A stretch of DNA of 64,000 nt. Source: Phototrophicaceae bacterium. Its GTDB lineage: Bacteria; Chloroflexota; Anaerolineae; Aggregatilineales; Phototrophicaceae. Location: assembly GCA_965262005.1 (NCBI GenBank), contig OZ253492.1:207321-271320 (forward strand), written 5' to 3'. Position numbers and translations under genes: made by a program. Positions 1 through 64,000 of this stretch are shown one piece after another; positions within the stretch are counted from its first letter, which is position 1, and every line of letters begins with the position of its first letter. The notes below the pieces were generated by a model that was not told the DNA's origin, ran no database searches, and saw only the letters and a list, made by a program, of their open reading frames with translations.

Positions 1-196
1 TGACAGCATAGCGCTGTTTCTCGACAATCCAGAAAGGGATATCTTGATTCGCCAGGCTGGCGAACTCTTGCTTTTGGAGGACCCATTCTGGACTGAAGAC
101 AGATTGCTTGTGTTCGGGGATATTCCTTACAAATTCAAGAGTCCATAAATACACAAATAAAGGGAGGCAAGTCGAAATGGCAACAAGATGGACCAT
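1..196 (-). CDS. hypothetical protein, N-terminal part only (gene runs off the left edge)
   Basis: Minus-strand frame is open from ATG 196..194 to the window edge (MVHLVAISTCLPLFVYLWTLEFVRNIPEHKQSVFSPEWVLQKQEFASLANQDIPFWIVEKQRYAV...). No family recognised. Absent from the ORF track because no stop lies inside the window. Confidence 0.3.
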   Translation of the reverse strand, partial: MVHLVAISTCLPLFVYLWTLEFVRNIPEHKQSVFSPEWVLQKQEFASLANQDIPFWIVEKQRYAV

Positions 197-442
197 CGTT
201 ATCAACTGGGATCGAGACGGATAGTTCTGTCGCGAAACCATGCGATTGCTCCCGAACACATTTGATGCTAGAACTACCAACTATATGAACCGTTGCCTTT
301 CCTGTTGCTCCCGCCACTCGAACATCCAAATTGCGAAGCGCCCTCCATAAAACTTGTCGTTTTACAAACTTCGCGCACTCAAGTAGACTTGCCGCACAAA
401 GAATCCGACCATACACGCTTCTCAAACGAGGTCATCCACGCC

Positions 443-1507
443 ATGGCAAAACGACAGAGCCGCACGCGCGAAGCCCGACAGCGCCGTCAGAAGCAGCGCC
501 GTCAAAACCAGAGACTGTACGTCCTCATCGCCATAATCGTGGTGGCGGTTGTCGCGATTGCGGTTGTGATCGTCTCCAACCAACCGGTTGAAGCCTTCGT
601 AGCGGATGACTTGTCGGCGCGCTACGAGGACATCGAGCGTTCGTTCTCGTCCGAAGGCTACCCGCGCCTGGGTGATGCCGACGCGCCGGTAACCGTGCAG
701 GAATATGCCAGCTTTGCCTGCGCCGGCTGCGCTGCTTTCCACAGCGATAGCTTTGATGCAGTATTGGAGCGCGTACGCGATGGTCAAGTGCGCTTCTCAT
801 ATATTCCGCTGCAGACGGGATCGGTGCCTAACGCGCCGGGCGCTTCTCGCGCAGCGCTCTGCGCCGGGCAGCAGGAGATGTTCTGGGAGATGCACGATGT
901 GCTCTTCGATTGGCAGACGCGCTACGGCAATACTGCCTTTTCGCAGAATCGCCTCCTGGCCGGTGTTGAACAGCTTGGCTTGAGCGGCAGCGCCTTCACC
1001 AACTGCTTCAATTCCGCCGCCATCTCCAACACCATAAATGCGGCTCAAAGCGAAGAAGTATCGACAACTCCGACAATCCGAGTCAATGGCGTCACCCTAG
1101 GTGCCGGGCAGACGATTCCTTCTGCTGACTTGATCCTGCAGGCAGTCGATGACGCGACGCCGGCTGACTGGGGCCTGCCCGCTGAAGAGCCGCCTGCCGA
1201 GGAAGTCGAAACGGAACAAGAGGCAGAATCGGAGCAACAAGACGAAAGTGCGGAAGCCGCCGCAACGCCCCAAGCTGACACGGCCGACGCTACGGAAGAA
1301 GTTGAAACGAGTGAATCGTCTGAAACCGGCGAAGCTCCAGCCGAAGCGGAAGAAGAGCAGGCGGAAGCGCCCGCCGAAGCAGAGTCCGAGCAAGCGCCGG
1401 AGAGCGAAGAAGATCCCGACACCGACGAAGACGAAACCGAGCAATCTGCTGACGCTGAACAAGACTCCGACCCCAGCGAAGACGACGCCGAGCAAACAGA
1501 AGGCTGA
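443..1507 (+). CDS. membrane-anchored DsbA-like thioredoxin-fold protein with long acidic C-terminal tail
   Basis: Track ORF 293..1507. Likely start is ATG 443 (MAKRQSRTRE..., basic tail then TM helix LYVLIAIIVVAVVAIAVVIV). CxxC active site SFACAGCAAFH in a DsbA-like core. The last ~120 aa are E/A/D/T/Q low-complexity. Confidence 0.75.
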   Translation: MAKRQSRTREARQRRQKQRRQNQRLYVLIAIIVVAVVAIAVVIVSNQPVEAFVADDLSARYEDIERSFSSEGYPRLGDADAPVTVQEYASFACAGCAAFHSDSFDAVLERVRDGQVRFSYIPLQTGSVPNAPGASRAALCAGQQEMFWEMHDVLFDWQTRYGNTAFSQNRLLAGVEQLGLSGSAFTNCFNSAAISNTINAAQSEEVSTTPTIRVNGVTLGAGQTIPSADLILQAVDDATPADWGLPAEEPPAEEVETEQEAESEQQDESAEAAATPQADTADATEEVETSESSETGEAPAEAEEEQAEAPAEAESEQAPESEEDPDTDEDETEQSADAEQDSDPSEDDAEQTEG

Positions 1508-1556
1508 GTCTCTCAGGCTGAACAGTGGCTGAAGTCAAGTCCTGACAGGCAGTCCG

Positions 1557-1904
1557 TCACCTGCGCGCTAGCATGGGTCCCAGCGAGCGCCCGCCTAGAA
1601 TGTGCATGTGCAGATGGAAGACTTCTTGCCCGCCGTGCTCATTGCAATTGACAATCAAGCGATAGCCGTCTTCAGCAATACCTTCGTCAGCGGCGATCTT
1701 GGCTGCCACAATGAAAAGCCGCCCGAGTGTTTTTTCGTCTTCTGCCGTGACATCGTTGGCGGTGGCGATCTCTCGTTTGGGGATGATCAGGATATGCGTC
1801 GGGGCTTGCGGCGCGATATCGCGGAAGGCCAGAACCAGATCGTCTTCATAGACGATATCTGCCGGAATTTCCTTGGCGATGATTTTGGAAAATATCGTAC
1901 TCAT
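1557..1904 (-). CDS. HIT-family (histidine triad) nucleotide hydrolase
   Basis: HIT motif HLHMHILGG. Start trimmed to ATG 1904 ([22 protein letters not shown]), which is preceded by GGGAGAAGG. Confidence 0.85.
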
Positions 1905-1998
1905 TTGCCTTCTCCCAATGTCAAAGGTCCGCCTATTTATGTTAGTGGACTGCCGACCGGACGCCATTTACTGCCGATTTGCCGTCATTTGCCGCCGC

Positions 1999-2745
1999 TT
2001 ACATCACCATGCCACCGTCGACGACAAGCGTCTGCCCGGTGATGTAGGACGCGTCCGATGATGCCAGGAAGGCGACCGCCTTGGCAATATCTTGTGGGTC
2101 GCCCATTCTGCCCAGCGGGATCGCTACCAGCGCGGCGCCCTTGAGATCATCCGAAAGGTCGGCGGTCATATCAGTTTCGACGAAGCCCGGCGCCACGGCA
2201 TTAACGCGGACGCCCCGAACTGCCAGCTCTTTCGCCAGCGATTTGGTTAGGCCGATGATGCCGGCTTTGCTCGCCGCGTAGTTGGTTTGGCCGCCGTTGC
2301 CGGCGATGCCCACTACGCTGGTGATATTGACTATGCTGCCAGAGCGTTTTCGCATCATGGTTCGGGATGCTGCCTTGCAGCAAAGCCAGCAGCTACGGAG
2401 GTTCGTCGCCAGCACTGCGTCAAAGTCGTCCGGCTTCATTAACATGATGACGTTGTCGCGCGTCATACCCGCGTTATTTACGAGGATGTCGATTGTGCCC
2501 TGGTCGGCGATGGCTTGTTTGAACAAGTCCGTCACCTCGGAGTCATTGCTGACATCGGCTTGCAGGGCGGTGGCTTCGCCGCCTTGGTCCGCGATTGTCC
2601 TCACGACATCGTCAGCAGCATCCGCATTCTGATGGTAATTCACCAGCACAGTGGCGCCCTTTGCCGCCAGTTCAAGGCAAATCGCCCGACCAATGCCGCG
2701 GCTGCCACCGGTGACCAATGCCGTCTTTCCTTCGAGTTGGCTCAT
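1999..2745 (-). CDS. fabG: 3-oxoacyl-ACP reductase (SDR family)
   Basis: TGGSRGIG cofactor motif, NNAG, catalytic YAASKAG (Y-x3-K). 248 aa, typical FabG length. Confidence 0.85.
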   Translation of the reverse strand: MSQLEGKTALVTGGSRGIGRAICLELAAKGATVLVNYHQNADAADDVVRTIADQGGEATALQADVSNDSEVTDLFKQAIADQGTIDILVNNAGMTRDNVIMLMKPDDFDAVLATNLRSCWLCCKAASRTMMRKRSGSIVNITSVVGIAGNGGQTNYAASKAGIIGLTKSLAKELAVRGVRVNAVAPGFVETDMTADLSDDLKGAALVAIPLGRMGDPQDIAKAVAFLASSDASYITGQTLVVDGGMVM

Positions 2746-3043
2746 GCGATGTCCTTTTCACGGAGATTCCAGATTGAGCTTGGTCTTATATTTAACCACT
2801 GAGGACTGCGAGGGCACAGAGTTTTCTTGTGAACGTGGTCAAATTGGCAAGTGCTGTCGCTGGACTTGGCCTTCTAACACCACCCTGTGCAAAGATGATG
2901 CAAGTCCAAGACTTCGAAATTAGCTAGGAGTAAGTCGGATACAGAAACATTTCCCCTTCAATACGCGCGGTGTTTGAACTTGCCCCGATTTTGTAGACAG
3001 CGCTGTTGTCCAATAGAATCAGGTAAGGAAGGCAGGTAGGAGT

Positions 3044-3334
3044 GTGATGGTGAAGTATCCAGACGAGTTGAAGCGTGAGGCGCTGAATTTAGCGGCGAAG
3101 CCCGGTAGGACGGTGGCCCAGGTGGAGCGCGACTTGGGCATTACGCCGGGACTGATCTACAAGTGGCGGCAGCGGTATCGGGTCGATGAGAATAGCGATG
3201 AGCTTAAGCCAAGCGCCGAACGAGAATCCGAGACCGAGATTCGACGCTTGCAAGGCGAGTTGGCGATCGCACGGGAGGAGCGCGACATTTTAAAAAAAGC
3301 TATCCAAGTGTTCTCGCAGGAAAGCAAATGGTGA
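3044..3334 (+). CDS. IS3 transposase OrfA (HTH)
   Basis: Small HTH/coiled-coil protein (GLIYKWRQRY, EIRRLQGELAIAREERDILKKA). A7 slippery run 3292-3298 sits near its end, allowing a -1 shift into OrfB. Confidence 0.88.
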   Translation: MMVKYPDELKREALNLAAKPGRTVAQVERDLGITPGLIYKWRQRYRVDENSDELKPSAERESETEIRRLQGELAIAREERDILKKAIQVFSQESKW

Positions 3335-4185
3335 AGTACCAATTCATTCTGGAGCATCGGCAGGAGTTCAGCGTGTCGAGGATGTGCCGCGTGTTGGATG
3401 TGAGCAAGAGTGGCTTCTTCGCCTGGTTGAAGCGCGGGAAGAGCCGGCGCGAGCGGGAGGATGCGAGGCTGCTAGCGCGCATCCGGGAAATCTTCGTGGG
3501 TAGCGCCCGGACTTATGGCAGTCCGCGTGTCTGGGCGGAATTGTTGGCGAGAGGCTGGCGGGTAAGCCGTAAGCGGGTAGCGCATTTGATGCGGCTTGCC
3601 GGCATGTACGCGATTCGCAAACAAGGCTATCGAGGCCGGAAGAAATCGGCAGCGTCGACATCGGCGGCGCCCAATATCCTGCAGCAAGATTTCTCGGCCA
3701 CGGACATCAACCAGAAGTGGCTGGCGGACATCGCCTACATTGCCACCAAAGAAGGCTGGCTCCATCTCGCTGTGGTCATGGACGCCTTCTCGCGCCGGAT
3801 TGTCGGCTGGTCTATGAACCGGAGAGCCAACAGCCAGCTGGCGCAAAATGCACTGCTCATGGCAGTGCAGCAGCGTGAATTGCGCGGTCTGCTAATCCAT
3901 CATAGCGACCGTGGCAGTCAGTACACAGACCAGCGTTACCAGCAGTTGCTGACTGACCGTGGCATACAGCCAAGCATGAGCGACACCGGCAGTTGCTACG
4001 ACAACGCCATGGCGGAAAGTTTCTTCGCTACTCTGAAGACCGAGTGCGCGAATCACGTCTTTGACACCATCAACGACGCACGGCGCACTATCGCATACTA
4101 CATAGAGGCATGGTACAACCGCCGCAGACTGCATTCATCGCTGGGCTTTGCCAGCCCTATGCAATTCGAAGAGGCAGAGCATTAG
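3328..4185 (+). CDS. IS3 transposase OrfB (DDE integrase core)
   Basis: In the -1 frame relative to OrfA. rve-type motifs WLADIAYI, HHSDRGSQYT, YDNAMAESFF. TAG stop 35 bp from the right end. Confidence 0.88.
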   Translation: MVKYQFILEHRQEFSVSRMCRVLDVSKSGFFAWLKRGKSRREREDARLLARIREIFVGSARTYGSPRVWAELLARGWRVSRKRVAHLMRLAGMYAIRKQGYRGRKKSAASTSAAPNILQQDFSATDINQKWLADIAYIATKEGWLHLAVVMDAFSRRIVGWSMNRRANSQLAQNALLMAVQQRELRGLLIHHSDRGSQYTDQRYQQLLTDRGIQPSMSDTGSCYDNAMAESFFATLKTECANHVFDTINDARRTIAYYIEAWYNRRRLHSSLGFASPMQFEEAEH

Positions 4186-4573
4186 ACAAATTCAGCGTCC
4201 ACCAAAACGGGTCAAGACCAGTTCCAAAGCGAGCCGTATGGGGATTATCGGAAAAGCGAGGGACAAGGCTGTTAAGGCTGAATGCGTTCAGCGTAGCAGG
4301 ATAGTCGGGTCAGGTGGCGACTGTTTGGACGCATGGGAATTGTCATGACAAGGTTGACGATTGCGCCTGCGAGTCGATTGTATTGAGGGCTGAATTGGTG
4401 GTCGAAGTTGTTTACTGGCTTGCGGGCGATCTGATTGGTCGCCCCTACATCGCAGCGAACGACACGGGTTAATTGGTAGGTTGCTCCCAGTAATATCGAG
4501 TGCGAATGACTGCTGCTTTGTCAAGACGTTTCAATGCCGAATGCACGGGAAATAGATCTGAATTGGCAGATAG

Positions 4574-6145
4574 TTATTGAGAGCCGCCGACCCAGCCGAT
4601 CAATTCGACGTGGCCGCGCAGGTCGCTTGTAATGCTGCCGGCGCCGAAGCCGTTGGCGCTGGCGACATAGATATCGTTGCGTCCATCCACGCTCGGATTG
4701 ACGCCGGCAAAGGCGATGAATTGTCCGTCGAAGGAGAATTGCGGGTCGCACATGGTTGGTGGAATGCCGGCGCTGGCGACATTTCGCAACCGGCGATCCC
4801 TGACGCGGACACCGTAGGGACAGTGGCCGGATGTGCCACCGATGGCGATTCGCTCTCCATCAGGCGACCAAGCGGCGGACAGGCCGAATCGGGGAAAGTC
4901 CAGGTCGTCGTCTCGCCCTATGAGCGCGTTAGCAGCGCTGAGCAAGACGAGTTGGTTGGCGCCCTCTGCGATTTGAACAAGCACGGTGTCGCCTCGCGGA
5001 GACCAGCTTTCGGAGAGGTAACTGGCAGTGGCTGGACTTTCGGCCAGGCGCAATTCTGTGAGCTCGCCGCTAACGATATCCGCTCGCCATATCCGGCGCT
5101 GGGGATTAAGCAGGTCGAAGGGGTCGCCGCTGACGAGCGCCAGCATCGACGAGTTTATCCATTTTGGCGCTTCTGATACCTCCAGGTCGGATACATGGCT
5201 GATGGCGCCGCTTGCGACTTCGTAAAGGTAGAGCATACCGCTGGAGGGCGGTGGCTCGGTCAGCGCATCGCAAAAATTGGGGTCTCCAGGTATCCAGCTT
5301 GGGCATTGCGCGCGATCGGAAACAAAGGCGATGTGTTTGCCGTCTGGGGACCAACTGGGCCAGAAGTCATAAGCGCCGTGATCCGTGATGTTTGTTCTAC
5401 CAGAGCCATCGGTGGCGTAGAGGTAGATATCGATGTCGTAGCCAGTTGCGACCGCCAGCGCCAGATGCTCGCCATCGGGAGACCAACTGGGTGGCATGTA
5501 GCGGCCGCGCTGCACCAATGGATTGGCTCCAGCCAGAATACGCGCGCTAAAGCCGGTGGCGAGATCAAGAATATACAGCCCGTCGGTACGCACATCGCCG
5601 TCCGTCTTGACAAAGGCCAGCGCATTGCCGGGCAGCGCCACGAAGACCTCGAAGCTCGCGGTCGACTCCAATTCCAGCACGGGTATTCGGCTGCGCGCGC
5701 TCAAGGGAGACGCGAAGAAGACGGTCTGGACACCGGTGAATGGCTGGGCGGTGGCCAGGTTGGCGATCGTCTCTTGCCGGTTCGCGCTGACGAAGGCAAT
5801 CATCTGATTGGAGACGCCGTCTTTGATCGCTGCCGGAATATCGGAAACGTCCCAATTATCAAAAACGTAGCTAGATTGCGGCAGAGGCGTGATAGAGGGC
5901 GTTAGGGTTGGCCAAGGCGTAGGCGTCACGGTGGGGGTGTAGGTGGCGGTCGGGCTGGCGGTCGCTGTTGGCGTAGCAGTTGGCAAGGGCGTGGCGGTAT
6001 CTGTAGGAGAAGCGGTGGGAGTCGAAGTCGCCGTAGGAGAGGCGGTGGGGGTGGGCGTTGGCTGACTGAGCGCGCTGCAGGCGCCAAGCAGGCCAAGGGC
6101 CAGAAGGCAGGTTATCGCTCGTCGCAAGTCAAAGAAGATGTTCAT
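4574..6145 (-). CDS. lipoprotein with TolB-like PD40 beta-propeller repeats
   Basis: Start taken at ATG 6145 (MNIFFDLRRAITCLLALGLLGAC lipobox), followed by a T/P-rich linker. Repeated SWSPDG motifs (SWSPDGEHLA, SWSPDGKHIAF, AWSPDGERIA, SFDGQFIAF). Confidence 0.7.
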   Translation of the reverse strand: MNIFFDLRRAITCLLALGLLGACSALSQPTPTPTASPTATSTPTASPTDTATPLPTATPTATASPTATYTPTVTPTPWPTLTPSITPLPQSSYVFDNWDVSDIPAAIKDGVSNQMIAFVSANRQETIANLATAQPFTGVQTVFFASPLSARSRIPVLELESTASFEVFVALPGNALAFVKTDGDVRTDGLYILDLATGFSARILAGANPLVQRGRYMPPSWSPDGEHLALAVATGYDIDIYLYATDGSGRTNITDHGAYDFWPSWSPDGKHIAFVSDRAQCPSWIPGDPNFCDALTEPPPSSGMLYLYEVASGAISHVSDLEVSEAPKWINSSMLALVSGDPFDLLNPQRRIWRADIVSGELTELRLAESPATASYLSESWSPRGDTVLVQIAEGANQLVLLSAANALIGRDDDLDFPRFGLSAAWSPDGERIAIGGTSGHCPYGVRVRDRRLRNVASAGIPPTMCDPQFSFDGQFIAFAGVNPSVDGRNDIYVASANGFGAGSITSDLRGHVELIGWVGGSQ

Positions 6146-6213
6146 ATTGATCTGCAAAGATACCATGCTCTGACGCAGGTGAAGTTATAGTCAACGGGTG
6201 ACTTTCCTACGAT

Positions 6214-8652
6214 TCATGTAGAGGAGCTGTCAGCCGTGTCGTTTTGACGCTGCTCAGCCTCGATATTTCGCTGCCGCTTGGCGGGCGCTTCCTGGAGGAC
6301 CAGGTCCAGTACGCCCTGCATATCTTCCACGACCGAGACCGAGACATCGCGCATGACCGCCTTTGGTACCTCACGCAGATCTTTGCGATTGTCTTTCGGC
6401 AGAATGATGCGCGGAATACTGCGGCGGCGGGCTGCGAGCACTTTTTCAACAACGCCGCCAACGGGCAGAATATTGCCGCGAAGCGTGATTTCGCCCGTCA
6501 TAGCGCAATCCGCGCTGATTGGACATTCGGTGAAGGCGGAAATCAAGGCGGTCGCCAATGTGATTCCGGCTGATGGTCCGTCTTTTGGCACAGCGCCTTC
6601 CGGCATATGAATATGAATATCGTAATTCTCAAAGTCGTCGGGAGGCAGGTCGAACTGATGGGCGCGCGCCCGCAGATAACTGAGCGCGATATGCGCCGAC
6701 TCCTGCAAGATATCGCCCAACTGACCTGTGAGCATAAGATTGCCCTTGCCAGGCACCAGGGTGACTTCAACAGTTTGGATCTCGCCGCCGTTCGGTGTCC
6801 ACACCAAGCCGCTGACAATGCCGACCGCGTCGTTGCGATTGACCTTCGCGCCCAGCAATTGTGGCGGACCGAGGTGCTTCTCCGCAATTGACGGTGTGAT
6901 GCGGCGCGGAATTTTGCGCTGGGCCGCGACTTGCCGGGCGAATTTGCGGCAGATATTCGCGATCTCGCGCTCCAGGTTGCGGACGCCGCTTTCGTAGGTA
7001 TAGTGTCGGATGATGTGTTTCAGCGCTGCCGTCGTCAGATGAACGCCGGTCTCATCGATGCCATTGGCTACGAGCTGTTTGGGGATCAAGAAGCGGCGCG
7101 CGATCTCAAGTTTTTCTTCTTCTGAATAGCCCTTGAACTCGATAACTTCCAGGCGATCTTCCAGCGCTTCCGGAATCGAATACAGGTCATTGGCGGTGGT
7201 TATGAATGTCACTCTCGATAGATCGTATGGCACTTCCAGGTAATGATCAACGAAGTTGCGATTCTGCTCCGGATCGAGGACTTCGAGCATGGCTGAGGCG
7301 GGGTCGCCGCGAAAGTCTGAACTCATCTTGTCGATTTCGTCCAGCATGAAGACGGGGTTGACGGTCTCCGCCCGCTCCATCTGCTGCAGGATACGGCCAG
7401 GCATCGAGCCGATGTAGGTACGGCGATGACCGCGGATTTCGGCTTCGTCACGAACGCCGCCCAGGCTGATACGCAAGAACATGCAGCCCAGGGCATCGGC
7501 GATGCTCTTTCCCAGCGATGTTTTGCCGACGCCGGGCGGACCGACGAAGCAGAGAATTGGACTCTTCATTTTGTCGCGCGCCAGCTTGCGCACGGCGATA
7601 TGTTCGAGGATGCGGGCCTTGACTTTTTTCAGGCCATAATGCGCCTGCTCGAGGATGTCTTCCGCGTGGTCCAGATCGAGGTTTTCGTCGCTGACGGCAT
7701 TCCAGGGAAGAGTCAGAAGGCGGTCCAGGTAGGTGTGAATCACGCCGGATTCGGGAGACATCGGCGGAATCGCGCCCAAGCGAGACATTTCCTTCATCGC
7801 CTTGTCATGGACTTCACTCGGCAGCTGCGCGCTCTCTATCCTAGCTGTGAGATCCTTGATTTCCTGCGAGAAGATGTCACCATCGCCCAATTCCTGCTGA
7901 ATAACGCGCACCTGCTCGCGCAAGTACATTTCTCGTTGATTGGCCGCGATTTCGTCTTGCAAGCGCGTATGCACCTCATCGTGGATTTCGTTATCGCGCA
8001 GGTCTGTGGTGATCAGCACGGCAAGCAGTTCAAGGCGTTTCTCGATATTGTCAAGCTCCAGCAACTGCTGCATGTCATCGGACTGCAGCGGCAAGATCGC
8101 CGATAAGGAATCACAGAGCAAGCTCGGATCATCGAGCGACAGGATATGCTTGATCACGCTATCGGGCATGGCTTCGTTGTATTGGCTGCTATGCTTGAAA
8201 AGCTCGACCAAGGCATTTGCGAGAGACTCCAGCGCTTTCGGCTCTCGGCCCTCCTCGACCATTGGGCGGGCGGTGGCAATGGGATACGGACCCTGATGAT
8301 TGACGGCGATAATCTCAACCCGGCGCCGCCCTTGCGCCAATAACTGACGAGAATCATCTGCCAATTCAGCATAGCGGCCGGGGGCAATCTCCGTGCCAAC
8401 AGGGTGGATTTGGTCAATGAGCGCCCCGCCATTGCTATCAGCGCGCAGTTTGCAGGCGATTAGCGTTTGCCCACAGTCATTGGCGGCAGCTGCGGCTAGG
8501 AGCTGGGCATCGTCGCTTAGGGGGATCAAGCTCAAAACCTGGGGAAAGATCACTTGATCGACAATAGGAAGCAAGGGCAATTGAAAGATGCCGTCGGCTT
8601 CGAGCTCGGCATTGTCGATGCACTTGAGTCGTTGAGTAAGTTTGTTAGACAA
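6214..8652 (-). CDS. lon: ATP-dependent Lon protease
   Basis: LPLLPIVDQVIFP N-domain, Walker A GPPGVGKTS, protease Ser motif PKDGPSAG. The track ORF extends to 8817, but its first 25 codons lie inside the IS1 element. I propose TTG 8652 preceded by GGGAG(5 nt); the start is uncertain. Confidence 0.88.
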   Translation of the reverse strand: MSNKLTQRLKCIDNAELEADGIFQLPLLPIVDQVIFPQVLSLIPLSDDAQLLAAAAANDCGQTLIACKLRADSNGGALIDQIHPVGTEIAPGRYAELADDSRQLLAQGRRRVEIIAVNHQGPYPIATARPMVEEGREPKALESLANALVELFKHSSQYNEAMPDSVIKHILSLDDPSLLCDSLSAILPLQSDDMQQLLELDNIEKRLELLAVLITTDLRDNEIHDEVHTRLQDEIAANQREMYLREQVRVIQQELGDGDIFSQEIKDLTARIESAQLPSEVHDKAMKEMSRLGAIPPMSPESGVIHTYLDRLLTLPWNAVSDENLDLDHAEDILEQAHYGLKKVKARILEHIAVRKLARDKMKSPILCFVGPPGVGKTSLGKSIADALGCMFLRISLGGVRDEAEIRGHRRTYIGSMPGRILQQMERAETVNPVFMLDEIDKMSSDFRGDPASAMLEVLDPEQNRNFVDHYLEVPYDLSRVTFITTANDLYSIPEALEDRLEVIEFKGYSEEEKLEIARRFLIPKQLVANGIDETGVHLTTAALKHIIRHYTYESGVRNLEREIANICRKFARQVAAQRKIPRRITPSIAEKHLGPPQLLGAKVNRNDAVGIVSGLVWTPNGGEIQTVEVTLVPGKGNLMLTGQLGDILQESAHIALSYLRARAHQFDLPPDDFENYDIHIHMPEGAVPKDGPSAGITLATALISAFTECPISADCAMTGEITLRGNILPVGGVVEKVLAARRRSIPRIILPKDNRKDLREVPKAVMRDVSVSVVEDMQGVLDLVLQEAPAKRQRNIEAEQRQNDTADSSST

Positions 8653-8778
8653 AGAATCTCCCGAATGTTTGACCAGCCGACCACAGCTGCAACCATTAAG
8701 TGTAGTCCAGACGCAGCGCAAATGTAAATACCGCCGGCGATGGGAGTGGTGAATTTGGAGATATGGTAAACTGAATAT

Positions 8779-9129
8779 ATGAAAACATGTCCCCACTGTC
8801 AAGATACTGAAGAACAAGTAAAGGCAGGCCGCGCTGGTTCAGGAAACCAAATGTACAAGTGCAAGCCCTGCAATCGCCGTTATGTTCCGCAATCTCGTCG
8901 ATATAGCAAGGAAATGCGACAATTAGCCGTTGAATACTATGCGGATGGCTTGAGTTACCGAAAGATCGCTCGTCATTTTAAGGTTCATCATGTGACCATA
9001 ATGAATTGGGTGAAAGCTTTCGCCGATCAGTTGCCCGCCGCTCCGACCCCGGCAGAAAAGCCCTTGCATATCCTTGAGATGGACGAATTGCATACTTTTG
9101 TCGGGCGCAAAAAAACAGATGGTACATAA
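8779..9129 (+). CDS. IS1 InsA-like (zinc finger + HTH)
   Basis: CPHC...CKPC zinc ribbon, HTH YRKIARHFKVHHVTIMNWV, DELHTFVGRKK. A7 run 9109-9115 at the end. Confidence 0.8.
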   Translation: MKTCPHCQDTEEQVKAGRAGSGNQMYKCKPCNRRYVPQSRRYSKEMRQLAVEYYADGLSYRKIARHFKVHHVTIMNWVKAFADQLPAAPTPAEKPLHILEMDELHTFVGRKKTDGT

Positions 9130-9134
9130 TCACG

Positions 9135-9521
9135 TTGGTGGAGCGAGCGAGCAGCTACATTGTCGGTTTTCTGGTCAGCCAAAAGCGTGATGAAGCGACT
9201 TTGCAAAAGCTGATAGACCAAAGTCCGCGAGCCCACTGGTACTACAGCGATTGGATGGCTTCGTACAAGAAATTGATCTATTATCCTGGCAGACATACTC
9301 CGATGCCAAACAAAAGTGAGACTTATCGAGTAGAAGGCATGAATGCGGAACTTCGTCATTATTTATCTCGTTTGCAACGGCGTTCACGCTGCTTTTCCCG
9401 CTGTGCCGATGCGCTTCAGCGGGCAGTGAAACTCTTTACTTACGCTTGGAATCGGCGGCAGTTGTATCGTCAACAGTATCCCAATTACGATGCTCACCTA
9501 TTTGAATACGCATATCAATGA
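9135..9521 (+). CDS. IS1 InsB-like transposase part (expressed as InsAB by -1 frameshift)
   Basis: A -1 slip on A7 (9109-9115) reads ...GRKK|NRWYIITLVERASSYIVGF..., joining InsA to this frame. The frame is open from 9114. Confidence 0.78.
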   Translation: MVERASSYIVGFLVSQKRDEATLQKLIDQSPRAHWYYSDWMASYKKLIYYPGRHTPMPNKSETYRVEGMNAELRHYLSRLQRRSRCFSRCADALQRAVKLFTYAWNRRQLYRQQYPNYDAHLFEYAYQ

Positions 9522-9752
9522 TTCACCACTCCCGTGAGAGCTTATTGTTGCATCGCCCGCATTGGGGTGGTATATTCATAGTGTAAATCTCTCAACGAGT
9601 TAGGCACTCAATTCAGTTTGGCTTCCGAACTTGGCGAATCGCCGGCGGCGATCAGTCGCGCCTTGGCGGAGTACAAGATATTGGAAATAAAGCTATATCG
9701 CTTCGTCGGTTCAACCCACCAGGCGATACGCGAGTGGATGCGCGAGGAAGAT

Positions 9753-10040
9753 TTAATGCGGCGGCAGGACTGGCAGACACTCCGCTGAGACGGCTTCGGC
9801 GTAACTGATCAGTGAGACGACGCCTTTGTGTCCTCTCGGCTCATAGTAGCGCCGGATCTCCACGATATCGCAGCGCCCCATGTCCATTCTTACTCTTTGC
9901 GAGGTGACGCCAAGCTCGGCGGCGCAGTCGGTGACGTTTTGGTGCTGGTTGAGCTTCATCAATAGGAAATCTCTCAGTTTGAGTCCTTCGCGGGCATGGA
10001 TCAACCGGTTCAGTTTCGCTTTAACGCAGGGCTGGGGCAT
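9753..10040 (-). CDS. small putative HTH DNA-binding protein
   Basis: Start taken at ATG 10040 (MPQPCVKAKLNRL...). HTH-like VTDCAAELGVTSQRV. A similar start-less remnant lies convergent on the + strand at about 9590-9790 (SLASELGESPAAISRALAEYKILEIKLY). Confidence 0.3.
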   Translation of the reverse strand: MPQPCVKAKLNRLIHAREGLKLRDFLLMKLNQHQNVTDCAAELGVTSQRVRMDMGRCDIVEIRRYYEPRGHKGVVSLISYAEAVSAECLPVLPPH

Positions 10041-10252
10041 ATGAAGTACCCCTGTTTTAATCCCATAGAAACAGTGTTCCAGCGGGTGATGCCGCATCGG
10101 GTCGCCGGGGGCTTTCCATGCCTACTGGTGCCGTTTCCCCAGAACAATGCCCTGACCGATAGAGTATGGACCAGCGCTGCGGCCGGCGCAGGCTGAAAGT
10201 CGACATTAGAAGATTGTGAGCCCTATGAGTTTATGGGGTAAATCGCCGGCTT

Positions 10253-10420
10253 TTAGCGGATTTTCGCCTCGTTGTCACGCAATGCAGTATCGATTTCCCT
10301 ACGCTTCTCCGCTTCGAATTGGGCACGGAAAGTTTCGCTTAGCTCGAAACGGTTCCCGCAACGAGGGCATTCGACCAGTTGACTGGAGGTGCTAGCCATG
10401 TTGTTGCTGCTGTCCACCAT
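10253..10420 (-). CDS. 55-aa zinc-ribbon ORF (possible truncated remnant)
   Basis: GGAG is 7 nt upstream of ATG 10420. MVDSSNNMASTSSQLVECPRCGNRFELSETFRAQFEAEKRREIDTALRDNEAKIR. The CPxCG ribbon plus coiled coil resembles N-termini of DUF2130-type proteins (from memory only). Confidence 0.3.
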   Translation of the reverse strand: MVDSSNNMASTSSQLVECPRCGNRFELSETFRAQFEAEKRREIDTALRDNEAKIR

Positions 10421-10794
10421 CGATTGACTCCGCGCATTCGTTTGTCTCAGTAGAAAATTGCCAAGCCTACGTGACTCACAAAGCTGTCAAACAAGGCCAG
10501 AAGCTTTGCAGGCTCATTTTGTCGATACTTCTTATCCACATTCGCATTGCACATAATATGATTTGTAAGGGGCTTATATACCAAAGTAACACGCATCACT
10601 GGCAAATGATCGGAACATAGCCGCCGCCCATCGTCTCGCAGATCGCGCGCCGGCAACTTGCTGCCGAACAACCCCTTGGCGACTTGCGTAAGCCGGAGGC
10701 ATTTCATGTCGCCACAGCTATACAGATTCTGGTTCTGAAAGAGCGTGAGCGGCAGTCAGGGAGCGGGATGAAAACTTGCGAGCTCAACGCTTTG

Positions 10795-11148
10795 TTACCT
10801 ATCTGATGGCGGCCATAGCCCAGCCTGCTTTAGCGCTCGCAAGAGTGTCCAAGCGGGCACTGTATCGCCATCCTTGCGAAGCTGAATATGTGTTAGCCAA
10901 ATAATAGTATCGGTGACAAAGAAATAAACTCGGAAACCTCCGCTCTTTCCACTTTCTGATGAGCTATCTTTCATACGAGCAGTCCAAAGCGGCGCCTCGT
11001 CAACACCTGAGACGCGCTTCCAGTTTTCGCAAGACGCCTCCAAGTTCACAATGAAGTCTTTATAGTCTGATGCCAGCTCGTGGCGATTCTTGCGCAACTT
11101 CTTGAGCTGACGATCAAAATCGGCTATTCTACGTACCTCCCTGGCCAC
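10795..11148 (-). CDS. RelE/ParE-superfamily toxin-like protein
   Basis: Signature SGKSGGFRVYFFV followed by a beta-strand and short helix, 117 aa. Overlaps the upstream gene by 20 nt. Confidence 0.6.
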   Translation of the reverse strand: MAREVRRIADFDRQLKKLRKNRHELASDYKDFIVNLEASCENWKRVSGVDEAPLWTARMKDSSSESGKSGGFRVYFFVTDTIIWLTHIQLRKDGDTVPAWTLLRALKQAGLWPPSDR

Positions 11149-11701
11149 CGGTCGATCCTTCCAGCAGTTCGTCGATCAACTCAAGTGCCGGTCGACCTCC
11201 GCCCGCCGCGATTTCAGAGAAGCCCCGCTGAAAGCTCTCTTCTTGTGCCTTCTCATCCGAGTAGTCCTGAAAGACGCTGTTCTGTCTCTGGTCAGGGTAC
11301 AGATGATAGATTGCTCGCACAAGTTCCTTAAAGGACATACTCGTCACCCATCCAACTATTTGCCTGATTCCCGATTCCAGGTCTTCCGACAAACCAGACA
11401 GGCCACACAGCCCGGTTGTGGCGCCAGGCGCTAAGCGGTAAGAGGGGCGGCCATCCTTGTCAGTGAGCACTTCTATCACCATCCCGTCGCACAATCTCTC
11501 TATATCCGAATAGGCATCTTGCGCGAAAGGTCCGTACATATACGGCCGAAATTGATAGAAATTCGCTGGCAGCCTCCCATCGAACTCCTCGCCCACCAAA
11601 AACACTGATTTCTGCAGCTGCGCTCGGTCAAGACCAGTGTCTCCAGCAGCTGCAACGATGGCGATCAATATGCACTCTCTGCTCGCCATCTGCTCACTCA
11701 C
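11129..11701 (-). CDS. putative antitoxin, Panacea/DUF4065 (SocA)-like domain (tentative)
   Basis: LQKSVFLVGEEF...FYQFRPYMYGPFAQDAYSDIERL resembles the LQKLLY...F.AW.YGP core of DUF4065. Sits directly upstream of and overlapping the RelE-like gene. TAG stop. Confidence 0.4.
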   Translation of the reverse strand: MSEQMASRECILIAIVAAAGDTGLDRAQLQKSVFLVGEEFDGRLPANFYQFRPYMYGPFAQDAYSDIERLCDGMVIEVLTDKDGRPSYRLAPGATTGLCGLSGLSEDLESGIRQIVGWVTSMSFKELVRAIYHLYPDQRQNSVFQDYSDEKAQEESFQRGFSEIAAGGGRPALELIDELLEGSTGGQGGT

Positions 11702-12847
11702 ATTACACCTCCCATTCTTGACTTCGCGGATTCCTTAGACATGTCACGGCCATTCCACTTGATATCCCTAATCTATTCTACTAGACATGTGTAATCGATT
11801 CAACAACACCAAGTGCAAAATGGCCAGGAAATTCTGGCCAGTCGCATCGCTCGAATCCCATGTATACTGCGCGATTGAGCGGGTTCAAGATGATGAAAAG
11901 AACTTGTGCCTGCAAGGGCGGCGGGACGCAGTGTTCCGGTTGTGTCCGCTTCAGTTCGATGGCGATGGACCGAATGTCAGGCTCACTCCGGGTGGACAGG
12001 GCGCAGTCGTGGCACGCGCGCAGAGCGCCCGACACATAGTCAGACAAGGCAGCATTTGAGCGACGCGGGATTCTGTCGCCTGACAAGAGCGCATATAGTC
12101 ATGCGCGAGAGCCGCCTCGCGGCGCAGGCAGAACACGTTGCGCTTCCCCCTGGAAACGTATCGGGTACGTGGCGGGCCTGCTGTTCAGGCTGTCGCTGGG
12201 AGTGCTGCGCCAGGCGTTCGCAGTGAAGAAGATGAATGAGGGCAGGGTTGGCGAAACGGTCCGCAAAATGGTCGGCGCCGGGCCAGCGCGCCGGAGCGAA
12301 GTCGGCCGCAAGATCAAGCGGATCATCGAGCTGAATCCAGCGTTGTGAAATCGAATCTTCGTTTTACGCTTTGGCATACAATGGCGCGGTCGCGGGCAGC
12401 AGGCGCGTTTCGGTCGAAATTCGCCATTCCCCTTGACAGCGCCCCATGGTCATTCCGGGAAAATCCGCGGCGCATCTCTGCACCGGTTGCGGTCCCCGAA
12501 AATATATCGGTTCCTTCCAAAATCCCGCTAAGTGTCGTTGCCGGTTCCGGCTCGTGATTTTTTGACGGGTGGGGGGTGGGATCACCTGCCGCCGGCGTTG
12601 TTGTAAATAGTGCTTTCTAACAGCGCTAATTTGATCACCGTTCCCAGCATGTTGCTGTCCAGGCCGAGTCCCTCTGCACAGCGTCTCTTGGACATGCCTG
12701 CCCGGCCAATCCGCAGCGACTTGCTCCCGAAATCGGAGCCTGCTCTCATAACACAATTGAAAATGAATCGCAGAATTCGCGCCAGAATGGAGTCACCATT
12801 AAGCGGCGAGGTAATCGCGTCTGGCAGGTGATGGCCATCGAGCAGGC

Positions 12848-13194
12848 TCTATGATGAGGGGAGTCATTCGTTTTCGAAACCTAACTTCCCTCGCACTGTG
12901 TGCGCTACGTGTTAGCATGACGTAGTCGTGCCCGACAAGAACAGAGCAACTGAAATCTCCGGCCATGAGATTGCTCTCCAGCAGTGACTGCGTTCACTCG
13001 ACAGATGCACAAAAAGGAGACGCCACACGAGCGCCACAAAATCTAATATCAGATAGCGGCAAGGTCTACCGCCTGCGTACGGGAAGGCGGCGCTGCCTGT
13101 TGCGCTACGCCACGGCAAAAGTGTGAGACAGGACCACCACCGAGACCTATTCGCGCACCTGCACATCTAATCTCACATACAAACAATGTTTACT
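12848..13194 (+). repeat. copy A (internally deleted, truncated) of a leader block paralogous to 37032..38038
   Basis: About 80% identical to rc of 37831..38038 (outer block) and of 37032..37166 (inner block). Two hairpins are conserved by compensatory changes (12856-12864/12884-12892 and 12905-12910/12920-12925). Confidence 0.8.
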
Positions 13195-14583
13195 AAAGCT
13201 CCTTTATGAAAATTCCTTTATAGCCTCCCGTAACTCACGTAATTCTCCTGGCGAAACACCTCTCTAGCCCAATAATCACGTGTGCTACAGAGGATTTCTC
13301 GCGCGCGACCGCGCGAGAAACCAAAATTAGTCGAATGGCGTTCGAACACGGTTTGGAGTAGGTTGAAGAGATTCACTTCGAAGAGGGCTACAAGCTGCGC
13401 GATGAGTTACGGGCGACTATTCTCGAGGAAGCGCAACTCTTATGATAAACCCGCCCGGGCCGCTTGGACTTGCCTGAAGATTGTAGGCTCTCTTAGGGCG
13501 AGCGTTTGGTTTGCCCATGGGCGCTTGGCGATCCTATGAGAGGCATATGACCCCAGGAGACTTGCACGCGGTGCTGTTCTTTGCCAGGCTCACGAGTTAT
13601 CAGCGTTGACGCACATAGCGGCGCACGTCAACGCATGTCGTGTTCTGAGTGCCGCAGGCATAAAGGTGTGCCCTCCGAGAAGAAAAAACCGCACAGCGAG
13701 CGCCACAGGGCACCGTATTGAGCTGATTTGCCCAAATTGACGGTCAGAATGCCGTCTGAAAGTTTACAATGCACCTGGCTGTAGCAGTCAGAAAACTCCA
13801 GCCTACTAACCGGCCGCGTCAATGAGCCATGACCCTGCGCAACGGGCAGACTCCGCTCGTATCGAATCTGGGCACACATCGCTCTGGACGCAAGGCATGT
13901 GGCTCGCGCGAGCCCTGAAGCAAAAAACGTGCACGTCGGACAAATGTCCGCCATGCACGAAAATGAGAGATTGTCGCTAATGAGGGTAGTTTGTGCAGGA
14001 ACGTGTTATAGAAGGGGCGGACAAAAGGGGCGGAGCCGCACAACCCAGGAAGCCCGCAGTTATGGCCGACTGTGGGTTGTTCCGATATATAACTCGCATG
14101 CCGACCAGCGCTGTTTAAATTTAGTACCTTTCCCATGCCAACCAGCGCCGTGTTCAAAGCAGGAACCCGCCCTGTCGCGAGAGATCAGTATTCGACACAT
14201 TGCGCCGTGGCGATTATGTCCCGCGCCAAAACGGCAATAATCTGGATGACTTCCGCATCGTCAGGCGCTATATCCAACAGCAGCAGCGTATCGACGCTGG
14301 CATCACCCGTCCAAGCCCTCTGATGCGCCATACGGGTCAGAATACCGGCTTACTTGTTCGTCTCTAACAAACGATGTGAAGCAAAGATATGGCGCAATAG
14401 TTTTCGAGAGTTGCCACTACTTTGTAATAGATTGTAGGTATTAAATTGTGCGATTATCATAATCAAGAGTGCTTGTGCAGTAGACCAGTATTTATGCTGC
14501 AAGCATCAGAGTCAACGCGACTTGCAGCCTGTCGGTCACGGTCACAAAACCGTATCTAACTGCTGTAGTACAAGGAGCGCGCT

Positions 14584-15267
14584 ATGTCACGGACCAAGCC
14601 GGTTTTCTCATTCATAGCGTTCACAATCCTGTTGTCCGCGATTTTGATGGTTGCGCCCGTACCTGCCGTATACGCAGCCAGCATCACAGTCAATTCCACT
14701 TGCAGCCTGGCTGATGCGATCACCACCGCCAATACCGATAGAGCGAAGGGAGGCTGCCCGGCCGGCAGCGGCGCCGATACGATCACACTGAGCGCGAACA
14801 TAACCTTGGATGCGGCGCTGCCCTACATTCGTTCCGACATAACAATCGAGGGTGGTGGCTATGCAATCAGTGGTAATAACAGCTATCGAATCTTTCGGAT
14901 AACCAGCAGGGGTAACCTCACTCTAAATAATGTAACGCTCACTAATGGAAACAACTTGCACGAGGGCGGCGCGATCCTCAGCTATGACGGCACGTTGACC
15001 ATCACCAACAGTACTTTAAGCAACAATTCGGTGAGCAGACAAGGCGGCGCCATCTATAGCTCGCATCACAGCACAGTAACCATCAGCAACAGCACTTTCA
15101 GCGGCAACTCGGCCAATTGGGGCGGGGCGATCCTTAATCAGGTATTGAGGACGCTAAACGTAAGCAACAGCACCTTCCGCGACAACTCAGCCAGAATGGG
15201 TGGCGCAATCGCCAGCTCAAGCTCGCCCATCACCGGCGACGACACCATCACCGTCACTGGCAATTAG
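14584..15267 (+). CDS. adhesin fragment 1: signal peptide + beta-helix repeats
   Basis: MSRTKPVFSFIAFTILLSAILMVAPVPAVYA signal. Repeats of the form N-S-T-x-S-x-N-S-A-x-x-GGAI. Ends at an amber codon where paralogous repeats have TCG/TCA (Ser). Confidence 0.7.
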   Translation: MSRTKPVFSFIAFTILLSAILMVAPVPAVYAASITVNSTCSLADAITTANTDRAKGGCPAGSGADTITLSANITLDAALPYIRSDITIEGGGYAISGNNSYRIFRITSRGNLTLNNVTLTNGNNLHEGGAILSYDGTLTITNSTLSNNSVSRQGGAIYSSHHSTVTISNSTFSGNSANWGGAILNQVLRTLNVSNSTFRDNSARMGGAIASSSSPITGDDTITVTGN

Positions 15268-16650
15268 GCTGTCGGAAACGGTGGCGGTGTATTTGTTCAG
15301 GCTGTTAGCGGCAGAGTAACCCTTAAGCATGTCACTGTGGCGAATAACTCAGCTGCCAGCGGAGGCGGGGTTTATAAAGATGAGAGAGGAACACTCAAAT
15401 CGCAGAACAGCATAATTGCCGGAAGCACCGACGGTGATTGTATAGGCGGCTTGGATCAAAATATTAACAATCTGATTCAGGATAATTCCTGTTCGCCGGC
15501 ATTGAGTGGTAATCCCAAGCTAGGCGCGCTTACCGGTTCACCCGCTTATTATCCGCTCTTGAGTGACAGCCCGGTGATCAATGCGGCGAATGCCGACCAT
15601 TGCACGGCAACCGATCAGTTTGGCACCACACGGCCGCAGGGCGCTGCTTGCGACATTGGCGCTTATGAATTGCCCGCTGCGTCGATACCAACTGCTACCC
15701 TTGCGCCGACCGAGACATCGACGCCAACGGAGACACCAACGCCGCTACCCTTCAACGTGACGCTGAATGGCACGGCCTGTCACCTCCATGATGCCATCAC
15801 GGCCGCCAATAGCGAAACCGCAACCGGTTCCTGCCCGGCGGGCAGCGGCGCCGATACTATCTCCCTCTTAGCAAACATCAACTTGAATACAGCATCAGCA
15901 CACGCTGGCGCTCCGTATTACCTGACCCAGATTAAATCAGCGATAACGATCCAAGGCAACGGATATACGATCAGTGGACATGGCACCGGCTTGCGCGAGG
16001 ACAGCGGTTACAGTTTCTTCTATATGTTTCCCGGCGCCAGCAGCCTCACGCTTAACAATGTGACGATTCGCAACGGCAGCCAAGTGGTCAGAAACAGCGG
16101 TGGCACAGTTAACATCACAAACAGCACCATCGAGAATATATGGGACGAAACGGCGATCTCAAGCGGGAATTTCACCAGCAGAATTATCGAACCGGGGCGC
16201 ACGTTCATCGCAACTTTGACTATCTCCAATACCACGATACGCAATGTTGAAGATCACTTCATCAGTCGGGAGCGGGGCGGAGGCGCGATTGTTGTCGGGC
16301 CCGGCAATGTAAGCATCTCGAATAACACGATCAGCAACAATCTGCGAGCTATTCCAACAGAGCATATGGCGGCGGGCTTTTCATCAACGGCGCGACAATT
16401 TCCATCAGCAACACGACAATTAGCAGGAACTCAGCGCACGGCTACGGAAGCAGCGGCGGGGGGATCTATGTCAAACAAGGGGTTGTCACCATCAGCAACA
16501 GTACCATCAGCGGAAATGCTGCGACTTCCACAGGCGTCGGCGGCGGCATCTGGATTGAAGGCGGCAGCGTTAGCATCAGCAACAGCACCATCAGGAACAA
16601 TAGCGCAAACAGACATGGCGGCGGCATCCGCGTATCGAACGGGGACCTGA
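15268..16650 (+). CDS. adhesin fragment 2: beta-helix repeats (same frame as fragment 1)
   Basis: AVGNGGGVFVQ... continues in the frame of 14584. Real coding leaves this frame near 16342; the tail to 16650 (A/S/T-rich) is out of frame. Confidence 0.65.
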   Translation, partial: AVGNGGGVFVQAVSGRVTLKHVTVANNSAASGGGVYKDERGTLKSQNSIIAGSTDGDCIGGLDQNINNLIQDNSCSPALSGNPKLGALTGSPAYYPLLSDSPVINAANADHCTATDQFGTTRPQGAACDIGAYELPAASIPTATLAPTETSTPTETPTPLPFNVTLNGTACHLHDAITAANSETATGSCPAGSGADTISLLANINLNTASAHAGAPYYLTQIKSAITIQGNGYTISGHGTGLREDSGYSFFYMFPGASSLTLNNVTIRNGSQVVRNSGGTVNITNSTIENIWDETAISSGNFTSRIIEPGRTFIATLTISNTTIRNVEDHFISRERGGGAIVVGPGNVSISNNTISNNLRAIPTEHMAAGFSSTARQFPSATRQLAGTQRTATEAAAGGSMSNKGLSPSATVPSAEMLRLPQASAAASGLKAAALASATAPSGTIAQTDMAAASAYRTGT

Positions 16651-18980
16651 CACTCAAGCATGTCACGGTGGCAAATAATTCAGCTGGAAGCGGCGGTGAT
16701 CTATCGATACTACAGAACGGCGACTTTGAGCCTACCGAGGCCATCAGATCAGTAGCAGGCTATGGGGCCAATGTGATCATGGTCAACAGCATTATTGCGG
16801 ACAGCACAAGGGGTGGAGATTGCGTCGGTAGCTTGGATCAGAACTTCCACAACCTGATCCAGGACGGTTCCTGTTCGCCGGCATTGAGTGGTGATCCGAA
16901 GCTGGGCGCGCTCACCGGTTCACCCGCCTACTTCCCGCTGCTCAATGACAGCATAGCCCTCGGCGCGGCTGATTCAGCATACTGCCCGGCCACTGATCAA
17001 GCGGGCAACACACGCCCAAGTCCCGCCAACACCAACTGCGACATCGGCGCTTATGAATCTTCTCTTGTGGTAGCGACGGCAACGAACACGCCAACAGCGA
17101 CAGCCACTCCTACAGAGACGCCAACCGAGACACCCACCCCGACAGACACCGCAACGCCAACAGATACACCAGCGGCGACCGAGACCTGCGTAAATGTCGG
17201 TCCGGGAGCTTATTGGCTGTTCTTTGAAGACAATTTCTTGAGCGGTCTCATCACTGTCTATCCAGCAAGTGGCTGCGAGGAATTAGAGATCACAGAGATC
17301 TCAATCGGCGAGGACGGCTATGTCTATACCACAGACGGGCAAGCCGCTGCCTTAGCGCTCTGCGCGGCCGCCCATAATGATGGCAACACATATAGCGTGC
17401 TGATGTACGCAAAAAACACTGATGTCTGGCAGTGCATTCTGGCGTTCACCGCCACGCCCGGGCCCGCTGAAACCGATACGCCGCTCCCTGCTGCTACCGA
17501 TACTCAAATTCCGCCGACCAATACGCCAGCGCTGGTGGTGGATAGTGGCGTCGCCACGGATCGCGCGGCGCTGGTCGCCTTGTATAACAGCACGGATGGC
17601 GACAACTGGGCGGACAACACCAACTGGCTAAGTGGCGAGCCGATCGGCGATTGGTATGGCATCACAACTAACGCTGATGGACGCGTCGTGGAAATAGATC
17701 TTCGTGACAATAGCGTGGGCGGCACGCTCCCGTCGGCGCTAGGCAACCTCTCCGAATTAAAGATTCTAAACCTGAGTTGGAACAGACATAAATCTAGCGA
17801 ACCCCCGGTGGTCGTAGCTGGGCCGCCCACAAACCTGGGTGTAGGCTGGGATGGAGGATTGAGTGGGCCCATACCAGCGGAAATAGGCAATCTGTCAAAG
17901 CTTGAGAAGTTGTATTTGAACGTCAACTTTCTCAGTGGGTCAATTCCATCTTCACTGGGCAATCTTTCCAAATTGGAGCGTCTGTACGCCCACGCAAACC
18001 TGCTGACCGGACCTATCCCCTCATCGCTTGGCAAACTGTCGAATCTGACTCGGATAAGCTTCGGCCTTAATCAATTGAATGGATCTATACCGTCAGAGCT
18101 GGGGAATCTCGCCAATTTAGAGATGCTCAGGCTTGGTTCCAATAAGCTCAGCGGAACTATTCCGACATCACTGGGTGGCCTCAGTAACCTGAAATGGCTG
18201 AGTCTCAGTAATAATGAATTGAGCGGGTGTATCCCTGAGGCGTGGCAGAGCTTGCCATCGTCCGATGACGAATACACCCCCTTGCATGACTTGTCGTATC
18301 TGAATCTACCATACTGTACACTAGCGACACAGACTGATACGCCCACGGCAACAGCGACTGATACACCGACAGCGACGAATACGACTACACCAACCGCGAC
18401 CAACACACCCGAACCAAGAGCGATAGAGAACGGGGCAAACAGCGATGGGCGCCACTGCGTAGTGAGCATATTTGGATATTTTCCGGTGCCGGAGAATAAC
18501 TTCTTGGCCGCGGGCCTGTTTTTGTACGGGGATGATGAATGCAGTCAAGGCGACGGAGTTGAATTTCCGGTCACAGGTAACTACGGGACGGCCTATTCCC
18601 CGACAGGCAGGGAAGCGGCGGCGGCGATCTGCCAACGAGAGAATGCGGATGGCTACGATTACAGGGTCGGTCCCTTCACCTTGCATCCGGATCTCTACGT
18701 TTGCATTCGGGGCGAAGCGAGCGCCGCGGCCAGCGATACGCCTTCACCGACTGCGACACCATCGCCAACAGCGAGCAACAGCGAGCAACACGCCAGAGCC
18801 AACCACCACCAACACGCCGCTGCCGACGAATACCACAGTGCCGCCGACCCATACGCCCGCGCCAACTCCAAGCGGATTCTGCGTTCTGGTCGGTCCCGGC
18901 ACCTATTGGCTGTTCCCCAACGATCGCTTCTTAAGCGGCCTTATCACCGTCTACGCTGGCAGCGACTGTGGCCAGCTTGA
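16347..18980 (+). CDS. adhesin fragment 3: beta-helix, Cys module A1, plant-type LRR, Cys module B1
   Basis: The frame is open from 16347 (SYSNRAYGGGLFINGATISISNTTI...). LRRs LSGSIPSSLGNLSKLERLYAHANLLTGPIPSSLGKLSNL... The tail after 18790 is out of frame. Confidence 0.65.
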   Translation, partial: SYSNRAYGGGLFINGATISISNTTISRNSAHGYGSSGGGIYVKQGVVTISNSTISGNAATSTGVGGGIWIEGGSVSISNSTIRNNSANRHGGGIRVSNGDLTLKHVTVANNSAGSGGDLSILQNGDFEPTEAIRSVAGYGANVIMVNSIIADSTRGGDCVGSLDQNFHNLIQDGSCSPALSGDPKLGALTGSPAYFPLLNDSIALGAADSAYCPATDQAGNTRPSPANTNCDIGAYESSLVVATATNTPTATATPTETPTETPTPTDTATPTDTPAATETCVNVGPGAYWLFFEDNFLSGLITVYPASGCEELEITEISIGEDGYVYTTDGQAAALALCAAAHNDGNTYSVLMYAKNTDVWQCILAFTATPGPAETDTPLPAATDTQIPPTNTPALVVDSGVATDRAALVALYNSTDGDNWADNTNWLSGEPIGDWYGITTNADGRVVEIDLRDNSVGGTLPSALGNLSELKILNLSWNRHKSSEPPVVVAGPPTNLGVGWDGGLSGPIPAEIGNLSKLEKLYLNVNFLSGSIPSSLGNLSKLERLYAHANLLTGPIPSSLGKLSNLTRISFGLNQLNGSIPSELGNLANLEMLRLGSNKLSGTIPTSLGGLSNLKWLSLSNNELSGCIPEAWQSLPSSDDEYTPLHDLSYLNLPYCTLATQTDTPTATATDTPTATNTTTPTATNTPEPRAIENGANSDGRHCVVSIFGYFPVPENNFLAAGLFLYGDDECSQGDGVEFPVTGNYGTAYSPTGREAAAAICQRENADGYDYRVGPFTLHPDLYVCIRGEASAAASDTPSPTATPSPTASNSEQHARANHHQHAAADEYHSAADPYARANSKRILRSGRSRHLLAVPQRSLLKRPYHRLRWQRLWPA

Positions 18981-20133
18981 CATCACTCAAAGCTCAATCG
19001 GCGAGGGCGGCTATGTTTACACTAGCGCCGGACAAGCCACTGCGATGGACCTTTGCGCAGCGGGCCATGGCGATGGCTCAACTTATACCGTTGTCCCTGT
19101 GCCTGCCAATACCGATGTCTGGCAATGCGCGCCGCCGCCAGCAGACAGGCCTGAACCTACATCGACCCAAACATCCGTACCCCCAAGCAACACAGCGCTA
19201 CCGACTGCAACCGAGACGTCTACAGTAGCCGCGACCGATTCGCCGCCGCCAACAGCGATAGAGAAGCAGGCAAACAGCGATGCGGGTCACTGCTTACTGA
19301 GCGTATTTGGATATTTCCCGGTGCCGGGGAATAACTTCTTGCCTGCAAGCCTGTTTTTGTACGGCGATGATGAATGCAGTCAAGGCGACGGATATGTATA
19401 TGACGCTCCCGGCAGCTATGGAACGGCCTATTCCCCGACAGGCAGGGAAGCGGCTGCGGCGATCTACCAACGAGAGAATGCCGATGGCTTCGATTACACT
19501 GTCAGCCCCTTCACCTTGCATCAGGATCTCTACGTTTGCGTTCGCGGCGAAGCGAGCGCCGCGGCCAGCGATACGTCTGTACCGACTGCGACCAACACGC
19601 CCGTGCCAACCGCGACCAATACGCCTTCACCAACTGCTACGAACACACCCGAGCCAACCGCAACCGACACACCATCGCCGACGGCGAGCAACACGCCTGT
19701 CCCGACGAATACAACAGTGCCGACGGCGACAGACTCGCCTGTTCCTGACGGAAAAGATACAACCCAACAGGAGGCAGCCGACACCTGTGTTCACGCCAGT
19801 GGGGGGATTTACGTCAGCTTCCCCGCCAACAGCTTCCTGATCGGCGCGATCAGCCTGTACACGGATAGCGACTGCCAGATCAGCAATAGCCAGACCAACA
19901 CCCCTGGCAGCTACGGGATCGTTTACACCGCCGCCGGACAAGAGCGCGCGCTGAACTCTGCGCCGCCGGCAATGACAACGGCATGGCATTCACAGCAAGA
20001 AGCGGCTCTTTTAGCAACAATATTTGGCGCTGCGACCCACAGACCGCGACCAACACGCCCGAACCCGCCGATACGCAATCCATTCAGCCGCAGCAACAGG
20101 CAGTTGAACCGACAGCAGTGTCCGCAGTCATAG
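18781..20133 (+). CDS. adhesin fragment 4: Cys module A2, B2, degenerate A3
   Basis: ASNTPEPTTTNTPLPTNTTVPP..., GFCVLVGPGTYWLFPNDRFLSGLITVY..., NSDAGHCLLSVFGYFPVPGNNF... The tail after about 19954 is out of frame. Confidence 0.65.
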   Translation, partial: ASNTPEPTTTNTPLPTNTTVPPTHTPAPTPSGFCVLVGPGTYWLFPNDRFLSGLITVYAGSDCGQLDITQSSIGEGGYVYTSAGQATAMDLCAAGHGDGSTYTVVPVPANTDVWQCAPPPADRPEPTSTQTSVPPSNTALPTATETSTVAATDSPPPTAIEKQANSDAGHCLLSVFGYFPVPGNNFLPASLFLYGDDECSQGDGYVYDAPGSYGTAYSPTGREAAAAIYQRENADGFDYTVSPFTLHQDLYVCVRGEASAAASDTSVPTATNTPVPTATNTPSPTATNTPEPTATDTPSPTASNTPVPTNTTVPTATDSPVPDGKDTTQQEAADTCVHASGGIYVSFPANSFLIGAISLYTDSDCQISNSQTNTPGSYGIVYTAAGQERALNSAPPAMTTAWHSQQEAALLATIFGAATHRPRPTRPNPPIRNPFSRSNRQLNRQQCPQS

Positions 20134-20951
20134 AAGGCAGCGACGCAACGGCGACCAACACGCCCGAACCCACCGCCACCAACACGCTTGTCCCGACGAA
20201 TACGACAGTGCCGCCGACCAATACGCCCATACCAGCGGCCAGCAACACCGCCATACCGGAAAGCGCGAAGCGGATCAACAGCGTCACTCTCCTGAGCGAC
20301 CAGCCCGGCGTACTCGTTGTCACATGGAATCTGCCGTCAGCGTCACCGGGTGACTACCGCCTCAGTTGGGCGCGCGTTGGCGAAGGCTTCCCCTACTTTA
20401 AGAATCCGGGCAATGTCTACCCGACGACAAATTCCTACACCATCACGGACCTGGAACAGGGCGCGCGTTACAAAGTGCGGGTACGCGCCCGCTACGATGG
20501 CGGCGGCGACTGGAGCGAGCCGGTCGATGCGGAGGTCATGGCTGCGCCCGTTGCCGCCAACACAGCTGTCCCGACGAATACAGCAGTACCGCCGACCAAC
20601 ACACCTGTGCCGACGAATACAACAGTTCCGCCGACCAACACGCCCGTGCCCGTGGCTAATAGCCGTGATGTTAGCAACGTACAGCTGACAAGCGCTCAGC
20701 TAGGCGAGCTTACGGTATCGTGGAATGCGCCCTCGGAAGCGCCGCGGGACTATCGCGTCATGTACGCCCGAGTCGATGAAAACTACAAGTCCTGGAAAGA
20801 TTCGAGCGGCAATGTCTTTCCGACCGGCGCCTCGATCACACTCACTGGCTTGGACCAGGGTGTGCGTTACAAGCTAAAGGTGCGGGCGCGCTACAACGGC
20901 GGTTCAGGCGACTGGTCGGAGCAGTATGAGGCGGATATTGCCGCTTCCTGA
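19956..20951 (+). CDS. adhesin fragment 5: two fibronectin-III-like domains
   Basis: LCAAGNDNGMAFTARSG... followed by two FN3-like units (VLVVTWNLPSASPGDYRLSWARVG...YKVRVRARY and LTVSWNAPSEAPRDYRVMYARVD...YKLKVRARY). Confidence 0.65.
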   Translation, partial: LCAAGNDNGMAFTARSGSFSNNIWRCDPQTATNTPEPADTQSIQPQQQAVEPTAVSAVIEGSDATATNTPEPTATNTLVPTNTTVPPTNTPIPAASNTAIPESAKRINSVTLLSDQPGVLVVTWNLPSASPGDYRLSWARVGEGFPYFKNPGNVYPTTNSYTITDLEQGARYKVRVRARYDGGGDWSEPVDAEVMAAPVAANTAVPTNTAVPPTNTPVPTNTTVPPTNTPVPVANSRDVSNVQLTSAQLGELTVSWNAPSEAPRDYRVMYARVDENYKSWKDSSGNVFPTGASITLTGLDQGVRYKLKVRARYNGGSGDWSEQYEADIAAS

Positions 20952-21152
20952 GAATAGCGAGAGTAACGGGCGCTCGAATTCTGTAAAGGTTGACCGCTAA
21001 GCCGAGCACCCGGCAACTGTTGTTGAATGCGAGCGGTGTGCCGGAATCTCAGATTGTTCTCGCTTATCGTGGGGATGCCATCCCGGCTTAAATTCCGTTT
21101 GGCGGCTTCTCTAATGCAGCGCGCAGTATTGTGTTGCTCAGCGTGAGGATAC

Positions 21153-21407
21153 ATGAATCTGGAAGCGATTTTGCGCGAGGTTGCCAGATTGACTGCGTAG
21201 GAGCGCCTGCAGTTGCGAAGTTATCTCGACCAGGTCCCCGAGAAGGTTCCACGGTTAACCCCCGCAGAAAAGACTCAACGATTAAATGCGGCGCTGGATG
21301 CGATGGGAGATGGTCTTAGCCCAGCGGAGCTTGACAGCATGACAGCGGCGATGATAGGGGAATACGGCAACCCCTCAGAAGAGTCCGATAGCGATCCGCG
21401 CGACTAA
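21153..21407 (+). pseudogene. small addiction-module-antidote-like ORF interrupted by an amber codon
   Basis: MNLEAILREVARLTA*ERLQLRSYLDQ... TAG at 21198-21200 is in frame with track ORF 21213..21407. The N-terminal helix resembles putative addiction-module component families. Confidence 0.35.
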
Positions 21408-21466
21408 GGCATGGCGGCCCGCATCCTGGCAAGAATCTCGACAGGTTCGTAGACGCTCACCGGTGC

Positions 21467-22373
21467 TCAATCCGAGCCATCCAGTACGCCGATGTAGGCT
21501 TGCGTTGTCTTGACATCAACATGCCCCAGGTTCTGCCGGATCACCTCGGTGGAAATGCCCGCCTTGAAGAGATTCCGGGCATAACTGCGGCGCAAATCAT
21601 GCGGCGTTACGGACCTCCGCTGCCTCCTGATGGCGCATATCACCGCGGCCTTGCCTCATTCGGATGAAGACCGGTCCCGACTCCCGTCCGTTCAGCCACA
21701 GCTCGGTAATCTGGCGCGCCCACAACATATCGCCAAAGGGCGCCATGCGCGCCTTGGCGCCCTTGCCAGCTTTCACGCGCAAAGCCGGTACGCCGCCATA
21801 GGTCTGATAAAGATCACTAATCTCCAGCTGGACGACTTCGCCCTCGCGCAGTCCGGTCGCCAGCAGCAGGACGATCATCGCCACATCGCGCCGGCCACGT
21901 AGCCGAGATAGATCGGGGCGCATCATCAGGGCCGCCCCTTGCGCCGGCGTCAAGCGAATATGCCGGCTGTCTGCTTCGTCCTGGACGCTGATGGTCGTCA
22001 CTTTTGAGTGCTGCGGATCAATGGCGCGCATCAGCCGCAGCTCAAGCTCGTCCGCCATAGCTTTAATAGTGGCGAAGTCCGCTGCGGCGTATTCCTGCTG
22101 CAGGTGATTCACCAGGGCGGCGCGTTGTTGTGGGTTCTCAACCAGCGCTTTGTAACTGCGGTGGATGCTGGACAGATGAACGCGGGCGCTGGCCGGCGCG
22201 AGTGTCTCCATGAGTAGATCGCGATAGCTCGTCAGGGCGGGCTGGTGCAGAACGCGTCCGGACTCAGCCAGCCAGCGATTATAGCGCTTGATCTGTGAGA
22301 CGACGTTTTTGTTGTCCGAATGGGGCGGAAGTTGCACCTGCGGAATGAGGTCTGGAAGTCGTGAATTTACCAT
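21467..22373 (-). pseudogene. tyrosine recombinase/integrase, frameshifted
   Basis: The N-terminal 258 aa lie in one frame (track 21597..22373). The catalytic C-terminus HDLRRSYARNLFKAGISTEVIRQNLGHVDVKTTQAYIG is in another frame (21467..about 21640). The shift lies near 21600-21650. Confidence 0.75.
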
Positions 22374-22389
22374 GGAAATAGTATAGCAT

Positions 22390-22423
22390 AAAGTGTCGTA
22401 TAATTATGGAAATGCGACACTTT
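22390..22423. promoter_or_regulatory. 9-bp perfect inverted repeat bracketing a TATAAT box upstream of the integrase
   Basis: AAAGTGTCG (22390-22398) ... CGACACTTT (22415-22423), with TATAAT at 22399-22404. Located 17 bp upstream of the integrase ATG in an AT-rich spacer. Confidence 0.4.
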
Positions 22424-22656
22424 ACTGCTTTCAGATGCGCTCACACATCTATGCCGACTTGGGCTGGTCTGTGAAGGAACTCCGTGCCCAGAAGCAACGG
22501 ACCTGTGTCCCTGCTTGTGAAAGGTAAATGACATTTACGTCTTGCTTGTCGTCTTGTATGCTGCCTTATGGCACCGCGATGGAATCACTTGCATGTGTTC
22601 GATTCAGTGCGATGCTGTCGAAACAAAAGTGCCCCTAACTTCACAGGTGTGATCTC

Positions 22657-22866
22657 ATGGAAGTCAGAAAGCCCCTCAAAGACAAGTTGATGCGCGGATC
22701 AAAGCGCCGACATCCTGCAGGGTCTGCCGACGAGCCGACCAAAGCAGAGATTATGGAAGATATCCGCGTCGGCTTGCAACAGGCAGCGGCTGGTGAAGGC
22801 CGCCCTGCACGTGAAGCGTTCAGAGAACTCCGCCGGAAAACCGCTGGTAACGTTCAATCTCGTTAA
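22657..22866 (+). CDS. small hypothetical protein (possible antitoxin remnant)
   Basis: 69-aa ORF. PTKAEIMEDIRVGLQQAAAGEGRPAREAFRELRRK resembles antitoxin C-termini. The downstream sequence (to about 23070) has only broken RelE-like traces. Confidence 0.25.
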   Translation: MEVRKPLKDKLMRGSKRRHPAGSADEPTKAEIMEDIRVGLQQAAAGEGRPAREAFRELRRKTAGNVQSR

Positions 22867-23180
22867 AGTATGGCCGAAGTTTAAAGATCGACACGAAGCT
22901 TTCGTGAGGAAGCATCATAACGTCATCAAGCAAGCTAAGAAACCCATTCAGCGGCTTGAAAACGGGGGAGCGCCTAGGGCTAGAGTTCACCAATGCGATA
23001 CCAGGTCGCTGAAAGCGACTACAGTCAGATCATCAACTGTAACGACCTATTTCTCGTCATCAGTCGGTAGAGTGGTTCAGTTTCTGCTGCAATGGTGGCT
23101 AGTTTGCGCCTGTCGCCAGCAATGTACGTAGCCTTGCAGCGTCACCGGTTTGCCTCGACAGTCGTCAGGATCAAGCACAC

Positions 23181-23836
23181 CGGTTACACCCCCACGCGGT
23201 ACACCCCCACGCCTGTGGGGAAAACGTCGTGAGACTCCGATTGACGACATGCTGGAGCGGTACACCCCCACGCCTGTGGGGAAAACCTGATCGGCGCGCA
23301 GGGCATCGGCAAATCGTACGGTACACCCCCACGCCTGTGGGGAAAACGACGGGCTTGTACACGCGGGAAGTAGCGGACGACGGTACACCCCCACGCCTGT
23401 GGGGAAAACAGTTGCATCGGGATCTTCGCAATCGCGCCCGACGGTACACCCCCACGCCTGTGGGGAAAACGGCGCGACCAAATGGAACGGATTGAAGGCA
23501 CGGGGTACACCCCCACGCCTGTGGGGAAAACAAGGGGACGATCCATAAGACAATGATACCCTACGGTACACCCCCACGCCTGTGGGGAAAACAATGCTAT
23601 AAGAGCGTCAAAACCATCAGTGCCCGGTACACCCCCACGCCTGTGGGGAAAACTCAATTCTGGAGGGCGATTATCGCTGTCTGTTCGGTACACCCCCACG
23701 CCTGTGGGGAAAACTACATTCCTTGGTGCGTCTATCGCTGGGAACGCGGTACACCCCCACGCCTGTGGGGAAAACTCAACGACCGTATCAGCCGTTGTCT
23801 TACGAGACGGTACACCCCCACGCCTGTGGGGAAAAC
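23181..23836 (-). CRISPR. type I-E CRISPR array: 11 repeats, 10 spacers, plus a degenerate terminal partial repeat
   Basis: 29-nt repeat GTTTTCCCCACAGGCGTGGGGGTGTACCG (minus strand) with stem CCCCAC/GTGGGG. Repeats start (plus coordinates) at 23197, 23258, 23319, 23381, 23442, 23503, 23564, 23625, 23686, 23747 and 23808. Spacers are 32-33 nt. A partial degenerate repeat lies at 23181-23196, distal to cas2. Confidence 0.97.
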
Positions 23837-23900
23837 CCTTCCGTAATAAAACGTAAGATTCACAGAACCGCGTTCTGAGTGGCCTACTCCTTGTTCAAAC
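23837..23900 (-). promoter_or_regulatory. CRISPR leader
   Basis: 64-nt, relatively AT-rich spacer between the cas2 stop (23901) and the first repeat. Its position and the degenerate repeat at the far end define the polarity. Confidence 0.5.
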
Positions 23901-24203
23901 TTAACGGTCCTCCACGTCCCCTCCGGCCGGCAACGGTCGCCTGACCAACTGCAGGCCATCGATGTCGACAATCTCCCGCCGCGTATTGCCAAACACGCGG
24001 ACCGCGAACCGTTGCTCGTTGTTGGTCGTCCACATCTGGATAACTCCTCCCTCACGGCAGGCAGCACACGCTCGTTCCCACAGGCGATCCCGCACCATCG
24101 CCGTCAAATGACCCAGAAACACCCCTGGATGTGGTTCGATCAGCCAGCGCGATAACTCCCCGCGTAAGCCGACAGGTACACTTTCCATGATCATCACGAC
24201 CAT
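23901..24203 (-). CDS. cas2: Cas2 (type I-E)
   Basis: 100 aa, last gene before the array, overlaps cas1 by 10 nt. ESVPVGLRGELSRWL... is typical of Cas2e. Confidence 0.9.
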   Translation of the reverse strand: MVVMIMESVPVGLRGELSRWLIEPHPGVFLGHLTAMVRDRLWERACAACREGGVIQMWTTNNEQRFAVRVFGNTRREIVDIDGLQLVRRPLPAGGDVEDR

Positions 24204-25117
24204 GCTTCGTCCTCCTCAAATAGCGCGTCCCAATCGATATCATCGATCAACGGACCTGGCAATGCGCCATCTTCATCATAATCCGGCTGCGGCTCTTCCT
24301 GCATTTCCAGTAGCGCGTCAATATCGGGCAAAAGACGCTGCAGCAGCTTCGCCTCTTTGAAGCCTTCACGACAACGGCGGCGAACATGCGCATCGATATC
24401 TGCCTTGCTGAGGGCGGCGGTCTCGAATGCTATGGGAATCGAAAGCTCAGTCTTGTACAGGTCGGCGATATCGTAGACAAACGACAATTGCTTGCCCGTA
24501 TGGATGAAACCTAGGCCCGGTGAATATCCCCCACTCACAATGGCAGCGTGACAGAGACCGTTCAGTAATGCGTTCGCCATCGACAGCGAACGATTTACTG
24601 GATCGGAGGCATCCCAGTCGTTGCGTGTGTAGCGCCTGCCTCGCCATTTCACGCCATAGCGTCGGCTCATGAGTTGATAGGTATTTCGGACGCGCACACC
24701 TTCGTGACCACGGATTTGTTCCAGGCTCAGGTCCGGATCCAGTACTTCATCAAAACGTTTGGTATACATCGCCAGCGCTACCTTGCGCCGCGTTTGCGGA
24801 TCGGACACCAAACTCGCCTGCTTCAACAAGCGGTATGCCTTGCGTGTTTCGCCCGTCCCCTGAGCGTAGAAGCGAGTAGAGTCCTCGCCGACCCAGACGA
24901 TAGAGCAGCCGTTTTGTGCCAGCAGTTTCACCGCTTCGTGGGTAATGCTGGTGCCTGGTCCCAGCAGCAAAAGCGAAAGCGAAGCAATCGGCACAGCGAC
25001 CTTGCCATTTTTGTCCACCAGTTCCACAGCATTGCGATAACGTTGGACGACAGCTCGTTCCACGTAGACATAACTGAGACTGTCGCGCAGTTTGGGCAGG
25101 ATGTGCAAATCTTGCAT
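24194..25117 (-). CDS. cas1: Cas1 (type I-E)
   Basis: 307 aa. Position and Cas1e-like sequence (SYVYVERAVV..., GLGFIHTGKQLSFVYDIADLYK). Confidence 0.92.
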   Translation of the reverse strand: MQDLHILPKLRDSLSYVYVERAVVQRYRNAVELVDKNGKVAVPIASLSLLLLGPGTSITHEAVKLLAQNGCSIVWVGEDSTRFYAQGTGETRKAYRLLKQASLVSDPQTRRKVALAMYTKRFDEVLDPDLSLEQIRGHEGVRVRNTYQLMSRRYGVKWRGRRYTRNDWDASDPVNRSLSMANALLNGLCHAAIVSGGYSPGLGFIHTGKQLSFVYDIADLYKTELSIPIAFETAALSKADIDAHVRRRCREGFKEAKLLQRLLPDIDALLEMQEEPQPDYDEDGALPGPLIDDIDWDALFEEDEAWS

Positions 25118-25199
25118 TTCACGCCTCCAATATTAGAGCGGTGGCAGTTCGAGTGTTTTTACTGCCTATACTTCCAAGCTTGACTGAAGCGATGAAACT

Positions 25200-25811
25200 T
25201 CAAGCCGGGTAAGGCACAGAAAGCAAACCACAGCCAAAAGCTTTTGCGCTGCCAATACCGTTTTGCAGCGACTCCACAAATGCCCCCGGCTCACTGACCT
25301 GCAGTACGCCCTCAAACTGCACCACATGCCAAGTCTGTTTGCGCCGCTTGCCGTGCAGCTTGCCTAGCTTTACGCTGCGCACATTCAGCGGTTTGACTGC
25401 GAAGCCGTGCGTTTCGCCTTTGCGCTGCAGCCATCCTGCCAACTCATCTTCGGCTAAGACGGCGTGTCGCTTGCCGGCGCGCTTGACCGTCGGATTGGCT
25501 TGCAGGCGGAATGGCAACCGCGATCCCTCGCTGACCTGTGGTTCCACCGTACGCACCTCAGGCAGTTTGCACAGATAACGCGGATCGCTCAGCCGTTCGG
25601 CTTTTTGCCAATCCGGAAGTTCTTGCGATTGCACTAGAATGGTGACGTATGGCTGTCGCCGCGCCTGCTCCACGCGGTAGAGGACACGCTCTTCCGGCGG
25701 CAATTGCTCGGTAAAAGCACATAGCAGCGTACGATGCAATTCATAACGGTCGCTGAGATCGCGCCGCGCTGGTCGATGTCGTAGGTTGATCAGCAGTTGC
25801 GAGAGAAACAC
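25200..25811 (-). CDS. cas6e: Cas6e (CasE) pre-crRNA endoribonuclease
   Basis: 203 aa. MFLSQLLINLRHRPARRDLSDRYELHRTL and the C-terminal GIGSAKAFGCGLL are typical of CasE. Confidence 0.9.
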   Translation of the reverse strand: MFLSQLLINLRHRPARRDLSDRYELHRTLLCAFTEQLPPEERVLYRVEQARRQPYVTILVQSQELPDWQKAERLSDPRYLCKLPEVRTVEPQVSEGSRLPFRLQANPTVKRAGKRHAVLAEDELAGWLQRKGETHGFAVKPLNVRSVKLGKLHGKRRKQTWHVVQFEGVLQVSEPGAFVESLQNGIGSAKAFGCGLLSVPYPA

Positions 25812-25813
25812 AC

Positions 25814-26476
25814 CTAAGCCTCCTCTTGATAGCCGGGATAAGCCACCGATTCTCGGCGCAGCCGTCGCGGGACGAAACGCCTGGGCTTGAACGAGACTGG
25901 CTGGTCATTTCGCACGACTGAGCCGTTCGCGTCATCTTCGATCAGCAACTGCAAGCGTTCGTCCACTCGCGCGTCGCCACCCAGGTAACGGTAATTGCGC
26001 AAGGCGCTCTCCAAGTCTTCGTCTCGCAACCCATCCGGCAGCCAGACTCGCTCACAGGGTAGAAATGCCTTGCGCCCGAAAAACAGAAACCAGCGCGGCT
26101 GCTCAAGCGCGGCTTGCAAGGTTTCGAGCAGGGTACGCTCCCCATCCAAACCCACCAGAAATTTAGCATCCGACAGATAGTAGCGGTCGGACAAGATAGC
26201 ATTCTTGCGCTCAATGCTGCCGCTGACTTTGTAGTAGCCATCTATGCCCGCGGTATGGAAATCACGCAATATCGTTCCCTGTTGATCAATGCGCACTCCC
26301 ATTTTCATCGCGCGCAAATCGACAATTGGCTCGTGACGTGGGCGCCCTAGCGCAGCGCAGAGCAAACCGACTATCCCGCTCTTTGATGGCTCGCGACCGG
26401 TATCACGATGGCTGAAGTGGCTCTGCGTCCCCCAGGATTGCAGGGGCGCGCTAATTCGCAAGAGTAGTGTCGCCAT
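25814..26476 (-). CDS. cas5e: Cas5e (CasD)
   Basis: MATLLLRISAPLQSWGTQSHFSHRDTGREPSKSGIVGLLCAALGR is the canonical CasD N-terminus. TAG stop 2 nt before the cas6e start. Confidence 0.9.
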   Translation of the reverse strand: MATLLLRISAPLQSWGTQSHFSHRDTGREPSKSGIVGLLCAALGRPRHEPIVDLRAMKMGVRIDQQGTILRDFHTAGIDGYYKVSGSIERKNAILSDRYYLSDAKFLVGLDGERTLLETLQAALEQPRWFLFFGRKAFLPCERVWLPDGLRDEDLESALRNYRYLGGDARVDERLQLLIEDDANGSVVRNDQPVSFKPRRFVPRRLRRESVAYPGYQEEA

Positions 26477-26479
26477 GAG

Positions 26480-27589
26480 TTACACTCCGTTCAACGAAGC
26501 AGTCATGACGCCGATCCATTCGCCCAGGTTTGCTACCGTCGCGTCCGCCAATTCCTCCGAGGCCAGCTCATATCCGCGCGGATTCAGTGCCGCGATACTT
26601 GGATTGCCAAGGCGGTAAGCCCCTTCAACCTGATCCCAGTATTCGCTGAGCGCCTTTATCGATGGCTCGGCATAACCACTGTCACGCTTGCTGCGCACTG
26701 CCCTTTCAAAGGCATTGGCCAGCGATTGACCGTCGTTGTCCGGTCGCGCAACAGCCAGCAGGAAGTCCGGCGCATGCTGATTGACGAAGGAGTTCTTCAT
26801 GCCAGAAGGCACGACGAGCGCGAATGCCTTCATGAATGCGCCGACTGTTTGCCGGGCAAGGTCCGCCTCGCCGCCGAGGTTCATGGCGAGTTGCTCCCAA
26901 TCGATGCGGACGCAGCGGTAGTAGGTGGCGGAGTTAAAGGGGACCAAGCCGAGCATACCGGCGCCGCTAGTATCTTCCGGCGTGAAGTCGTCCACGGCGG
27001 TGAAATAGTCGAACTCCGCTGTGTTGACTTCATGTGTTGATATCGCATGCGCCACTTGGCTAGCGGCGTCGATATTGAGTGCCGGCTTCTCCGCCAGCAT
27101 GCGTCCGAATAGCGCAATGTCCGGCGCTGAAGTGCGGTTGGCCAACTGCTTGACCAAGCCCTTGCCGAACTGCTTGATATCCGGCGTCGTACCAGCTTCA
27201 TGAGCATCGCTAAGGCATTGCGCGATCGCTTCAATCTCGTCATCGCTGATGTAAAGCAGGACGCTTGTTTCTTGCTCCGATCTGCGGTCCATCTTGGCAT
27301 AGAGATCACCGGCGATTGCCACCGCCTGCTCTTCTACCCAGGCGCGATCAATGTCGTCCTTCTCCATTCTGTCCGCGATATGTTTCACCAGCTTTTTTGT
27401 CCTCGTACCGGTTGGCACGGCGACTGCGCTTTTGAAAACATTGGACACACGCATGGCGCGCTTGGCCGATTGTGAAGATATCCGCGCACGCCGGACGCCG
27501 CCAAAGAGTGCCTCCTTGGGGTTGCCGGTGTCATCACGATTGAGGTTCGATGGCGCGAAGCTCTGAATGGCATGCAATTCGATAATCAT
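26480..27589 (-). CDS. cas7e: Cas7e (CasC) Cascade backbone
   Basis: IELHAIQSFAPSNLNRDDTGNPKEALFGGVRRARISSQSAKRAMR matches the CasC N-terminal signature. Confidence 0.92.
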   Translation of the reverse strand: MIIELHAIQSFAPSNLNRDDTGNPKEALFGGVRRARISSQSAKRAMRVSNVFKSAVAVPTGTRTKKLVKHIADRMEKDDIDRAWVEEQAVAIAGDLYAKMDRRSEQETSVLLYISDDEIEAIAQCLSDAHEAGTTPDIKQFGKGLVKQLANRTSAPDIALFGRMLAEKPALNIDAASQVAHAISTHEVNTAEFDYFTAVDDFTPEDTSGAGMLGLVPFNSATYYRCVRIDWEQLAMNLGGEADLARQTVGAFMKAFALVVPSGMKNSFVNQHAPDFLLAVARPDNDGQSLANAFERAVRSKRDSGYAEPSIKALSEYWDQVEGAYRLGNPSIAALNPRGYELASEELADATVANLGEWIGVMTASLNGV

Positions 27590-27606
27590 CGGTCGGATTT
27601 CCTTTC

Positions 27607-28104
27607 TTATGCTGATTTGGATTCGGATTGATTGGCTCGCCAGAAGGCGTCAGCCCAATGACGCTGCACGAAGCGCTTGGGATGATCCCAATTGCGCAGG
27701 TCGGCCATGAGCTGATGCCAGTTGATGGCGATATCCTTGGCTTTCAAGATGCTGATTTGCTGTCGCAGGCGCGGCTCCAGCGTCTCCCGCCGCATACGCA
27801 GCAGCTGTACAAAACGGCGTTCGGTCGCCTCCGCGCTGCCTTCATCGGCAGCCAGCCGCCGCAGATGATCGCCGATGTTGCCGGACGATATCGAGGACGG
27901 GTGCAAGGCGAAGAGCGAGGCGATCATGTAAATGTCCGCTTCGTTCCAATCGTGCACGAAAGGGACGACGTAGGGGAACATTGCCGGTTCTTCGCCCGGC
28001 TGCGCGCCCAGCCCACGCCGCAATGCCGCCAGCATGGCGCGGTCTTCGGCGCGCGCCTGCAGGTAGGTGACGAAGGGATCTTCCTTCGTTTCAAAGGTAC
28101 TCAT
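27607..28104 (-). CDS. cse2: Cse2 (CasB/Cas11e) small subunit
   Basis: 165 aa, helical, located between cse1 and cas7e. Confidence 0.85.
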   Translation of the reverse strand: MSTFETKEDPFVTYLQARAEDRAMLAALRRGLGAQPGEEPAMFPYVVPFVHDWNEADIYMIASLFALHPSSISSGNIGDHLRRLAADEGSAEATERRFVQLLRMRRETLEPRLRQQISILKAKDIAINWHQLMADLRNWDHPKRFVQRHWADAFWRANQSESKSA

Positions 28105-28113
28105 GCATACCTC

Positions 28114-29646
28114 CTATTCATTGAGTAGTTCATTCAATTGTCGGCGTAAGTAGCGCTCCGCGTTGATACCCCCTTTCAGTGCCCAGGGACTGTCGCCGGC
28201 CAGATTTGCCGCGTACTGCCAAGCGCCCAGTGCTTCGCGTCGCAGCGTCGCCGCCCATTCACCCATCGCCGTATCACTATCGTCAACCAGCGTCTCGATG
28301 AAGCGCCAGAAAAGCGGCTCCAGCGCGATCCAGTAGCGCTCGCGGGCGCGCCATTGTTTGACCAGTTTGTTGCGATCATTGTTATCCGGTTTGCCATCGG
28401 CCCCGCGCTTTAGCACATACTCCGCCAGCATATTTAAAGCATTACGCAACTTGACTGCGCAGTCCTCAGCTTGTTCGAGCGCTTGCCTGACATCGCTGAC
28501 ATGTTGCTCATTGCGCAGCATACCTAATGGCAAGGGCGTGAGTTCCTGGCGATGAAATATTGTTTTCGCCTTGACCGCCATTAAACCGCTTGCCATTAGT
28601 TGGAGCCGCTTGTTCTCCGGCAAAAATCCCCACTCAAGCAGTCTCGACCACCACCTAATAACCTTGGGCAACTGGTCGTCATCGTTTTGCGGCAACATGC
28701 CATGATAATCACGCCACAGCGCCCTATTGGAATCAAAGCGCAGGATGACAAATTCATCTTCCTTGTCCTTTTGCTTTCGTCGCAAATAACAATTCTGCGG
28801 ACAATAAACTCGATCATGTAACTTCCCGACGGGCGCAATCCTTGTCTCTTTGACTCTTAGTCCATTTCGCGTCTCCAACGGAATCAGCAGGACATGATTT
28901 GTTTGCCAAGTCAGGTAGTCTAGGTAACCAGCAGGCGAGAGCTTGAGCATCTCCTTTCCGACGTTGCGCCCGCCCACTGGATCTTCACGTTCCCATGCCG
29001 GCATGTCACGTGCCGTCGATCGCATCACGCTATCGTGAGGATAGCGAAGGAGATTCAATGCAAGTGTTTCAAACAGATTGTCTCCGCGGGCAAAGAATAC
29101 GACGCCGCGAGACCATATGCTGTCCGCATGATTTGGTGTCTCTTTGCCGCTCTTCCCGCCACCGAGTCGAAAAGCCTGCGCTTGCAGCAATATCCTCGCC
29201 GCCTTTGCCGGGTAAAGCGGTTGGACGTTGTCCGCCGTTTGATGGGTAAAATGGACGCTGTGATTTTGCATTGTCTGGGCAAGATGGCTATAGATGGCGG
29301 CAGTCTTAACACGATCATCAACTACCTGATAAAACGGCCGCATCGGATGAAATAGGTCAAAGCGGTCGTACCACTCGGCAAAATAGCCGTCCAAAGATTT
29401 CATGTCGAATTCGCCTGCTCGCCGCAGCTCACTCCATTCCCGCGCGCTTGCCGGACCGAAGTTCCGATGCAAAATTGCTAGCAGCAATGGCATGATCGCC
29501 GCTGATTGAATCGGCGTCTCGCAAGAGATTTCCCGTATTTCCTGCGTGTTGGCGAACAAGCCACGCAAACTGAAGTCTTTCAATCCGCCCGCGCCTGTAA
29601 TGCAGGGTATCCACTTCTCATCAATGAGGTTAAATGTGACGTTCAC
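28114..29646 (-). CDS. cse1: Cse1 (CasA/Cas8e) large subunit
   Basis: MNVTFNLIDEKWIPC... is the canonical CasA start. 510 aa. The GTG start overlaps the cas3 TGA (GTGA). TAG stop. Confidence 0.9.
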   Translation of the reverse strand: MNVTFNLIDEKWIPCITGAGGLKDFSLRGLFANTQEIREISCETPIQSAAIMPLLLAILHRNFGPASAREWSELRRAGEFDMKSLDGYFAEWYDRFDLFHPMRPFYQVVDDRVKTAAIYSHLAQTMQNHSVHFTHQTADNVQPLYPAKAARILLQAQAFRLGGGKSGKETPNHADSIWSRGVVFFARGDNLFETLALNLLRYPHDSVMRSTARDMPAWEREDPVGGRNVGKEMLKLSPAGYLDYLTWQTNHVLLIPLETRNGLRVKETRIAPVGKLHDRVYCPQNCYLRRKQKDKEDEFVILRFDSNRALWRDYHGMLPQNDDDQLPKVIRWWSRLLEWGFLPENKRLQLMASGLMAVKAKTIFHRQELTPLPLGMLRNEQHVSDVRQALEQAEDCAVKLRNALNMLAEYVLKRGADGKPDNNDRNKLVKQWRARERYWIALEPLFWRFIETLVDDSDTAMGEWAATLRREALGAWQYAANLAGDSPWALKGGINAERYLRRQLNELLNE

Positions 29647-32561
29647 GCGTCCTCCTCTAGAAAGATTTCTAAACCGTATTCTCTCGTCAATCGCAGCGCG
29701 TATTTGCTTTCTGGAACATTGAAGAGCCCATCATCGAATGTCACGACGCGAGCAAATTTCAACTGAGCTTTACTTTTCCACTTTTCGTGTTCACGCAATC
29801 GTTCCAGTCCGTCTTTAACTTCCGCTCTGCGAACAGTCACCTTGTATCTAAGCAACTCGTCAATGTCTTCTTTGCTGGGTACGCGATTGAGTCGACTTTC
29901 CATTTCCCGATTTACGATACATATGATATCCACGCCGGGCTTTATGTCTCGCGTCGAGACATGGTTTTCCAAGTTGTCTTTCAGCCTAAACGAGTTGGAG
30001 TCAATCATTTCTTCGTCCCCCGGCTCGCCAATGACATACTGCGCGCCCCGGAACGTACTGTTCGCAGATCCTAGCTCCATCTTCCCATACGCAGCGCGCA
30101 GCTCCTCGGCGAACTCCAAATGCTCGCAATCCTCGCTGTACACAAAATCCATCACCGCATCAATGTCATCCGGCGTACTCAGCGCGCTCATGTCGCGCAA
30201 TTTTAGCCAGGTCTTCAGCAGGAAAAAGCGCTCGTAAATCACTTCATCAACGCCGAAGCACGGCAGCCCATCATCATTTAGTTCAGGTTCTCGCCAGAGC
30301 AATGTCGGCTTTGTCATATGCAGCGGACGCGCCCCGCGCTGATGCCGCTGTAAACGACCGACACGCTGAATCAGCAGGTCGATCGGCGCCGTTCGGCTGA
30401 TCATCAGGTCAAAGTCGAGGTCAAGGCTCTGCTCGATGATTTGCGTGGCGACCAGAATCGCGCGCTGCGGGCGGTCGCCGTCCTTTCCAAATGCCTCTAG
30501 CACCTCGTTTTCTATGTCGCCGCGCCAAGCGGGAGGATAGCGCGCATGAAACAGCCAAATCACGTCCGCAAGTTCTTCATCACCGCGCAGATGCCGAGCA
30601 ACTTCAATCGACTCGTCAACCGTGTTGCAGACGATGGCGATGCAGCCGCCCGCGGCAGAACGTGTCTTTACCTCGTGTAACAGGCTGTCGAGATCGGCCG
30701 GAATCGCTTCGATATGAACAGTCCGCGTTTCGGGCGGTGGCAAGCGATGCGTCCGTACACTGCCATCCTGCTCCACCACTGTCAGGCGTGGGTAAGGCGT
30801 ATTCAGCGCATTCTCAGAGTCGGTTGCGCCGACGGCTTCCAAGAGCGCTTGGCGATTCTGCCGCGCCAAAGTAGCTGAGAGGAGGATCATTGGCGTCTCC
30901 AGAGTGTGCAGCCAGCTCAACAGGCGCTCGATAATGACATTCATATAGCTGTCGTAACTGTGAATCTCATCAAAGATGACGACTTTGTGGCTCAGCCCGA
31001 ACTGGCGGACGAAGTGATGCCGCGCCTGCAAGACGCTCAACATTGCTTGATCGATGCTACCGACACCGTGGGGCGCCAGTAGCGCGCGCTTGCGGTTCCG
31101 GAACCAGTCCTCCGCAGTGACGCCGCTTTCGTCGCCTTCGCGCTGCGGTCGTTCCTGTATTTGCTGATAGAGTGGTTGCTGATCCGCCTGTCCATGTACC
31201 AGGTGAAGGTTGACGTTTTCGCGTGGGTAGCGCTTCTCCAGGTACTCAACAAAGCGGCCAAACATCTGATTGCTCGTTGCTTGCGTCGGCATGGCGATGT
31301 AGCTGCCGCCCAAGCCGAAGCGGTTGATCAGCATATCAGCGATGTGCAGTGCTAGCTCAGTCTTGCCGCCACCGGTTGGGTACTCGACAAGAACAAGGCG
31401 CGGCGCCTGCCGCAGAGGGCTTAACGCTTCGATGCCCTCGCGTTGCAATTCATTAGGCGCGAACGGGAAGACGCTTTCAAACTCGGCTTCACGGCTGTCT
31501 GGCTTCCAGCCCAGAAATCCGAATCCGCTTAAAGCTTTCAATGCATACTTACGGACGCGCTCCAGATACTCGTGCAGGTCGATGGGGCGCTCTTCGAACG
31601 GAAAATATGTGCTGTCGGAACCAATCCAGTCACAGACTGAAACGAAGCCCGATAGAAAAGCGGCATAGACATTGAAGTCATTGGCAGTCGATGGCAAAGC
31701 GATTTCCGGCACGTCCAAAAGGCCTTTCAGCTCGCAAAGGATCGCGTCTTGGAGTTCCCGCCAGCGCTCTTTGCCGGCCGATGCTTGATCCATTTCGGTG
31801 CTGGTAATCCAATCGCCGTGATGACCGCCGATGACTGCTGCTAATTGACTTGCCTGCATCTTGTTCAGATCTTTTTCCGCCAGCCAGCGAGACAAGATGA
31901 CCGCCGATAGGATGCCATGAGATGTGTCTTTGGAGCGTTCGCGCAGGCGCACGTCCATGTCGCAGAGCGCGTCATACAGATCGAGCGCTTTTTTCTGAAA
32001 GGCCGGCGTCGCCTTGCCGATGTCGTGGGTGGCCGCCAGCAGCGCCATTTGTTGTCGCGCCGCTTCTTGCTCCAAGCCGAGCGTCTTCGCCAACCAGGCT
32101 TTCTGCCCGTCTCCCAGCACCTGCTCCCACATGCAGCAAGCCACCGCCGCCACGTCCAAGAGATGGTAGATCAGCAAATGATAAGTGGTGGTTTCAGCTT
32201 TAGGTTTGCGCTTCGGTTCGCGCTTCGCCCATAGGCGATATACGAGTGACTGATTGTCAGCGCCGGTCTCGAGTCCAAGACCGTACTGCTGCGCTTGACG
32301 CATCACACTGCGCATCAAGCGCAGACGCAGTTCCGGCGGCTCTTCGACCACCACGCCCGAACCCCAACTGCGTATCCAAGGCGCCATCTCCTGAGGCGCT
32401 GACACCTTGACGCTGTAGACAACATAGCCATCGACATCTTTGTGAATGAACTGAGTAGGATGCCAGATGCTTTCAAGCAGGCGATCATAGTGCCGCGGCT
32501 CGAAGCGCAGCACTACGGACACAGGATCGCCCTCGCTGCTCCACACCCCAGGACCGTCCAA
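29643..32561 (-). CDS. cas3: Cas3 HD nuclease/helicase with an in-frame N-terminal WCX-like (WYL-regulator C-terminal) extension
   Basis: HD domain (YHLLIYHLLDVAAVA, HDIGK), Walker A PTGGGKT, DEAH-like VIFDEIH. Residues 1-95 resemble a WYL-protein WCX module. Possible internal ATG starts at 32315 and 32303. Confidence 0.9.
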   Translation of the reverse strand: MDGPGVWSSEGDPVSVVLRFEPRHYDRLLESIWHPTQFIHKDVDGYVVYSVKVSAPQEMAPWIRSWGSGVVVEEPPELRLRLMRSVMRQAQQYGLGLETGADNQSLVYRLWAKREPKRKPKAETTTYHLLIYHLLDVAAVACCMWEQVLGDGQKAWLAKTLGLEQEAARQQMALLAATHDIGKATPAFQKKALDLYDALCDMDVRLRERSKDTSHGILSAVILSRWLAEKDLNKMQASQLAAVIGGHHGDWITSTEMDQASAGKERWRELQDAILCELKGLLDVPEIALPSTANDFNVYAAFLSGFVSVCDWIGSDSTYFPFEERPIDLHEYLERVRKYALKALSGFGFLGWKPDSREAEFESVFPFAPNELQREGIEALSPLRQAPRLVLVEYPTGGGKTELALHIADMLINRFGLGGSYIAMPTQATSNQMFGRFVEYLEKRYPRENVNLHLVHGQADQQPLYQQIQERPQREGDESGVTAEDWFRNRKRALLAPHGVGSIDQAMLSVLQARHHFVRQFGLSHKVVIFDEIHSYDSYMNVIIERLLSWLHTLETPMILLSATLARQNRQALLEAVGATDSENALNTPYPRLTVVEQDGSVRTHRLPPPETRTVHIEAIPADLDSLLHEVKTRSAAGGCIAIVCNTVDESIEVARHLRGDEELADVIWLFHARYPPAWRGDIENEVLEAFGKDGDRPQRAILVATQIIEQSLDLDFDLMISRTAPIDLLIQRVGRLQRHQRGARPLHMTKPTLLWREPELNDDGLPCFGVDEVIYERFFLLKTWLKLRDMSALSTPDDIDAVMDFVYSEDCEHLEFAEELRAAYGKMELGSANSTFRGAQYVIGEPGDEEMIDSNSFRLKDNLENHVSTRDIKPGVDIICIVNREMESRLNRVPSKEDIDELLRYKVTVRRAEVKDGLERLREHEKWKSKAQLKFARVVTFDDGLFNVPESKYALRLTREYGLEIFLEEDA

Positions 32562-33231
32562 AACCTGATTGGAAGCGTACTATATCGGCGATATCGAATC
32601 GCTCGTCAGTGATCTGAATATCTTGAATGCGGTCGAGTTTCAGACTAAGGCTGATGTACACCTCTCCATCGCGGCTGCCATCGCAGAGCACATAGAAGCC
32701 ATCCGACAGGGGATTGCTGACGAAGCGATAGGGGCGAATGCGCCAGCGCGATGGAGCGGCGCGGTTAGGCGGAAGATAGCCCACCCAGACTTCTCGCCGG
32801 CGTCTCTTGGCTTGAACGAGGGTAGTGAAGATGCGCGCCCCTTCTACATTGTCTTGCCCGGAGCGAAGTCGATCCTGTAGCTCACCCGCCAGATGCGGAT
32901 GAAGCTTGATCGCCAGTTTGTTGATGAGGGAACGGACGATCCGGGATTGCGTCGTGTGGGTGGTCAGCGCCCTTTCCAGAGCGAGGAAGAGGAACTCCCC
33001 TTCTTCGCTAGTGAGCTTGAGTTCGACAAAGTAGCTCTCATCAAGGAAATAGCGCTGCCCTTCGAGATAGATGGGGACACCCATGTCTTCAATTAGACGG
33101 ATGTATTTGTGGGCGGTGCTTGCGCCAATATGATATTTCGTGACGATTTCGCCGCGGCTTATACCGTATGGCGAATTTGCCAAGTCCTGAATGATGTCGA
33201 AAATGATGTTGACCGTTTCGCGTAATGCCAT
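32485..33231 (-). CDS. HTH-WYL transcriptional regulator (YafY-like), truncated by a frameshift
   Basis: N-terminal wHTH (ISRGEIVTKYHIGASTAHKYIRLIEDMG) and WYL domain (WRIRPYRFVSNPLSDGFYVLCDGSRDGEVYISLSLKLDRIQDI). The last ~25 residues are out of frame, and the expected continuation lies in the cas3 frame. Confidence 0.8.
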   Translation of the reverse strand: MALRETVNIIFDIIQDLANSPYGISRGEIVTKYHIGASTAHKYIRLIEDMGVPIYLEGQRYFLDESYFVELKLTSEEGEFLFLALERALTTHTTQSRIVRSLINKLAIKLHPHLAGELQDRLRSGQDNVEGARIFTTLVQAKRRRREVWVGYLPPNRAAPSRWRIRPYRFVSNPLSDGFYVLCDGSRDGEVYISLSLKLDRIQDIQITDERFDIADIVRFQSGFGRSWGVEQRGRSCVRSAALRAAAL

Positions 33232-33818
33232 CAGCAGCTTCCTTCTCTAGGCACATCGTAACTGTATCGACGCGCGAACGCGCCTTCTGATGCGCACTTT
33301 CATTCGACACCATGCCCTCTCCTTTGGATTTGGACGGCGCCCAAAAATACGTTCTTCTATAAAGTGGCTGAATCTCTATTGCTCACTCGGCTAAAGGCAT
33401 CGACTCCGAACCGTTCTAAGTTCCGGCGTGGGCATTATCCTCTAGCCCCTTCGAGACGGCACTCTCTTTTTTGCCTAAAAGCCGCAGAAATTCGGGAAAA
33501 TCAGGACACATGTCCGAATGCTGGTTATGGTGTTTATCTTCGGTGGCAGCGTTGCGCAGAATCCGCTTTAGATTCCAATTGTCCGGGTCGCGGCGCTCAA
33601 GGAACGCCAGCGCCGCGCGCCAGTCGTTCTTCTTGATTGCCGCCGAGCGAATGGACTTCACCATGTCGATGCGGAGATTGGCCCCCGCTTTCTGCACCTC
33701 TTTGTATAACGTGAAGTAAAGTTCCCGCTTTTCCTCGTGGCGGCGAAGGTGAACTTGCCCCGATTTTGTAGACAGCGCTGTTGTCCAATAGAATCAGGTA
33801 AGGAAGGCAGGTAGGAGT

Positions 33819-34109
33819 GTGATGGTGAAGTATCCAGACGAGTTGAAGCGTGAGGCGCTGAATTTAGCGGCGAAGCCCGGTAGGACGGTGGCCCAGGTGG
33901 AGCGCGACTTGGGCATTACGCCGGGACTGATCTACAAGTGGCGGCAGCGGTATCGGGTCGATGAGAATAGCGATGAGCTTAAGCCAAGCGCCGAACGAGA
34001 ATCCGAGACCGAGATTCGACGCTTGCAAGGCGAGTTGGCGATCGCACGGGAGGAGCGCGACATTTTAAAAAAAGCTATCCAAGTGTTCTCGCAGGAAAGC
34101 AAATGGTGA
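33819..34109 (+). CDS. IS3 transposase OrfA
   Basis: Protein identical to 3044..3334. A7 slippery run at 34067-34073. Confidence 0.88.
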   Translation: MMVKYPDELKREALNLAAKPGRTVAQVERDLGITPGLIYKWRQRYRVDENSDELKPSAERESETEIRRLQGELAIAREERDILKKAIQVFSQESKW

Positions 34110-34960
34110 AGTACCAATTCATTCTGGAGCATCGGCAGGAGTTCAGCGTGTCGAGGATGTGCCGCGTGTTGGATGTGAGCAAGAGTGGCTTCTTCGCCTG
34201 GTTGAAGCGCGGGAAGAGCCGGCGCGAGCGGGAGGATGCGAGGCTGCTAGCGCGCATCCGGGAAATCTTCGTGGGTAGCGCCCGGACTTATGGCAGTCCG
34301 CGTGTCTGGGCGGAATTGTTGGCGAGAGGCTGGCGGGTAAGCCGTAAGCGGGTAGCGCATTTGATGCGGCTTGCCGGCATGTACGCGATTCGCAAACAAG
34401 GCTATCGAGGCCGGAAGAAATCGGCAGCGTCGACATCGGCGGCGCCCAATATCCTGCAGCAAGATTTCTCGGCCACGGACATCAACCAGAAGTGGCTGGC
34501 GGACATCGCCTACATTGCCACCAAAGAAGGCTGGCTCCATCTCGCTGTGGTCATGGACGCCTTCTCGCGCCGGATTGTCGGCTGGTCTATGAACCGGAGA
34601 GCCAACAGCCAGCTGGCGCAAAATGCACTGCTCATGGCAGTGCAGCAGCGTGAATTGCGCGGTCTGCTAATCCATCATAGCGACCGTGGCAGTCAGTACA
34701 CAGACCAGCGTTACCAGCAGTTGCTGACTGACCGTGGCATACAGCCAAGCATGAGCGACACCGGCAGTTGCTACGACAACGCCATGGCGGAAAGTTTCTT
34801 CGCTACTCTGAAGACCGAGTGCGCGAATCACGTCTTTGACACCATCAACGACGCACGGCGCACTATCGCATACTACATAGAGGCATGGTACAACCGCCGC
34901 AGACTGCATTCATCGCTGGGCTTTGCCAGCCCTATGCAATTCGAAGAGGCAGAGCATTAG
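34103..34960 (+). CDS. IS3 transposase OrfB
   Basis: Protein identical to 3328..4185. Confidence 0.88.
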   Translation: MVKYQFILEHRQEFSVSRMCRVLDVSKSGFFAWLKRGKSRREREDARLLARIREIFVGSARTYGSPRVWAELLARGWRVSRKRVAHLMRLAGMYAIRKQGYRGRKKSAASTSAAPNILQQDFSATDINQKWLADIAYIATKEGWLHLAVVMDAFSRRIVGWSMNRRANSQLAQNALLMAVQQRELRGLLIHHSDRGSQYTDQRYQQLLTDRGIQPSMSDTGSCYDNAMAESFFATLKTECANHVFDTINDARRTIAYYIEAWYNRRRLHSSLGFASPMQFEEAEH

Positions 34961-35446
34961 ACAAATTCAGCGTCCACCAAAACGGGTCAAGACCAAGGCG
35001 CCTGTCGTACTTGCGACGGGATTCGCCCTCTCTGCGAGTTGGCTGCTCAGGGATATCGGGATGCTCAAAGTTGCCCTCGACGAGCGCTCTACCGATTTGC
35101 ATCCAGCGGTAGTACGTTGAGCTTGGAACCTGGGACAGGTGAAGGCATTCTGATAGTGGCAAGCCCGATTTGATGTGCTTCGCTAGCAACGTGATCTTGG
35201 CTCGCTTGAGCGTTAACTTCCGCATCTTCTTCTCCGTAGTCAACTATGACCGGCTGCACACTGTTTGCAGCGGAATCGGCAAAAAATGATACACGCGTAT
35301 TGTAGCCTGCTAGCATTATATATGAGGAAAGCCTTTTCAAATAGCATTGGGCAGTTTTGCCTCGTGCTTCGCTTTTCGGCTCTAGCAAGTACAGTGTTGG
35401 CTCGCACCGTGCATAGCTCATAGCGTTCTGCGGGCGGTATACCCAT

Positions 35447-35794
35447 CTACGGAATAAGGCTTAGTTCTTTGGGGATCTGGCGGATACTCGCCGGCTCTAC
35501 GTCGGCGCACTTTGGCTTTTTGCAGATAGCAAGCAAGATGACTTTGTCTTTGCGACCAAGGTATGCCACACGAAAACCGCCGCGTTTGCCTTCTCTTGTG
35601 CCCGGATTAGAGAGTCGGACTTTGTACACCAAAGCACCAACGCCCTGCAATCTGTCGCCAGGGTGTCTTCCAGCTTGAAGATCGGCAGCTAGTTTCTTTA
35701 CTTGGTTCCGGAGAGTTCGCCTTCTGTGCGCAAGTTTATTGAGCCTGGATATGAATCTGGGCGTGTAGCCTACGTTCGAGTTCATCGTCATCAA
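35447..35794 (-). CDS. RelE/ParE-superfamily toxin-like protein
   Basis: REGKRGGFRVAYLGRKDKVILLAICKK is the same G-K-x-GGFRV signature as 10795..11148. 115 aa. Confidence 0.55.
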   Translation of the reverse strand: MMTMNSNVGYTPRFISRLNKLAHRRRTLRNQVKKLAADLQAGRHPGDRLQGVGALVYKVRLSNPGTREGKRGGFRVAYLGRKDKVILLAICKKPKCADVEPASIRQIPKELSLIP

Positions 35795-36050
35795 GTTCTA
35801 AATCGATCAGCATGTGTGCTTCATCAGCAGGCACCACTTCACCCCGCTTGACTTGCTCCAGACTGACGCGCAGATCTTCCAGGAACTCATTTTGGGCAGC
35901 CGCTTCGACTGAATGGCACTTTGCCTGCTCACGCTGTGTCAGTCCGGAGGGCTTTGGCACTCGCTCTTTACTGGTCGAATCCAGCCCCGCTTTGTTTGAC
36001 TTGCGATTGACCCGTTTCGCTGACGCTGGCATGCAAGTTTCCCTAATCAT
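35736..36050 (-). CDS. putative cognate antitoxin
   Basis: 104-aa ORF immediately upstream of and overlapping the toxin-like gene. Acidic C-terminus LIDLELDDDELERRL. No family recognised. Confidence 0.35.
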   Translation of the reverse strand: MIRETCMPASAKRVNRKSNKAGLDSTSKERVPKPSGLTQREQAKCHSVEAAAQNEFLEDLRVSLEQVKRGEVVPADEAHMLIDLELDDDELERRLHAQIHIQAQ

Positions 36051-36117
36051 TCAATATACATCCAGCTTAACATGTCGGCACTTGATCTGCAACGACATGT
36101 ATGTCGGTCACTAGACG

Positions 36118-36336
36118 TCATGCTTCGGCTTCAATGACAAAGCTGAGAAGTTTACCAGGCAGCTAGAAAAGGGCGATCTCCCCAGAGATGTCGTGTAGAG
36201 AGTCGGCACCGCTGTCTTCAAATTGCAGGTGCGAAACCCAGCTGTGCGAGGGTGGGCACCCAAGGGCTACCTCATCATCGGGACCCTCGACCAACAGCAG
36301 GCGATCACGACTCTCATCGATCTTGATATTCTTCAC
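36118..36336 (-). pseudogene. TOPRIM-like (LLVEGxDD motif) remnant with an in-frame amber codon
   Basis: GTG 36336 overlaps the ATPase TGA (GTGA). VKNIKIDESRDRLLLVEGPDDEVALG... TAG at 36163-36165, then 14 more codons to TGA 36118-36120. Far shorter than OLD/DUF4435/DUF3226-type partners. Confidence 0.45.
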
Positions 36337-37102
36337 CCGCGAACCTCATAGCTGACTCTGGTAACCGCATCCATGCCAAACTCATTGTATGTCACTGCTT
36401 CGATGTTGCCAGTTTGCAGGTTTCGCTCCAAGCGGTGGAAACGGAATTCGTAAGAATCATCGTCCTTGAAGGCTTCGTGGGCTGCCTCGATCATTTCCCA
36501 GCTGTGTGTCGTGGCGAAGACTTGCACGTTGTGCTCGCGCGCGGCTTCGCCGATATCATTCCATACATTCTGTTGAACTGAGTAGTGGATGCCATTCTCT
36601 ATTTCATCGATGAAAAGGTACTCCGGTTTATCACCTCGCATCACCATCAGGATGCTGGCGAAGCGAATTGAACCTTCGCCAAGCAGATGCAAAGGCATCA
36701 GGACGCCGTCGACCTCTACCCAAATCCTCCGCCGACCGTCAGGTGACAAGACTTCCACATCTGTTAGACTCGGTTCAAGCTTCTTCAACGCATCGTCTAT
36801 GGCGATGTGTTGGCCTTCAACTTTAAGCATGCTGTACTTGTCAGTCAGTTCCTCACTGTCTGGTGTGCCCCGTACCGGGGAAAACTGGGACTTCTCCTTT
36901 CTGGCTTTGAGGCGTGTTCCCCGCAAATAGTTATCGGAGTTGGCGGAGTCCCTTCCTCGCTCGCGTACACGCGCGCGAGGAAGGCGCTGTAGCCCTTGCC
37001 AGCTCTGACGTCTTTCCACTGACAGATAATCAGTACAAATTGTCTGTATGTGAGATTAGATGCGCAGGTGCGTGAATAGATCTCGATAGTGGTCCCGTTC
37101 AC
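36333..37102 (-). pseudogene. AAA_21/ABC-type ATPase (AriA/OLD-ATPase-like), frameshifted near the P-loop
   Basis: The C-terminal frame has LLGEGSIRFASIL, Walker B YLFIDEIENGIHYS and the TTHS motif. The N-terminus (GTG 37102, MNGTTIEIYSR...VLII.Q..DVRAGKGYSAFLARV) is in another frame. The switch lies near 36960-36990. Confidence 0.6.
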
Positions 37103-38038
37103 ACTTTTGCATTAGCGTAGCGCAACAGCCATCCCGCACGCAGGCGCTTGACCTTGTCGCTATGATTGGCGCTCGTCCGAGCCGTCAGATTGATTTCGCA
37201 GATCGCTGCTTTCTTGACCGTTTCCACAGTGAAATCATCGACATCAAGGTGCGAGGACGTGTCCATGCGCAGGAGACCCGGCACAGCGCCTTCGAGCAGG
37301 TGTAGGTCAATCTCTGTCCGCGTGTCCTGTTTATTCCTCGACTTGGCCGGAATCTTCATGCTGGAGGATTTGCTTTCCGACAAAGGTAACGGGTCGATTC
37401 GCGCCGGCAGGGTAGGTTGCGCCGACTCCGATACCTAGCCGCTGCGAATTACACACCGTGGTTATCGACGAAGTGAAACACAGCGAAAGTATCACGAAAT
37501 TGCGTGGAACGTGGAAATAAATTTACATAGTCCAGTGAGTAAGGCAGTGAACAGGTTCCGGCCGATCTTGCCATCCTCAATGTTGTACAGATGTAGTAAC
37601 CCGAGCGCATGCCTTTCGTCAAAAATCCCCACGGCAGGCAGTGATAGTTTTCAAATCTCTCAGCATCTGTTAATATATCTCTGCACACACATGCAGAGCG
37701 GAGGACTAAAATGACCCCGCACTTTTGTCATACCAAAGTGGGCGAGGCGTGACGCGTTGTCAAGCTTGCGTTTGCCAAGGCCCGGTATAGCCGTCCGGCA
37801 CATCTAATTCAGAACGGTATTGTCACCGCCATCTGATATTGGATATGGTGACGCTCGTGTGGCGTTATCTCTTGACGCATCCGTCTAGCGAACGCAGTCA
37901 CGGCTGGAGAGTAATCTCACGGCCGGGGATCTCAGTTGCTCTGTTCTTGTCGGGCACGACAGTGTCATGGCTAACACTGATCGTGCAAAGTGCAAGGGGA
38001 GTTCGGTTTCGAAAGGGACTGACTCCCCTCATCATAGA
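37032..38038 (-). repeat. copy B (fuller) of the leader block paralogous to 12848..13194
   Basis: The outer block 37831..38038 and inner block 37032..37166 match copy A in inverted orientation. 37167..37830 is absent from copy A, with the deletion lying between short ATCA.ATAGCG.CAA repeats. Confidence 0.8.
37099..37383 (-). CDS. small hypothetical protein translationally coupled to the ATPase
   Basis: Its stop overlaps the ATPase GTG (GTGA at 37099-37102). The C-terminal ...KV(K/Y)RLR.G..LLRYA.AKV* is conserved at the aa level in copy A (13052-13126). A likelier start is ATG 37359 (MKIPAKSRNKQD). Confidence 0.4.
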   Translation of the reverse strand: MSESKSSSMKIPAKSRNKQDTRTEIDLHLLEGAVPGLLRMDTSSHLDVDDFTVETVKKAAICEINLTARTSANHSDKVKRLRAGWLLRYANAKV

Positions 38039-38141
38039 CATACAACATGACGAGCGAAGGCACAAAGGGCCTGATGACCCAGCCCCATCCGGCTCTGCAA
38101 GGCCGAGGTCTCCTTCGGACAAGATCGGTGAGGTCGACACT

Positions 38142-38318
38142 ATGGAACGGGCTGAACGCAATGAGACGGCATTTGTGCTGAGTTTTGTTTTCGGGCTATT
38201 TGCTGTCTACGGCATCGCGCATCTTTATCAAGGCAAGATCAAAGAGGGGCTTGTGTGGATGTTTACCAAGGGGCGCATTTACCAAAGTGCCAGGCTGAGG
38301 GTCGTGGTGTTTCGGTAA
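38142..38318 (+). CDS. small TM2-domain-like membrane protein (tentative)
   Basis: MERAERNETAFVLSFVFGLFAVYGIAHLYQGKIKEGLVWMF resembles the G.H.FY.GK core of TM2 domains. 58 aa. Confidence 0.35.
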   Translation: MERAERNETAFVLSFVFGLFAVYGIAHLYQGKIKEGLVWMFTKGRIYQSARLRVVVFR

Positions 38319-38472
38319 GGTTATTTGTTCAAGGGGAAAACAATGCGACGACTGATTTTGTGTTTGCGCTTCGTGTTGCTGGCTGTTCCGGTTTCGGGCC
38401 AGATCGACTATAGGCCGGGCACATGGGAAAGGTCGGTCCGTTCACTATTGAATCATCAGTGTTGGAGCAGTC

Positions 38473-38622
38473 ATGATGTCCGGCTGTCTCAGGTGGTTCG
38501 GCATCTTGTTGATTTTTCTTGCCGTGTGCCTCCTAAGTATTGGTGGCATCGAAGCTGCAGATTGGCTAAGTCGGGTGGGAGCACTGGCTACCGTTGGGGG
38601 GGTGGTGACGCTGCCGCTATGA
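38473..38622 (+). CDS. 49-aa hydrophobic ORF, possibly the 5' part of a frameshifted membrane protein
   Basis: MMSGCLRWFGILLIFLAVCLLSIGGIEAADWLSRVGALATVGGVVTLPL. A G7 run at 38596-38602 separates it from a downstream TM-encoding frame (to 38759). Confidence 0.25.
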   Translation: MMSGCLRWFGILLIFLAVCLLSIGGIEAADWLSRVGALATVGGVVTLPL

Positions 38623-39191
38623 AGGCCGCAAGTCATTTTCTGATGTATGTGTTTCTTAGCTTGCCGCTTTTCGTCGTTGGCTTTTTCGCAATGCGCGCCA
38701 GCCGTCGGCGCACTGCGCTGGTGCGTCAGGAGTCAGGGAAGCCTAGTTCAGCGTCGTGACGCCTTCGCCTTTTTCCGCGCTGTAGTGTTTCGGGCTGATC
38801 TTGCAGAAGTTTGTCGGGTAGCCGCCCCGAACATCAACTTCGCTTTACACACACACGCAGAAAACGGAGCGAGGCGGGGCGACTGCCTGGAAGATACTGG
38901 ATTGACTGGCACTCGGTCAATCCCCGACGGTGTGGAGGGTACCGGCAAAAATGTTTTCGGTTCGCTATTTGGTAGAGCAAACAAGTTACCGGTTGCGCCG
39001 AGTTCGCCGGCAGCGGCGCGCAAACAGAGGTGCAGTTAAGCAGCGGCCCACGACCGGTCTTTTCAGCTGCTCAATGCCTGACTGGTACACTTACCTGATG
39101 ACGAAATTCCAGAGTGCGACGCACTCACTACTCGCTCTGCCGTGACGTTCAGATTCGGACCGTGATGTTACTCAAAACAGGAGGCTGAAAT

Positions 39192-39764
39192 ATGGACAAG
39201 GAAGTACAACCGCAGGCAATCGGCATCGAAGATTGGTCGAAGCTGGAGCCGGTCAATGATCCCAGCTTAATCATTCTACTTGATCTCAACCATACACTCG
39301 TCTCTGGTAGCCGGGCTACACTCATGCTGCCGGGGAAAAACTACGGGGAAAAGATCCTCAATGAGAATTACCGCCCAGGCTTGGTCGAGCTGATCAAAGG
39401 GCACATAGTCTTGCTCTACACTGTCCGCAACGAAACTCATAGAGATGTCACCTTGAGAATGATTGCGGAGAAGTGCAATGGCTGGCAGCCACACGAAGCG
39501 TTTTTTAGCCGCCCTAAGAACCCTACCGGCCCCGCTGTCAAGGGAGCATATCTCAAGGAGCTGATTTTCCCGAAGTACGGTGAACCGGATCAACAGAAAT
39601 ACTATGCCATTGAGTCCGAGAAGACTGTTCGCGCTATGTTGTGGAAGCGCTACCGGATTCCAGCAGATCCAGTGATGACAACTGGACGCGCCTGCCATAC
39701 TACGACGATGCCGCGAAAAATGAGTGAAATATACTCACCAGCAACAATCACCTCATCGACTTAA
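39192..39764 (+). CDS. HAD-like (FCP1/NIF-like fold?) protein, paralog 1, C-terminus frameshifted
   Basis: Motif I-like ILLDLNHTLV, LLYTVR, and a conserved GWQPHEAFFS...LIFPKYGEPDQQKYYAIES. A frame shifted by 2 nt from about 39680 encodes NWTRLPYYDDAAKNE* (stop 39725-39727), which matches the C-terminus of paralog 2. Confidence 0.5.
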   Translation: MDKEVQPQAIGIEDWSKLEPVNDPSLIILLDLNHTLVSGSRATLMLPGKNYGEKILNENYRPGLVELIKGHIVLLYTVRNETHRDVTLRMIAEKCNGWQPHEAFFSRPKNPTGPAVKGAYLKELIFPKYGEPDQQKYYAIESEKTVRAMLWKRYRIPADPVMTTGRACHTTTMPRKMSEIYSPATITSST

Positions 39765-39789
39765 GTGGATTCTAGCAGAAAGGTAGACC

Positions 39790-40326
39790 ATGCAAGACTC
39801 AGCGCAAGCCCCGCTGTTCGGCAGTGAAGAGAAGCTGCAGCTGGAGCCGGTGAATGATCCCAGCTTGATCATCCTGCTCGACCTCAATTACACGCTCGTT
39901 GCCAATAGCAAGCTCAAGGAACGATCAAGGGCTCCCTACAACGACAAAATTCTCCAGGAGACCTATCGGCTGGAGCTAATCGAGCTGATCAAGGGGCATA
40001 CGGTCCTGCTCTGTACTGTCCGCAAAGAAACGTATAGAGACATCACCCTGAGAACAATTGCACAGAAGTGCAGTGGCTGGCAACCGCACGAAGCATACTT
40101 TAGCTCGACTGACAGTTGGCACGGCGATATCGTCAAAGCCGAATATCTCGAGAAGCTGATATTTCCGAAGTATGGGACGCCGGATGAACAGCAATACTAT
40201 GCAATCGAGTCCGCCACAAGAGCCCGTGGTATGTACAAAAGGTACGGCATTCCGTTCGATTCGGTCGGGAAGCAGATGAACTGGACGCGCTTGCCCTACT
40301 ATTCCAGGTTAAGCGACAAGGACTAG
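39790..40326 (+). CDS. HAD-like protein, paralog 2
   Basis: ILLDLNYTLV, LLCTVR, GWQPHEAYFS...LIFPKYGTPDEQQYYAIES...NWTRLPYY. Roughly 55-60% identical to paralog 1 by eye. The last base of the TAG stop is the first base of the IS5 element. Confidence 0.5.
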   Translation: MQDSAQAPLFGSEEKLQLEPVNDPSLIILLDLNYTLVANSKLKERSRAPYNDKILQETYRLELIELIKGHTVLLCTVRKETYRDITLRTIAQKCSGWQPHEAYFSSTDSWHGDIVKAEYLEKLIFPKYGTPDEQQYYAIESATRARGMYKRYGIPFDSVGKQMNWTRLPYYSRLSDKD

Positions 40327-40340
40327 GTTCTGTTGACATT

Positions 40341-40802
40341 CTATCGTAACCATATCAGCGTACCGACAAGGTGCAGAAATCCGAGATAAGATGTATCGAG
40401 TTTCTCAAATCGGGAAAAGACGCGGCGGAAATGTTTGATCTTATTGATGAAACATTCCACCAGATGCCGCTCGCGATAGAGCCATCTATCATATTCTCGC
40501 TGCTCTTTGGCGCTCGGATGCGGGGGAATTACCGCTTCTATGCCTCTTTCAAGCAAGCTGTCCACAAAATCTTGGGACGCATAGCCTCGATCCGCGATAA
40601 CCCGCTGAAAGGCAAAGCCTTCCACCAACTCCTCAGCCTGATTGATGTCGTGAGCCTGCCCAGGACTCAAGCGGAAACGCAAGGGATTGCCCAAACCATC
40701 AACCGTGATATGAATCTTGCTACTAAAACCCCCGCGACTGCGACCCACGGCTTGCTTTTCACTTTTTTTCGGCGCCAGCGGCACAGGGATGTGCCCGAAC
40801 AA
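40341..40802 (-). CDS. IS5-family transposase OrfB (DDE)
   Basis: [29 protein letters not shown]...VIADRGYAS...[26 protein letters not shown], a DDE_Tnp_1 signature. Confidence 0.85.
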
Positions 40803-41091
40803 TCGTACTGTCGATTATCCCGTTTTCCATATCCGCGTCATCGGCAAGAGCTTCCATCATCCGTTGCCAAACATCATTTTCGCACCAGCGAGCAAAGCGT
40901 TTGTAAACTGAATTCCATTTGCCGTATTCGCTTGGAAGCAAACGCCACTGTGCGCCGCTGCGACTTACCCATATCACTGCTTCAACAAATTGGCGGCATT
41001 TCGCCTCATTGCCCAGATAAACCTTTGGCTCTTGCGACAGAAAATCCCGAAGCTTCGCCCACTGTTCGTCAGTTAGTCTTATGGTATCCAT
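40759..41091 (-). CDS. IS5-family transposase OrfA
   Basis: [18 protein letters not shown]...[24 protein letters not shown] is typical of the DUF4096/IS5 N-terminus. Ends just after the A7 slippery run (plus-strand T7 at 40763-40769). Confidence 0.85.
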
Positions 41092-41143
41092 AAGACTATT
41101 TTACCCATTTATGAAAATGCTAATGTCAAAATATCAACAGAAC

Positions 41144-41542
41144 CTAGCCGAATGGCACCGCATTCAGTTGTTTGCGAGCCACGATGATGGGCGCCGGCAC
41201 ATTCTGACGCGGCATTGAGACGTGCGGATTCGCCGGCGGGGATTTGATTATTTGCTTCTCGTCCTAGAGGGTTTCGTGCCGGGCCGGTGGCTGTAAGATC
41301 ACCGCCCAGCTTTCTTCGGGGATGTGTATGGTCACATCATACTGCTGATAAGCCCCGTCCACCTCTACACTCATTCTCTTCGCGCAGAACTCACGTGCCT
41401 GGCCCAAGGAATCTTGACACCCGATCTAAAATGGATGTGCCGAAATTGGCGCTTTTTCACCTGCTGCATGGTGGAATTGGCGCTTATTTTCGGACGACAA
41501 TATAATGTACGTAAATAGATCTTTTCGGACTTTATAGACCAT
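41144..41542 (-). pseudogene. unknown coding remnant with two internal amber codons
   Basis: 133-codon frame from ATG 41542 with no TGA or TAA. TAG at 41426-41428 and 41264-41266, and terminal TAG at 41144-41146 in the same CTAG used by the convergent HAD-like gene. No family recognised. Confidence 0.3.
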
Positions 41543-41624
41543 CTGATATGACGCAAACGATTATCCCTCGCACCGATCATGATCTAGCCCAGCAGTCGAT
41601 CTTCGACAAGGCCGTGGCAATCGT

Positions 41625-41759
41625 GAGAGTGGTGATTTCAAGGAGATAGAATGAAGACGACACTGGCTCAAACTCGCCGGAAAACTCCCCTCTCCAATGC
41701 TTTTGGGAAGGGCCGGGGATGGGGTTAGAAAAGGGCATATCAAAGATTTCACCACTCCC
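41625..41759. repeat. IS1-derived MITE-like relic 2
   Basis: GAGAGTGGTGATTT (41625-41638) ... ATTTCACCACTCCC (41746-41759). These are degenerate versions of the IS1 terminal repeats in inverted orientation, about 135 bp apart. Confidence 0.45.
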
Positions 41760-41766
41760 CGGCGAT

Positions 41767-41899
41767 GGGAGTGGTGAATTTCAAAGACACAGGACATATT
41801 CCGAATTCCATAAGGGGATTCACCACAGAGACACAGAGGGCACAGAGGTTTTTGGATGGCAAGGTCGAAGTTGTTATATCAACAGTATTCAGCACTCCC
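41767..41899. repeat. IS1-derived MITE-like relic 1
   Basis: GGGAGTGGTGAAT (41767-41779, identical to the IS1 left end) ... ATTCAGCACTCCC (41887-41899). Flanked by direct CGGCGAT at 41760-41766 and 41900-41906. Confidence 0.55.
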
Positions 41900-42034
41900 C
41901 GGCGATGAAAGCGCGGTGAGACCGGGCGCCCATTGTGGAGCGGAAGCCTTCGCCGAGCGTCTAACGGGTGGAATTGGTGTAGAATGGCAAAAGCAGATTA
42001 GAGATTACGAATCGGCAGACGGGAAAGAATCCAG

Positions 42035-43438
42035 ATGCGAGTCCCACTGGCGCTCACATTCGTTGCAGCGACGGCCGGCGTTTTTCTGGTTTTCATCGCG
42101 GGAAGTTTGATATTGCAGCCGCCTCTGCCACTTATCATAGAAGCCGGCTTTGACCGCCCGGCAATCAGCCCCAATGCGGATGGCGTGGATGATATTGCCG
42201 TTTTCACTTATGGGCTCTCGCGGCCGGCGGTCGTTAGTCTGGTCTTGACAAGCGAAAGCGGCAGGGAATTCTATTTTCGGCAAGATCAGCCGCGCGATGA
42301 TGATGAATACAGCGTCCTGTTTAGCGGCGTCGTCGATGGATTTCTCAATGAGGGCGAGACGATTTATGGCGAGATTGAGCGGCGGCTAATCCCAAATGGT
42401 AGGTATACCTGGCGGCTTGACGCGAATGCGGAAACGGGCGGGCCAATGAGCGAGACTGGCACACTGCGCGTGGAAGCGGGTGATACGCCACTGCCGATCA
42501 TGTCTGAGTTTCGCATTGCGCCGGATATTTTTTCGCCGAATCAAGATGGTGTGGCGGATCGCGTAAGCATCAATATATATCTGGAAAAGGATGTCGAGCG
42601 GCTTGATGTCATGTTGGTGGGACCGGACGGCGCGCGGATCCCTATCTCGGCTCGGGTTGAAGAGCGACAATATGGCGAGGCAGGGCGACATCGCTTCGAT
42701 TATGAAGGCGGCATTGATCTCGGTGTTGATCCGCCGCCGGATGGAACTTATCAAGTCGTTGCGCTGGCTCAGGACAAAGTTGGTCAACGGCTGCGCATGG
42801 AAGGGCAGCTTACGATCGAAGTCGGTGGCAAGCCATACGCCGAGATAAAGCCGCAGGCAATTGGGGTTGAGGTGGCATTTGCGGTGGAGCCGTATGAAAA
42901 GAGGTTTCATTCTACGGCTGAGGAGCTTGGCGAATTGCTGTCGCTTCCGGATGATTCGTCAGCACTGGCGGCTTCGCAGCAAATAACGGTACCGCTGGGG
43001 CATATGCTCGTTTTTCGGCTGACAGTCGACAATTACGGCGATGTGCCGATTCGCACCAGTGGTCCGCCGCCGGGCACGGTCTATCGACAGGATCAACTGG
43101 CCGGCAGTTTGGGGTTATTTGATGAGGCGGGCGCCTGGCGCGTCGGCATTCAGTGTGAGACTTCGATGGCGAGTTTTCCCTACCGGTGGGCGATCGCCTC
43201 GTACGAAAACCTAGTCGACGTCTTTGACGAGGCTAGTGGCAACACCTATCACTACTTGCCGCCGAAGACGCGGGCGGTCGTTTGGGGAGCTGTCCATTTC
43301 ACCAAGGTGGAGGCGCGCAACCCGCAGAATTGCTGGGCGGGGTTGATTCACGAAGACGTGGCAGTCAGTCTGCGCAATAATCATGTTGGGATGCGTTCGA
43401 TTATGGTGGTCGATCCGGACGGCGGCGCCAGGAACTGA
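42035..43438 (+). CDS. exported protein with FlgD-Ig-like (SPNxDGVxD) beta-sandwich repeats
   Basis: N-terminal TM/signal LTFVAATAGVFLVFIAGSLIL. Two units: ISPNADGVDDIAVFTYGL...VVSLVL and FSPNQDGVADRVSINIYL. Confidence 0.5.
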   Translation: MRVPLALTFVAATAGVFLVFIAGSLILQPPLPLIIEAGFDRPAISPNADGVDDIAVFTYGLSRPAVVSLVLTSESGREFYFRQDQPRDDDEYSVLFSGVVDGFLNEGETIYGEIERRLIPNGRYTWRLDANAETGGPMSETGTLRVEAGDTPLPIMSEFRIAPDIFSPNQDGVADRVSINIYLEKDVERLDVMLVGPDGARIPISARVEERQYGEAGRHRFDYEGGIDLGVDPPPDGTYQVVALAQDKVGQRLRMEGQLTIEVGGKPYAEIKPQAIGVEVAFAVEPYEKRFHSTAEELGELLSLPDDSSALAASQQITVPLGHMLVFRLTVDNYGDVPIRTSGPPPGTVYRQDQLAGSLGLFDEAGAWRVGIQCETSMASFPYRWAIASYENLVDVFDEASGNTYHYLPPKTRAVVWGAVHFTKVEARNPQNCWAGLIHEDVAVSLRNNHVGMRSIMVVDPDGGARN

Positions 43439-43458
43439 CGCTTGAAGGTGGGCGACAA

Positions 43459-44391
43459 ATGACGGAATTGGCCGTTGCGATTGTTAGCTGGAACAATGCT
43501 GACGTAATCGCCGATGCTTTGCAGAGCCTGATCGATGATTTGCAGGAGAGCGACCTCAAATACGAGGTCTGGCTTGTCGACTCGGCTTCTGAAGACCGAA
43601 CGGTCGATATCGTCCGCGACTTATTCCCCGGCGTTAAGCTGATCGCTAGTAAAGAGAACATCGGATTTGGCGCCGCCAACAACCTGGCGCTGAGGTCCAT
43701 TGGCTTCACGGTAGGCGCGAATGAAGACGAGTTGCCGGCGGCAGTGTACCTGCTTAACCCGGACACTGTGACACATCGCGGCGCGAGCCGGCTGCTTTAT
43801 GATACGCTGACGGCGCGAGGCGATGTTGGCCTGGTTGGCGCTCGGCTGACCTTTGGCGACGGCAGTTTTCAACATAGCGCCTTTCGTTTTCCCGATCTTC
43901 GTCAGATTTGGTCTGAATTTTTCCCGACGCCGGGACGTTTGATTGAGGGACGCTTCAATGGACGTTATCCGCGGGCATGGTACGAAGGGAGTAGGCCGTT
44001 TGAGGTGGACTTCACCTTGGGCGCGACGATGATGCTCAAACGAGATGTGGTCATGCAGACAGGCGGTTTTGATGAGGATTTCTTCATCTATTGCGAGGAA
44101 ATCGACTGGGCTTGGCGGATAAAGGAGCGGGGATGGCGCGCTCTTTGTGTGCCGGCGGCGCATGTGACGCACCTCGGCGGCGGCAGCACTTCGCAGGCGC
44201 GCCCACGCAGCCTGATAGATCTGTGGAAAAGTAGGTTATTATTGTACGAGAAGTATTACCCGCGCTGGAAACGCCACGCTGCACGGCAGTTGCTTATCGT
44301 CGGCATGCAGTGTCAGATGAGCGCGTTGGGCGCCGCCGATGCTGAATTGCGCAAGGCCTGCCGCACGATTATCGAGATGGCAAAATCATGA
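43459..44391 (+). CDS. family-2 glycosyltransferase
   Basis: VAIVSWNNADVIADALQSL...VDSASEDRT...GFGAANN..., with EEIDWAWR typical of rhamnosyl/GT2 enzymes. Confidence 0.75.
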   Translation: MTELAVAIVSWNNADVIADALQSLIDDLQESDLKYEVWLVDSASEDRTVDIVRDLFPGVKLIASKENIGFGAANNLALRSIGFTVGANEDELPAAVYLLNPDTVTHRGASRLLYDTLTARGDVGLVGARLTFGDGSFQHSAFRFPDLRQIWSEFFPTPGRLIEGRFNGRYPRAWYEGSRPFEVDFTLGATMMLKRDVVMQTGGFDEDFFIYCEEIDWAWRIKERGWRALCVPAAHVTHLGGGSTSQARPRSLIDLWKSRLLLYEKYYPRWKRHAARQLLIVGMQCQMSALGAADAELRKACRTIIEMAKS

Positions 44392-45143
44392 CGCACCTGA
44401 CAGCCATCGTACTGACGCATAACGAATCCGAGCAGATAGCCGATTGCATTAAGACGCTTCGTTTTGCCGACCGCATTATCGTCTTTGATTCATACAGCAG
44501 CGACGACACCGTTTCGATTGCGCAGGCATGTGGAGCGGATATTTTTCAGCATGAATTCGAGAATTACGCGGAACAGCGCAACGCCGCCCTTGACGCCACC
44601 GGCGAGATGACGGACTGGGTGTTTTTTGTGGATGCGGATGAGCGGATCACGGATGCTCTGGCGACGGAGATCCGCGAGAAGATCGTCCACCCCGATATCG
44701 CTGGCTGGCGCCTGCCGCGGCACAACTATATCTTCGGCGTGCTTACCAAGGGCGCAGGCTGGTATCCCGATTACCAGACGCGCTTGCTGCGTGTGGGGCA
44801 GGCCTATTATGATCGGCAGCGGCCGGTGCATGAAGTGGTCAAGCTCTATGGCGAAGAAGGAACCCTGCGCAACCCGATCATTCATTACAATTACGAAGAC
44901 TTGACGCAATTCAAAAACAAACAGGAGTACTACGCTAATTTTGAGGCGCAGAGTCTCTTTGCCAAGGGGATTGCGCCGCGGCAACACAACTACATATTGC
45001 AGCCCTTGCGTCAGTTCTATTGGCGCTTCATAACGCTGCGCGGCTATAGCGACCGCTGGCACGGATTGCGGTTGTCTGTATTGCTGGCTTGGTACGAATA
45101 CCGCAAATATCAGAAGCTGTCAGCGCTATGGCATAAGCGATAG
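44388..45143 (+). CDS. family-2 glycosyltransferase
   Basis: TAIVLTHNESEQIADCIKTL...VFDSYSSDDT...FFVDADER. 4-nt overlap with the upstream GT2 gene. Confidence 0.75.
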   Translation: MTHLTAIVLTHNESEQIADCIKTLRFADRIIVFDSYSSDDTVSIAQACGADIFQHEFENYAEQRNAALDATGEMTDWVFFVDADERITDALATEIREKIVHPDIAGWRLPRHNYIFGVLTKGAGWYPDYQTRLLRVGQAYYDRQRPVHEVVKLYGEEGTLRNPIIHYNYEDLTQFKNKQEYYANFEAQSLFAKGIAPRQHNYILQPLRQFYWRFITLRGYSDRWHGLRLSVLLAWYEYRKYQKLSALWHKR

Positions 45144-45176
45144 TCCGCCAAGGGGCTCAGGCAGGTCGAGCACAGT

Positions 45177-45773
45177 TTATTGTTGCACGAGGATGCCGTA
45201 ACCCCCGTTATCTCGCCGATACAGTACGTTGACCTGCGTCGTAACTGTATTCATGAACATGTAGAAGTTGTGATCCAGCAATTCCAATTGCTCAATGGCT
45301 TCTTCTTCGTTCATCGGAATCAACTCGACCTGCTTCCGGCGGAGAATTTCGGTACGTGTAGCCTCGTCGTCTTCTGACAGGGCGTATTCCGGCACATCCT
45401 CGGCAATGTCCAGCTCAGCCAAGGTTGCGCGGTAACGGTCGCGTACTTTCTGGTTCTTCGATTTTCGCTTGCTCTTGAAGCGGTCAATTTGCCGATGCAG
45501 TTTGTCGACGGCTTTGTTGATGGCAAAGCGAATCGTATCGCGACTCTCGATATCCATCCGTTCTTCCGCGCGCAAGATGGCGCCACGGGCATGTTGTATG
45601 GTGATCTGGGCTATCGCAATGTCCGCGCCGCGGTGTGTACGAATAATCGCCAACTCGACACCCACATGGAATATATTGGGCAGATAACGATCGAGCTTAT
45701 CTACCCGCGAACGAGTATAGCTGTCCAATGATTCCGAAATCCTGATTCCATCTCCATGAATCCTGATATCCAT
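45177..45773 (-). CDS. hpf: ribosome hibernation-promoting factor (long form)
   Basis: N-terminal S30AE/sigma-54-modulation domain and a C-terminal dimerisation domain (PMNEEEAIEQLELLDHNFYMFMN...VNVLYRRDNGGYGIL). Confidence 0.85.
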   Translation of the reverse strand: MDIRIHGDGIRISESLDSYTRSRVDKLDRYLPNIFHVGVELAIIRTHRGADIAIAQITIQHARGAILRAEERMDIESRDTIRFAINKAVDKLHRQIDRFKSKRKSKNQKVRDRYRATLAELDIAEDVPEYALSEDDEATRTEILRRKQVELIPMNEEEAIEQLELLDHNFYMFMNTVTTQVNVLYRRDNGGYGILVQQ

Positions 45774-45799
45774 ATCGAACCTCCCGGCGAAAAAGTTGA

Positions 45800-46489
45800 T
45801 TATAAAGCGTGACTAAGGGCGATCCCGTAAACCATCTTCGCCTTCCGCTCACGCAGCGCCTCGGCACATGCGCTCAAAGTCGAGCCCGTGGTGATAACAT
45901 CGTCGACAAGCAAGATAGACTGGCCCGCCACATCCGCGCTGGCCTGGAAAGCGCCTGCGACATTTTGACGACGTTCAGACGCGGCGAGCTGCGCCTGTTG
46001 GGTTGTCCCGCGAATCCGACGGAGCCATGCCGATTCACAGGGTATGCCCGTGGCTTGCGTTACCTGCAGGCTCAACAGGTTGGACTGATTATATCCTCGC
46101 TCGAACTCTCGGCCAGTGTGCAAAGGCACCGGTACTATGGCATCAATTTGCCACTTCTGCTGGTATAAACAAGCGACCATGCGCGCGGCCAGGGGCTCAG
46201 AGAGTTCAGTTGCGTCGTGGTACTTGAAGGATTTTACTGCAGATTCAAGAATGCCGCGCTGCGCTCCGGTGGCGCGGACCTCGTCCAAAGAGTCCGGGCG
46301 ACTTGTGGCTGACTGAAGGGGAAGAGAATCTAACTGGCATCGGCAGTTAGCGCAGAAGCGATAGTCTACGCGGCCGCAGTGACCGCACCTGGGTGGGAAA
46401 ACGAGGTCGATAAGCCAATCGTTTACATAGGCGGCAAAGACTTCGAGCTTTGAAAGAGTGCTTGTTGTGGATGCTGTTTGTTGCGCCAT
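45800..46489 (-). CDS. comF: ComF-family phosphoribosyltransferase-domain protein
   Basis: Start taken at ATG 46489. Zinc finger PPRCGHCGR...CANC and PRT motif ILLVDDVITTGST. Confidence 0.7.
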   Translation of the reverse strand: MAQQTASTTSTLSKLEVFAAYVNDWLIDLVFPPRCGHCGRVDYRFCANCRCQLDSLPLQSATSRPDSLDEVRATGAQRGILESAVKSFKYHDATELSEPLAARMVACLYQQKWQIDAIVPVPLHTGREFERGYNQSNLLSLQVTQATGIPCESAWLRRIRGTTQQAQLAASERRQNVAGAFQASADVAGQSILLVDDVITTGSTLSACAEALRERKAKMVYGIALSHAL

Positions 46490-46636
46490 CCGTAACGATC
46501 TCCCGCGAGAAGCACGACGACTGCACAACTTCTATTGTAACATGGCAAGGCAATATTTCGTTGAACGATACTTGGCCAGTGGACGCGAATTCATCCACAT
46601 TTCTGTCCATAGGGTAAGCCAGGCGTAAGCGCCACG

Positions 46637-47509
46637 GTGGCGCATTCTATAGGGGCGGGCGGGCTGATTCATGCTATAGTAAACGTGAAGAACTTGCTCA
46701 TACAGGCGGCGCAATCAAAGGAGCGCAGAGAATTGGAGAGGGTAAGCCGGGCGGGTTTGACATTTTATCGAAACGAGGCTTGGAAAGACCTCCGGCATGG
46801 CATCTTCACACGACATGGCGGCGTCAGCAGGTCTCATTGGGAATCGCTGAACCTGGGCGCGTCCATCGGCGACGACCTCGAGTCCGTCGAAGAGAACCAT
46901 CGGCGCATGTACGCCGCTGCCGCCGTTAGTCCCGGGCGCGCTGTAAGCTGTTGGCTGGTTCACAGCGTCAGGACACTAGTGGTCAACGGGCGATCGCCAT
47001 CGAAGGGCAATCTAGAAAAGGCAGACGCCATTATCACTGATGAAGTGGACCGACCGCTGGTAATGCGCTACGCTGACTGCGCGCCTCTGCTAATCTATGA
47101 CCCCGTGAGGCGAGCTATCGGCTTGGGCCACGCGGGCTGGCGCGGAACGGTCAAAGGCATGGCAGCAACTATAGTGCGAAACATGAAGTCCGCGTTTGGC
47201 TGCCGGCCGCAAGACATTCAAGTAGTCATCGGTCCGGCAATCTCGCGCCGCAACTATCCGGTTGGAGAGGAAGTCGCTCGGCAGGCGGAAGCCTATTTTG
47301 GCGCTGGATCGGGTGTTGTCGTTCGTGATCCGCCAGACGAGACGCCCACATTCGATCTACTGCGCGCCAATAAGTTGGACTTTTCGCGGCAGGGCGTGAC
47401 TGAGGTGGAGGCGCTGGAAATTTGTACCTTCGAGAATACGGACGAGTTTTATTCGCACCGGGCTGAAAAGGGCTTGACGGGACGGTTCGGCGTGGTGATT
47501 TCCTTATGA
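46637..47509 (+). CDS. pgeF: YfiH/PgeF (DUF152) purine nucleoside phosphorylase/peptidoglycan editing factor family
   Basis: HGIFTRHGGVS, ADCAPLL, GLGHAGWRGT, FYSHRAEKGLTGRF. The start is uncertain (GTG 46637 or GTG 46685). Confidence 0.75.
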   Translation: MAHSIGAGGLIHAIVNVKNLLIQAAQSKERRELERVSRAGLTFYRNEAWKDLRHGIFTRHGGVSRSHWESLNLGASIGDDLESVEENHRRMYAAAAVSPGRAVSCWLVHSVRTLVVNGRSPSKGNLEKADAIITDEVDRPLVMRYADCAPLLIYDPVRRAIGLGHAGWRGTVKGMAATIVRNMKSAFGCRPQDIQVVIGPAISRRNYPVGEEVARQAEAYFGAGSGVVVRDPPDETPTFDLLRANKLDFSRQGVTEVEALEICTFENTDEFYSHRAEKGLTGRFGVVISL

Positions 47510-48228
47510 GCATCGCCGACAATATCCGACGTGTTGAAGACCGAATCGCGGAAGCGTGCGCCCGGGCAAATCGCGATCCGGCAACGGTAGTCCTGGTCGG
47601 GATTGGCAAGCAAAAGCCGGCATCAGACATCGTCTGCGCTATCGAGGCGGGATTGCAACATATTGGCGAGAATCGCGTAGAAGAAGGCATAGGCAAAATC
47701 CCGCAGGTAATGGGAGCGACCAAAAGCTCGGTGACCTGGCACATGGTCGGGCATGTGCAGAGCCGCAAGGCAAAGCAGACGTTAGAGCAATTTGATGTTG
47801 TACATTCAATTGACAGCCTCCGATTGGCGCAGCGCTTCTCCCGCCTGGCGGTGGCCATGGAAAAGGAACTTGAGGTGCTGCTGGAGATTAATGTTTCGGG
47901 AGAAGCATCGAAATATGGTTTTGAGGGTTACAATTGGAATCGGGACGCGGCGGTAAAGGACGGATTGCTGGAAGCGCACAAGGAGATCACAGAATTGCCG
48001 AACCTAAATGTATGCGGCCTGATGACGATGGCGCCGTTGGCTGGTGATGAGTCAACGAATCGGCGCGTCTTCGTCGATCTGTGCGCGCTGCGTGAAGAGT
48101 TACAGTTATCAGCGAATACTTCTCTGCCGGAATTGAGTATGGGCATGACCGACGATTTTGAGTTGGCGATTGAGGAGGGTTCAACGATGGTTCGCGTTGG
48201 GCGCGCCATATTTGGAGATAGATCTTAG
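47506..48228 (+). CDS. yggS: YggS-family pyridoxal-phosphate homeostasis protein
   Basis: VLVGIGKQKP, HIGENRVEE, WHMVGHVQSRK, LSMGMTDDFELAIEEGSTMVRVGRAIFG. Confidence 0.88.
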   Translation: MSIADNIRRVEDRIAEACARANRDPATVVLVGIGKQKPASDIVCAIEAGLQHIGENRVEEGIGKIPQVMGATKSSVTWHMVGHVQSRKAKQTLEQFDVVHSIDSLRLAQRFSRLAVAMEKELEVLLEINVSGEASKYGFEGYNWNRDAAVKDGLLEAHKEITELPNLNVCGLMTMAPLAGDESTNRRVFVDLCALREELQLSANTSLPELSMGMTDDFELAIEEGSTMVRVGRAIFGDRS

Positions 48229-48259
48229 AAGGAACGCTTATGGAAAGGCTAAGAATCTG

Positions 48260-48505
48260 ATGTCTGCATTGTTCGAATTGCTATACCTGGCACTGAATGC
48301 GTATCAATTGATTTTGCTGGCTCGTGTCTTGATGACCTGGCTGCCGAATCTCGATCCCAACAATCCGATTGCTCGCTTCCTTTATCGCGCGACGGAGCCC
48401 GTTCTGGCGCCGATTCGCAACGCGCTGCCGCCGATGGGTGGCATTGACCTGAGTCCCTTGGTTGTGTTCTTGGGGATCAGTGTCATCATGCAGCTGGTGC
48501 TCTAG
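48260..48505 (+). CDS. yggT: YggT-family membrane protein
   Basis: Start at ATG 48260. YQLILLARVLMTWLP...EPVLAPIR...GGIDLSPLV. Sits downstream of yggS, as is usual. Confidence 0.72.
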   Translation: MSALFELLYLALNAYQLILLARVLMTWLPNLDPNNPIARFLYRATEPVLAPIRNALPPMGGIDLSPLVVFLGISVIMQLVL

Positions 48506-48552
48506 ACTCGCGCCTGATTTGGTCAACGCAGCGGTAGCTGGAGCGCGGGCGC

Positions 48553-49254
48553 CTAGAGCTTGATCAAGATCCGGCCGCAGCTCTGACAATTGACTATGTC
48601 GTTGCTGCGGCTGATAGCGATGATCAGCATGCTATTTTGCTCGATACCGCAAACGGTGCAGGCATCGTCGCTTAGTACCGAAACGGGACGATTGGAGTTT
48701 TTCGCGCGCATCCGGCTATAGGTCTTGAAGATGTCGGCCGGTATTTCGTTTACGACCGCTTGTCGTTTCGTCAACTGCTCACTAACTGTGGCTTTCAGAT
48801 TTTTTTTCTCAGCCAACAGTACTTTATTCTCGGCGTTGCGGACAGAACGCGCCTCTTTGAGCGTTGCCTTGCTCTCGTCCAGTTTCTGTTGGCAGTCATC
48901 GCGCTCTGCGACGATACGCTTCAATTCGTCGTCGAGAACGTACTTGCGCCGGGTCAATGATTCGATTTCCATTTGCAGGTCTTGCATTTCTTTCGGGTTT
49001 TCGACTTCACCGCTGTAGAGGCGTGTCTCGCTGGCTTCTCGTTTTTCCACAGTCGCCGCAACTTCAAGTTCCATGTCTTTGGCCCGCTTTGCCGCGTCCT
49101 CGTATTCAGTCTTCGTGGCTTCAAGCTTCGTCTCGGCCTCACGCAATGCCTCGTCATCTTCGATCTGCAGGTCGATGGCCTTCAACCGCATTGTGTGATC
49201 GATGATTTCAAGTTCAAGCTGTTGAACACGATACAGCGCCAGTACATCCGACAT
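48553..49254 (-). CDS. coiled-coil protein with C-terminal C4 zinc ribbon (COG1579-like)
   Basis: Start at ATG 49254. Long heptad region, then CTVCGI...CQSCGRIL. Confidence 0.6.
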   Translation of the reverse strand: MSDVLALYRVQQLELEIIDHTMRLKAIDLQIEDDEALREAETKLEATKTEYEDAAKRAKDMELEVAATVEKREASETRLYSGEVENPKEMQDLQMEIESLTRRKYVLDDELKRIVAERDDCQQKLDESKATLKEARSVRNAENKVLLAEKKNLKATVSEQLTKRQAVVNEIPADIFKTYSRMRAKNSNRPVSVLSDDACTVCGIEQNSMLIIAISRSNDIVNCQSCGRILIKL

Positions 49255-49347
49255 GGTTGTAGTCCTCTTCACGATTTTTTGATTGCATGGTAGCCCCTTA
49301 ATGATAACTCAAGATGTAAACTACTGGTCAGAGAATAACCATTTCTT

Positions 49348-50910
49348 ATGAATCTCCACGAAAGACGTCGCCGGAAGCGCCGACGTATGCAAGGGGATGC
49401 CGTGAACAGAACGCTGGAGGCAGACCTAATGGCCGGTCCAATGCGCCGCCTGACTACGGAGCGAACGGCCATAGCGATCGTCTTTATACTGCTGTTTGCC
49501 TTGGCGAGCCGGGTGGCGGTGGACCCAGACATGTGGTGGCATATACGATTGGGCCAACAGAGTCTCGAGACCGGCAAGATTGTGTATGAGGACAGCTTCT
49601 CGCATACACGCAGCGGGTTAGTCCACAAGAATCATAGCGGGTTGGCGCAAGTTGTCATGGCATTCTTGTGGCGGTTGGGCGGGCATACGGGCTTGACTCT
49701 ATTTACGGCGTCAACGGCCGTTGGCGGAATGATGTTTTTATACGTATCGGGCCGCGGAAGCATCTATATGCAGGGGTTCGTTTTGGTCTTGGGGGGAGCT
49801 TGCGCGGCGGCATTTTGGTCACCGCGTCCGCAAATGTTCACCTTTCTGTTTGCCGCGATTCTGCTTTTTCTGTTGCGGCGCCTGAAGCGGAACGGTCGCT
49901 CGCCGCTCTGGTGTGTGCCCATATTGATGTGGCTCTGGGGAAATCTCCACGGCGGATTCATTATCGGTTTCGTGTTCATCGGCGCATTTATCCTGGGAGA
50001 AAGTCTGAATCGAATTCTCGGCACCGGTGAGCAGGCAGTCTCGTCCAGAAATCTCCGACGACTCTGTGGCATGACTCTATGCTCGTTGGCGCTGCTACCG
50101 ATTAATCCGCTAGGACTGGATGTGTTCGCAGTGCCATTTGAGACAATTGGCATAAGCGGGTTGCGTCAATTCATTCAAGAATGGAAGTCGCCAGATTTCG
50201 CGCAGGCGGCCACATGGCCCTTTGCAGCCTTAATCGTCGTAGTACTCGCGGTCAGTTGGGCGAGCCGGCGAAAGCTTGATTTCGGCGAATGGCTGTTAGT
50301 TGGCGGTACTTTGATCATGGCGCTGTATTCCGCGCGGCACATTTCACTTTTCGCCATCACGGCAGTTCCGGTTGTCACGACGGATTTGGATACGGTGTTG
50401 GCACGCAGAGGCTGGGTACTAGCCCGCCGCAGCGAAGAGACGCCAATTCGCACAGTTCTGAATCTCTCTCTAATTTGCCTCGTTGCGCTGGGCACGATCG
50501 CGCGCGTTGGTTATGTCTCAAGCCCCGAAACTGTTAGTCAATCGCTGGCGTTGAATTATCCGGTGGCGGCGGTAGACTTCCTCAATGCGGGGCCCTTGGA
50601 AGGCAATCTTTTCAACAGCTACAATTGGGGCGGATACTTGATACTTCATGCAGCCAAGTTTCCAGTATTCATTGACGGGCGCACCGATCTGTATCGTGAC
50701 TTCCTGGATGAGTACATCGCGGCTGCATTCGGAGTGCCGGCCTGGCGCGATGTTTTCGCGAGGCAGGACATTGAAATCGCTCTGATCGAGACCGCTGGTC
50801 CGCTGGCTGGGCGACTCGATACAGACGAGAGTTGGCGGCGAGTTTTTCGCGATGATGTAGCCAGCATATACGCCCCGATGGACGCCAAGGTTGAGGTCGC
50901 ATCTCGATGA
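49348..50910 (+). CDS. polytopic membrane protein (possible glycosyltransferase-C-type fold)
   Basis: At least 10 predicted TM segments and a periplasmic C-terminal domain. No precise family recognised. The start is uncertain. Confidence 0.5.
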   Translation: MNLHERRRRKRRRMQGDAVNRTLEADLMAGPMRRLTTERTAIAIVFILLFALASRVAVDPDMWWHIRLGQQSLETGKIVYEDSFSHTRSGLVHKNHSGLAQVVMAFLWRLGGHTGLTLFTASTAVGGMMFLYVSGRGSIYMQGFVLVLGGACAAAFWSPRPQMFTFLFAAILLFLLRRLKRNGRSPLWCVPILMWLWGNLHGGFIIGFVFIGAFILGESLNRILGTGEQAVSSRNLRRLCGMTLCSLALLPINPLGLDVFAVPFETIGISGLRQFIQEWKSPDFAQAATWPFAALIVVVLAVSWASRRKLDFGEWLLVGGTLIMALYSARHISLFAITAVPVVTTDLDTVLARRGWVLARRSEETPIRTVLNLSLICLVALGTIARVGYVSSPETVSQSLALNYPVAAVDFLNAGPLEGNLFNSYNWGGYLILHAAKFPVFIDGRTDLYRDFLDEYIAAAFGVPAWRDVFARQDIEIALIETAGPLAGRLDTDESWRRVFRDDVASIYAPMDAKVEVASR

Positions 50911-51461
50911 AAAAGCGCTATCGCGACAGTGCTCTGAAGGGTCTATTCGCGCAGTTGCAGTCGGACGATTTTGATCGTCGGGAACATGCGCTCTTTCAGA
51001 TCGCGCTCATGCTTCAAAGGCAAAACACCAATACAGCAACGCAGTATATGTCTGATCTTGTCGGCGAGAATCTCCCGCGCGAATTACTGCGCTTGCGTCT
51101 GTCTCCAGCTGAGCAAGGCCAAATAGTCGATCGTCTTTCGCTGCTCGTTGCGAGCCGGCGCGATAGTCGAGCATCCGCCTTTTGGGCTCTGGGCGAGGTC
51201 GCTGCCGAAATCGGCTGGGAGCCGACATTGGCATTGCTGAAATCCTGCGGGGCGCAGCTAGACGAAGAAGCGGCGTACCAAGCTTGTCATGCGCTGCGGC
51301 GTTGGCTGGAGACCGAAGCTTTGACGACAGAGCAGGTCAACATGAGTGTTGACACTTTTGATCTCGTTGACATTCTACGGTTCTGGGCGGATTCGAGCGA
51401 TGAACGTCTGCGGAGAGCGGCGAGCATGACGATGGATCGCGTACGCAAGCATAGGCGATAA
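50907..51461 (+). CDS. hypothetical helical (HEAT-like?) protein
   Basis: 4-nt overlap (ATGA) with the upstream gene. All-helical composition. Confidence 0.4.
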   Translation: MKKRYRDSALKGLFAQLQSDDFDRREHALFQIALMLQRQNTNTATQYMSDLVGENLPRELLRLRLSPAEQGQIVDRLSLLVASRRDSRASAFWALGEVAAEIGWEPTLALLKSCGAQLDEEAAYQACHALRRWLETEALTTEQVNMSVDTFDLVDILRFWADSSDERLRRAASMTMDRVRKHRR

Positions 51462-51621
51462 GCGGCGTTCTTCCTGTTAGTTAAACACCTGCACTCGCAA
51501 GGTTCGTCGATTTCGGCGACTGTCCAAGCCAAGAGATGAATTCAGACGTGAGCAGGCAAGAGGCCTGGATTTTGCATTATAATATGGTCGTGTAGATTGA
51601 ATGGATCGGAACGATACGCGA

Positions 51622-52359
51622 ATGTCAAGTCTATTCGACAAGATCTCAACTCTGGTTAATGCGCAAGTAAATGACCTATTGGGCAAGAATCCATCTTCGC
51701 CGCTGGCTCGCATCCGCCTGAATGCAGAAGAGGCTGAGAAGAATCCACAGCGCTCGGCTCAGACCCTGCGTCAGCGCCTTGATGAAGCGATCAAATACGA
51801 AGACGATTTGCAGGCCAAGATTGATGACCTGATGCGCGAGGCGCTCGAACTGGATGCAGAGGTTGACGCATGTTTGGATCAGGGCGATCAGTTTGGGGCG
51901 CGGCGGCTGCAGAGCCAGTTGAATATTAAACAGCAGCAACTGACGATTGCCGAGTCCGAATTGCGCGATCACCGCATGGTTACAAGACATCTCATGCAGG
52001 AGATGAGCGAGCTGGAATCGGCGCTGGATGAGCGGGAAAGTCGTCAGGGCGCTCAAACGCCGGGCGATGGCAGCCAACGGCGCGCGATGCGGATTCCGGT
52101 TGAGTCTGGCAGTGCATCGCCAGCGGAAGCTATTGTCGGAAGCGTCGCGGAGAAGCTGAATGAGGCGCGCGACAGCATTGAGAATCTTATAAACCGAGCT
52201 CCGACATCAGCCCCGGCTGCCAGGACGGGCGCGAGGGAAAGCATCGTGATCGTTGATGAAGAGCCGGACCCGCGCCAGCCAAAAGCGCCCAAGAAAGATC
52301 CTGTCGATATGAATCGCCGGCTATCCCGCTTGAGCAAACCCCCCGAAGACGATAGCTAA
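51622..52359 (+). CDS. PspA/IM30-like coiled-coil protein (tentative)
   Basis: Start at ATG 51622 (MSSLFDKISTLVNAQVNDLLGK...). Long amphipathic coiled coil and a disordered C-terminus. Confidence 0.45.
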   Translation: MSSLFDKISTLVNAQVNDLLGKNPSSPLARIRLNAEEAEKNPQRSAQTLRQRLDEAIKYEDDLQAKIDDLMREALELDAEVDACLDQGDQFGARRLQSQLNIKQQQLTIAESELRDHRMVTRHLMQEMSELESALDERESRQGAQTPGDGSQRRAMRIPVESGSASPAEAIVGSVAEKLNEARDSIENLINRAPTSAPAARTGARESIVIVDEEPDPRQPKAPKKDPVDMNRRLSRLSKPPEDDS

Positions 52360-52377
52360 GCCCCACCATACAGCCGC

Positions 52378-53154
52378 TTAGATTCCGATGTTATGACCAG
52401 GCTCAAGAGATTCGATAAGGTCTTGCATTGACCTCTCGAAATAGGGGAAACCTAGCCAGGCGCTCATCAAGCCGAAGAGTCCGCCGGTGATGATACGGAA
52501 GATTGGCGCGGTCTCGCGGACCTGCCAGAATTCAAATGGCGGATAGCTCAGCAGTTGGCTCAGGCCGTCTATGCCGACGGGACCTAGTCCCACGAAGACA
52601 TAGAGCCAGATAGGCAGCGGGCGGATTCGCCAGCGATAGCGCGAGTAGATCAGACCGCCTGCGAAGAGCATGGTATAGATGGCGAGGTCGCGCGCGCAGA
52701 GACTGGTTTTGTAACCGAAGGTCTCGTCGCCAATGAAATGGCGAGCTGCGATCTGTTGCGCCACACTGAATTCTTGCAGTGCCTCTGCAGTTCCCGCCGC
52801 TGCGTTGCCATAATAAAATGCTGACCAGTGGCTAAACTGCCGCTGGAATGCGTCTGAATGCGCGGCGAATTCTTCAAAGGGCAAATAGTCGCTGCCAGCC
52901 TCGGCTCGCGGATAGAAAGCCTGCTCGCCAAAGACGAAGACTGAGCGGAAGGCGAATTGATGGCAGAAGGGACTGTACAGCGTATAGATCAGGTCAGCCG
53001 CTCCCGCTAGGCCAAGTTTCGCCAGGCTCGGCGCAACCCAGGGCAAGCTGCTGTAGACAAATAGAAGAGAAAGTAAGATACGCAGCCAGTTGCGCGCAAC
53101 TACCAGAAGTAATCGCTTCACTCTGAATGCGGCCTGTTTGACGAGCTTTGTCAC
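52378..53154 (-). CDS. DUF2085-family membrane protein
   Basis: FCHQFAFRS and LCARDLAIY motifs with flanking TM helices. Confidence 0.55.
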   Translation of the reverse strand: MTKLVKQAAFRVKRLLLVVARNWLRILLSLLFVYSSLPWVAPSLAKLGLAGAADLIYTLYSPFCHQFAFRSVFVFGEQAFYPRAEAGSDYLPFEEFAAHSDAFQRQFSHWSAFYYGNAAAGTAEALQEFSVAQQIAARHFIGDETFGYKTSLCARDLAIYTMLFAGGLIYSRYRWRIRPLPIWLYVFVGLGPVGIDGLSQLLSYPPFEFWQVRETAPIFRIITGGLFGLMSAWLGFPYFERSMQDLIESLEPGHNIGI

Positions 53155-53157
53155 GGC

Positions 53158-53721
53158 TTACAGAGACTCCACTCTTGGCGCAAGACGCTCTACTTCGCCT
53201 AACAAGTGATCGTATGTTACCTGACCGAAGTATACGTTTTGAATGAGCTGGTCTTCATCAAGCAGGTAAGTTGTCGGCAGGCCTCGAACTTGGTAGCGAC
53301 GTGCTACGGTGAGCGATGGATCAAGCAGAAGATCGAAAGTCAGATTGAGTTCGTCTCGCCAGGCAGCAACGGCTTCAGGGCTTTCACCAAGATTCACGGC
53401 CAGGATGCGGAGCCAGTCGGAGTGCCGATCATGCAGTCGCTGCAAGTCACGCATCTCCCGGCGGCAGGGCGCGCATGTAGTGGACCAGAAGTTGAGAATT
53501 GTTACGACGCCAGCAGCCGGGTAAAGCGCCACCTGCCCGAGCGTTGCGTTGCGCAGCGCAAACGCCGGCGCCTGCGATCTCAATTCTGCTGCGTAGAATT
53601 GCTCGGCACGGCTTCTGTTTTTACTGGGCTGGGGCAAGCCCGCCCGTGTGACGATGATAAAAGCCGCGCCCAAACAGACGAACGCGGCAAGTAGTCTAGC
53701 GGCTTGCTTCAGTTTGATCAT
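53158..53721 (-). CDS. TlpA/ResA-like thiol:disulfide oxidoreductase
   Basis: Signal anchor plus thioredoxin fold with WSTTCAPCRREM. Confidence 0.78.
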   Translation of the reverse strand: MIKLKQAARLLAAFVCLGAAFIIVTRAGLPQPSKNRSRAEQFYAAELRSQAPAFALRNATLGQVALYPAAGVVTILNFWSTTCAPCRREMRDLQRLHDRHSDWLRILAVNLGESPEAVAAWRDELNLTFDLLLDPSLTVARRYQVRGLPTTYLLDEDQLIQNVYFGQVTYDHLLGEVERLAPRVESL

Positions 53722-53738
53722 ACGGTAGCGAGCGTTTG

Positions 53739-55673
53739 CTATTTCTCGGCAAAGGCATCATTCAGCAAAGTACTGAGTTGCGCTTCGGTCATGATACCAA
53801 AGTGCCGCGCCAGAATAACCCCGTCTTTGCCCAGCAAATAGGAGCTCGGTCGCGTCTGTATGCCATAGGCATAGTTGATATCGCCGCTATCATCCAGCGC
53901 GAGCGGAAAGCTGAGTCCATACTCGTCTCGGAAGTCCGCCATGGCGTCCTCATTGTCGTTGTAGGCGATCGCTACGATTTCGAATCCACGCGGCTGCCAT
54001 TCTTCATAGGCTTTTTGGAATTCGGGCATTTCCCGCCGGCAAGGTCCACACCAGGTGCCCCAAAAGTTCAACAGCACGACTTGGTCACGCAAGGCGGCCA
54101 GGCTGATGCTCACATCGTCAAGCGTCTCAATCGTGAAGTCAGGCGCGCGGTTTCCCTCGGTCAAGCCCACGGTGGGCAGGAGGTCGGAGGCGATTTCTGA
54201 TAGGGTATTCAGCAGGTTGCTCGCAAAGGACTGCGGCGCTGCCTCGTCGGCGGATGCAATTGGTTCTGACTCGCGAATCTTGACACGGAAACGCGCCGTC
54301 TCGACCGTAGACGCATTTTTCAGGACGACGCGGTATAGCCCGCCATCGACCAATGAAAAGGCGGTCAAGGGATAGAATTTGCCGTCGACGGCGATACTGT
54401 CTGATTTGGCGCCGCGGGCAAGTTCAGTGTCTCCGGGAGCGTACAATATCATTTCGAAGTCGGGCACAGTTTCGTTGATGCTGCGTACTTCAACATCAAT
54501 GATTGCGCCTGCGTCGGCATGGAAGAGAAACTCTTGCAGCGGGGATTCGAGTGTGAATCTCCCGCTGGCGCTTTGATTGATCGCAACCGGAATGAGCGCG
54601 CCATTGAGGCAGGCGCCCAAGTGGCTCAGATGCAGACTGCCCTCAAAGACACCGACGCCGCATTCTTCGACGCGCAGGGTAAAGTCGGCGAATTCACCCT
54701 GAGAGAAGGTTTGGCTGAGGCTCTGCAATTGACCGCTAGCTACCAGTACACCGATGGCAATGAGGAGCGAGCCGCTGAAAAGTTTTATCTTGTTCATCTG
54801 CCGCTGCAGCCGCCGTAGTACACCCTGCGCGCTGTTGAGCAGCAGCGCCGTGATGACGAATGGAATGCCCAAGCCGATTGAGTAGGCAGTCAGCAGCAGC
54901 ATGCCTTGGGCGATATCGCCGGTTGTAGCGCCGGATGTCGCCGCTACGGTCAGAATCGTTCCGAGCAGCGGGCCAATACAGGGCGACCATCCGGCGGAGA
55001 AGACCATGCCCATTGCGGCCGAGCCGAGCAGACCATCGCGCCCGCTGGTACCGATATCTCCACGAGTATCAGAATAAAGCAGCGCTTCGAGCCGTTCGAG
55101 CAATCGATTCCAAAAGACGGCCGGCCGTGTGAACGCGCCATTTGCGATCATTGCACCCACCAGGATCACAGACAGCGGCAAAGCGAATTGTGTCTGCTCC
55201 AGGAAGCCCCAGTAGAAGATCCCTGCAGCGACCACAGCAAAGCCAATGCTTAGCAAAACATTGTCCAGCAGACCGGCCTGTCCCTTCTTGCGCAGCCAGA
55301 CGAAGAAGCGCGGCGCCAAGCCCATAAACTGGAAGCCAAAGAATATGATTACCAAACCGCCGAAGCGACCAATGATTTCAGTGAAGGCGCCGACATGCTG
55401 CCCGGCGACGCTGGATAGCGCGGTGGTGAACAAGCCGATCAGCACGAAAATCATTGTGAAGCCAAGGACGAAGGCAATGCCATGTAACAGCAATTGAAGG
55501 CGAAAGGCCAGGCCGACCGGCGAGACCGTTCCCGCGGACGTCTGCTTGCTGACATTGTGAGTCAAGCGCCCGCCCATATAGCCGATATATGCGGGTACTA
55601 GCGGCAATACGCAGGGAGAAATGAATGACAGTATGCCGGCAACCAACGCCAAGCCTATCGTTACGTTTTCCAT
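53739..55673 (-). CDS. CcdA/DsbD-type cytochrome c biogenesis membrane protein fused to a beta-sandwich and a TlpA-like thioredoxin domain
   Basis: N-terminal ISPCVLPLVPAYIGY and WSPCIGPLLG (CcdA motifs), a middle soluble domain, and C-terminal WGTWCGPCRREMPEF. Confidence 0.78.
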   Translation of the reverse strand: MENVTIGLALVAGILSFISPCVLPLVPAYIGYMGGRLTHNVSKQTSAGTVSPVGLAFRLQLLLHGIAFVLGFTMIFVLIGLFTTALSSVAGQHVGAFTEIIGRFGGLVIIFFGFQFMGLAPRFFVWLRKKGQAGLLDNVLLSIGFAVVAAGIFYWGFLEQTQFALPLSVILVGAMIANGAFTRPAVFWNRLLERLEALLYSDTRGDIGTSGRDGLLGSAAMGMVFSAGWSPCIGPLLGTILTVAATSGATTGDIAQGMLLLTAYSIGLGIPFVITALLLNSAQGVLRRLQRQMNKIKLFSGSLLIAIGVLVASGQLQSLSQTFSQGEFADFTLRVEECGVGVFEGSLHLSHLGACLNGALIPVAINQSASGRFTLESPLQEFLFHADAGAIIDVEVRSINETVPDFEMILYAPGDTELARGAKSDSIAVDGKFYPLTAFSLVDGGLYRVVLKNASTVETARFRVKIRESEPIASADEAAPQSFASNLLNTLSEIASDLLPTVGLTEGNRAPDFTIETLDDVSISLAALRDQVVLLNFWGTWCGPCRREMPEFQKAYEEWQPRGFEIVAIAYNDNEDAMADFRDEYGLSFPLALDDSGDINYAYGIQTRPSSYLLGKDGVILARHFGIMTEAQLSTLLNDAFAEK

Positions 55674-55815
55674 CTATGAACCCTCCGGCTCAATTCTGCT
55701 CGCGGTGGGCGAGCCTGTTCTGATCTCTCATCGTTGATAGTGGCAGAAACTGATTACAAGAAGCTTGCTCATTGATAATAGTTATCTTTCAATCTGCAGC
55801 AAGATAGCCAGATAG

Positions 55816-57147
55816 TCAACTTTCCTCCAGTAGAAGCTCGCGCAACAAAGACTGCTCTTCGTCCCGTGAATTGACTTTGCCGTCAATCCAGGCGAAACGC
55901 AGTGCATCCAATATTAGTTTATAACGCGGTCCGGTAGGGATTCCCATGTTAATAAGATCAGCGCCGCTGATGCGCGCCCGTTGATGTCGCCAGACGTTCA
56001 TGTAATCTGCCAGCTTCTTTTGAGAGGTGGGACTGTCGTCGAGGAGCAGCCAAGCGGCATACAATGCCGTATCGGGCAATCGTTCAAGCAGGCGCACAGC
56101 CTCGCTTGGAGGCGAAACAGGGTCGTCCAGTTGGGCGGCTTGCGCTATCAGCCTTGCGCAGGCTGTTATCGACCGCGACAAGTTTTGCGGCAAGTCAAGA
56201 CGCTGGCAAATCGAGCTGGCTTCCTTATCGTTGACGGCAGACAAGAGCAGGCACCAGAGGACGGCCTGTGGTTCACTATCAGCAGAAGGCCACGGCGCTG
56301 TGGTTTCGTGGCAGGACGCCAAGCGCCTCGGCAAATCGGAGATGATGCGGAAGGCCGGTTGGATACTTGTCAGCGCGCCCAGCTCTTGCAGTTGCAGGAG
56401 TATGGCGCCCGCCATTGGCTCGCGCAGAATCAGATCAATCTCGTTGACCAGTCGCTGGCCAGTGATCCGCCCTAGCAGTGGCAACGCTTCTTGCATAAGC
56501 GTTTCGGTTTCTGCTTCAATGGCGAATTGCAGCCGAGAGCCAAGGCGAATGGCGCGAAGAATCCGCGTCGGATCATCAATGAAGCTGCGCTCGTGCAAGA
56601 CTCGAATCAGCCTGTCCTGCAGGTCGCTGTAGCCGCCGCATTCATCGAGCAGCCGGCCTGAGCCCTGCGCAGGGCTGAGTTTGATAGCCAGTGTATTCAA
56701 CGTGAAATCTCGTCGCCACAAGTCAGCATTTATGTCAGCAGGGGAGACTGTGGGCAGGGCCGCGGGCTGGGCGTAGGCCTCCGACCGGGCGCGGGCAAAG
56801 TCGATGTGCTGCGGAAGCTCGTTGGCGGGCAGGGATAGCTTTTCGGCTGCGCTTGCATCGAGAGTCCAGATTGCGGTGCCGAATGGCTTGTGCGCCAGAA
56901 CAGTCCCGCCGAATCGAGCTGAGAGTTGGTCAGCGAAGCCGATGGCATCGGACTCGATTACAAAGTCGAGATCATAATTTGGCCTGTTCAATATTATGTC
57001 GCGAATGACGCCGCCGACCAGAAAGAGGCTGAGCTCGTTTTTCTGCGCGTACCATGCGATGGTGTTGATCAATTTGGCGGTGGCATCGCCCAAGACTCTG
57101 CGGATAGTTATTTCGTCGACAAAGCGGGGTTCACTCGCGCTCGACAT
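55816..57147 (-). CDS. CCA-adding enzyme / poly(A) polymerase-family nucleotidyltransferase
   Basis: Head-domain motifs LVGGVIRDIIL and YDLDFV, plus RDFTLNT. Confidence 0.72.
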   Translation of the reverse strand: MSSASEPRFVDEITIRRVLGDATAKLINTIAWYAQKNELSLFLVGGVIRDIILNRPNYDLDFVIESDAIGFADQLSARFGGTVLAHKPFGTAIWTLDASAAEKLSLPANELPQHIDFARARSEAYAQPAALPTVSPADINADLWRRDFTLNTLAIKLSPAQGSGRLLDECGGYSDLQDRLIRVLHERSFIDDPTRILRAIRLGSRLQFAIEAETETLMQEALPLLGRITGQRLVNEIDLILREPMAGAILLQLQELGALTSIQPAFRIISDLPRRLASCHETTAPWPSADSEPQAVLWCLLLSAVNDKEASSICQRLDLPQNLSRSITACARLIAQAAQLDDPVSPPSEAVRLLERLPDTALYAAWLLLDDSPTSQKKLADYMNVWRHQRARISGADLINMGIPTGPRYKLILDALRFAWIDGKVNSRDEEQSLLRELLLEES

Positions 57148-57165
57148 GTCGGAATTTGTCCCGGC

Positions 57166-57558
57166 TTATGAAACGGGGATCCACGGGCCCACCAGCTCGC
57201 GTTGAATCATGCTGAGAGATGTGGTGAAGTTGAAGAAGGCAAGCAGAGCAAAGGCGAAGGCGGCCCGGCGGTCATCTCTTCCGCTAAGCAAGCTAAATAA
57301 TCCCGGCATAATGATGGCGAGCCATAGCAAATACAGTACATAGACGACTACGCGCTCCGAGCGCGGCTGCAATCCAGCAAGTAACAAAGCGATTCCTACC
57401 AGCAGTGTCACACCAGCGAGCAGGGCGTAAGTTACAACCGCGCCCCAGTAATGTCCTGATATCGCTTCGTTCCGCGCCGCGCTGACGCAAGCCCATGTGC
57501 CCAGCACCAGTGAATAAAGAATGTGCATATTGAAGAGGATTTGGTGAATCTCTGCCAC
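57166..57558 (-). CDS. small 4-TM membrane protein
   Basis: 130 aa, four hydrophobic segments. No family recognised. Confidence 0.4.
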   Translation of the reverse strand: MAEIHQILFNMHILYSLVLGTWACVSAARNEAISGHYWGAVVTYALLAGVTLLVGIALLLAGLQPRSERVVVYVLYLLWLAIIMPGLFSLLSGRDDRRAAFAFALLAFFNFTTSLSMIQRELVGPWIPVS

Positions 57559-57608
57559 GGTCTCACTCCGGTTTCCAATGTCATTTTAGCATATCGCGCC
57601 GGACAGTT

Positions 57609-58547
57609 TCAGGTGATGGTAAGCAGTCCCAGATTTGACGCCAGCCAGACCAAGGCGAGCAGGTTGGCAATTATTAGCGCCGGTCGCTGCATATTGCCGC
57701 CGTCTTGGGCGAGATTGCCACGCATGTCCAATTCCCAGGGAAAGAGGCCGCAGGAAATGACGCCGATAACCAGGACTGTACCGAGCCAATCGGGGAATAG
57801 GCCCTGTAGCATTGCGGCGACCATGCACAGCAGGGCTGCGGCGATGGAGAGAAAACTCAGGATGGCGGTTGGTCGCTCGCCCAGAAGAACTGCGGTGTTC
57901 TCCAGGCCCGCCTGCTTATCGACCTCATAATCAGCCACTTGGTTATAGAATTGCCCGTATGCGGAGAAGAGGGCAGCCGCCGCCATGACCAGCCAGACCG
58001 GGCCCGGTTCATTAGCGTAGGTGAAGAAACCCGTTGCGATAAGCAAGCCGCTGAGCATTAAGGCGTGTGAGATGACATCGGTAAACGGGCGCGCCTTGAA
58101 GCGAAAAGGATGAGCCGAATACAAGTAGCACAGCGCCAGCGTGACAAGGCCCAGAAGCAGCGCCAGCGTTCCGCTTGCGGCGTAGAGGATAAGTGAGATT
58201 ATGAAGGTTGCCCAGGTGACTATGAGACCGTCGCGACGGCTAAGCAGCCCGCTGCTGATGGCGTTGTGCAATTTCTTGTCCGGGTCTCGCGCATCGTCCG
58301 GCGCGTCCTCAATATCGTTGAGCATAAAGGCGAATGACATCGCAAGCAAGTTTGCCGCCAGCACAGCAACCAGCCGCCAGTCTACCGCCACCGACTGCGG
58401 TTCGACCGCCAGCAGACCGCCGATGATAGTCAGCGGAATGGTAAACGGAAAGTGCTCGCGCCAACGTGTCAGACGAAGCGCGGCGGCAAATTTTCCCGCG
58501 CTGTCTTTGTCAATGGATTCTCGCTTTTGTTCTGATTCACCTGCCAT
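57609..58547 (-). CDS. UbiA-family prenyltransferase
   Basis: NDIEDAPDD (N-D-x-x-D-x-x-x-D) and a second Asp-rich region, with about 8 TM helices. Confidence 0.72.
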   Translation of the reverse strand: MAGESEQKRESIDKDSAGKFAAALRLTRWREHFPFTIPLTIIGGLLAVEPQSVAVDWRLVAVLAANLLAMSFAFMLNDIEDAPDDARDPDKKLHNAISSGLLSRRDGLIVTWATFIISLILYAASGTLALLLGLVTLALCYLYSAHPFRFKARPFTDVISHALMLSGLLIATGFFTYANEPGPVWLVMAAAALFSAYGQFYNQVADYEVDKQAGLENTAVLLGERPTAILSFLSIAAALLCMVAAMLQGLFPDWLGTVLVIGVISCGLFPWELDMRGNLAQDGGNMQRPALIIANLLALVWLASNLGLLTIT

Positions 58548-58649
58548 ACAGTTGCCTCTGACTTGCGCTGCAGAGCATATTATACATGAGGCGGCAAATT
58601 GAATGGTTGGCTTGCCAAGGCTGCATTGTATCGCGGGACATCGACCGGT

Positions 58650-60278
58650 ATGATTTCGATCATGATTCGAATAATTGCGTCTACGTTGCTTTGCGGCGCT
58701 TTGCTATCCGCATGCAATCTGAGCAGCACAGCACCGGCGCCAAGCTCGGCATCTGCCGATGGCGGCGACTATCTACAGGGCAAAGTCGAGGTTACGACGG
58801 CGCCAACGGCGATAACTCAGAAAAGTGAACCGACTTCGGCACCTCCGGCGGCTGAAGCGACGCCGAATCGTTGCAATACTGACGCGAGCCGGCCCACGCG
58901 CCACATACGAGCCGAGGTGACTGTCGATTATGGGAGCAAGGCTACCAGCGTCGACCAAGTAATCGAGTTCGTAAATCGTGAAGCGGCGCCGCTAGCAGAA
59001 GTTGTACTTGACGCGCAGGCGAATCAGTGGGAGGGCGGCTTCCACCTGGCGGAGCTTAGGGTCAATGATCTCGAAGTCGACTTTGACTTAGATCGGAATC
59101 GACTTCAAGTCTCCTTGGCGGAAGCGCTGCCTTCCGGCTGCCGGATTGAGATCAAGCTGAAATTCCGTCTGCAGCCGGCGGCAATTCGCGACGGCTTGCG
59201 CTCATATCGGGGATTCTTTGGATACAGCACGCGGCAGCTCAACATGGGACACTTTCTGCCGACGGTTGCGGCGCGTCTCCACGGCGCGTGGAGACTTCAT
59301 GAGCCGATTGGCATCGGGGAGCAAATCGTCTACGAAGTGGCTGACTGGGTGGTCAAGCTAAGGGTTGATGGGGCAGCGGAGTCGCTGCAACTGGCAGCGC
59401 CGGGCAGGGTCAGTTCGATGGGCGCTGGAATGTGGGTCATAGAATTGGAGGACTCTCGGGATTTCGCCTTGAGCCTGAGTGAGACATTCGTCGTGTCGGA
59501 GCGACATCTCGACAACGGCATGTCGATTGCTGTGTATACCTTTGCAGACGCGACTGTCAACGACCGCGGACTTGAGCTCGATGGGGCGGCTCACGTCTTG
59601 CGGGAAGCGGAAAAGACGCTGAAATTGTTCGAGCGACTATTTGGAAAGTATCCCTACGATCGACTCGTAATTGTCCAAGGTGACTTTCCCGATGGGATGG
59701 AATTTACTGGCTTGGTCTTCGTGGGCAGCGCCTGGTTTTACGGTTTTGACGGGACAACCCGGAATTACCTCACCTTGATTTCTGTACATGAGGTTGCGCA
59801 TCAATGGTGGTACGCGCGGGTCGGCAATGATGCGGCGCTCAATCCGTGGCTGGATGAGGCTTTGGCGACCTACAGCGAATACCTCTTCATCGAGGCGACG
59901 TATCCCGAGGACAAGAACTGGTGGTGGACATATCGCGTCGCGGGCTACTTCCCGCAAGGGCAAGTTGATAGAACCGTTTACGAATTCAACACGCCGCGCG
60001 AATACATCAACGCGGTCTACCTCCGTGGCGCACAGATGTTACAGAACTTGCGTCAGGACATCGGCGATGAGGCGTTTTTCCAGCTGCTGCGCGCATATTA
60101 CGCGGCGGGTGATTTGCGGATTGCCGAGCCGCGCTTATTTTGGCATCAACTGCCGGTGGAGCAGCAACTTTTGACGGCCGCGACACGGAACGAATTCCTG
60201 GCCGATCCGTCAGTGCAGCTGGCCTCTCTGCCGCAGGCGGGCGCGGAGGGAGCTGAACCAGAAGGGAATTTCCCATGA
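58650..60278 (+). CDS. M1-family zinc metallopeptidase lipoprotein
   Basis: Start at ATG 58650 with lipobox LLSAC. HEVAHQWW (HExxH) plus the downstream WLDEALATY Glu. Confidence 0.72.
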   Translation: MISIMIRIIASTLLCGALLSACNLSSTAPAPSSASADGGDYLQGKVEVTTAPTAITQKSEPTSAPPAAEATPNRCNTDASRPTRHIRAEVTVDYGSKATSVDQVIEFVNREAAPLAEVVLDAQANQWEGGFHLAELRVNDLEVDFDLDRNRLQVSLAEALPSGCRIEIKLKFRLQPAAIRDGLRSYRGFFGYSTRQLNMGHFLPTVAARLHGAWRLHEPIGIGEQIVYEVADWVVKLRVDGAAESLQLAAPGRVSSMGAGMWVIELEDSRDFALSLSETFVVSERHLDNGMSIAVYTFADATVNDRGLELDGAAHVLREAEKTLKLFERLFGKYPYDRLVIVQGDFPDGMEFTGLVFVGSAWFYGFDGTTRNYLTLISVHEVAHQWWYARVGNDAALNPWLDEALATYSEYLFIEATYPEDKNWWWTYRVAGYFPQGQVDRTVYEFNTPREYINAVYLRGAQMLQNLRQDIGDEAFFQLLRAYYAAGDLRIAEPRLFWHQLPVEQQLLTAATRNEFLADPSVQLASLPQAGAEGAEPEGNFP

Positions 60279-60670
60279 TGTTGGACGCTCAGATCACTTT
60301 CGTTTATACCGACAACCTGGATCGCAGTGCCCGCTTTTATGAGGATGTGCTTGGTCTGCGGCTGGCGCTCGATCAGGGAAGTTGCCGCATCTATCAAGTG
60401 ATAACGGGCGCAGCCTACATCGGCCTTTGCCAAGCTGTGGGCGCCCCATCTGAGGGAGACGGCATCATACTAACGCTGATCACGCAAGATGTTGACGGCT
60501 GGTACGAAAGGATACAGGCGACCGGCTGGGAATGTGAACATCCGCCACGCCGCAATGAGAGCTACGATATTTATCACTTTTTCTTGCGCGACCCGGCCGG
60601 CTACAGGATTGAAATCCAGCGATTCGCCAGCGCGGATTGGGACCAATTGGACGGTGCAATCAGCCGGTAG
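60275..60670 (+). CDS. VOC (glyoxalase/bleomycin-resistance) family protein
   Basis: 131 aa. FYEDVLGL...FFLRDPAGYRIEIQ is a paired beta-alpha-beta-beta-beta signature. 4-nt overlap with the upstream gene. Confidence 0.7.
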   Translation: MMLDAQITFVYTDNLDRSARFYEDVLGLRLALDQGSCRIYQVITGAAYIGLCQAVGAPSEGDGIILTLITQDVDGWYERIQATGWECEHPPRRNESYDIYHFFLRDPAGYRIEIQRFASADWDQLDGAISR

Positions 60671-63356
60671 TCTTCATGCCTGCCGCAATGCCGTTGATGG
60701 TGGCGAGGGTAGAATCGAGTACGGGGCGGCGGCGTTCGTCTGCTTCGTCTAGTTGACGCAATTCGCGCAGCAGCGCCACTTGCATGAAATTCAGCGGATC
60801 GACGTAAGGATTGCGTCGCTGTATCGAGGTCCTGATTGCCGACATGTTGGCGAGCAGATCGTCTTTGTCAGTAACACGCATAATCATCTCGCTGCTCAAG
60901 GCATGCTCCGCTTCTATCCAGTTGAAAAACCGGTCGCGCAATTCGGGCGGCTCCACAAGCGACGCATATAGTTCAGCGATGCCCATATCGGCTTTGGCGA
61001 CATCGAGTTGCGCGTTATCGATGACCGCTTGGAAGAACGACCAACTGCGATACATTTCTTGCAGCAGTTTCATTCCGTTTTCATCGTCAGCGGCGTAGCT
61101 GTTGAAGGCGGCGCCTATTCCAAACCAACTTGGCAAGATGGCGCGACTTTGCATCCAACTGAACATCCAGGGTATGGCGCGCATGGCGGAGAAACCGCCT
61201 TTCGACTGCCGCTTTGCCGGGCGAGAACTAATATGCAGTTGGCTCAACTCGCTTATAGGCGTAGCTTGCTGCCAGTAATCCAGAAAGCCTTCGCTCTCGT
61301 AGACGAATTGGCGGTAGCATTGTTGACTGAGCTCGGAAACGGTTGCCATCGCCTCGAAATAATGTGACGGCACGTGATGCGCTTCTTGCATGCCCATGCC
61401 GATCAAGACGGCGTTCATCACCTGGTTAAGATGGCGATGCGCGATGCCCTTGTTGCTGTAGCGGTAGGCAATGACTTCGCCTTGCTCGGTAATCTTGATG
61501 CCACCTTGCAGCGATTCGGGCGGCTGAGAAAGGATGGCGCGGTTTGTCGGCCCGCCACCGCGGCCGATGCTGCCGCCACGCCCGTGAAAGAGCTCGAGCG
61601 AAACACCTTTTTCTATGCATTTTTCGGTGAGAATACGTTGGGAATTGTAGAGATTCCAGTTGGATGCCAGGTATCCGCCATCTTTGCTGCTATCGGAATA
61701 GCCGATCATCACTTGCTGCCGCAAGCCGCGTTTGCCGGCGCGCGCGACCAAATGCTTGCGGTATTCGGGGTTTTCGAATAGCGCTTCCATTACGGCGGGG
61801 GCGCGATATAGGTCGTCTATCGTTTCAAAGAGCGGGACAATGTAGACATCATTACTAATGCCGACTTCACGCGCGAACAGCAGCATTGTCAGCACATCAC
61901 TCGGCTGTTGGCACATGCTGGCAATAACGCTGTCTATGACAATGCTGTCATAAATGGAATGAGCCTCGGCGATCATGCGCCAGGTGCGTATGACTCTTTG
62001 CGTCGTTTCGGTGAAGATACTGATTTCATTGGGGAAGAGCGGACGCCTGCTACGGATTTCCGCCGTCAGCAGCGTTTGCTTTTCTTCTTCCGGCAGCTCG
62101 CCGAAATTTTCAGCAATGCCATAGTAGTTGAGGATTTCATCCAGAGCGGCGCGGTGCAGATTTGCATCTTCACGAACCTCCAACGGCACAAGGTGCAAGC
62201 CAAACAGGCGAACCTTTCGTATCAAGCGCTGGACTGCGCCCATCGCCGCTCGCTTGCCGCGATGCTTTCGTAGGCTATCTTGCACAATCAGGAGATCATG
62301 CAAGAATTCGCGGCTTGATCGATACTCGTCGGCCTCGAGCTTGCGGTATATGATCGCCATCTTCTGCCGATAGAGTTCGCCTCGGCGCTGCGACAAATGG
62401 CTGCCATGGGCGGACACTTTGGACCTAAGCGCATCTGTTGTGCCAAGTTGGTCGGTGTTTTGCGTGAGATGCTCCTGCAAAAACTCGATCTCCTGAAGAT
62501 ATATTTCTCTTGCCGTTTTCCGCAGGGTAACGAGGGTCTGCAGAGTGACATCGGTCGTGACATTGGGGTTGCCATCGCGGTCGCCACCGATCCATGAGGC
62601 ATAACGCAGCACCGGCGGCAACTCCGACCAGTCTTCTTCCGGGTAAAATTTCTCCAGCGCCATTTGCAAGTCTTCGTAAATGTCGATGACGACATTTACG
62701 ATTACCGATCGGATGAAATAGATGCCGAAATCAACTTCGTCAGCGACCTGTTTCTCGGAGGCGCGCACCAGCCGCGTCTGCCAAAGTTCTTCGATCTCTT
62801 CGGCGAGCTCGCGTTCGAGTTTTGTCAATTCGCGAGGCAGCAGGTCTTGCCGATCGCGTATTTCCATCATCTGCGCGATGTGACGCAGCTTGACGAGAAT
62901 CTCCTGCCGTTTCGCTTCTGATGGATGAGCGGTAAGCACAAGACGAAGGCGCGTTTTCTCCAGTAGATCTCGTATTTCACGCGCTGTTTTGCCGCTGCGT
63001 TTTAGCGTTCCAACGGCGTTGACAATGGACTCCTTTAGCGATCCGTCGGCTTCGCGCTGCCGAATGACGCGTATTCGCTGAAGGTCTTCCGCAATATTGA
63101 TAAGCTGGAAGTAATTGGAGAACGCTTTGATCAGCACATTTTTTGAATCCAGCGGCAGGTTTTCCAGGCGGTCAGCCAGTTGAAAGGCGGCTGAGGCATC
63201 GCCATCGCGGCGCGCCTTTGACATCGCGCGGATCTCTTCGACCAGCTCGTATGCTTCAATGCCGTTCTGCTCTTGAATGATGACGCCCAGCCAATTGCCG
63301 AGCGTATGGATATCCTGGCTGAGGGCAGCGCTGCTTGCCTTGCGTCCACTGCTCAT
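60660..63356 (-). CDS. ppc: phosphoenolpyruvate carboxylase
   Basis: VLTAHPSE, MIGYSDSSKDGG, FHGRGGSIGRGGGP and the C-terminal ...NGIAAGMKTTG. 898 aa. Confidence 0.93.
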   Translation of the reverse strand: MSSGRKASSAALSQDIHTLGNWLGVIIQEQNGIEAYELVEEIRAMSKARRDGDASAAFQLADRLENLPLDSKNVLIKAFSNYFQLINIAEDLQRIRVIRQREADGSLKESIVNAVGTLKRSGKTAREIRDLLEKTRLRLVLTAHPSEAKRQEILVKLRHIAQMMEIRDRQDLLPRELTKLERELAEEIEELWQTRLVRASEKQVADEVDFGIYFIRSVIVNVVIDIYEDLQMALEKFYPEEDWSELPPVLRYASWIGGDRDGNPNVTTDVTLQTLVTLRKTAREIYLQEIEFLQEHLTQNTDQLGTTDALRSKVSAHGSHLSQRRGELYRQKMAIIYRKLEADEYRSSREFLHDLLIVQDSLRKHRGKRAAMGAVQRLIRKVRLFGLHLVPLEVREDANLHRAALDEILNYYGIAENFGELPEEEKQTLLTAEIRSRRPLFPNEISIFTETTQRVIRTWRMIAEAHSIYDSIVIDSVIASMCQQPSDVLTMLLFAREVGISNDVYIVPLFETIDDLYRAPAVMEALFENPEYRKHLVARAGKRGLRQQVMIGYSDSSKDGGYLASNWNLYNSQRILTEKCIEKGVSLELFHGRGGSIGRGGGPTNRAILSQPPESLQGGIKITEQGEVIAYRYSNKGIAHRHLNQVMNAVLIGMGMQEAHHVPSHYFEAMATVSELSQQCYRQFVYESEGFLDYWQQATPISELSQLHISSRPAKRQSKGGFSAMRAIPWMFSWMQSRAILPSWFGIGAAFNSYAADDENGMKLLQEMYRSWSFFQAVIDNAQLDVAKADMGIAELYASLVEPPELRDRFFNWIEAEHALSSEMIMRVTDKDDLLANMSAIRTSIQRRNPYVDPLNFMQVALLRELRQLDEADERRRPVLDSTLATINGIAAGMKTTG

Positions 63357-63441
63357 GTCATACTCCCGTGTGCAAATTGCATGGCACTATAGTTCAACTT
63401 AATGCGCTAATCCAGTACAAGATGGGCTGTGAGGCGGGCGC

Positions 63442-64000
63442 ATGAGCGCGCTTATAGAATGCGTGGCGAACTTCTCTGAGGGACGCAGGCAATCAGTCAT
63501 CGATAGTATCGTCCGCGCCATTGATAGCGCGAGCGGCGTTGCCGTTCTCGGCGCAGAGGCCGATATAGATCACAACCGGTCCGTGGTGACATTTGTGGCC
63601 GCGCCTGAAAAGATCGGCGAGGCTGCCTTCGCAGGCATCGAGCGCGCGGCCGAGCTGATAGCTATGGAGCGTCATAGTGGGCAACATCCGCGGATCGGCG
63701 CTGCGGATGTCGTCCCCTTTGTTCCATTGCGTAACACCAGTATGTCTGAATGCGTCAGACTGGCGACTCAGCTGGGCAGGAGAGTAGGGGAGGCGCTGAA
63801 GCTGCCAGTATTTCTATACGAAAACGCGGCATTGCAAGAAGGCAATCGAAGGCTCGCCGACATCCGACGCGGCGGATACGAGAAACTGAAACTTTTAATC
63901 GCGGCAGGTGAGCCGCCACGGCCAGATTTTGGTCCGCCGCAGATGGGCAAGGCAGGCGGCTGTGTTATCGGCGCCCGCGACTTGTTAATCGCCTACAACG
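63442..64000 (+). CDS. ftcD: glutamate formimidoyltransferase (N-terminal part; runs off the right edge)
   Basis: ATG 63442. MSALIECVANFSEGRRQSVIDSIV...DHNRSVVTFV... matches the formiminotransferase N-subdomain. No stop within the window. Confidence 0.75.
   Translation, partial: MSALIECVANFSEGRRQSVIDSIVRAIDSASGVAVLGAEADIDHNRSVVTFVAAPEKIGEAAFAGIERAAELIAMERHSGQHPRIGAADVVPFVPLRNTSMSECVRLATQLGRRVGEALKLPVFLYENAALQEGNRRLADIRRGGYEKLKLLIAAGEPPRPDFGPPQMGKAGGCVIGARDLLIAYN

What the first reader, a model, noticed from the sequence alone, without database searches (positions are those of the whole stretch)
12848..13194. Inverted paralogous leader blocks with compensatory hairpin changes: candidate structured RNA
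Seen in sequence: 12848..13060 matches the reverse complement of 37831..38038 at roughly 80% identity, and 13055..13194 matches rc of 37032..37166. Two hairpins are preserved by paired substitutions. Hairpin 2 is CTACGT/ACGTAG in copy A (12905-12910 / 12920-12925) and CAGTGT/ACACTG in copy B (37960-37965 / 37974-37979). That is three double changes that all keep Watson-Crick pairing. Hairpin 1 is GAGGGGAGT/ACTTCCCTC in A (12856-12864 / 12884-12892) and GAGGGGAGT/ACTCCCCTT in B (38022-38030 / 37994-38002 on the plus strand). Its differences give G-U pairs only when read on the A-plus / B-minus strand, which is the strand of the downstream ATPase operon in copy B. A 29-nt core GTCGTGCCCGACAAGAACAGAGCAACTGA is identical in both copies. 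No convincing protein frame spans the block. The best frame has a stop in B where A has TCG. Inference: a roughly 210-nt structured 5' leader or ncRNA belonging to the cassette described in the next finding. I do not recognise it as any known RNA family.
Basis: partly seen in the sequence, partly recalled or inferred. Interest (0 to 1): 0.7.

Follow-up and report, generated by a model that had tools for sequence, protein, structure and literature searches.

The report
Structured RNA, but opposite strand
The repeated block is real and belongs to a previously undescribed folded RNA of about 220 bases found in a family of mobile genomic islands of Chloroflexota, but it is read from the strand opposite to the one proposed, has nothing to do with the ATPase, and the copy at 12848-13194 is a truncated, decaying relic.

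Summary
12848-13059 matches the reverse complement of 37826-38038 at 83%, and 13053-13194 matches 37032-37163 at 81%.

I found 13 more copies in related Chloroflexota contigs, always upstream of the same gene pair and always co-oriented with it. With 14-15 copies the block shows no coding signal and no Rfam match. It has a conserved multi-helix fold only on the strand opposite to the one proposed:
- Opposite strand: consensus -61 kcal/mol, SCI 0.70, z -7.9.
- Proposed strand: consensus -30 kcal/mol, SCI 0.41, z -2.0.
- In the pairs of the opposite-strand fold: 179 G-U cells against 16 A-C cells.

A conserved promoter-like module (TTTTCA-17-TAATAT), a 5' hairpin and a 13-codon mini-ORF lie upstream on that strand. 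Downstream are variable small membrane-protein genes and two Pnkp-3'-phosphatase-fold genes.

The ATPase next to copy B is an N-terminally truncated remnant, and no other copy is linked to one. Copy A arose by a 662-nt internal deletion. It lacks the promoter and 5' part, and all its private changes in paired columns break pairs.

The most likely function is a cis-acting 5' leader. This is inferred, not shown.

The parts
37823..38041 (+). Copy B of the structured RNA domain ('block 1'), read on the window + strand. It has four well-supported helices plus weaker long-range ones.
   Evidence: CM R1 scores 247 bits. 61 of 62 consensus pairs form in this copy.
37994..38030 (+). It has about 7+7 bp and is capped by a GAAA tetraloop on this strand. 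Conservation stops 10-16 nt after it, and no U-tract follows.
   Evidence: (helix 8; pairs 178/205, 184/201 and 187/198 show double changes).
37960..37979 (+). It is extended by an outer 5-bp helix (GCACG/CGUGC).
   Evidence: helix 7: pair 139/156 is AU:8 GU:4 UG:2 and pair 141/154 is UA:12 CG:1. The register variant is shared by A and L011.
37932..37960 (+). The 29-nt core (reverse complement of GTCGTGCCCGACAAGAACAGAGCAACTGA). Its centre CUCUGUUCU is invariant in 14 copies. It lies mostly in junction or weakly paired segments.
37648..37676 (+). Promoter-like site: TTTTCA, a 17-nt spacer, then TAATAT. It reads towards block 1.
   Evidence: The hexamers and spacing are kept in 23 aligned copies from 15 loci. 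It matches only 8 of 12 consensus positions, so the simple scan did not list it.
37679..37698 (+). Palindrome CTCTGCACACACATGCAGAG at or near the inferred transcription start. It could be a 5' RNA hairpin or an operator.
   Evidence: Nearly invariant in 23 copies.
37700..37752 (+). Shine-Dalgarno GGAGGA followed by a 13-codon mini-ORF (37711-37752, MTPHFCHTKVGEA).
   Evidence: The ORF is kept in all 14 copies that precede block 1. Third codon positions hardly vary, so the constraint may act on the RNA rather than the peptide.
12845..13062 (-). Copy A of the domain. It is 5'-truncated, has no promoter module, and is decaying.
   Evidence: CM scores 200 bits. 10 of 62 pairs are broken, 3 of them through the register shift. 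All 7 private changes in paired columns break pairing.
13053..13194 (.). Block 2 in copy A. It is homologous to the 3' end and downstream flank of the orphan ORF next to copy B. A 662-nt deletion fused it to block 1, at a short imperfect repeat (GCGGTGACAA / GCGACAAGG).
37032..37383 (-). Block 2 in copy B (37032-37163) and the orphan ORF of 94 codons (37099-37383). They lie upstream of the promoter module on the opposite strand.
   Evidence: The protein search returned only the window's own protein. There is no Pfam hit. L005 has the same segment with an 8-nt indel that shifts the frame.
38142..38318 (+). First gene downstream on the RNA's strand: a 58-aa TM2-like membrane protein. Other loci have DUF6693 or other small ORFs in this slot.
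39192..40326 (+). Two paralogous genes (39192-39764 and 39790-40326). They are present downstream of the RNA in the related loci as a pair or as a single copy. The fold resembles the 3'-phosphatase domain of T4 polynucleotide kinase.

Best explanation
Block 1 is the 3' structured domain (about 220 nt) of a roughly 360-nt RNA.

Layout of the transcript (inferred):
- A conserved sigma-70-like promoter (37648-37676).
- A 7-bp hairpin at the start.
- A Shine-Dalgarno site and a 13-codon mini-ORF.
- A multi-helix domain whose stems covary and whose junction (the 29-nt core) is nearly invariant.
- A long GAAA-capped hairpin at the end.

The RNA belongs to a family of integrase-bearing genomic islands or plasmid-like elements of Chloroflexota. 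There it always precedes, on the same strand, a variable slot of small membrane-protein genes and one or two Pnkp-phosphatase-fold genes.

I think it most likely acts in cis as a 5' leader that sets read-through, stability or translation of those genes. Its invariant junction would be the site bound by a factor or ligand. A stand-alone small RNA is the second possibility.

Copy A (12848-13194) is the remnant of a second, related element. An internal deletion removed its promoter and 5' part, and it is no longer under structural selection.

Shown: conservation, strand asymmetry, covariation, fixed gene context, absence of coding signal. Inferred: transcription, the promoter, and the cis-regulatory role.
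For: More copies. Thirteen further copies were recovered through a neighbouring protein. nhmmer and the covariance model place all of them on the strand of the downstream genes.

Consensus fold.
- Gene-co-oriented strand: -62.6 kcal/mol, 62 pairs, covariation term -3.8.

Pair counts on the gene-co-oriented strand.
- 95.4% of cells are paired, against 92.2% in shuffles (0 of 500 reach it). Slid controls give 40-48%.
- 10 pairs have changes on both sides, against 5.0 +/- 1.4 (0 of 500).
- The other strand has 4 such pairs, against 1.7 (23 of 500).

Strand test on the same helices. 647 Watson-Crick cells, 179 G-U, 16 A-C.

Alignment-shuffle test on 12 non-redundant copies. SCI 0.70 and z -7.9 on the gene-co-oriented strand; SCI 0.41 and z -2.0 on the other.

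Tetraloop. GAAA tetraloops close the terminal hairpin on this strand in most copies.

Promoter. TTTTCA-17-TA..AT is kept in 23 copies.

Downstream genes. The DUF6693 start codon lies 37 nt after the hairpin in L008 and L009, leaving no room for another promoter. Seven loci have no second promoter module before the phosphatase-fold genes.

Coding. There is no codon periodicity and no shared ORF, and no Pfam hit for any conceptual translation.

Copy A. It has the most broken pairs, and all 7 private changes are disruptive.
Against: - There are no expression data. Transcript ends and even transcription are inferred.
- The promoter matches only 8 of 12 consensus positions and was not listed by the simple scan.
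- No U-tract follows the terminal hairpin. Whether it terminates, stabilises or does neither is open.
- The long-range helices that close the multiloop change between runs and have no double compensations.
- The structure was predicted from the same alignment on which it was scored.
- The sequences are related, with about 11-12 independent lineages. Many come from 2-6x coverage long-read contigs that may carry errors.
- In eight loci a second copy of the promoter module precedes the conserved genes without block 1. Block 1 is therefore not needed for their expression there.
- In L012 and L014 no gene is called between the RNA and that second module. This fits a stand-alone RNA as well as a leader.
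Confidence: 0.68

Rival explanations
1. A roughly 210-nt structured leader or ncRNA is transcribed on the A-plus / B-minus strand. It serves the downstream ATPase operon of a duplicated cassette.
For: - Hairpins 1 and 2 can also form on that strand.
- Copy A has five A-C cells on the other strand that would be G-U here.
- Alignment-shuffle z is -2.0 on this strand.
Against: - The consensus fold is half as stable and lacks covariation. With 14 sequences hairpin 1 is not in the tool's consensus structure on this strand.
- 179 G-U cells would become A-C mismatches on this strand.
- The ATPase is an N-terminally truncated fragment. In the other held loci no ATPase gene adjoins the RNA; the only one called lies about 7 kb away in L014.
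- The sequence downstream on this strand differs between loci.
- The G-U cells of copy A occur in a copy whose other private changes also break pairs.
Confidence: 0.04
2. The same strand-specific fold acts as single-stranded DNA rather than RNA. Examples would be a single-strand initiation site, an origin, or a transfer-related site of the mobile element.
For: - The elements are integrative or plasmid-like, with integrase, ParA, ParB and Toprim genes.
- G-T is the least destabilising DNA mismatch, so strand asymmetry alone does not exclude DNA.
- There is no terminator and no expression evidence.
Against: - A conserved promoter-like module, a Shine-Dalgarno site and a mini-ORF sit directly upstream on the same strand.
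- The element lies between a promoter and co-oriented genes in every locus.
- The small 6.4-kb island of L008 has no replication or transfer genes but keeps the element.
- About a fifth of pair cells are G-U, which is typical of RNA.
Confidence: 0.08
3. The repeat marks a small mobile element: an insertion sequence or a MITE-like deletion derivative. The hairpins are its subterminal DNA structures.
For: - The A/B homology has sharp boundaries.
- A is an internally deleted version of a 1-kb unit.
- The region is full of insertion sequences.
Against: - There are no terminal inverted repeats, no target duplication and no transposase.
- There are only two copies in the window and one in a 4.5-Mb related genome.
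- Thirteen other copies sit at the same position relative to the same genes.
- A is as far from B (82%) as copies in other genomes are. This points to a second related island, not to recent transposition.
Confidence: 0.04
4. The block is a decayed protein-coding gene. In copy A one frame runs through the whole element with a single stop and joins the orphan ORF's C-terminus in frame.
For: - Frame 0 of copy A has only one stop from 12848 to 13126.
- The contigs are low-coverage long-read assemblies in which frameshifts may be errors.
Against: - There is no 3-periodicity of substitutions: 12/12/12 for A against B and 67/68/68 for 13 copies.
- No frame is open in all copies.
- There are no Pfam hits and no protein homologues among 5.8 billion sequences.
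- Stems covary instead.
Confidence: 0.02

Closest known systems
Cis-regulatory 5' leader RNAs (riboswitch-like or protein-binding leaders)
   Same: - It lies between a conserved promoter and co-oriented genes.
- Stems covary while junction nucleotides are nearly invariant.
- It ends in a strong hairpin shortly before the first start codon (37 nt in L008 and L009).
   Different: - It matches none of the 4227 Rfam models.
- There is no recognisable expression platform: no U-tract terminator and no demonstrated masking of the Shine-Dalgarno site.
- The genes downstream vary, so no ligand or metabolic logic is suggested.
- It is dispensable in loci that carry a second promoter module.
Large structured ncRNAs linked to mobile elements and prophages (ROOL, GOLLD, HEARO/omega RNA, STAXI, int-alpA motifs in Rfam)
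   Same: It is a few hundred nucleotides long, multi-helix, confined to integrative elements near an integrase, and of unknown function.
   Different: - Sequence and structure searches find no similarity, even at E up to 10.
- No TnpB or IscB gene was seen among the scanned proteins near the two copies or in the called genes of the related loci, and the window has no tRNA gene.
- It is known so far only from one Chloroflexota lineage.
Promoter-proximal RNA elements repeated behind two promoters of one mobile element (for example the put antitermination RNAs of phage HK022). This comparison is from my own knowledge.
   Same: The promoter and the first ~85 nt of the leader occur twice in eight islands, once before block 1 and once before the conserved genes.
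   Different: - This concerns the leader module, not block 1.
- There is no sequence or structure similarity to put.
- Antitermination was not tested.
Type I toxin-antitoxin loci (a small membrane toxin mRNA with a long structured 5' UTR and an antisense RNA)
   Same: - Small hydrophobic proteins are encoded just downstream (TM2-like 58 aa, DUF6693 107 aa).
- The 5' UTR is long and structured.
   Different: - The downstream proteins differ in family between loci.
- No antisense promoter was found.
- The antisense strand shows no conserved fold.

Membership tests
Any Rfam 15 family | A covariance-model match at or near the family's gathering score | tested here: not met
   - No match at gathering score in the 64-kb window.
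- Only chance-level microRNA and snoRNA matches at E up to 10 around both copies.
- Nothing at E up to 1 in three homologous loci.
Conserved structured RNA (generic) | Base pairs kept through compensatory and wobble changes beyond controls, on one strand | tested here: met
   - 10 pairs have double changes, against 5.0 +/- 1.4 in shuffles (0 of 500). 95.4% of cells are paired, against 40-48% for slid partners.
- Alignment-shuffle z is -7.9 with SCI 0.70.
- The opposite strand is weak.
Cis-regulatory 5' leader | Lies downstream of a promoter and upstream of co-oriented genes in all members | tested here: met
   All 14 full copies follow the TTTTCA-17-TA..AT module and precede same-strand genes. 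The promoter is inferred from conservation only.
Cis-regulatory 5' leader | An expression platform: an intrinsic terminator or a helix that masks the ribosome-binding site | tested here: inconclusive
   The terminal hairpin has no U-tract. A predicted 9-bp pairing between the invariant core and the Shine-Dalgarno region is invariant and is expected by chance.
Intrinsic terminator (hairpin 1) | A G+C-rich stem followed by a run of U | tested here: not met
   The scan lists no terminator at 37994-38045 on the + strand. The sequence after the stem is CAUCAUAGAC.
Insertion sequence / MITE | Terminal inverted repeats, target-site duplication, many dispersed copies, a transposase in full-length copies | tested here: not met
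   The ends TCTATGATGAGG... and ...CAATGTTTACT are unrelated and the flanks show no duplication. There are two copies in the window. The only ORF has no homologues.
Integron attC site | RYYYAAC / GTTRRRY core sites flanking an imperfect palindrome, arranged in arrays between cassettes | tested here: not met
   By eye, ACCTAAC occurs in copy A but is ACCGAAC in B. There is no array: one copy per locus.
Retron msr-msd RNA | An adjacent reverse transcriptase gene | tested here: not met
   No reverse-transcriptase domain appears among the neighbours scanned in the window or among the called genes of 15 loci.
Protein-coding gene or pseudogene | A shared open frame with substitutions concentrated at third codon positions | tested here: not met
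   Variable columns by position mod 3 are 67/68/68, and no frame is open in all copies on either strand.

The most novel reading that the evidence does not exclude
Block 1 is the sensor domain of a new class of riboswitch-like or factor-binding regulatory RNA, specific to a family of Chloroflexota integrative defence islands. Its invariant junction (...CUCUGUUCUUGUCGGG...) binds a small molecule, a protein or another RNA. That binding gates expression of a swappable cargo slot (small membrane proteins) together with two genes whose products have a polynucleotide 3'-phosphatase fold of the RNA-repair type.
Probability: 0.25. Interest if true: 0.65.

Novelty: new member of a known kind. Interest (0 to 1): 0.5.

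Why it matters
The block adds a new structured RNA motif that is absent from Rfam. Comparative evidence already supports it (15 copies, strand-specific covariation) and its genomic role is defined: a conserved promoter, then the RNA, then a variable cargo slot and phosphatase-fold genes, in integrase-bearing islands that carry CRISPR-Cas, CBASS and toxin-antitoxin cargo.

If it is a regulatory leader, it would be a handle on how these poorly known Chloroflexota mobile islands control their cargo.

The case also shows that a strand call from two G-U pairs in two copies can be reversed once more copies are found. One of those two copies was a decaying relic.

Tried and rejected
DNA searches that found nothing useful:
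- blastn of both copies against plasmid and phage collections: nothing.
- Exact-pattern scan of one genome per species with a 20-mer of the core: one hit, L001, a Phototrophicaceae metagenome-assembled genome.
- Two scans of JGI metagenomes with two independent 20-mers: nothing.
- Four scans of viral contigs: only two chance 18-mer matches.

Protein searches that found nothing useful:
- A spurious ORF translated across the block: nothing.
- The orphan ORF of 94 codons: only itself.

Ideas tested and rejected:
- Diversity-generating retroelement template/variable repeat: the substitution spectrum is general, not adenine-specific.
- Extended protein-level similarity of the flanks of A and B, as a duplicated cassette would show: none beyond the two DNA blocks.
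- Complementarity of the core to other sites in the window: only chance 9-14-mers.
- Consensus promoter and terminator scans around A, B and L001: nothing informative.
- With only three copies, RNAalifold could not decide strand or structure. The question was settled only after orthologous loci were fetched through the neighbouring protein.
- L013 has the same gene neighbourhood but no copy of the RNA, even with the covariance-model filters off.

Full report
**1. The observation**

The two blocks exist as described. The repeat finder reports inverted pairs 12848-12916 / 37970-38038, 12916-13059 / 37826-37969 and 13128-13194 / 37032-37098. blastn within the window joins them into two matches:
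- 12848-13059 against 38038-37826: 83.1% over 213 nt, E 3e-57.
- 13053-13194 against 37163-37032: 81% over 142 nt, E 1e-31.

No other copy is in the window. Hairpins 1 and 2, the identical 29-nt core and the TAG/TCG difference are all at the stated places. In B the two blocks are separated by about 660 nt. That stretch holds an orphan ORF of 94 codons, 37099-37383 on the - strand. The protein search returned only the window's own protein, and the ORF has no Pfam hit.

**2. First tests**

Rfam gives nothing at gathering score for the whole window, and only chance-level matches at E up to 10 around both copies. There are no tRNA genes, and nothing in the phage or plasmid collections.

A 20-mer of the core found one place among 185,579 species genomes: L001, a Phototrophicaceae (Chloroflexota) metagenome-assembled genome. 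Its copy is at the position orthologous to B. Two metagenome scans and four viral scans found nothing real. With three copies the block was clearly non-coding, with A-B mismatches by codon position of 12/12/12. RNAalifold could not decide strand or structure.

**3. Getting more copies**

The gene 1.1 kb from copy B (39192-39764) has 27 homologues in ENA metagenome assemblies. I fetched the DNA around 11 of them. nhmmer and a covariance model then found the block in 13 loci besides the window: L001, L005, L007, L008, L009, L011, L012, L014, L016, L017, L018, L019 and L020. L008/L009 and L017/L018 are near-duplicates. Identity to B is 73-93%.

In every locus the block lies upstream of that gene and on its strand.

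**4. Which strand folds**

*RNAalifold on the 14-copy alignment*
- Gene-co-oriented strand: -62.6 kcal/mol, 62 pairs, covariation term -3.8.
Hairpin 1 is not in the tool's consensus structure on this strand.

*Pair counting on the gene-co-oriented strand*
- 95.4% of cells are paired, against 92.2% in shuffles (0 of 500) and 40-48% with slid partners.
- 10 pairs have changes on both sides, against 5.0 +/- 1.4 (0 of 500).
- On the other strand the figure is 4 against 1.7 (23 of 500).

*Pair types in the helices of the gene-co-oriented fold.* There are 647 Watson-Crick cells, 179 G-U cells and 16 A-C cells. Neutral decay of a DNA palindrome should give G-U and A-C about equally, so this asymmetry points to selection on one strand.

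*Alignment-shuffle test of my own on 12 non-redundant copies*
- Gene-co-oriented strand: SCI 0.70, z -7.9 (0 of 200).

*Robust helices, in A7 columns*
- 26-33 / 39-46.
- 79-88 / 93-103.

The long-range helices that close the multiloop change between runs and have no double compensations.

*The 29-nt core.* It lies mostly in junction or weak segments, and its centre CUCUGUUCU is invariant.

*Coding.* There is no codon periodicity (67/68/68) and no shared ORF on either strand.

**5. What surrounds it**

*Upstream, on the folding strand.* Every full copy is preceded by a module with these parts:
- TTTTCA, a 17-nt spacer, and TAATAT (37648-37676 in the window).
- The palindrome CTCTGCACACACATGCAGAG.
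- GGAGGA and a 13-codon ORF, MTPH[FY]xHTxVGEA.

In eight loci the promoter and the first ~85 nt recur a second time. In seven of them the second copy lies within about 350 nt upstream of the conserved gene pair or of DUF6693. Across all 23 copies the -35 and -10 hexamers and their spacing are kept, but the ATG is kept only in the copies that precede block 1. The promoter matches 8 of 12 consensus positions, so the simple scan did not list it. It is inferred from conservation.

*Downstream.* Conservation stops 10-16 nt after the terminal hairpin. No U-tract follows it. The next genes are on the same strand and vary:
- A TM2-like 58-aa protein (window, L005, L007).
- DUF6693 (L001, L008, L009). 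In L008 and L009 its start codon is 37 nt after the hairpin.
- Other small ORFs.
- The conserved gene directly (L016).

*The conserved gene.* It models with pLDDT 71, and its best PDB matches are the 3'-phosphatase domain of T4 polynucleotide kinase and Pnkp1 (E 3e-5, TM 0.72 on the target). Its first motif is DxN rather than DxD.

*The islands.* They carry a tyrosine integrase 2-4 kb away, with varying cargo such as CBASS, PIN toxins and type I restriction. In L008 the island is only about 6.4 kb, between chromosomal genes. L012 and L013 are 82-86 kb contigs with ParA, ParB-like and Toprim genes. In the window the island spans roughly 9.6-41.2 kb, between a Lon protease gene and glycosyltransferase genes.

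**6. The ATPase and copy A**

*The ATPase.* ORF 36333-37019 (-) matches only profile positions 291-374 of 374 of AAA_15. It lacks the Walker A half and is followed by a 57-codon fragment (36163-36336) that by eye resembles the start of a TOPRIM/DUF4435-type protein. These are remnants. They lie on the strand opposite to the RNA. In the other held loci no ATPase gene adjoins the RNA; the only one called lies about 7 kb away in L014.

*Copy A.* It consists of block 2 fused directly to block 1.
- Relative to B and L005 it has lost 662 nt: most of the orphan ORF, the promoter module and the first ~140 nt of the transcript.
- The junction is at the short imperfect repeat GCGGTGACAA / GCGACAAGG.
- It has the most broken pairs, 10 of 62, of which 3 come from a register shift of hairpin 2 that it shares with L011.
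- All 7 of its private changes in paired columns break pairing.
- It is as far from B (82%) as copies from other genomes are. It is best read as the relic of a second, related island, not a recent duplicate.

**7. Interpretation**

The evidence supports a conserved structured RNA domain on the window + strand at copy B. It is part of a roughly 360-nt transcript from a conserved promoter in a family of Chloroflexota mobile islands. Covarying stems, an invariant junction, and a fixed place between a promoter and co-oriented genes make a cis-acting 5' leader the most likely role.

A stand-alone small RNA remains possible. L012 and L014 have no called gene before the second promoter module. A strand-specific single-stranded DNA element is a weaker rival.

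**8. Limits**

- There are no expression data.
- The sequences are related, and many come from 2-6x coverage long-read contigs.
- The structure was predicted and scored on the same alignment.
- The family is known only from one lineage, because I could not scan the ENA and Logan assemblies by DNA.

Noticed in passing
window 23197-23836 and 24194-33231: A CRISPR array with 29-nt repeats (CGGTACACCCCCACGCCTGTGGGGAAAAC, 61-nt period) lies next to a type I-E cas operon on the - strand. The operon includes Cas3, Cse1, Cse2 and Cas7 and has a WYL-domain gene beside cas3. All of this sits between the two copies of the RNA block, inside the island.
   Followed up: partly
window 2975-4220 and 33750-34995: Two 100% identical 1246-nt copies of an IS3-family element (HTH_Tnp_1 plus rve ORFs). 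One is in chromosomal context and one is inside the island.
   Followed up: partly
window 36163-37019 (-): Remnants of a defence-type gene pair. An AAA_15/AAA_21 ATPase lacks its N-terminal two thirds. It is followed by a 57-codon fragment with the motif LLVEGPDDE, which by eye resembles the start of a TOPRIM/DUF4435-type partner.
   Followed up: partly
window 39192-39764 and 39790-40326; homologues P0002-P0028: Two adjacent paralogues with no Pfam match. The predicted fold resembles the 3'-phosphatase domain of T4 polynucleotide kinase and the Pnkp1 RNA-repair enzyme. The invariant motif is LLDLNxTL, so the second aspartate is replaced by asparagine. They occur as a conserved gene pair (or a single copy in some loci) in the related islands.
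   Followed up: partly
L001 6716-6913, L011 3385-3512, L012 9669-9774, L014 9673-9762, L017 9693-9859, L019 9713-9837, L020 8724-8827: A second copy of the promoter module with the first ~85 nt of the leader (GCACACACATGCAGAGCGGAGG...GTGGGCGAG) occurs in the same islands, without block 1. In most of them it lies shortly upstream of the phosphatase-fold genes or DUF6693.
   Followed up: partly
window 38812-38945 and L001 6461-6595: A 134-nt non-coding stretch is 92% identical between the window and the related genome, more than its surroundings. It contains CACACACGCAGAAAACGGAGCGAGGCGGGGCG, which resembles the promoter-module motif. It may be a degenerate second module or another conserved element.
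   Followed up: no
window 14584-20951 (+): Very large repeat-rich ORFs with T/P-rich 24-nt tandem units and parallel beta-helix-like 'SNSTFSGNSA' repeats lie just downstream of copy A. Related islands (L012, L013, L016) carry giant fn3/PMP/LRR proteins.
   Followed up: no
No DNA-level similarity links them.
   Followed up: partly
window 13293-13325 and 36951-36984: G+C-rich palindromes of similar sequence (TTTCTCGCGCGCGACCGCGCGAGAAA and CCTTCCTCGCGCGCGTGTACGCGAGCGAGGAAGG) lie 50-100 nt beyond the block-2 end of both copies. Neither is followed by a T-run.
   Followed up: no
L013 (86-kb contig): This locus has the same neighbourhood (DUF6693, the two phosphatase-fold genes, ParB-like, Toprim, ParA) but no copy of the RNA, even with the covariance-model filters off.
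   Followed up: partly

What the first reader, a model, noticed from the sequence alone, without database searches (positions are those of the whole stretch)
29643..33231. WYL regulator and Cas3 share one reading frame: a frameshifted HTH-WYL-WCX-Cas3 fusion
Seen in sequence: the 972-codon cas3 ORF does not start with Cas3 sequence. Its first ~95 residues are VVLRFEPRHYDRLLESIWHPTQFIHKDVDGYVVYSVKVSAPQEMAPWIRSWGSGVVVEEPPELRLRLMRSV. This has the pattern of the C-terminal (WCX) module of YafY/PafBC-type WYL regulators: WHP.Q, a central D-G, W...G..V.V.EP..LR. Cas3 proper (LWAKREPKRK..YHLLIYHLLDVAAVA, HDIGK, PTGGGKT, FDEIH) follows with no intervening stop. The upstream ORF 32485..33231 is HTH plus WYL but has no WCX and ends in about 25 out-of-frame residues. 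The two frames overlap by 77 nt, and the sensible reading switches within about 10 nt around a C4 run (32546-32549): ...VRFQSGFG in one frame, then VWSSEGDPVSVVLRF in the other. Removing one nucleotide there gives a single 1195-aa ORF, HTH-WYL-WCX-Cas3. Inference: the locus either encodes (or recently encoded) a ligand-sensing regulator covalently fused to the type I-E effector nuclease-helicase, or the regulator lost its stop codon. Cas3 could still initiate internally at ATG 32315 or 32303. I cannot say from memory whether this architecture has been described.
Basis: partly seen in the sequence, partly recalled or inferred. Interest (0 to 1): 0.72.

Follow-up and report, generated by a model that had tools for sequence, protein, structure and literature searches.

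The report
Broken WYL-regulator–Cas3 fusion gene
The CRISPR nuclease gene cas3 here belongs to a widespread but unstudied variant that carries a complete DNA-damage-sensing regulator at its front end. In this bacterium a real 2-base deletion has split it in two, so this copy is a recently damaged member of a known kind, not a new system.

Summary
On the minus strand, a 248-aa HTH+WYL ORF (33231..32485) overlaps a 972-codon ORF (32561..29643) by 77 nt. The second ORF begins with a Pfam WCX domain (E 6e-14) and continues as a type I-E Cas3.

Twelve species-level relatives (Chloroflexota: Anaerolineae, Phototrophicaceae), several of them on short-read contigs, encode one uninterrupted 1189–1216-aa HTH-WYL-WCX-Cas3 protein. 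The fusion is therefore ancestral.

The lesion is not in the C4 run. One GT unit of GTGTGT was lost (relatives TGGGGTGTGTGGAGC, window TGGGGTGTGGAGC, at 32541–32545). Re-inserting TG gives a 1196-aa ORF with the conserved junction GRSWGVWSS.

The same deletion is present in an independent assembly from another sample. That contig has 0 indels against the window over 22.9 kb, so the deletion is real and not an assembly error.

The conserved upstream element of the gene has also been displaced, by a phage terS-like gene that was later split by an IS3-family element. The other seven cas genes and the 10-spacer array are intact.

WYL–Cas3 fusions were noted in one sentence in 2014 (PMC4012209). 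Here the family proves large (51 of the 150 closest WCX clusters) and I-E-specific. It has not been characterised.

Verdict: a recently inactivated or split member of a known kind. Interest is moderate.

The parts
32485..33231 (-). 5' fragment of the broken fusion gene. It encodes the wHTH (aa 1-65), linker helices and the WYL domain (aa 134-208, with the SRWRIRP motif at 161-167). It is in frame up to V230, followed by 18 out-of-frame residues and a TGA stop at 32487-32485.
   Evidence: The exact 248-aa product is on record from 2 contigs.
32541..32545 (-). Lesion site. The minus strand reads GGGG-TGTGG here, where L022 and L002 read GGGG-TGTGTGG. One GT/TG unit of (GT)3 has been lost, so the downstream reading frame is +1 relative to the upstream frame. 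The site falls in the WYL-WCX linker, which the model predicts to be disordered.
   Evidence: first gap in the alignment with L022; AF2 pLDDT is below 50 for residues 214-234.
29643..32561 (-). 3' fragment ORF (972 codons from TTG 32561). It comprises the WCX domain (about 32525-32307), a flexible linker, the Cas3 HD domain (about 32231-31602), the SF2 helicase (about 31445-30336) and the C-terminal domain. All HD and helicase motifs are intact: HDIGK, GGHHG, PTGGGKT, FDEIH, SAT, QRVGRLQR.
   Evidence: The fold matches I-E Cas3 structures 4q2c and 4qqw.
32520..32522 (-). GTG codon, the best-placed candidate restart for a WCX-Cas3 product of 959 aa. GAGGG lies 8 nt upstream, and the codon sits 37 nt before the stop of the upstream ORF. 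The public annotation (P0006) uses this start. Whether it is used in the cell is not shown.
33232..33276 (-). Retained remnant of the native 5' region (a -10-like TACAGT/TACGAT box and an AAGGAAG ribosome-binding site). Similarity to L022 and the other relatives ends at about 33276.
33277..35444 (-). A 2.17-kb segment that occupies the place of about 291 nt in L022. That 291-nt stretch includes the conserved upstream block (TTCTTAAGCAAATnGTTCACGCTCCGCGCG) found in relatives. The segment carries a terminase-small-subunit-like gene (35243..34996 plus 33749..33416) interrupted by the IS.
33750..34995 (+). IS3-family insertion sequence of 1246 bp (OrfA 33819-34109, OrfB 34103-34960), with a 3-bp target-site duplication AGG. 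An identical second copy lies at 2975-4220 (duplication GTT).
23901..29646 (-). The rest of the type I-E operon, all full length: cse1 (29646-28114), cse2 (28104-27607), cas7 (27589-26480), cas5 (26476-25814), cas6e (25811-25200), cas1 (25117-24194), cas2 (24203-23901).
   Evidence: Pfam on the identical genes in L021; colinear full-length tblastn matches to 9 loci with intact fusions.
23197..23836 (-). CRISPR array: 11 identical 29-nt repeats (GTTTTCCCCACAGGCGTGGGGGTGTACCG) and 10 spacers of 32-33 nt.

Best explanation
SHOWN. The window carries a type I-E CRISPR-Cas locus of a Chloroflexota bacterium (Anaerolineae/Phototrophicaceae-like).
- Its cas3 belongs to a conserved family in which a complete wHTH-linker-WYL-WCX transcription-factor module, of the DriD/PafBC/CapW kind, is fused through a flexible linker of about 25 aa to the N-terminus of Cas3.
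- In this clone the gene is broken by a genuine 2-nt slipped-strand deletion, (GT)3 to (GT)2, in the disordered linker between WYL and WCX.
- The two pieces are a 248-aa HTH-WYL fragment and a 5'-truncated WCX-Cas3 ORF.
- The gene's conserved upstream element has also been displaced, by a phage terS-like gene that an IS3-family element later split.
- Neither half has any further lesion, and the other cas genes and the array are intact.

INFERRED. The damage is recent. The full-length fusion protein is no longer made, so interference by this locus is probably lost or weakened. Independent disruptions of the same gene in four other lineages suggest that it is lost repeatedly.

INFERRED mechanism of the intact protein. 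The module probably dimerises, binds a site at the gene's own promoter through the wHTH, and senses single-stranded DNA through the WYL domain, whose RW[R/L][I/V]R motif is conserved. Levels of Cas3 and Cascade, and/or release of Cas3, would then be coupled to a DNA-damage or infection signal.
For: - Domains: Pfam WYL and WCX above their cut-offs, plus Cas3_HD, DEAD and Cas3-like_C_2; NCBIfam cas3_core and cas3_HD.
- Fold: the body matches I-E Cas3 4q2c/4q2d (TM 0.78 normalised to the target) and T. fusca Cas3; residues 1 to about 340 match full-length DriD 8tp8 (E 8e-11) and PafBC. Sequence-profile hits to DriD and PafBC chains agree.
- Intact orthologues: 12 ORFs of 1189-1216 aa, including short-read SPAdes/megahit contigs.
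- Size of the wider family: 51 of the best 150 WCX cluster representatives carry a Cas3 body. Eight of eight sampled have HTH+WYL+WCX+Cas3. A distant member heads a full I-E operon.
- Purifying selection on the module: N-module identity is at least equal to Cas3-body identity in 12 of 12 comparisons. WYL and WCX are the most conserved segments. W163 and R166 of the RWxxR motif are invariant. The motif's role in contacting ssDNA comes from PMC11662680.
- Lesion: the DNA alignment shows loss of GT.
- The lesion is real: L021, from a different ENA sample at 3x coverage, is identical over 22,904 nt except for 14 clustered substitutions. It has 0 indels and the same deletion and IS.
- Upstream displacement.
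- Other cas genes intact. Catalytic motifs intact.
- Recurrent decay: L005, L009, L022 and L016. L016 has a 329-residue in-frame deletion and an N-terminal truncation.
Against: - No read-level data were available. A systematic base-calling error at this GT repeat in both samples cannot be formally excluded.
- All disrupted copies come from long-read metagenome assemblies. All six complete short-read copies are intact.
- L021 is the same clone as the window, so it shows reproducibility, not evolutionary persistence.
- Loss of function is inferred. A WCX-Cas3 product could still start at GTG 32522, and the downstream cas genes may have their own promoter.
- The autoregulation and ssDNA-sensing mechanism rests on homology only. 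No palindromic operator was found in the conserved upstream block. The AF2 confidence for the N-module is only moderate (pLDDT 45-84).
Confidence: 0.8

Rival explanations
1. Assembly or base-calling artefact. The organism has an intact 1196-aa fusion gene, and the 2-nt gap exists only in the consensus sequence.
For: The source is a long-read metagenome assembly (metaMDBG-style contig names). Every disrupted copy found is from such assemblies, and the complete short-read copies are intact. L022, a 4x contig, shows many split cas genes.
Against: The identical deletion appears in an independent assembly from another sample at only 3x coverage, with zero indels elsewhere in 22.9 kb. The lesion is a dinucleotide unit, not a homopolymer length change. 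All other cas genes and the long ORFs in the window are unbroken. The gene also carries a second, structural lesion in its upstream region that cannot be a base-calling error.
Confidence: 0.1
2. Functional split. The deletion converted the fusion into two working proteins: a free HTH-WYL regulator, and a WCX-Cas3 translated by coupled re-initiation at GTG 32522. CRISPR interference persists.
For: The break lies in a linker predicted to be disordered. GTG 32522 has a GAGGG 8 nt upstream and sits 37 nt before the upstream stop. No second lesion has accumulated in 3.6 kb, and all catalytic motifs are intact. HTH-WYL proteins without WCX are a recognised class, about 15% of WYL proteins (PMC6789036).
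Against: None of about 60 related genes is split at this site. [quoted passage not shown] The fragment ends in 18 out-of-frame residues. The native upstream element has been displaced. The clone shows no spacer turnover between samples, though this is weak evidence.
Confidence: 0.12
3. Programmed recoding. A +1/-2 ribosomal frameshift or transcriptional slippage at GGGGUGUGG restores the fusion at a regulated level.
For: Only that the two frames overlap and a single shift restores the full protein. The neighbouring IS3 element shows the genome does use programmed frameshifting in another context.
Against: No relative has the shift: 15 loci read straight through this site with varied codons. 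There is therefore no conserved slippery site or stimulator. (GU)2 is not a known slippery motif (my own knowledge).
Confidence: 0.02
4. Two ancestrally separate genes (a WYL regulator, then cas3) that merely look fused because the regulator recently lost its stop codon in this lineage.
For: WYL regulators are often encoded next to defence loci, including CRISPR-Cas (PMC9122601; PMC4012209).
Against: The fusion is conserved from 50% to 83% identity across 12 species and in dozens of more distant clusters. The nearest unfused I-E loci have no adjacent WYL gene. WCX lies in the cas3 frame, not in the regulator's frame.
Confidence: 0.01

Closest known systems
WYL-Cas3 fusions noted by Makarova, Anantharaman, Grishin, Koonin & Aravind 2014 (PMC4012209)
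   Same: A WYL domain fused to the HD plus SF2-helicase Cas3 of a type I system. That paper also proposed that the WYL domain senses ligands.
   Different: The paper gives one sentence and no subtype, organism or detail, and the stored part of its supplement did not contain the entries. This work adds several points. The fused part is a complete wHTH-WYL-WCX transcription factor at the N-terminus. The family is I-E-specific wherever its context was seen. It is large. The window's copy is a frameshifted member.
Free-standing wHTH-WYL-WCX transcription factors: DriD, PafBC, CapW, BrxR
   Same: The same three-domain order and fold. The RW[x][V/I]R motif that contacts ssDNA in CapW/BrxR is conserved. 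Like CapW, BrxR and Sll7009, the module is associated with a defence system.
   Different: Here the module is covalently attached to an effector nuclease-helicase instead of being a separate protein of about 320 aa. No palindromic operator was detected. Dimerisation, DNA binding and ssDNA sensing are untested.
Type I-E Cas3 (T. fusca 4qqw, Thermobaculum terrenum 4q2c, E. coli YgcB)
   Same: HD nuclease, two RecA-like domains and a C-terminal domain, with all catalytic motifs. It is the first gene of a cse1-cse2-cas7-cas5-cas6e-cas1-cas2 operon with 29-nt repeats.
   Different: It has an N-terminal extension of about 335 aa. It scores below the curated cut-off of the enterobacterial I-E equivalog model PRK09694 (414.7 versus 569 bits). 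In this window it is split by a frameshift.
WYL-containing PIF1 helicase of Thermotoga elfii (Andis et al. 2018; bioRxiv 10.1101/163188)
   Same: A WYL domain is fused to a DNA helicase. In that protein it is an accessory ssDNA-binding module that couples ATPase activity to unwinding.
   Different: PIF1 is an SF1 helicase and carries only the WYL domain at its C-terminus. It has no wHTH or WCX and no link to CRISPR.
Other natural Cas3 fusions (Cas2-Cas3 in type I-F; Cse1-Cas3 in some Streptomyces I-E loci; my own knowledge)
   Same: They set a precedent for Cas3 acquiring extra modules that tie it to other steps of the pathway.
   Different: Those partners are Cas proteins (adaptation or Cascade subunits), not a ligand-sensing transcription factor.

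Membership tests
Type I-E Cas3 | HD nuclease domain with its metal-binding His/Asp motifs | tested here: met
   Pfam Cas3_HD 158.6 bits; TIGR01596 91.3 bits against a 43.45 cut-off; HDIGK, GGHHG and related motifs present.
Type I-E Cas3 | SF2 DExH helicase core (Walker A, DExH, SAT, motif VI) plus a Cas3 C-terminal domain | tested here: met
   TIGR01587 cas3_core 209 bits against a 102 cut-off. PTGGGKT, FDEIH, SAT and QRVGRLQR are present. Cas3_C is weak in the window (E 0.07) but clear in relatives. Fold TM 0.78 to 4q2c.
Type I-E Cas3 | Encoded with Cse1/Cse2 Cascade genes and I-E-type repeats | tested here: met
   Cse1, Cse2, Cas7 (CT1975), Cas5, Cas6e, Cas1 and Cas2 identified by Pfam on the identical L021 genes; 29-nt repeats.
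Type I-E Cas3 | Scores above the curated equivalog cut-off (NCBIfam PRK09694) | tested here: not met
   414.7 bits against a cut-off of 569. It is a divergent I-E Cas3, so the subtype is assigned from the operon context.
wHTH-WYL-WCX transcription factors (DriD/PafBC/CapW/BrxR class A) | N-terminal winged HTH | tested here: inconclusive
   HTH_11 scores 22.7 bits in the window, below the 25-bit cut-off. It is above the cut-off in orthologues (35.5 and 38.6 bits). The model shows three helices plus a β-hairpin, and the fold aligns with full-length DriD.
wHTH-WYL-WCX transcription factors (DriD/PafBC/CapW/BrxR class A) | WYL (Sm-like β-barrel) domain with the conserved basic ligand-binding motif | tested here: met
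   Pfam WYL 27.0 bits against a 21.8 cut-off. The SRW[R/L][I/V]RP motif has invariant W163 and R166, and corresponds to RWHVR in CapW (PMC11662680).
wHTH-WYL-WCX transcription factors (DriD/PafBC/CapW/BrxR class A) | C-terminal WCX (ferredoxin-like βαββαβ plus helix) domain | tested here: met
   Pfam WCX 52.5 bits against a 23.9 cut-off. The predicted secondary structure E238-244, H246-251, E262-265, E271-277, H280-288, E294-298, H300-316 matches the description in PMC6789036.
wHTH-WYL-WCX transcription factors (DriD/PafBC/CapW/BrxR class A) | Dimeric, sequence-specific promoter binding modulated by ssDNA | not testable with these tools
   Only indirect evidence is available. A conserved asymmetric block of about 30 nt lies upstream of the fusion genes, and no dyad was found in it.
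Intact HTH-WYL-WCX-Cas3 fusion family | A single uninterrupted ORF of about 1190-1270 aa | tested here: not met
   The window has 248-aa and 972-codon ORFs in different frames. Relatives have 1189-1216 aa.
Programmed frameshift gene | The shift and a slippery site are conserved among orthologues | tested here: not met
   All 15 other loci read through the site in a single frame.

The most novel reading that the evidence does not exclude
The intact family is a self-contained sensor-effector. In this reading, a dimeric ssDNA-sensing transcription factor fused to Cas3 holds Cas3 at the promoter of its own cas operon. It releases, and so de-represses, when single-stranded DNA appears, whether from phage replication, DNA damage or Cas3's own degradation products. 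That would create a feedback loop that couples the expression and availability of type I-E interference to an infection signal. The window's clone would then be a natural split allele that separates the sensor from the effector.
Probability: 0.3. Interest if true: 0.65.

Novelty: new member of a known kind. Interest (0 to 1): 0.38.

Why it matters
How type I CRISPR systems keep the destructive Cas3 nuclease-helicase in check is only partly understood. Here a whole DriD/CapW-type ssDNA-sensing regulator is built into Cas3 itself. This happens in a sizeable family: about a third of the closest WCX clusters, all I-E where the context was seen. It points to a direct, testable link between DNA-damage or infection sensing and CRISPR interference. 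To my knowledge, and within the searched library, that link has never been studied experimentally.

The particular copy in this window adds little beyond that. It is a recently broken allele in a mobile-element-rich neighbourhood, an example of the common decay of cas3. For annotation, public records currently call the two halves a 'WYL' protein and a 'Cas3'. They also start the Cas3 inside the WCX domain, which hides the architecture.

Tried and rejected
- Window-wide frameshift census. A greedy ORF map flagged fragmented stretches at 9.7-13.2 kb and 35-39 kb. Their translations look like non-coding sequence, toxin-antitoxin genes or mobile-element remnants, not split housekeeping genes. The comparison with L021 gave a better test of accuracy.\n- Exact look-ups of P0006 and of the 248-aa product returned 'not on record'. 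P0058 worked instead.\n- Origin by read-through from a neighbouring regulator. Three of the nearest unfused I-E loci have no WYL gene upstream, so this is not supported.\n- Operator search. No dyad symmetry is shared across loci in the conserved upstream block.\n- The supplement of the 2014 paper. It was redone with database proteins.\n- Self-targeting as a reason for cas3 loss. No spacer matches elsewhere in the 64-kb window with up to 5 mismatches. The rest of the genome could not be checked.\n- A diversity-generating retroelement as the cause of the 130-nt hypervariable patch. They are not conserved and have no Shine-Dalgarno sequence.
Full report
**1. The observation**

On the minus strand there are two ORFs. 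One is a 248-aa ATG ORF (33231..32485) and the other a 972-codon TTG ORF (32561..29643). They overlap by 77 nt in different frames. Deleting any one nucleotide between 32485 and 32582 gives a single 1195-aa ORF.

Pfam places these domains:
- HTH_11 at residues 11-60 of the upstream ORF (22.7 bits, just under the cut-off).
- WYL at residues 134-207 (27 bits, above the cut-off).
- WCX (PF25583) at residues 13-85 of the cas3 ORF (52.5 bits against 23.9, E 6.4e-14).
- Cas3_HD, DEAD and Cas3-like_C_2 in the remainder.

NCBIfam cas3_core and cas3_HD are above their cut-offs. The enterobacterial I-E equivalog PRK09694 is not (414.7 against 569 bits).

**2. The fusion is the ancestral state**

A word-indexed search with the repaired N-terminal 575 aa found proteins that cover 100% of HTH through HD at 49-77% identity. 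At the junction they read ...GRSWGVWSS..VVLRFEPRHYDRLLES.

A scan of one genome per species returned 20 loci, all from Chloroflexota MAGs labelled Anaerolineae, Phototrophicaceae or Aggregatilineales (lineage). In 12 of them the ORF that starts at the HTH runs uninterrupted for 1189-1216 aa to the Cas3 C-terminus. These include SPAdes and megahit short-read contigs.

Across these sequences the N-module is at least as conserved as the Cas3 body in every pairwise comparison. WYL and WCX are the best-conserved segments.

**3. The family is large**

A full HMMER scan of 1.84 billion cluster representatives with the window's WCX segment gave 1181 hits. Among the best 150:
- 51 carry a Cas3 body.
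- 32 are 1046-1273 aa long, with WCX at about residues 229-336, the same position as in the window's fusion.
- 52 are free-standing proteins of about 320 aa.

All eight sampled long members are HTH+WYL+WCX+Cas3_HD+helicase. A distant member on a short-read contig heads a complete Cse1-Cse2-Cas7-Cas5-Cas6e-Cas1-Cas2 operon. The nearest unfused I-E cas3 genes have no WYL gene upstream.

**4. The lesion**

A DNA alignment of the junction shows TGGGGTGTGTGGAGCAGC in L022 (the closest relative intact at this site) and in L002. The window reads TGGGGTGTGGAGCAGC (first gap).

Re-inserting TG gives a 1196-aa ORF with the conserved junction. In the AF2 model the site lies in the WYL-WCX linker, where confidence is low (residues 214-234, pLDDT below 50).

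**5. Is the deletion real?**

The exact 248-aa product is on record from two contigs, and an identical Cas3 ORF (P0058) sits on a separate 28.9-kb contig from ENA sample ERZ25068833, named ctg51617_3x_l. That contig matches the window over 22,904 nt with 14 mismatches and 0 gaps. It includes the same deletion and the same IS.

All 14 mismatches lie in one 130-nt patch. This is therefore the same clone sequenced in another sample. It is independent read evidence, not an independent lineage.

A low-coverage contig with no indel anywhere else argues that the data are accurate and the deletion is genuine. I could not inspect reads, and I leave about 10% for a systematic artefact.

**6. A second lesion**

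Relatives share a conserved asymmetric block (consensus TTCTTAAGCAAATnGTTCACGCTCCGCGCG), followed about 17 nt later by a -10-like TAnnAT box, just upstream of the fusion gene.

In the window and L021, similarity to L022 stops about 45 nt before the ATG, at about 33276. L022 has 291 nt at this position, whereas the window has 2.17 kb. The inserted segment encodes a terminase-small-subunit-like protein (phrog_4102, E 2.9e-14). Its ORF is restored when the 1246-bp IS3-family element and one copy of its AGG target-site duplication are removed.

The native -35/regulatory element is therefore no longer next to the gene.

**7. State of the rest of the system**

The other parts of the locus look functional:
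- cse1, cse2, cas7, cas5, cas6e, cas1 and cas2 are full length and colinear with nine loci that carry intact fusions.
- The array has 11 identical repeats and 10 spacers.
- All HD and SF2 motifs of the Cas3 part are present.

The damage is therefore recent.

Other lineages carry independent lesions in the same gene:
- L005 and L009 have one frameshift each.
- L022 has two.
- L016 has an N-terminal truncation plus a 329-residue in-frame deletion.

This suggests recurrent loss. Some of the single frameshifts in long-read MAGs could still be sequencing errors.

**8. What the intact protein probably does (inference)**

By fold, residues 1 to about 340 align with full-length DriD bound to ssDNA and DNA (8tp8) and with PafBC. 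The body aligns with I-E Cas3 structures (profile hits).

In CapW/BrxR, ssDNA is contacted by the arginines of an RWHVR motif and its 3' end docks on WCX. ssDNA binding rotates the wHTH domains of a domain-swapped dimer off the operator (PMC11662680). The fusion family keeps S-R-W-[R/L]-[I/V]-R-P, with W163 and R166 invariant.

All three domains are retained, including a conserved wHTH, and the gene is always first in the operon behind a conserved upstream block. I therefore favour a transcription-coupled, ssDNA-responsive control of Cas3/Cascade. The alternative is a purely accessory ssDNA-binding role, as in the WYL domain of T. elfii PIF1, where only the WYL domain is fused. No palindromic operator was detected, so the mode of DNA recognition remains open.

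**9. Consequence in this clone (inference)**

The full-length protein cannot be made without recoding. No relative supports programmed frameshifting.

A WCX-Cas3 product could initiate at GTG 32522, which has a GAGGG 8 nt upstream and is the start used in the public annotation.

I rate the outcomes as follows: inactivated or strongly impaired most likely, a functional split about 12%, an artefact about 10%.

**10. Novelty**

Makarova et al. [quoted passage not shown] Later WYL papers that I could search do not treat it.

The window's gene is a new, broken member of a known kind. The added value here is fourfold:
- the exact lesion and evidence that it is real;
- the second, upstream lesion;
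- the finding that the fused part is a complete wHTH-WYL-WCX factor;
- the size and I-E specificity of the family.

Noticed in passing
window 41317-41445 (ORF 41248..41502, + strand): All 14 differences between the window and the otherwise identical 22.9-kb contig L021 are substitutions packed into 130 nt. They change about 9 residues of a small open frame next to an IS5-like transposase (about 40341-41091, minus strand). There is no second copy or template repeat in the window. The cause could be mis-assembly of paralogous IS ends, a recombination patch or targeted hypermutation; this is unresolved.
   Followed up: partly
window 2975-4220 and 33750-34995: Two 100%-identical copies of a 1246-bp IS3-family element (OrfA HTH_Tnp_1, OrfB rve, overlapping as in a typical programmed -1 frameshift). 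Their 3-bp target-site duplications are GTT and AGG, which indicates recent transposition.
   Followed up: yes
window 35243..34996 + 33749..33416 (minus strand): A phage terminase-small-subunit-like gene (phrog_4102) sits directly upstream of cas3 and is split by the IS. Removing the IS and one duplication copy restores an ORF of about 190 aa.
   Followed up: yes
upstream of the fusion genes in L001-L015 and L022 (e.g. L004:9920-9975): A conserved asymmetric block of about 30 nt (TTCTTAAGCAAATnGTTCACGCTCCGCGCG) plus a -10-like box. It persists across loci whose intergenic DNA is otherwise unrelated, and it is a candidate promoter or regulator site of the fusion gene. It is missing from the window.
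   Followed up: partly
L022 (ENA ERZ25068966 ctg549089_4x_l), whole cas operon: In this close relative (about 87% identity) cas3, cse1, cas7, cas5 and cas1 are all split into pieces. It is either a heavily decayed I-E locus or a low-coverage consensus with errors.
   Followed up: partly
L016 (OZ220735.1), 10001-12277: The fusion gene lacks its first ~127 residues and has an in-frame deletion of residues ~515-843 (most of the helicase core). This is a clear natural loss-of-function allele.
   Followed up: partly
P0039 (746 aa, Anaerolineales): A related HTH_11 + WCX module is fused to Fe-S cluster and CCG (heterodisulfide-reductase-like) domains. This is another example of the regulator module attached to an enzyme.
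   Followed up: no
window 14584-20951 (+ strand): A series of large ORFs rich in Pro/Thr repeats with fn3 domains. Their reading frames overlap by 150-500 nt and they contain internal repeats of 73-82% identity. They could be cell-surface proteins. The long overlaps could reflect compositional bias or frameshifts.
   Followed up: no
window 21597-22373 (minus strand) and 36333-37019 (minus strand): A Phage_integrase-like gene lies just beyond the CRISPR array. An N-terminally truncated AAA_21/AAA_15 ATPase lies upstream of the locus. The I-E system sits in a neighbourhood rich in mobile elements and defence-island features.
   Followed up: no
window 23746-23654 (spacers 2 and 3 of the array): Two adjacent spacers are about 75% similar to each other (both contain ...CAGCGATA..CGC...). 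They may have been acquired from related protospacers.
   Followed up: no
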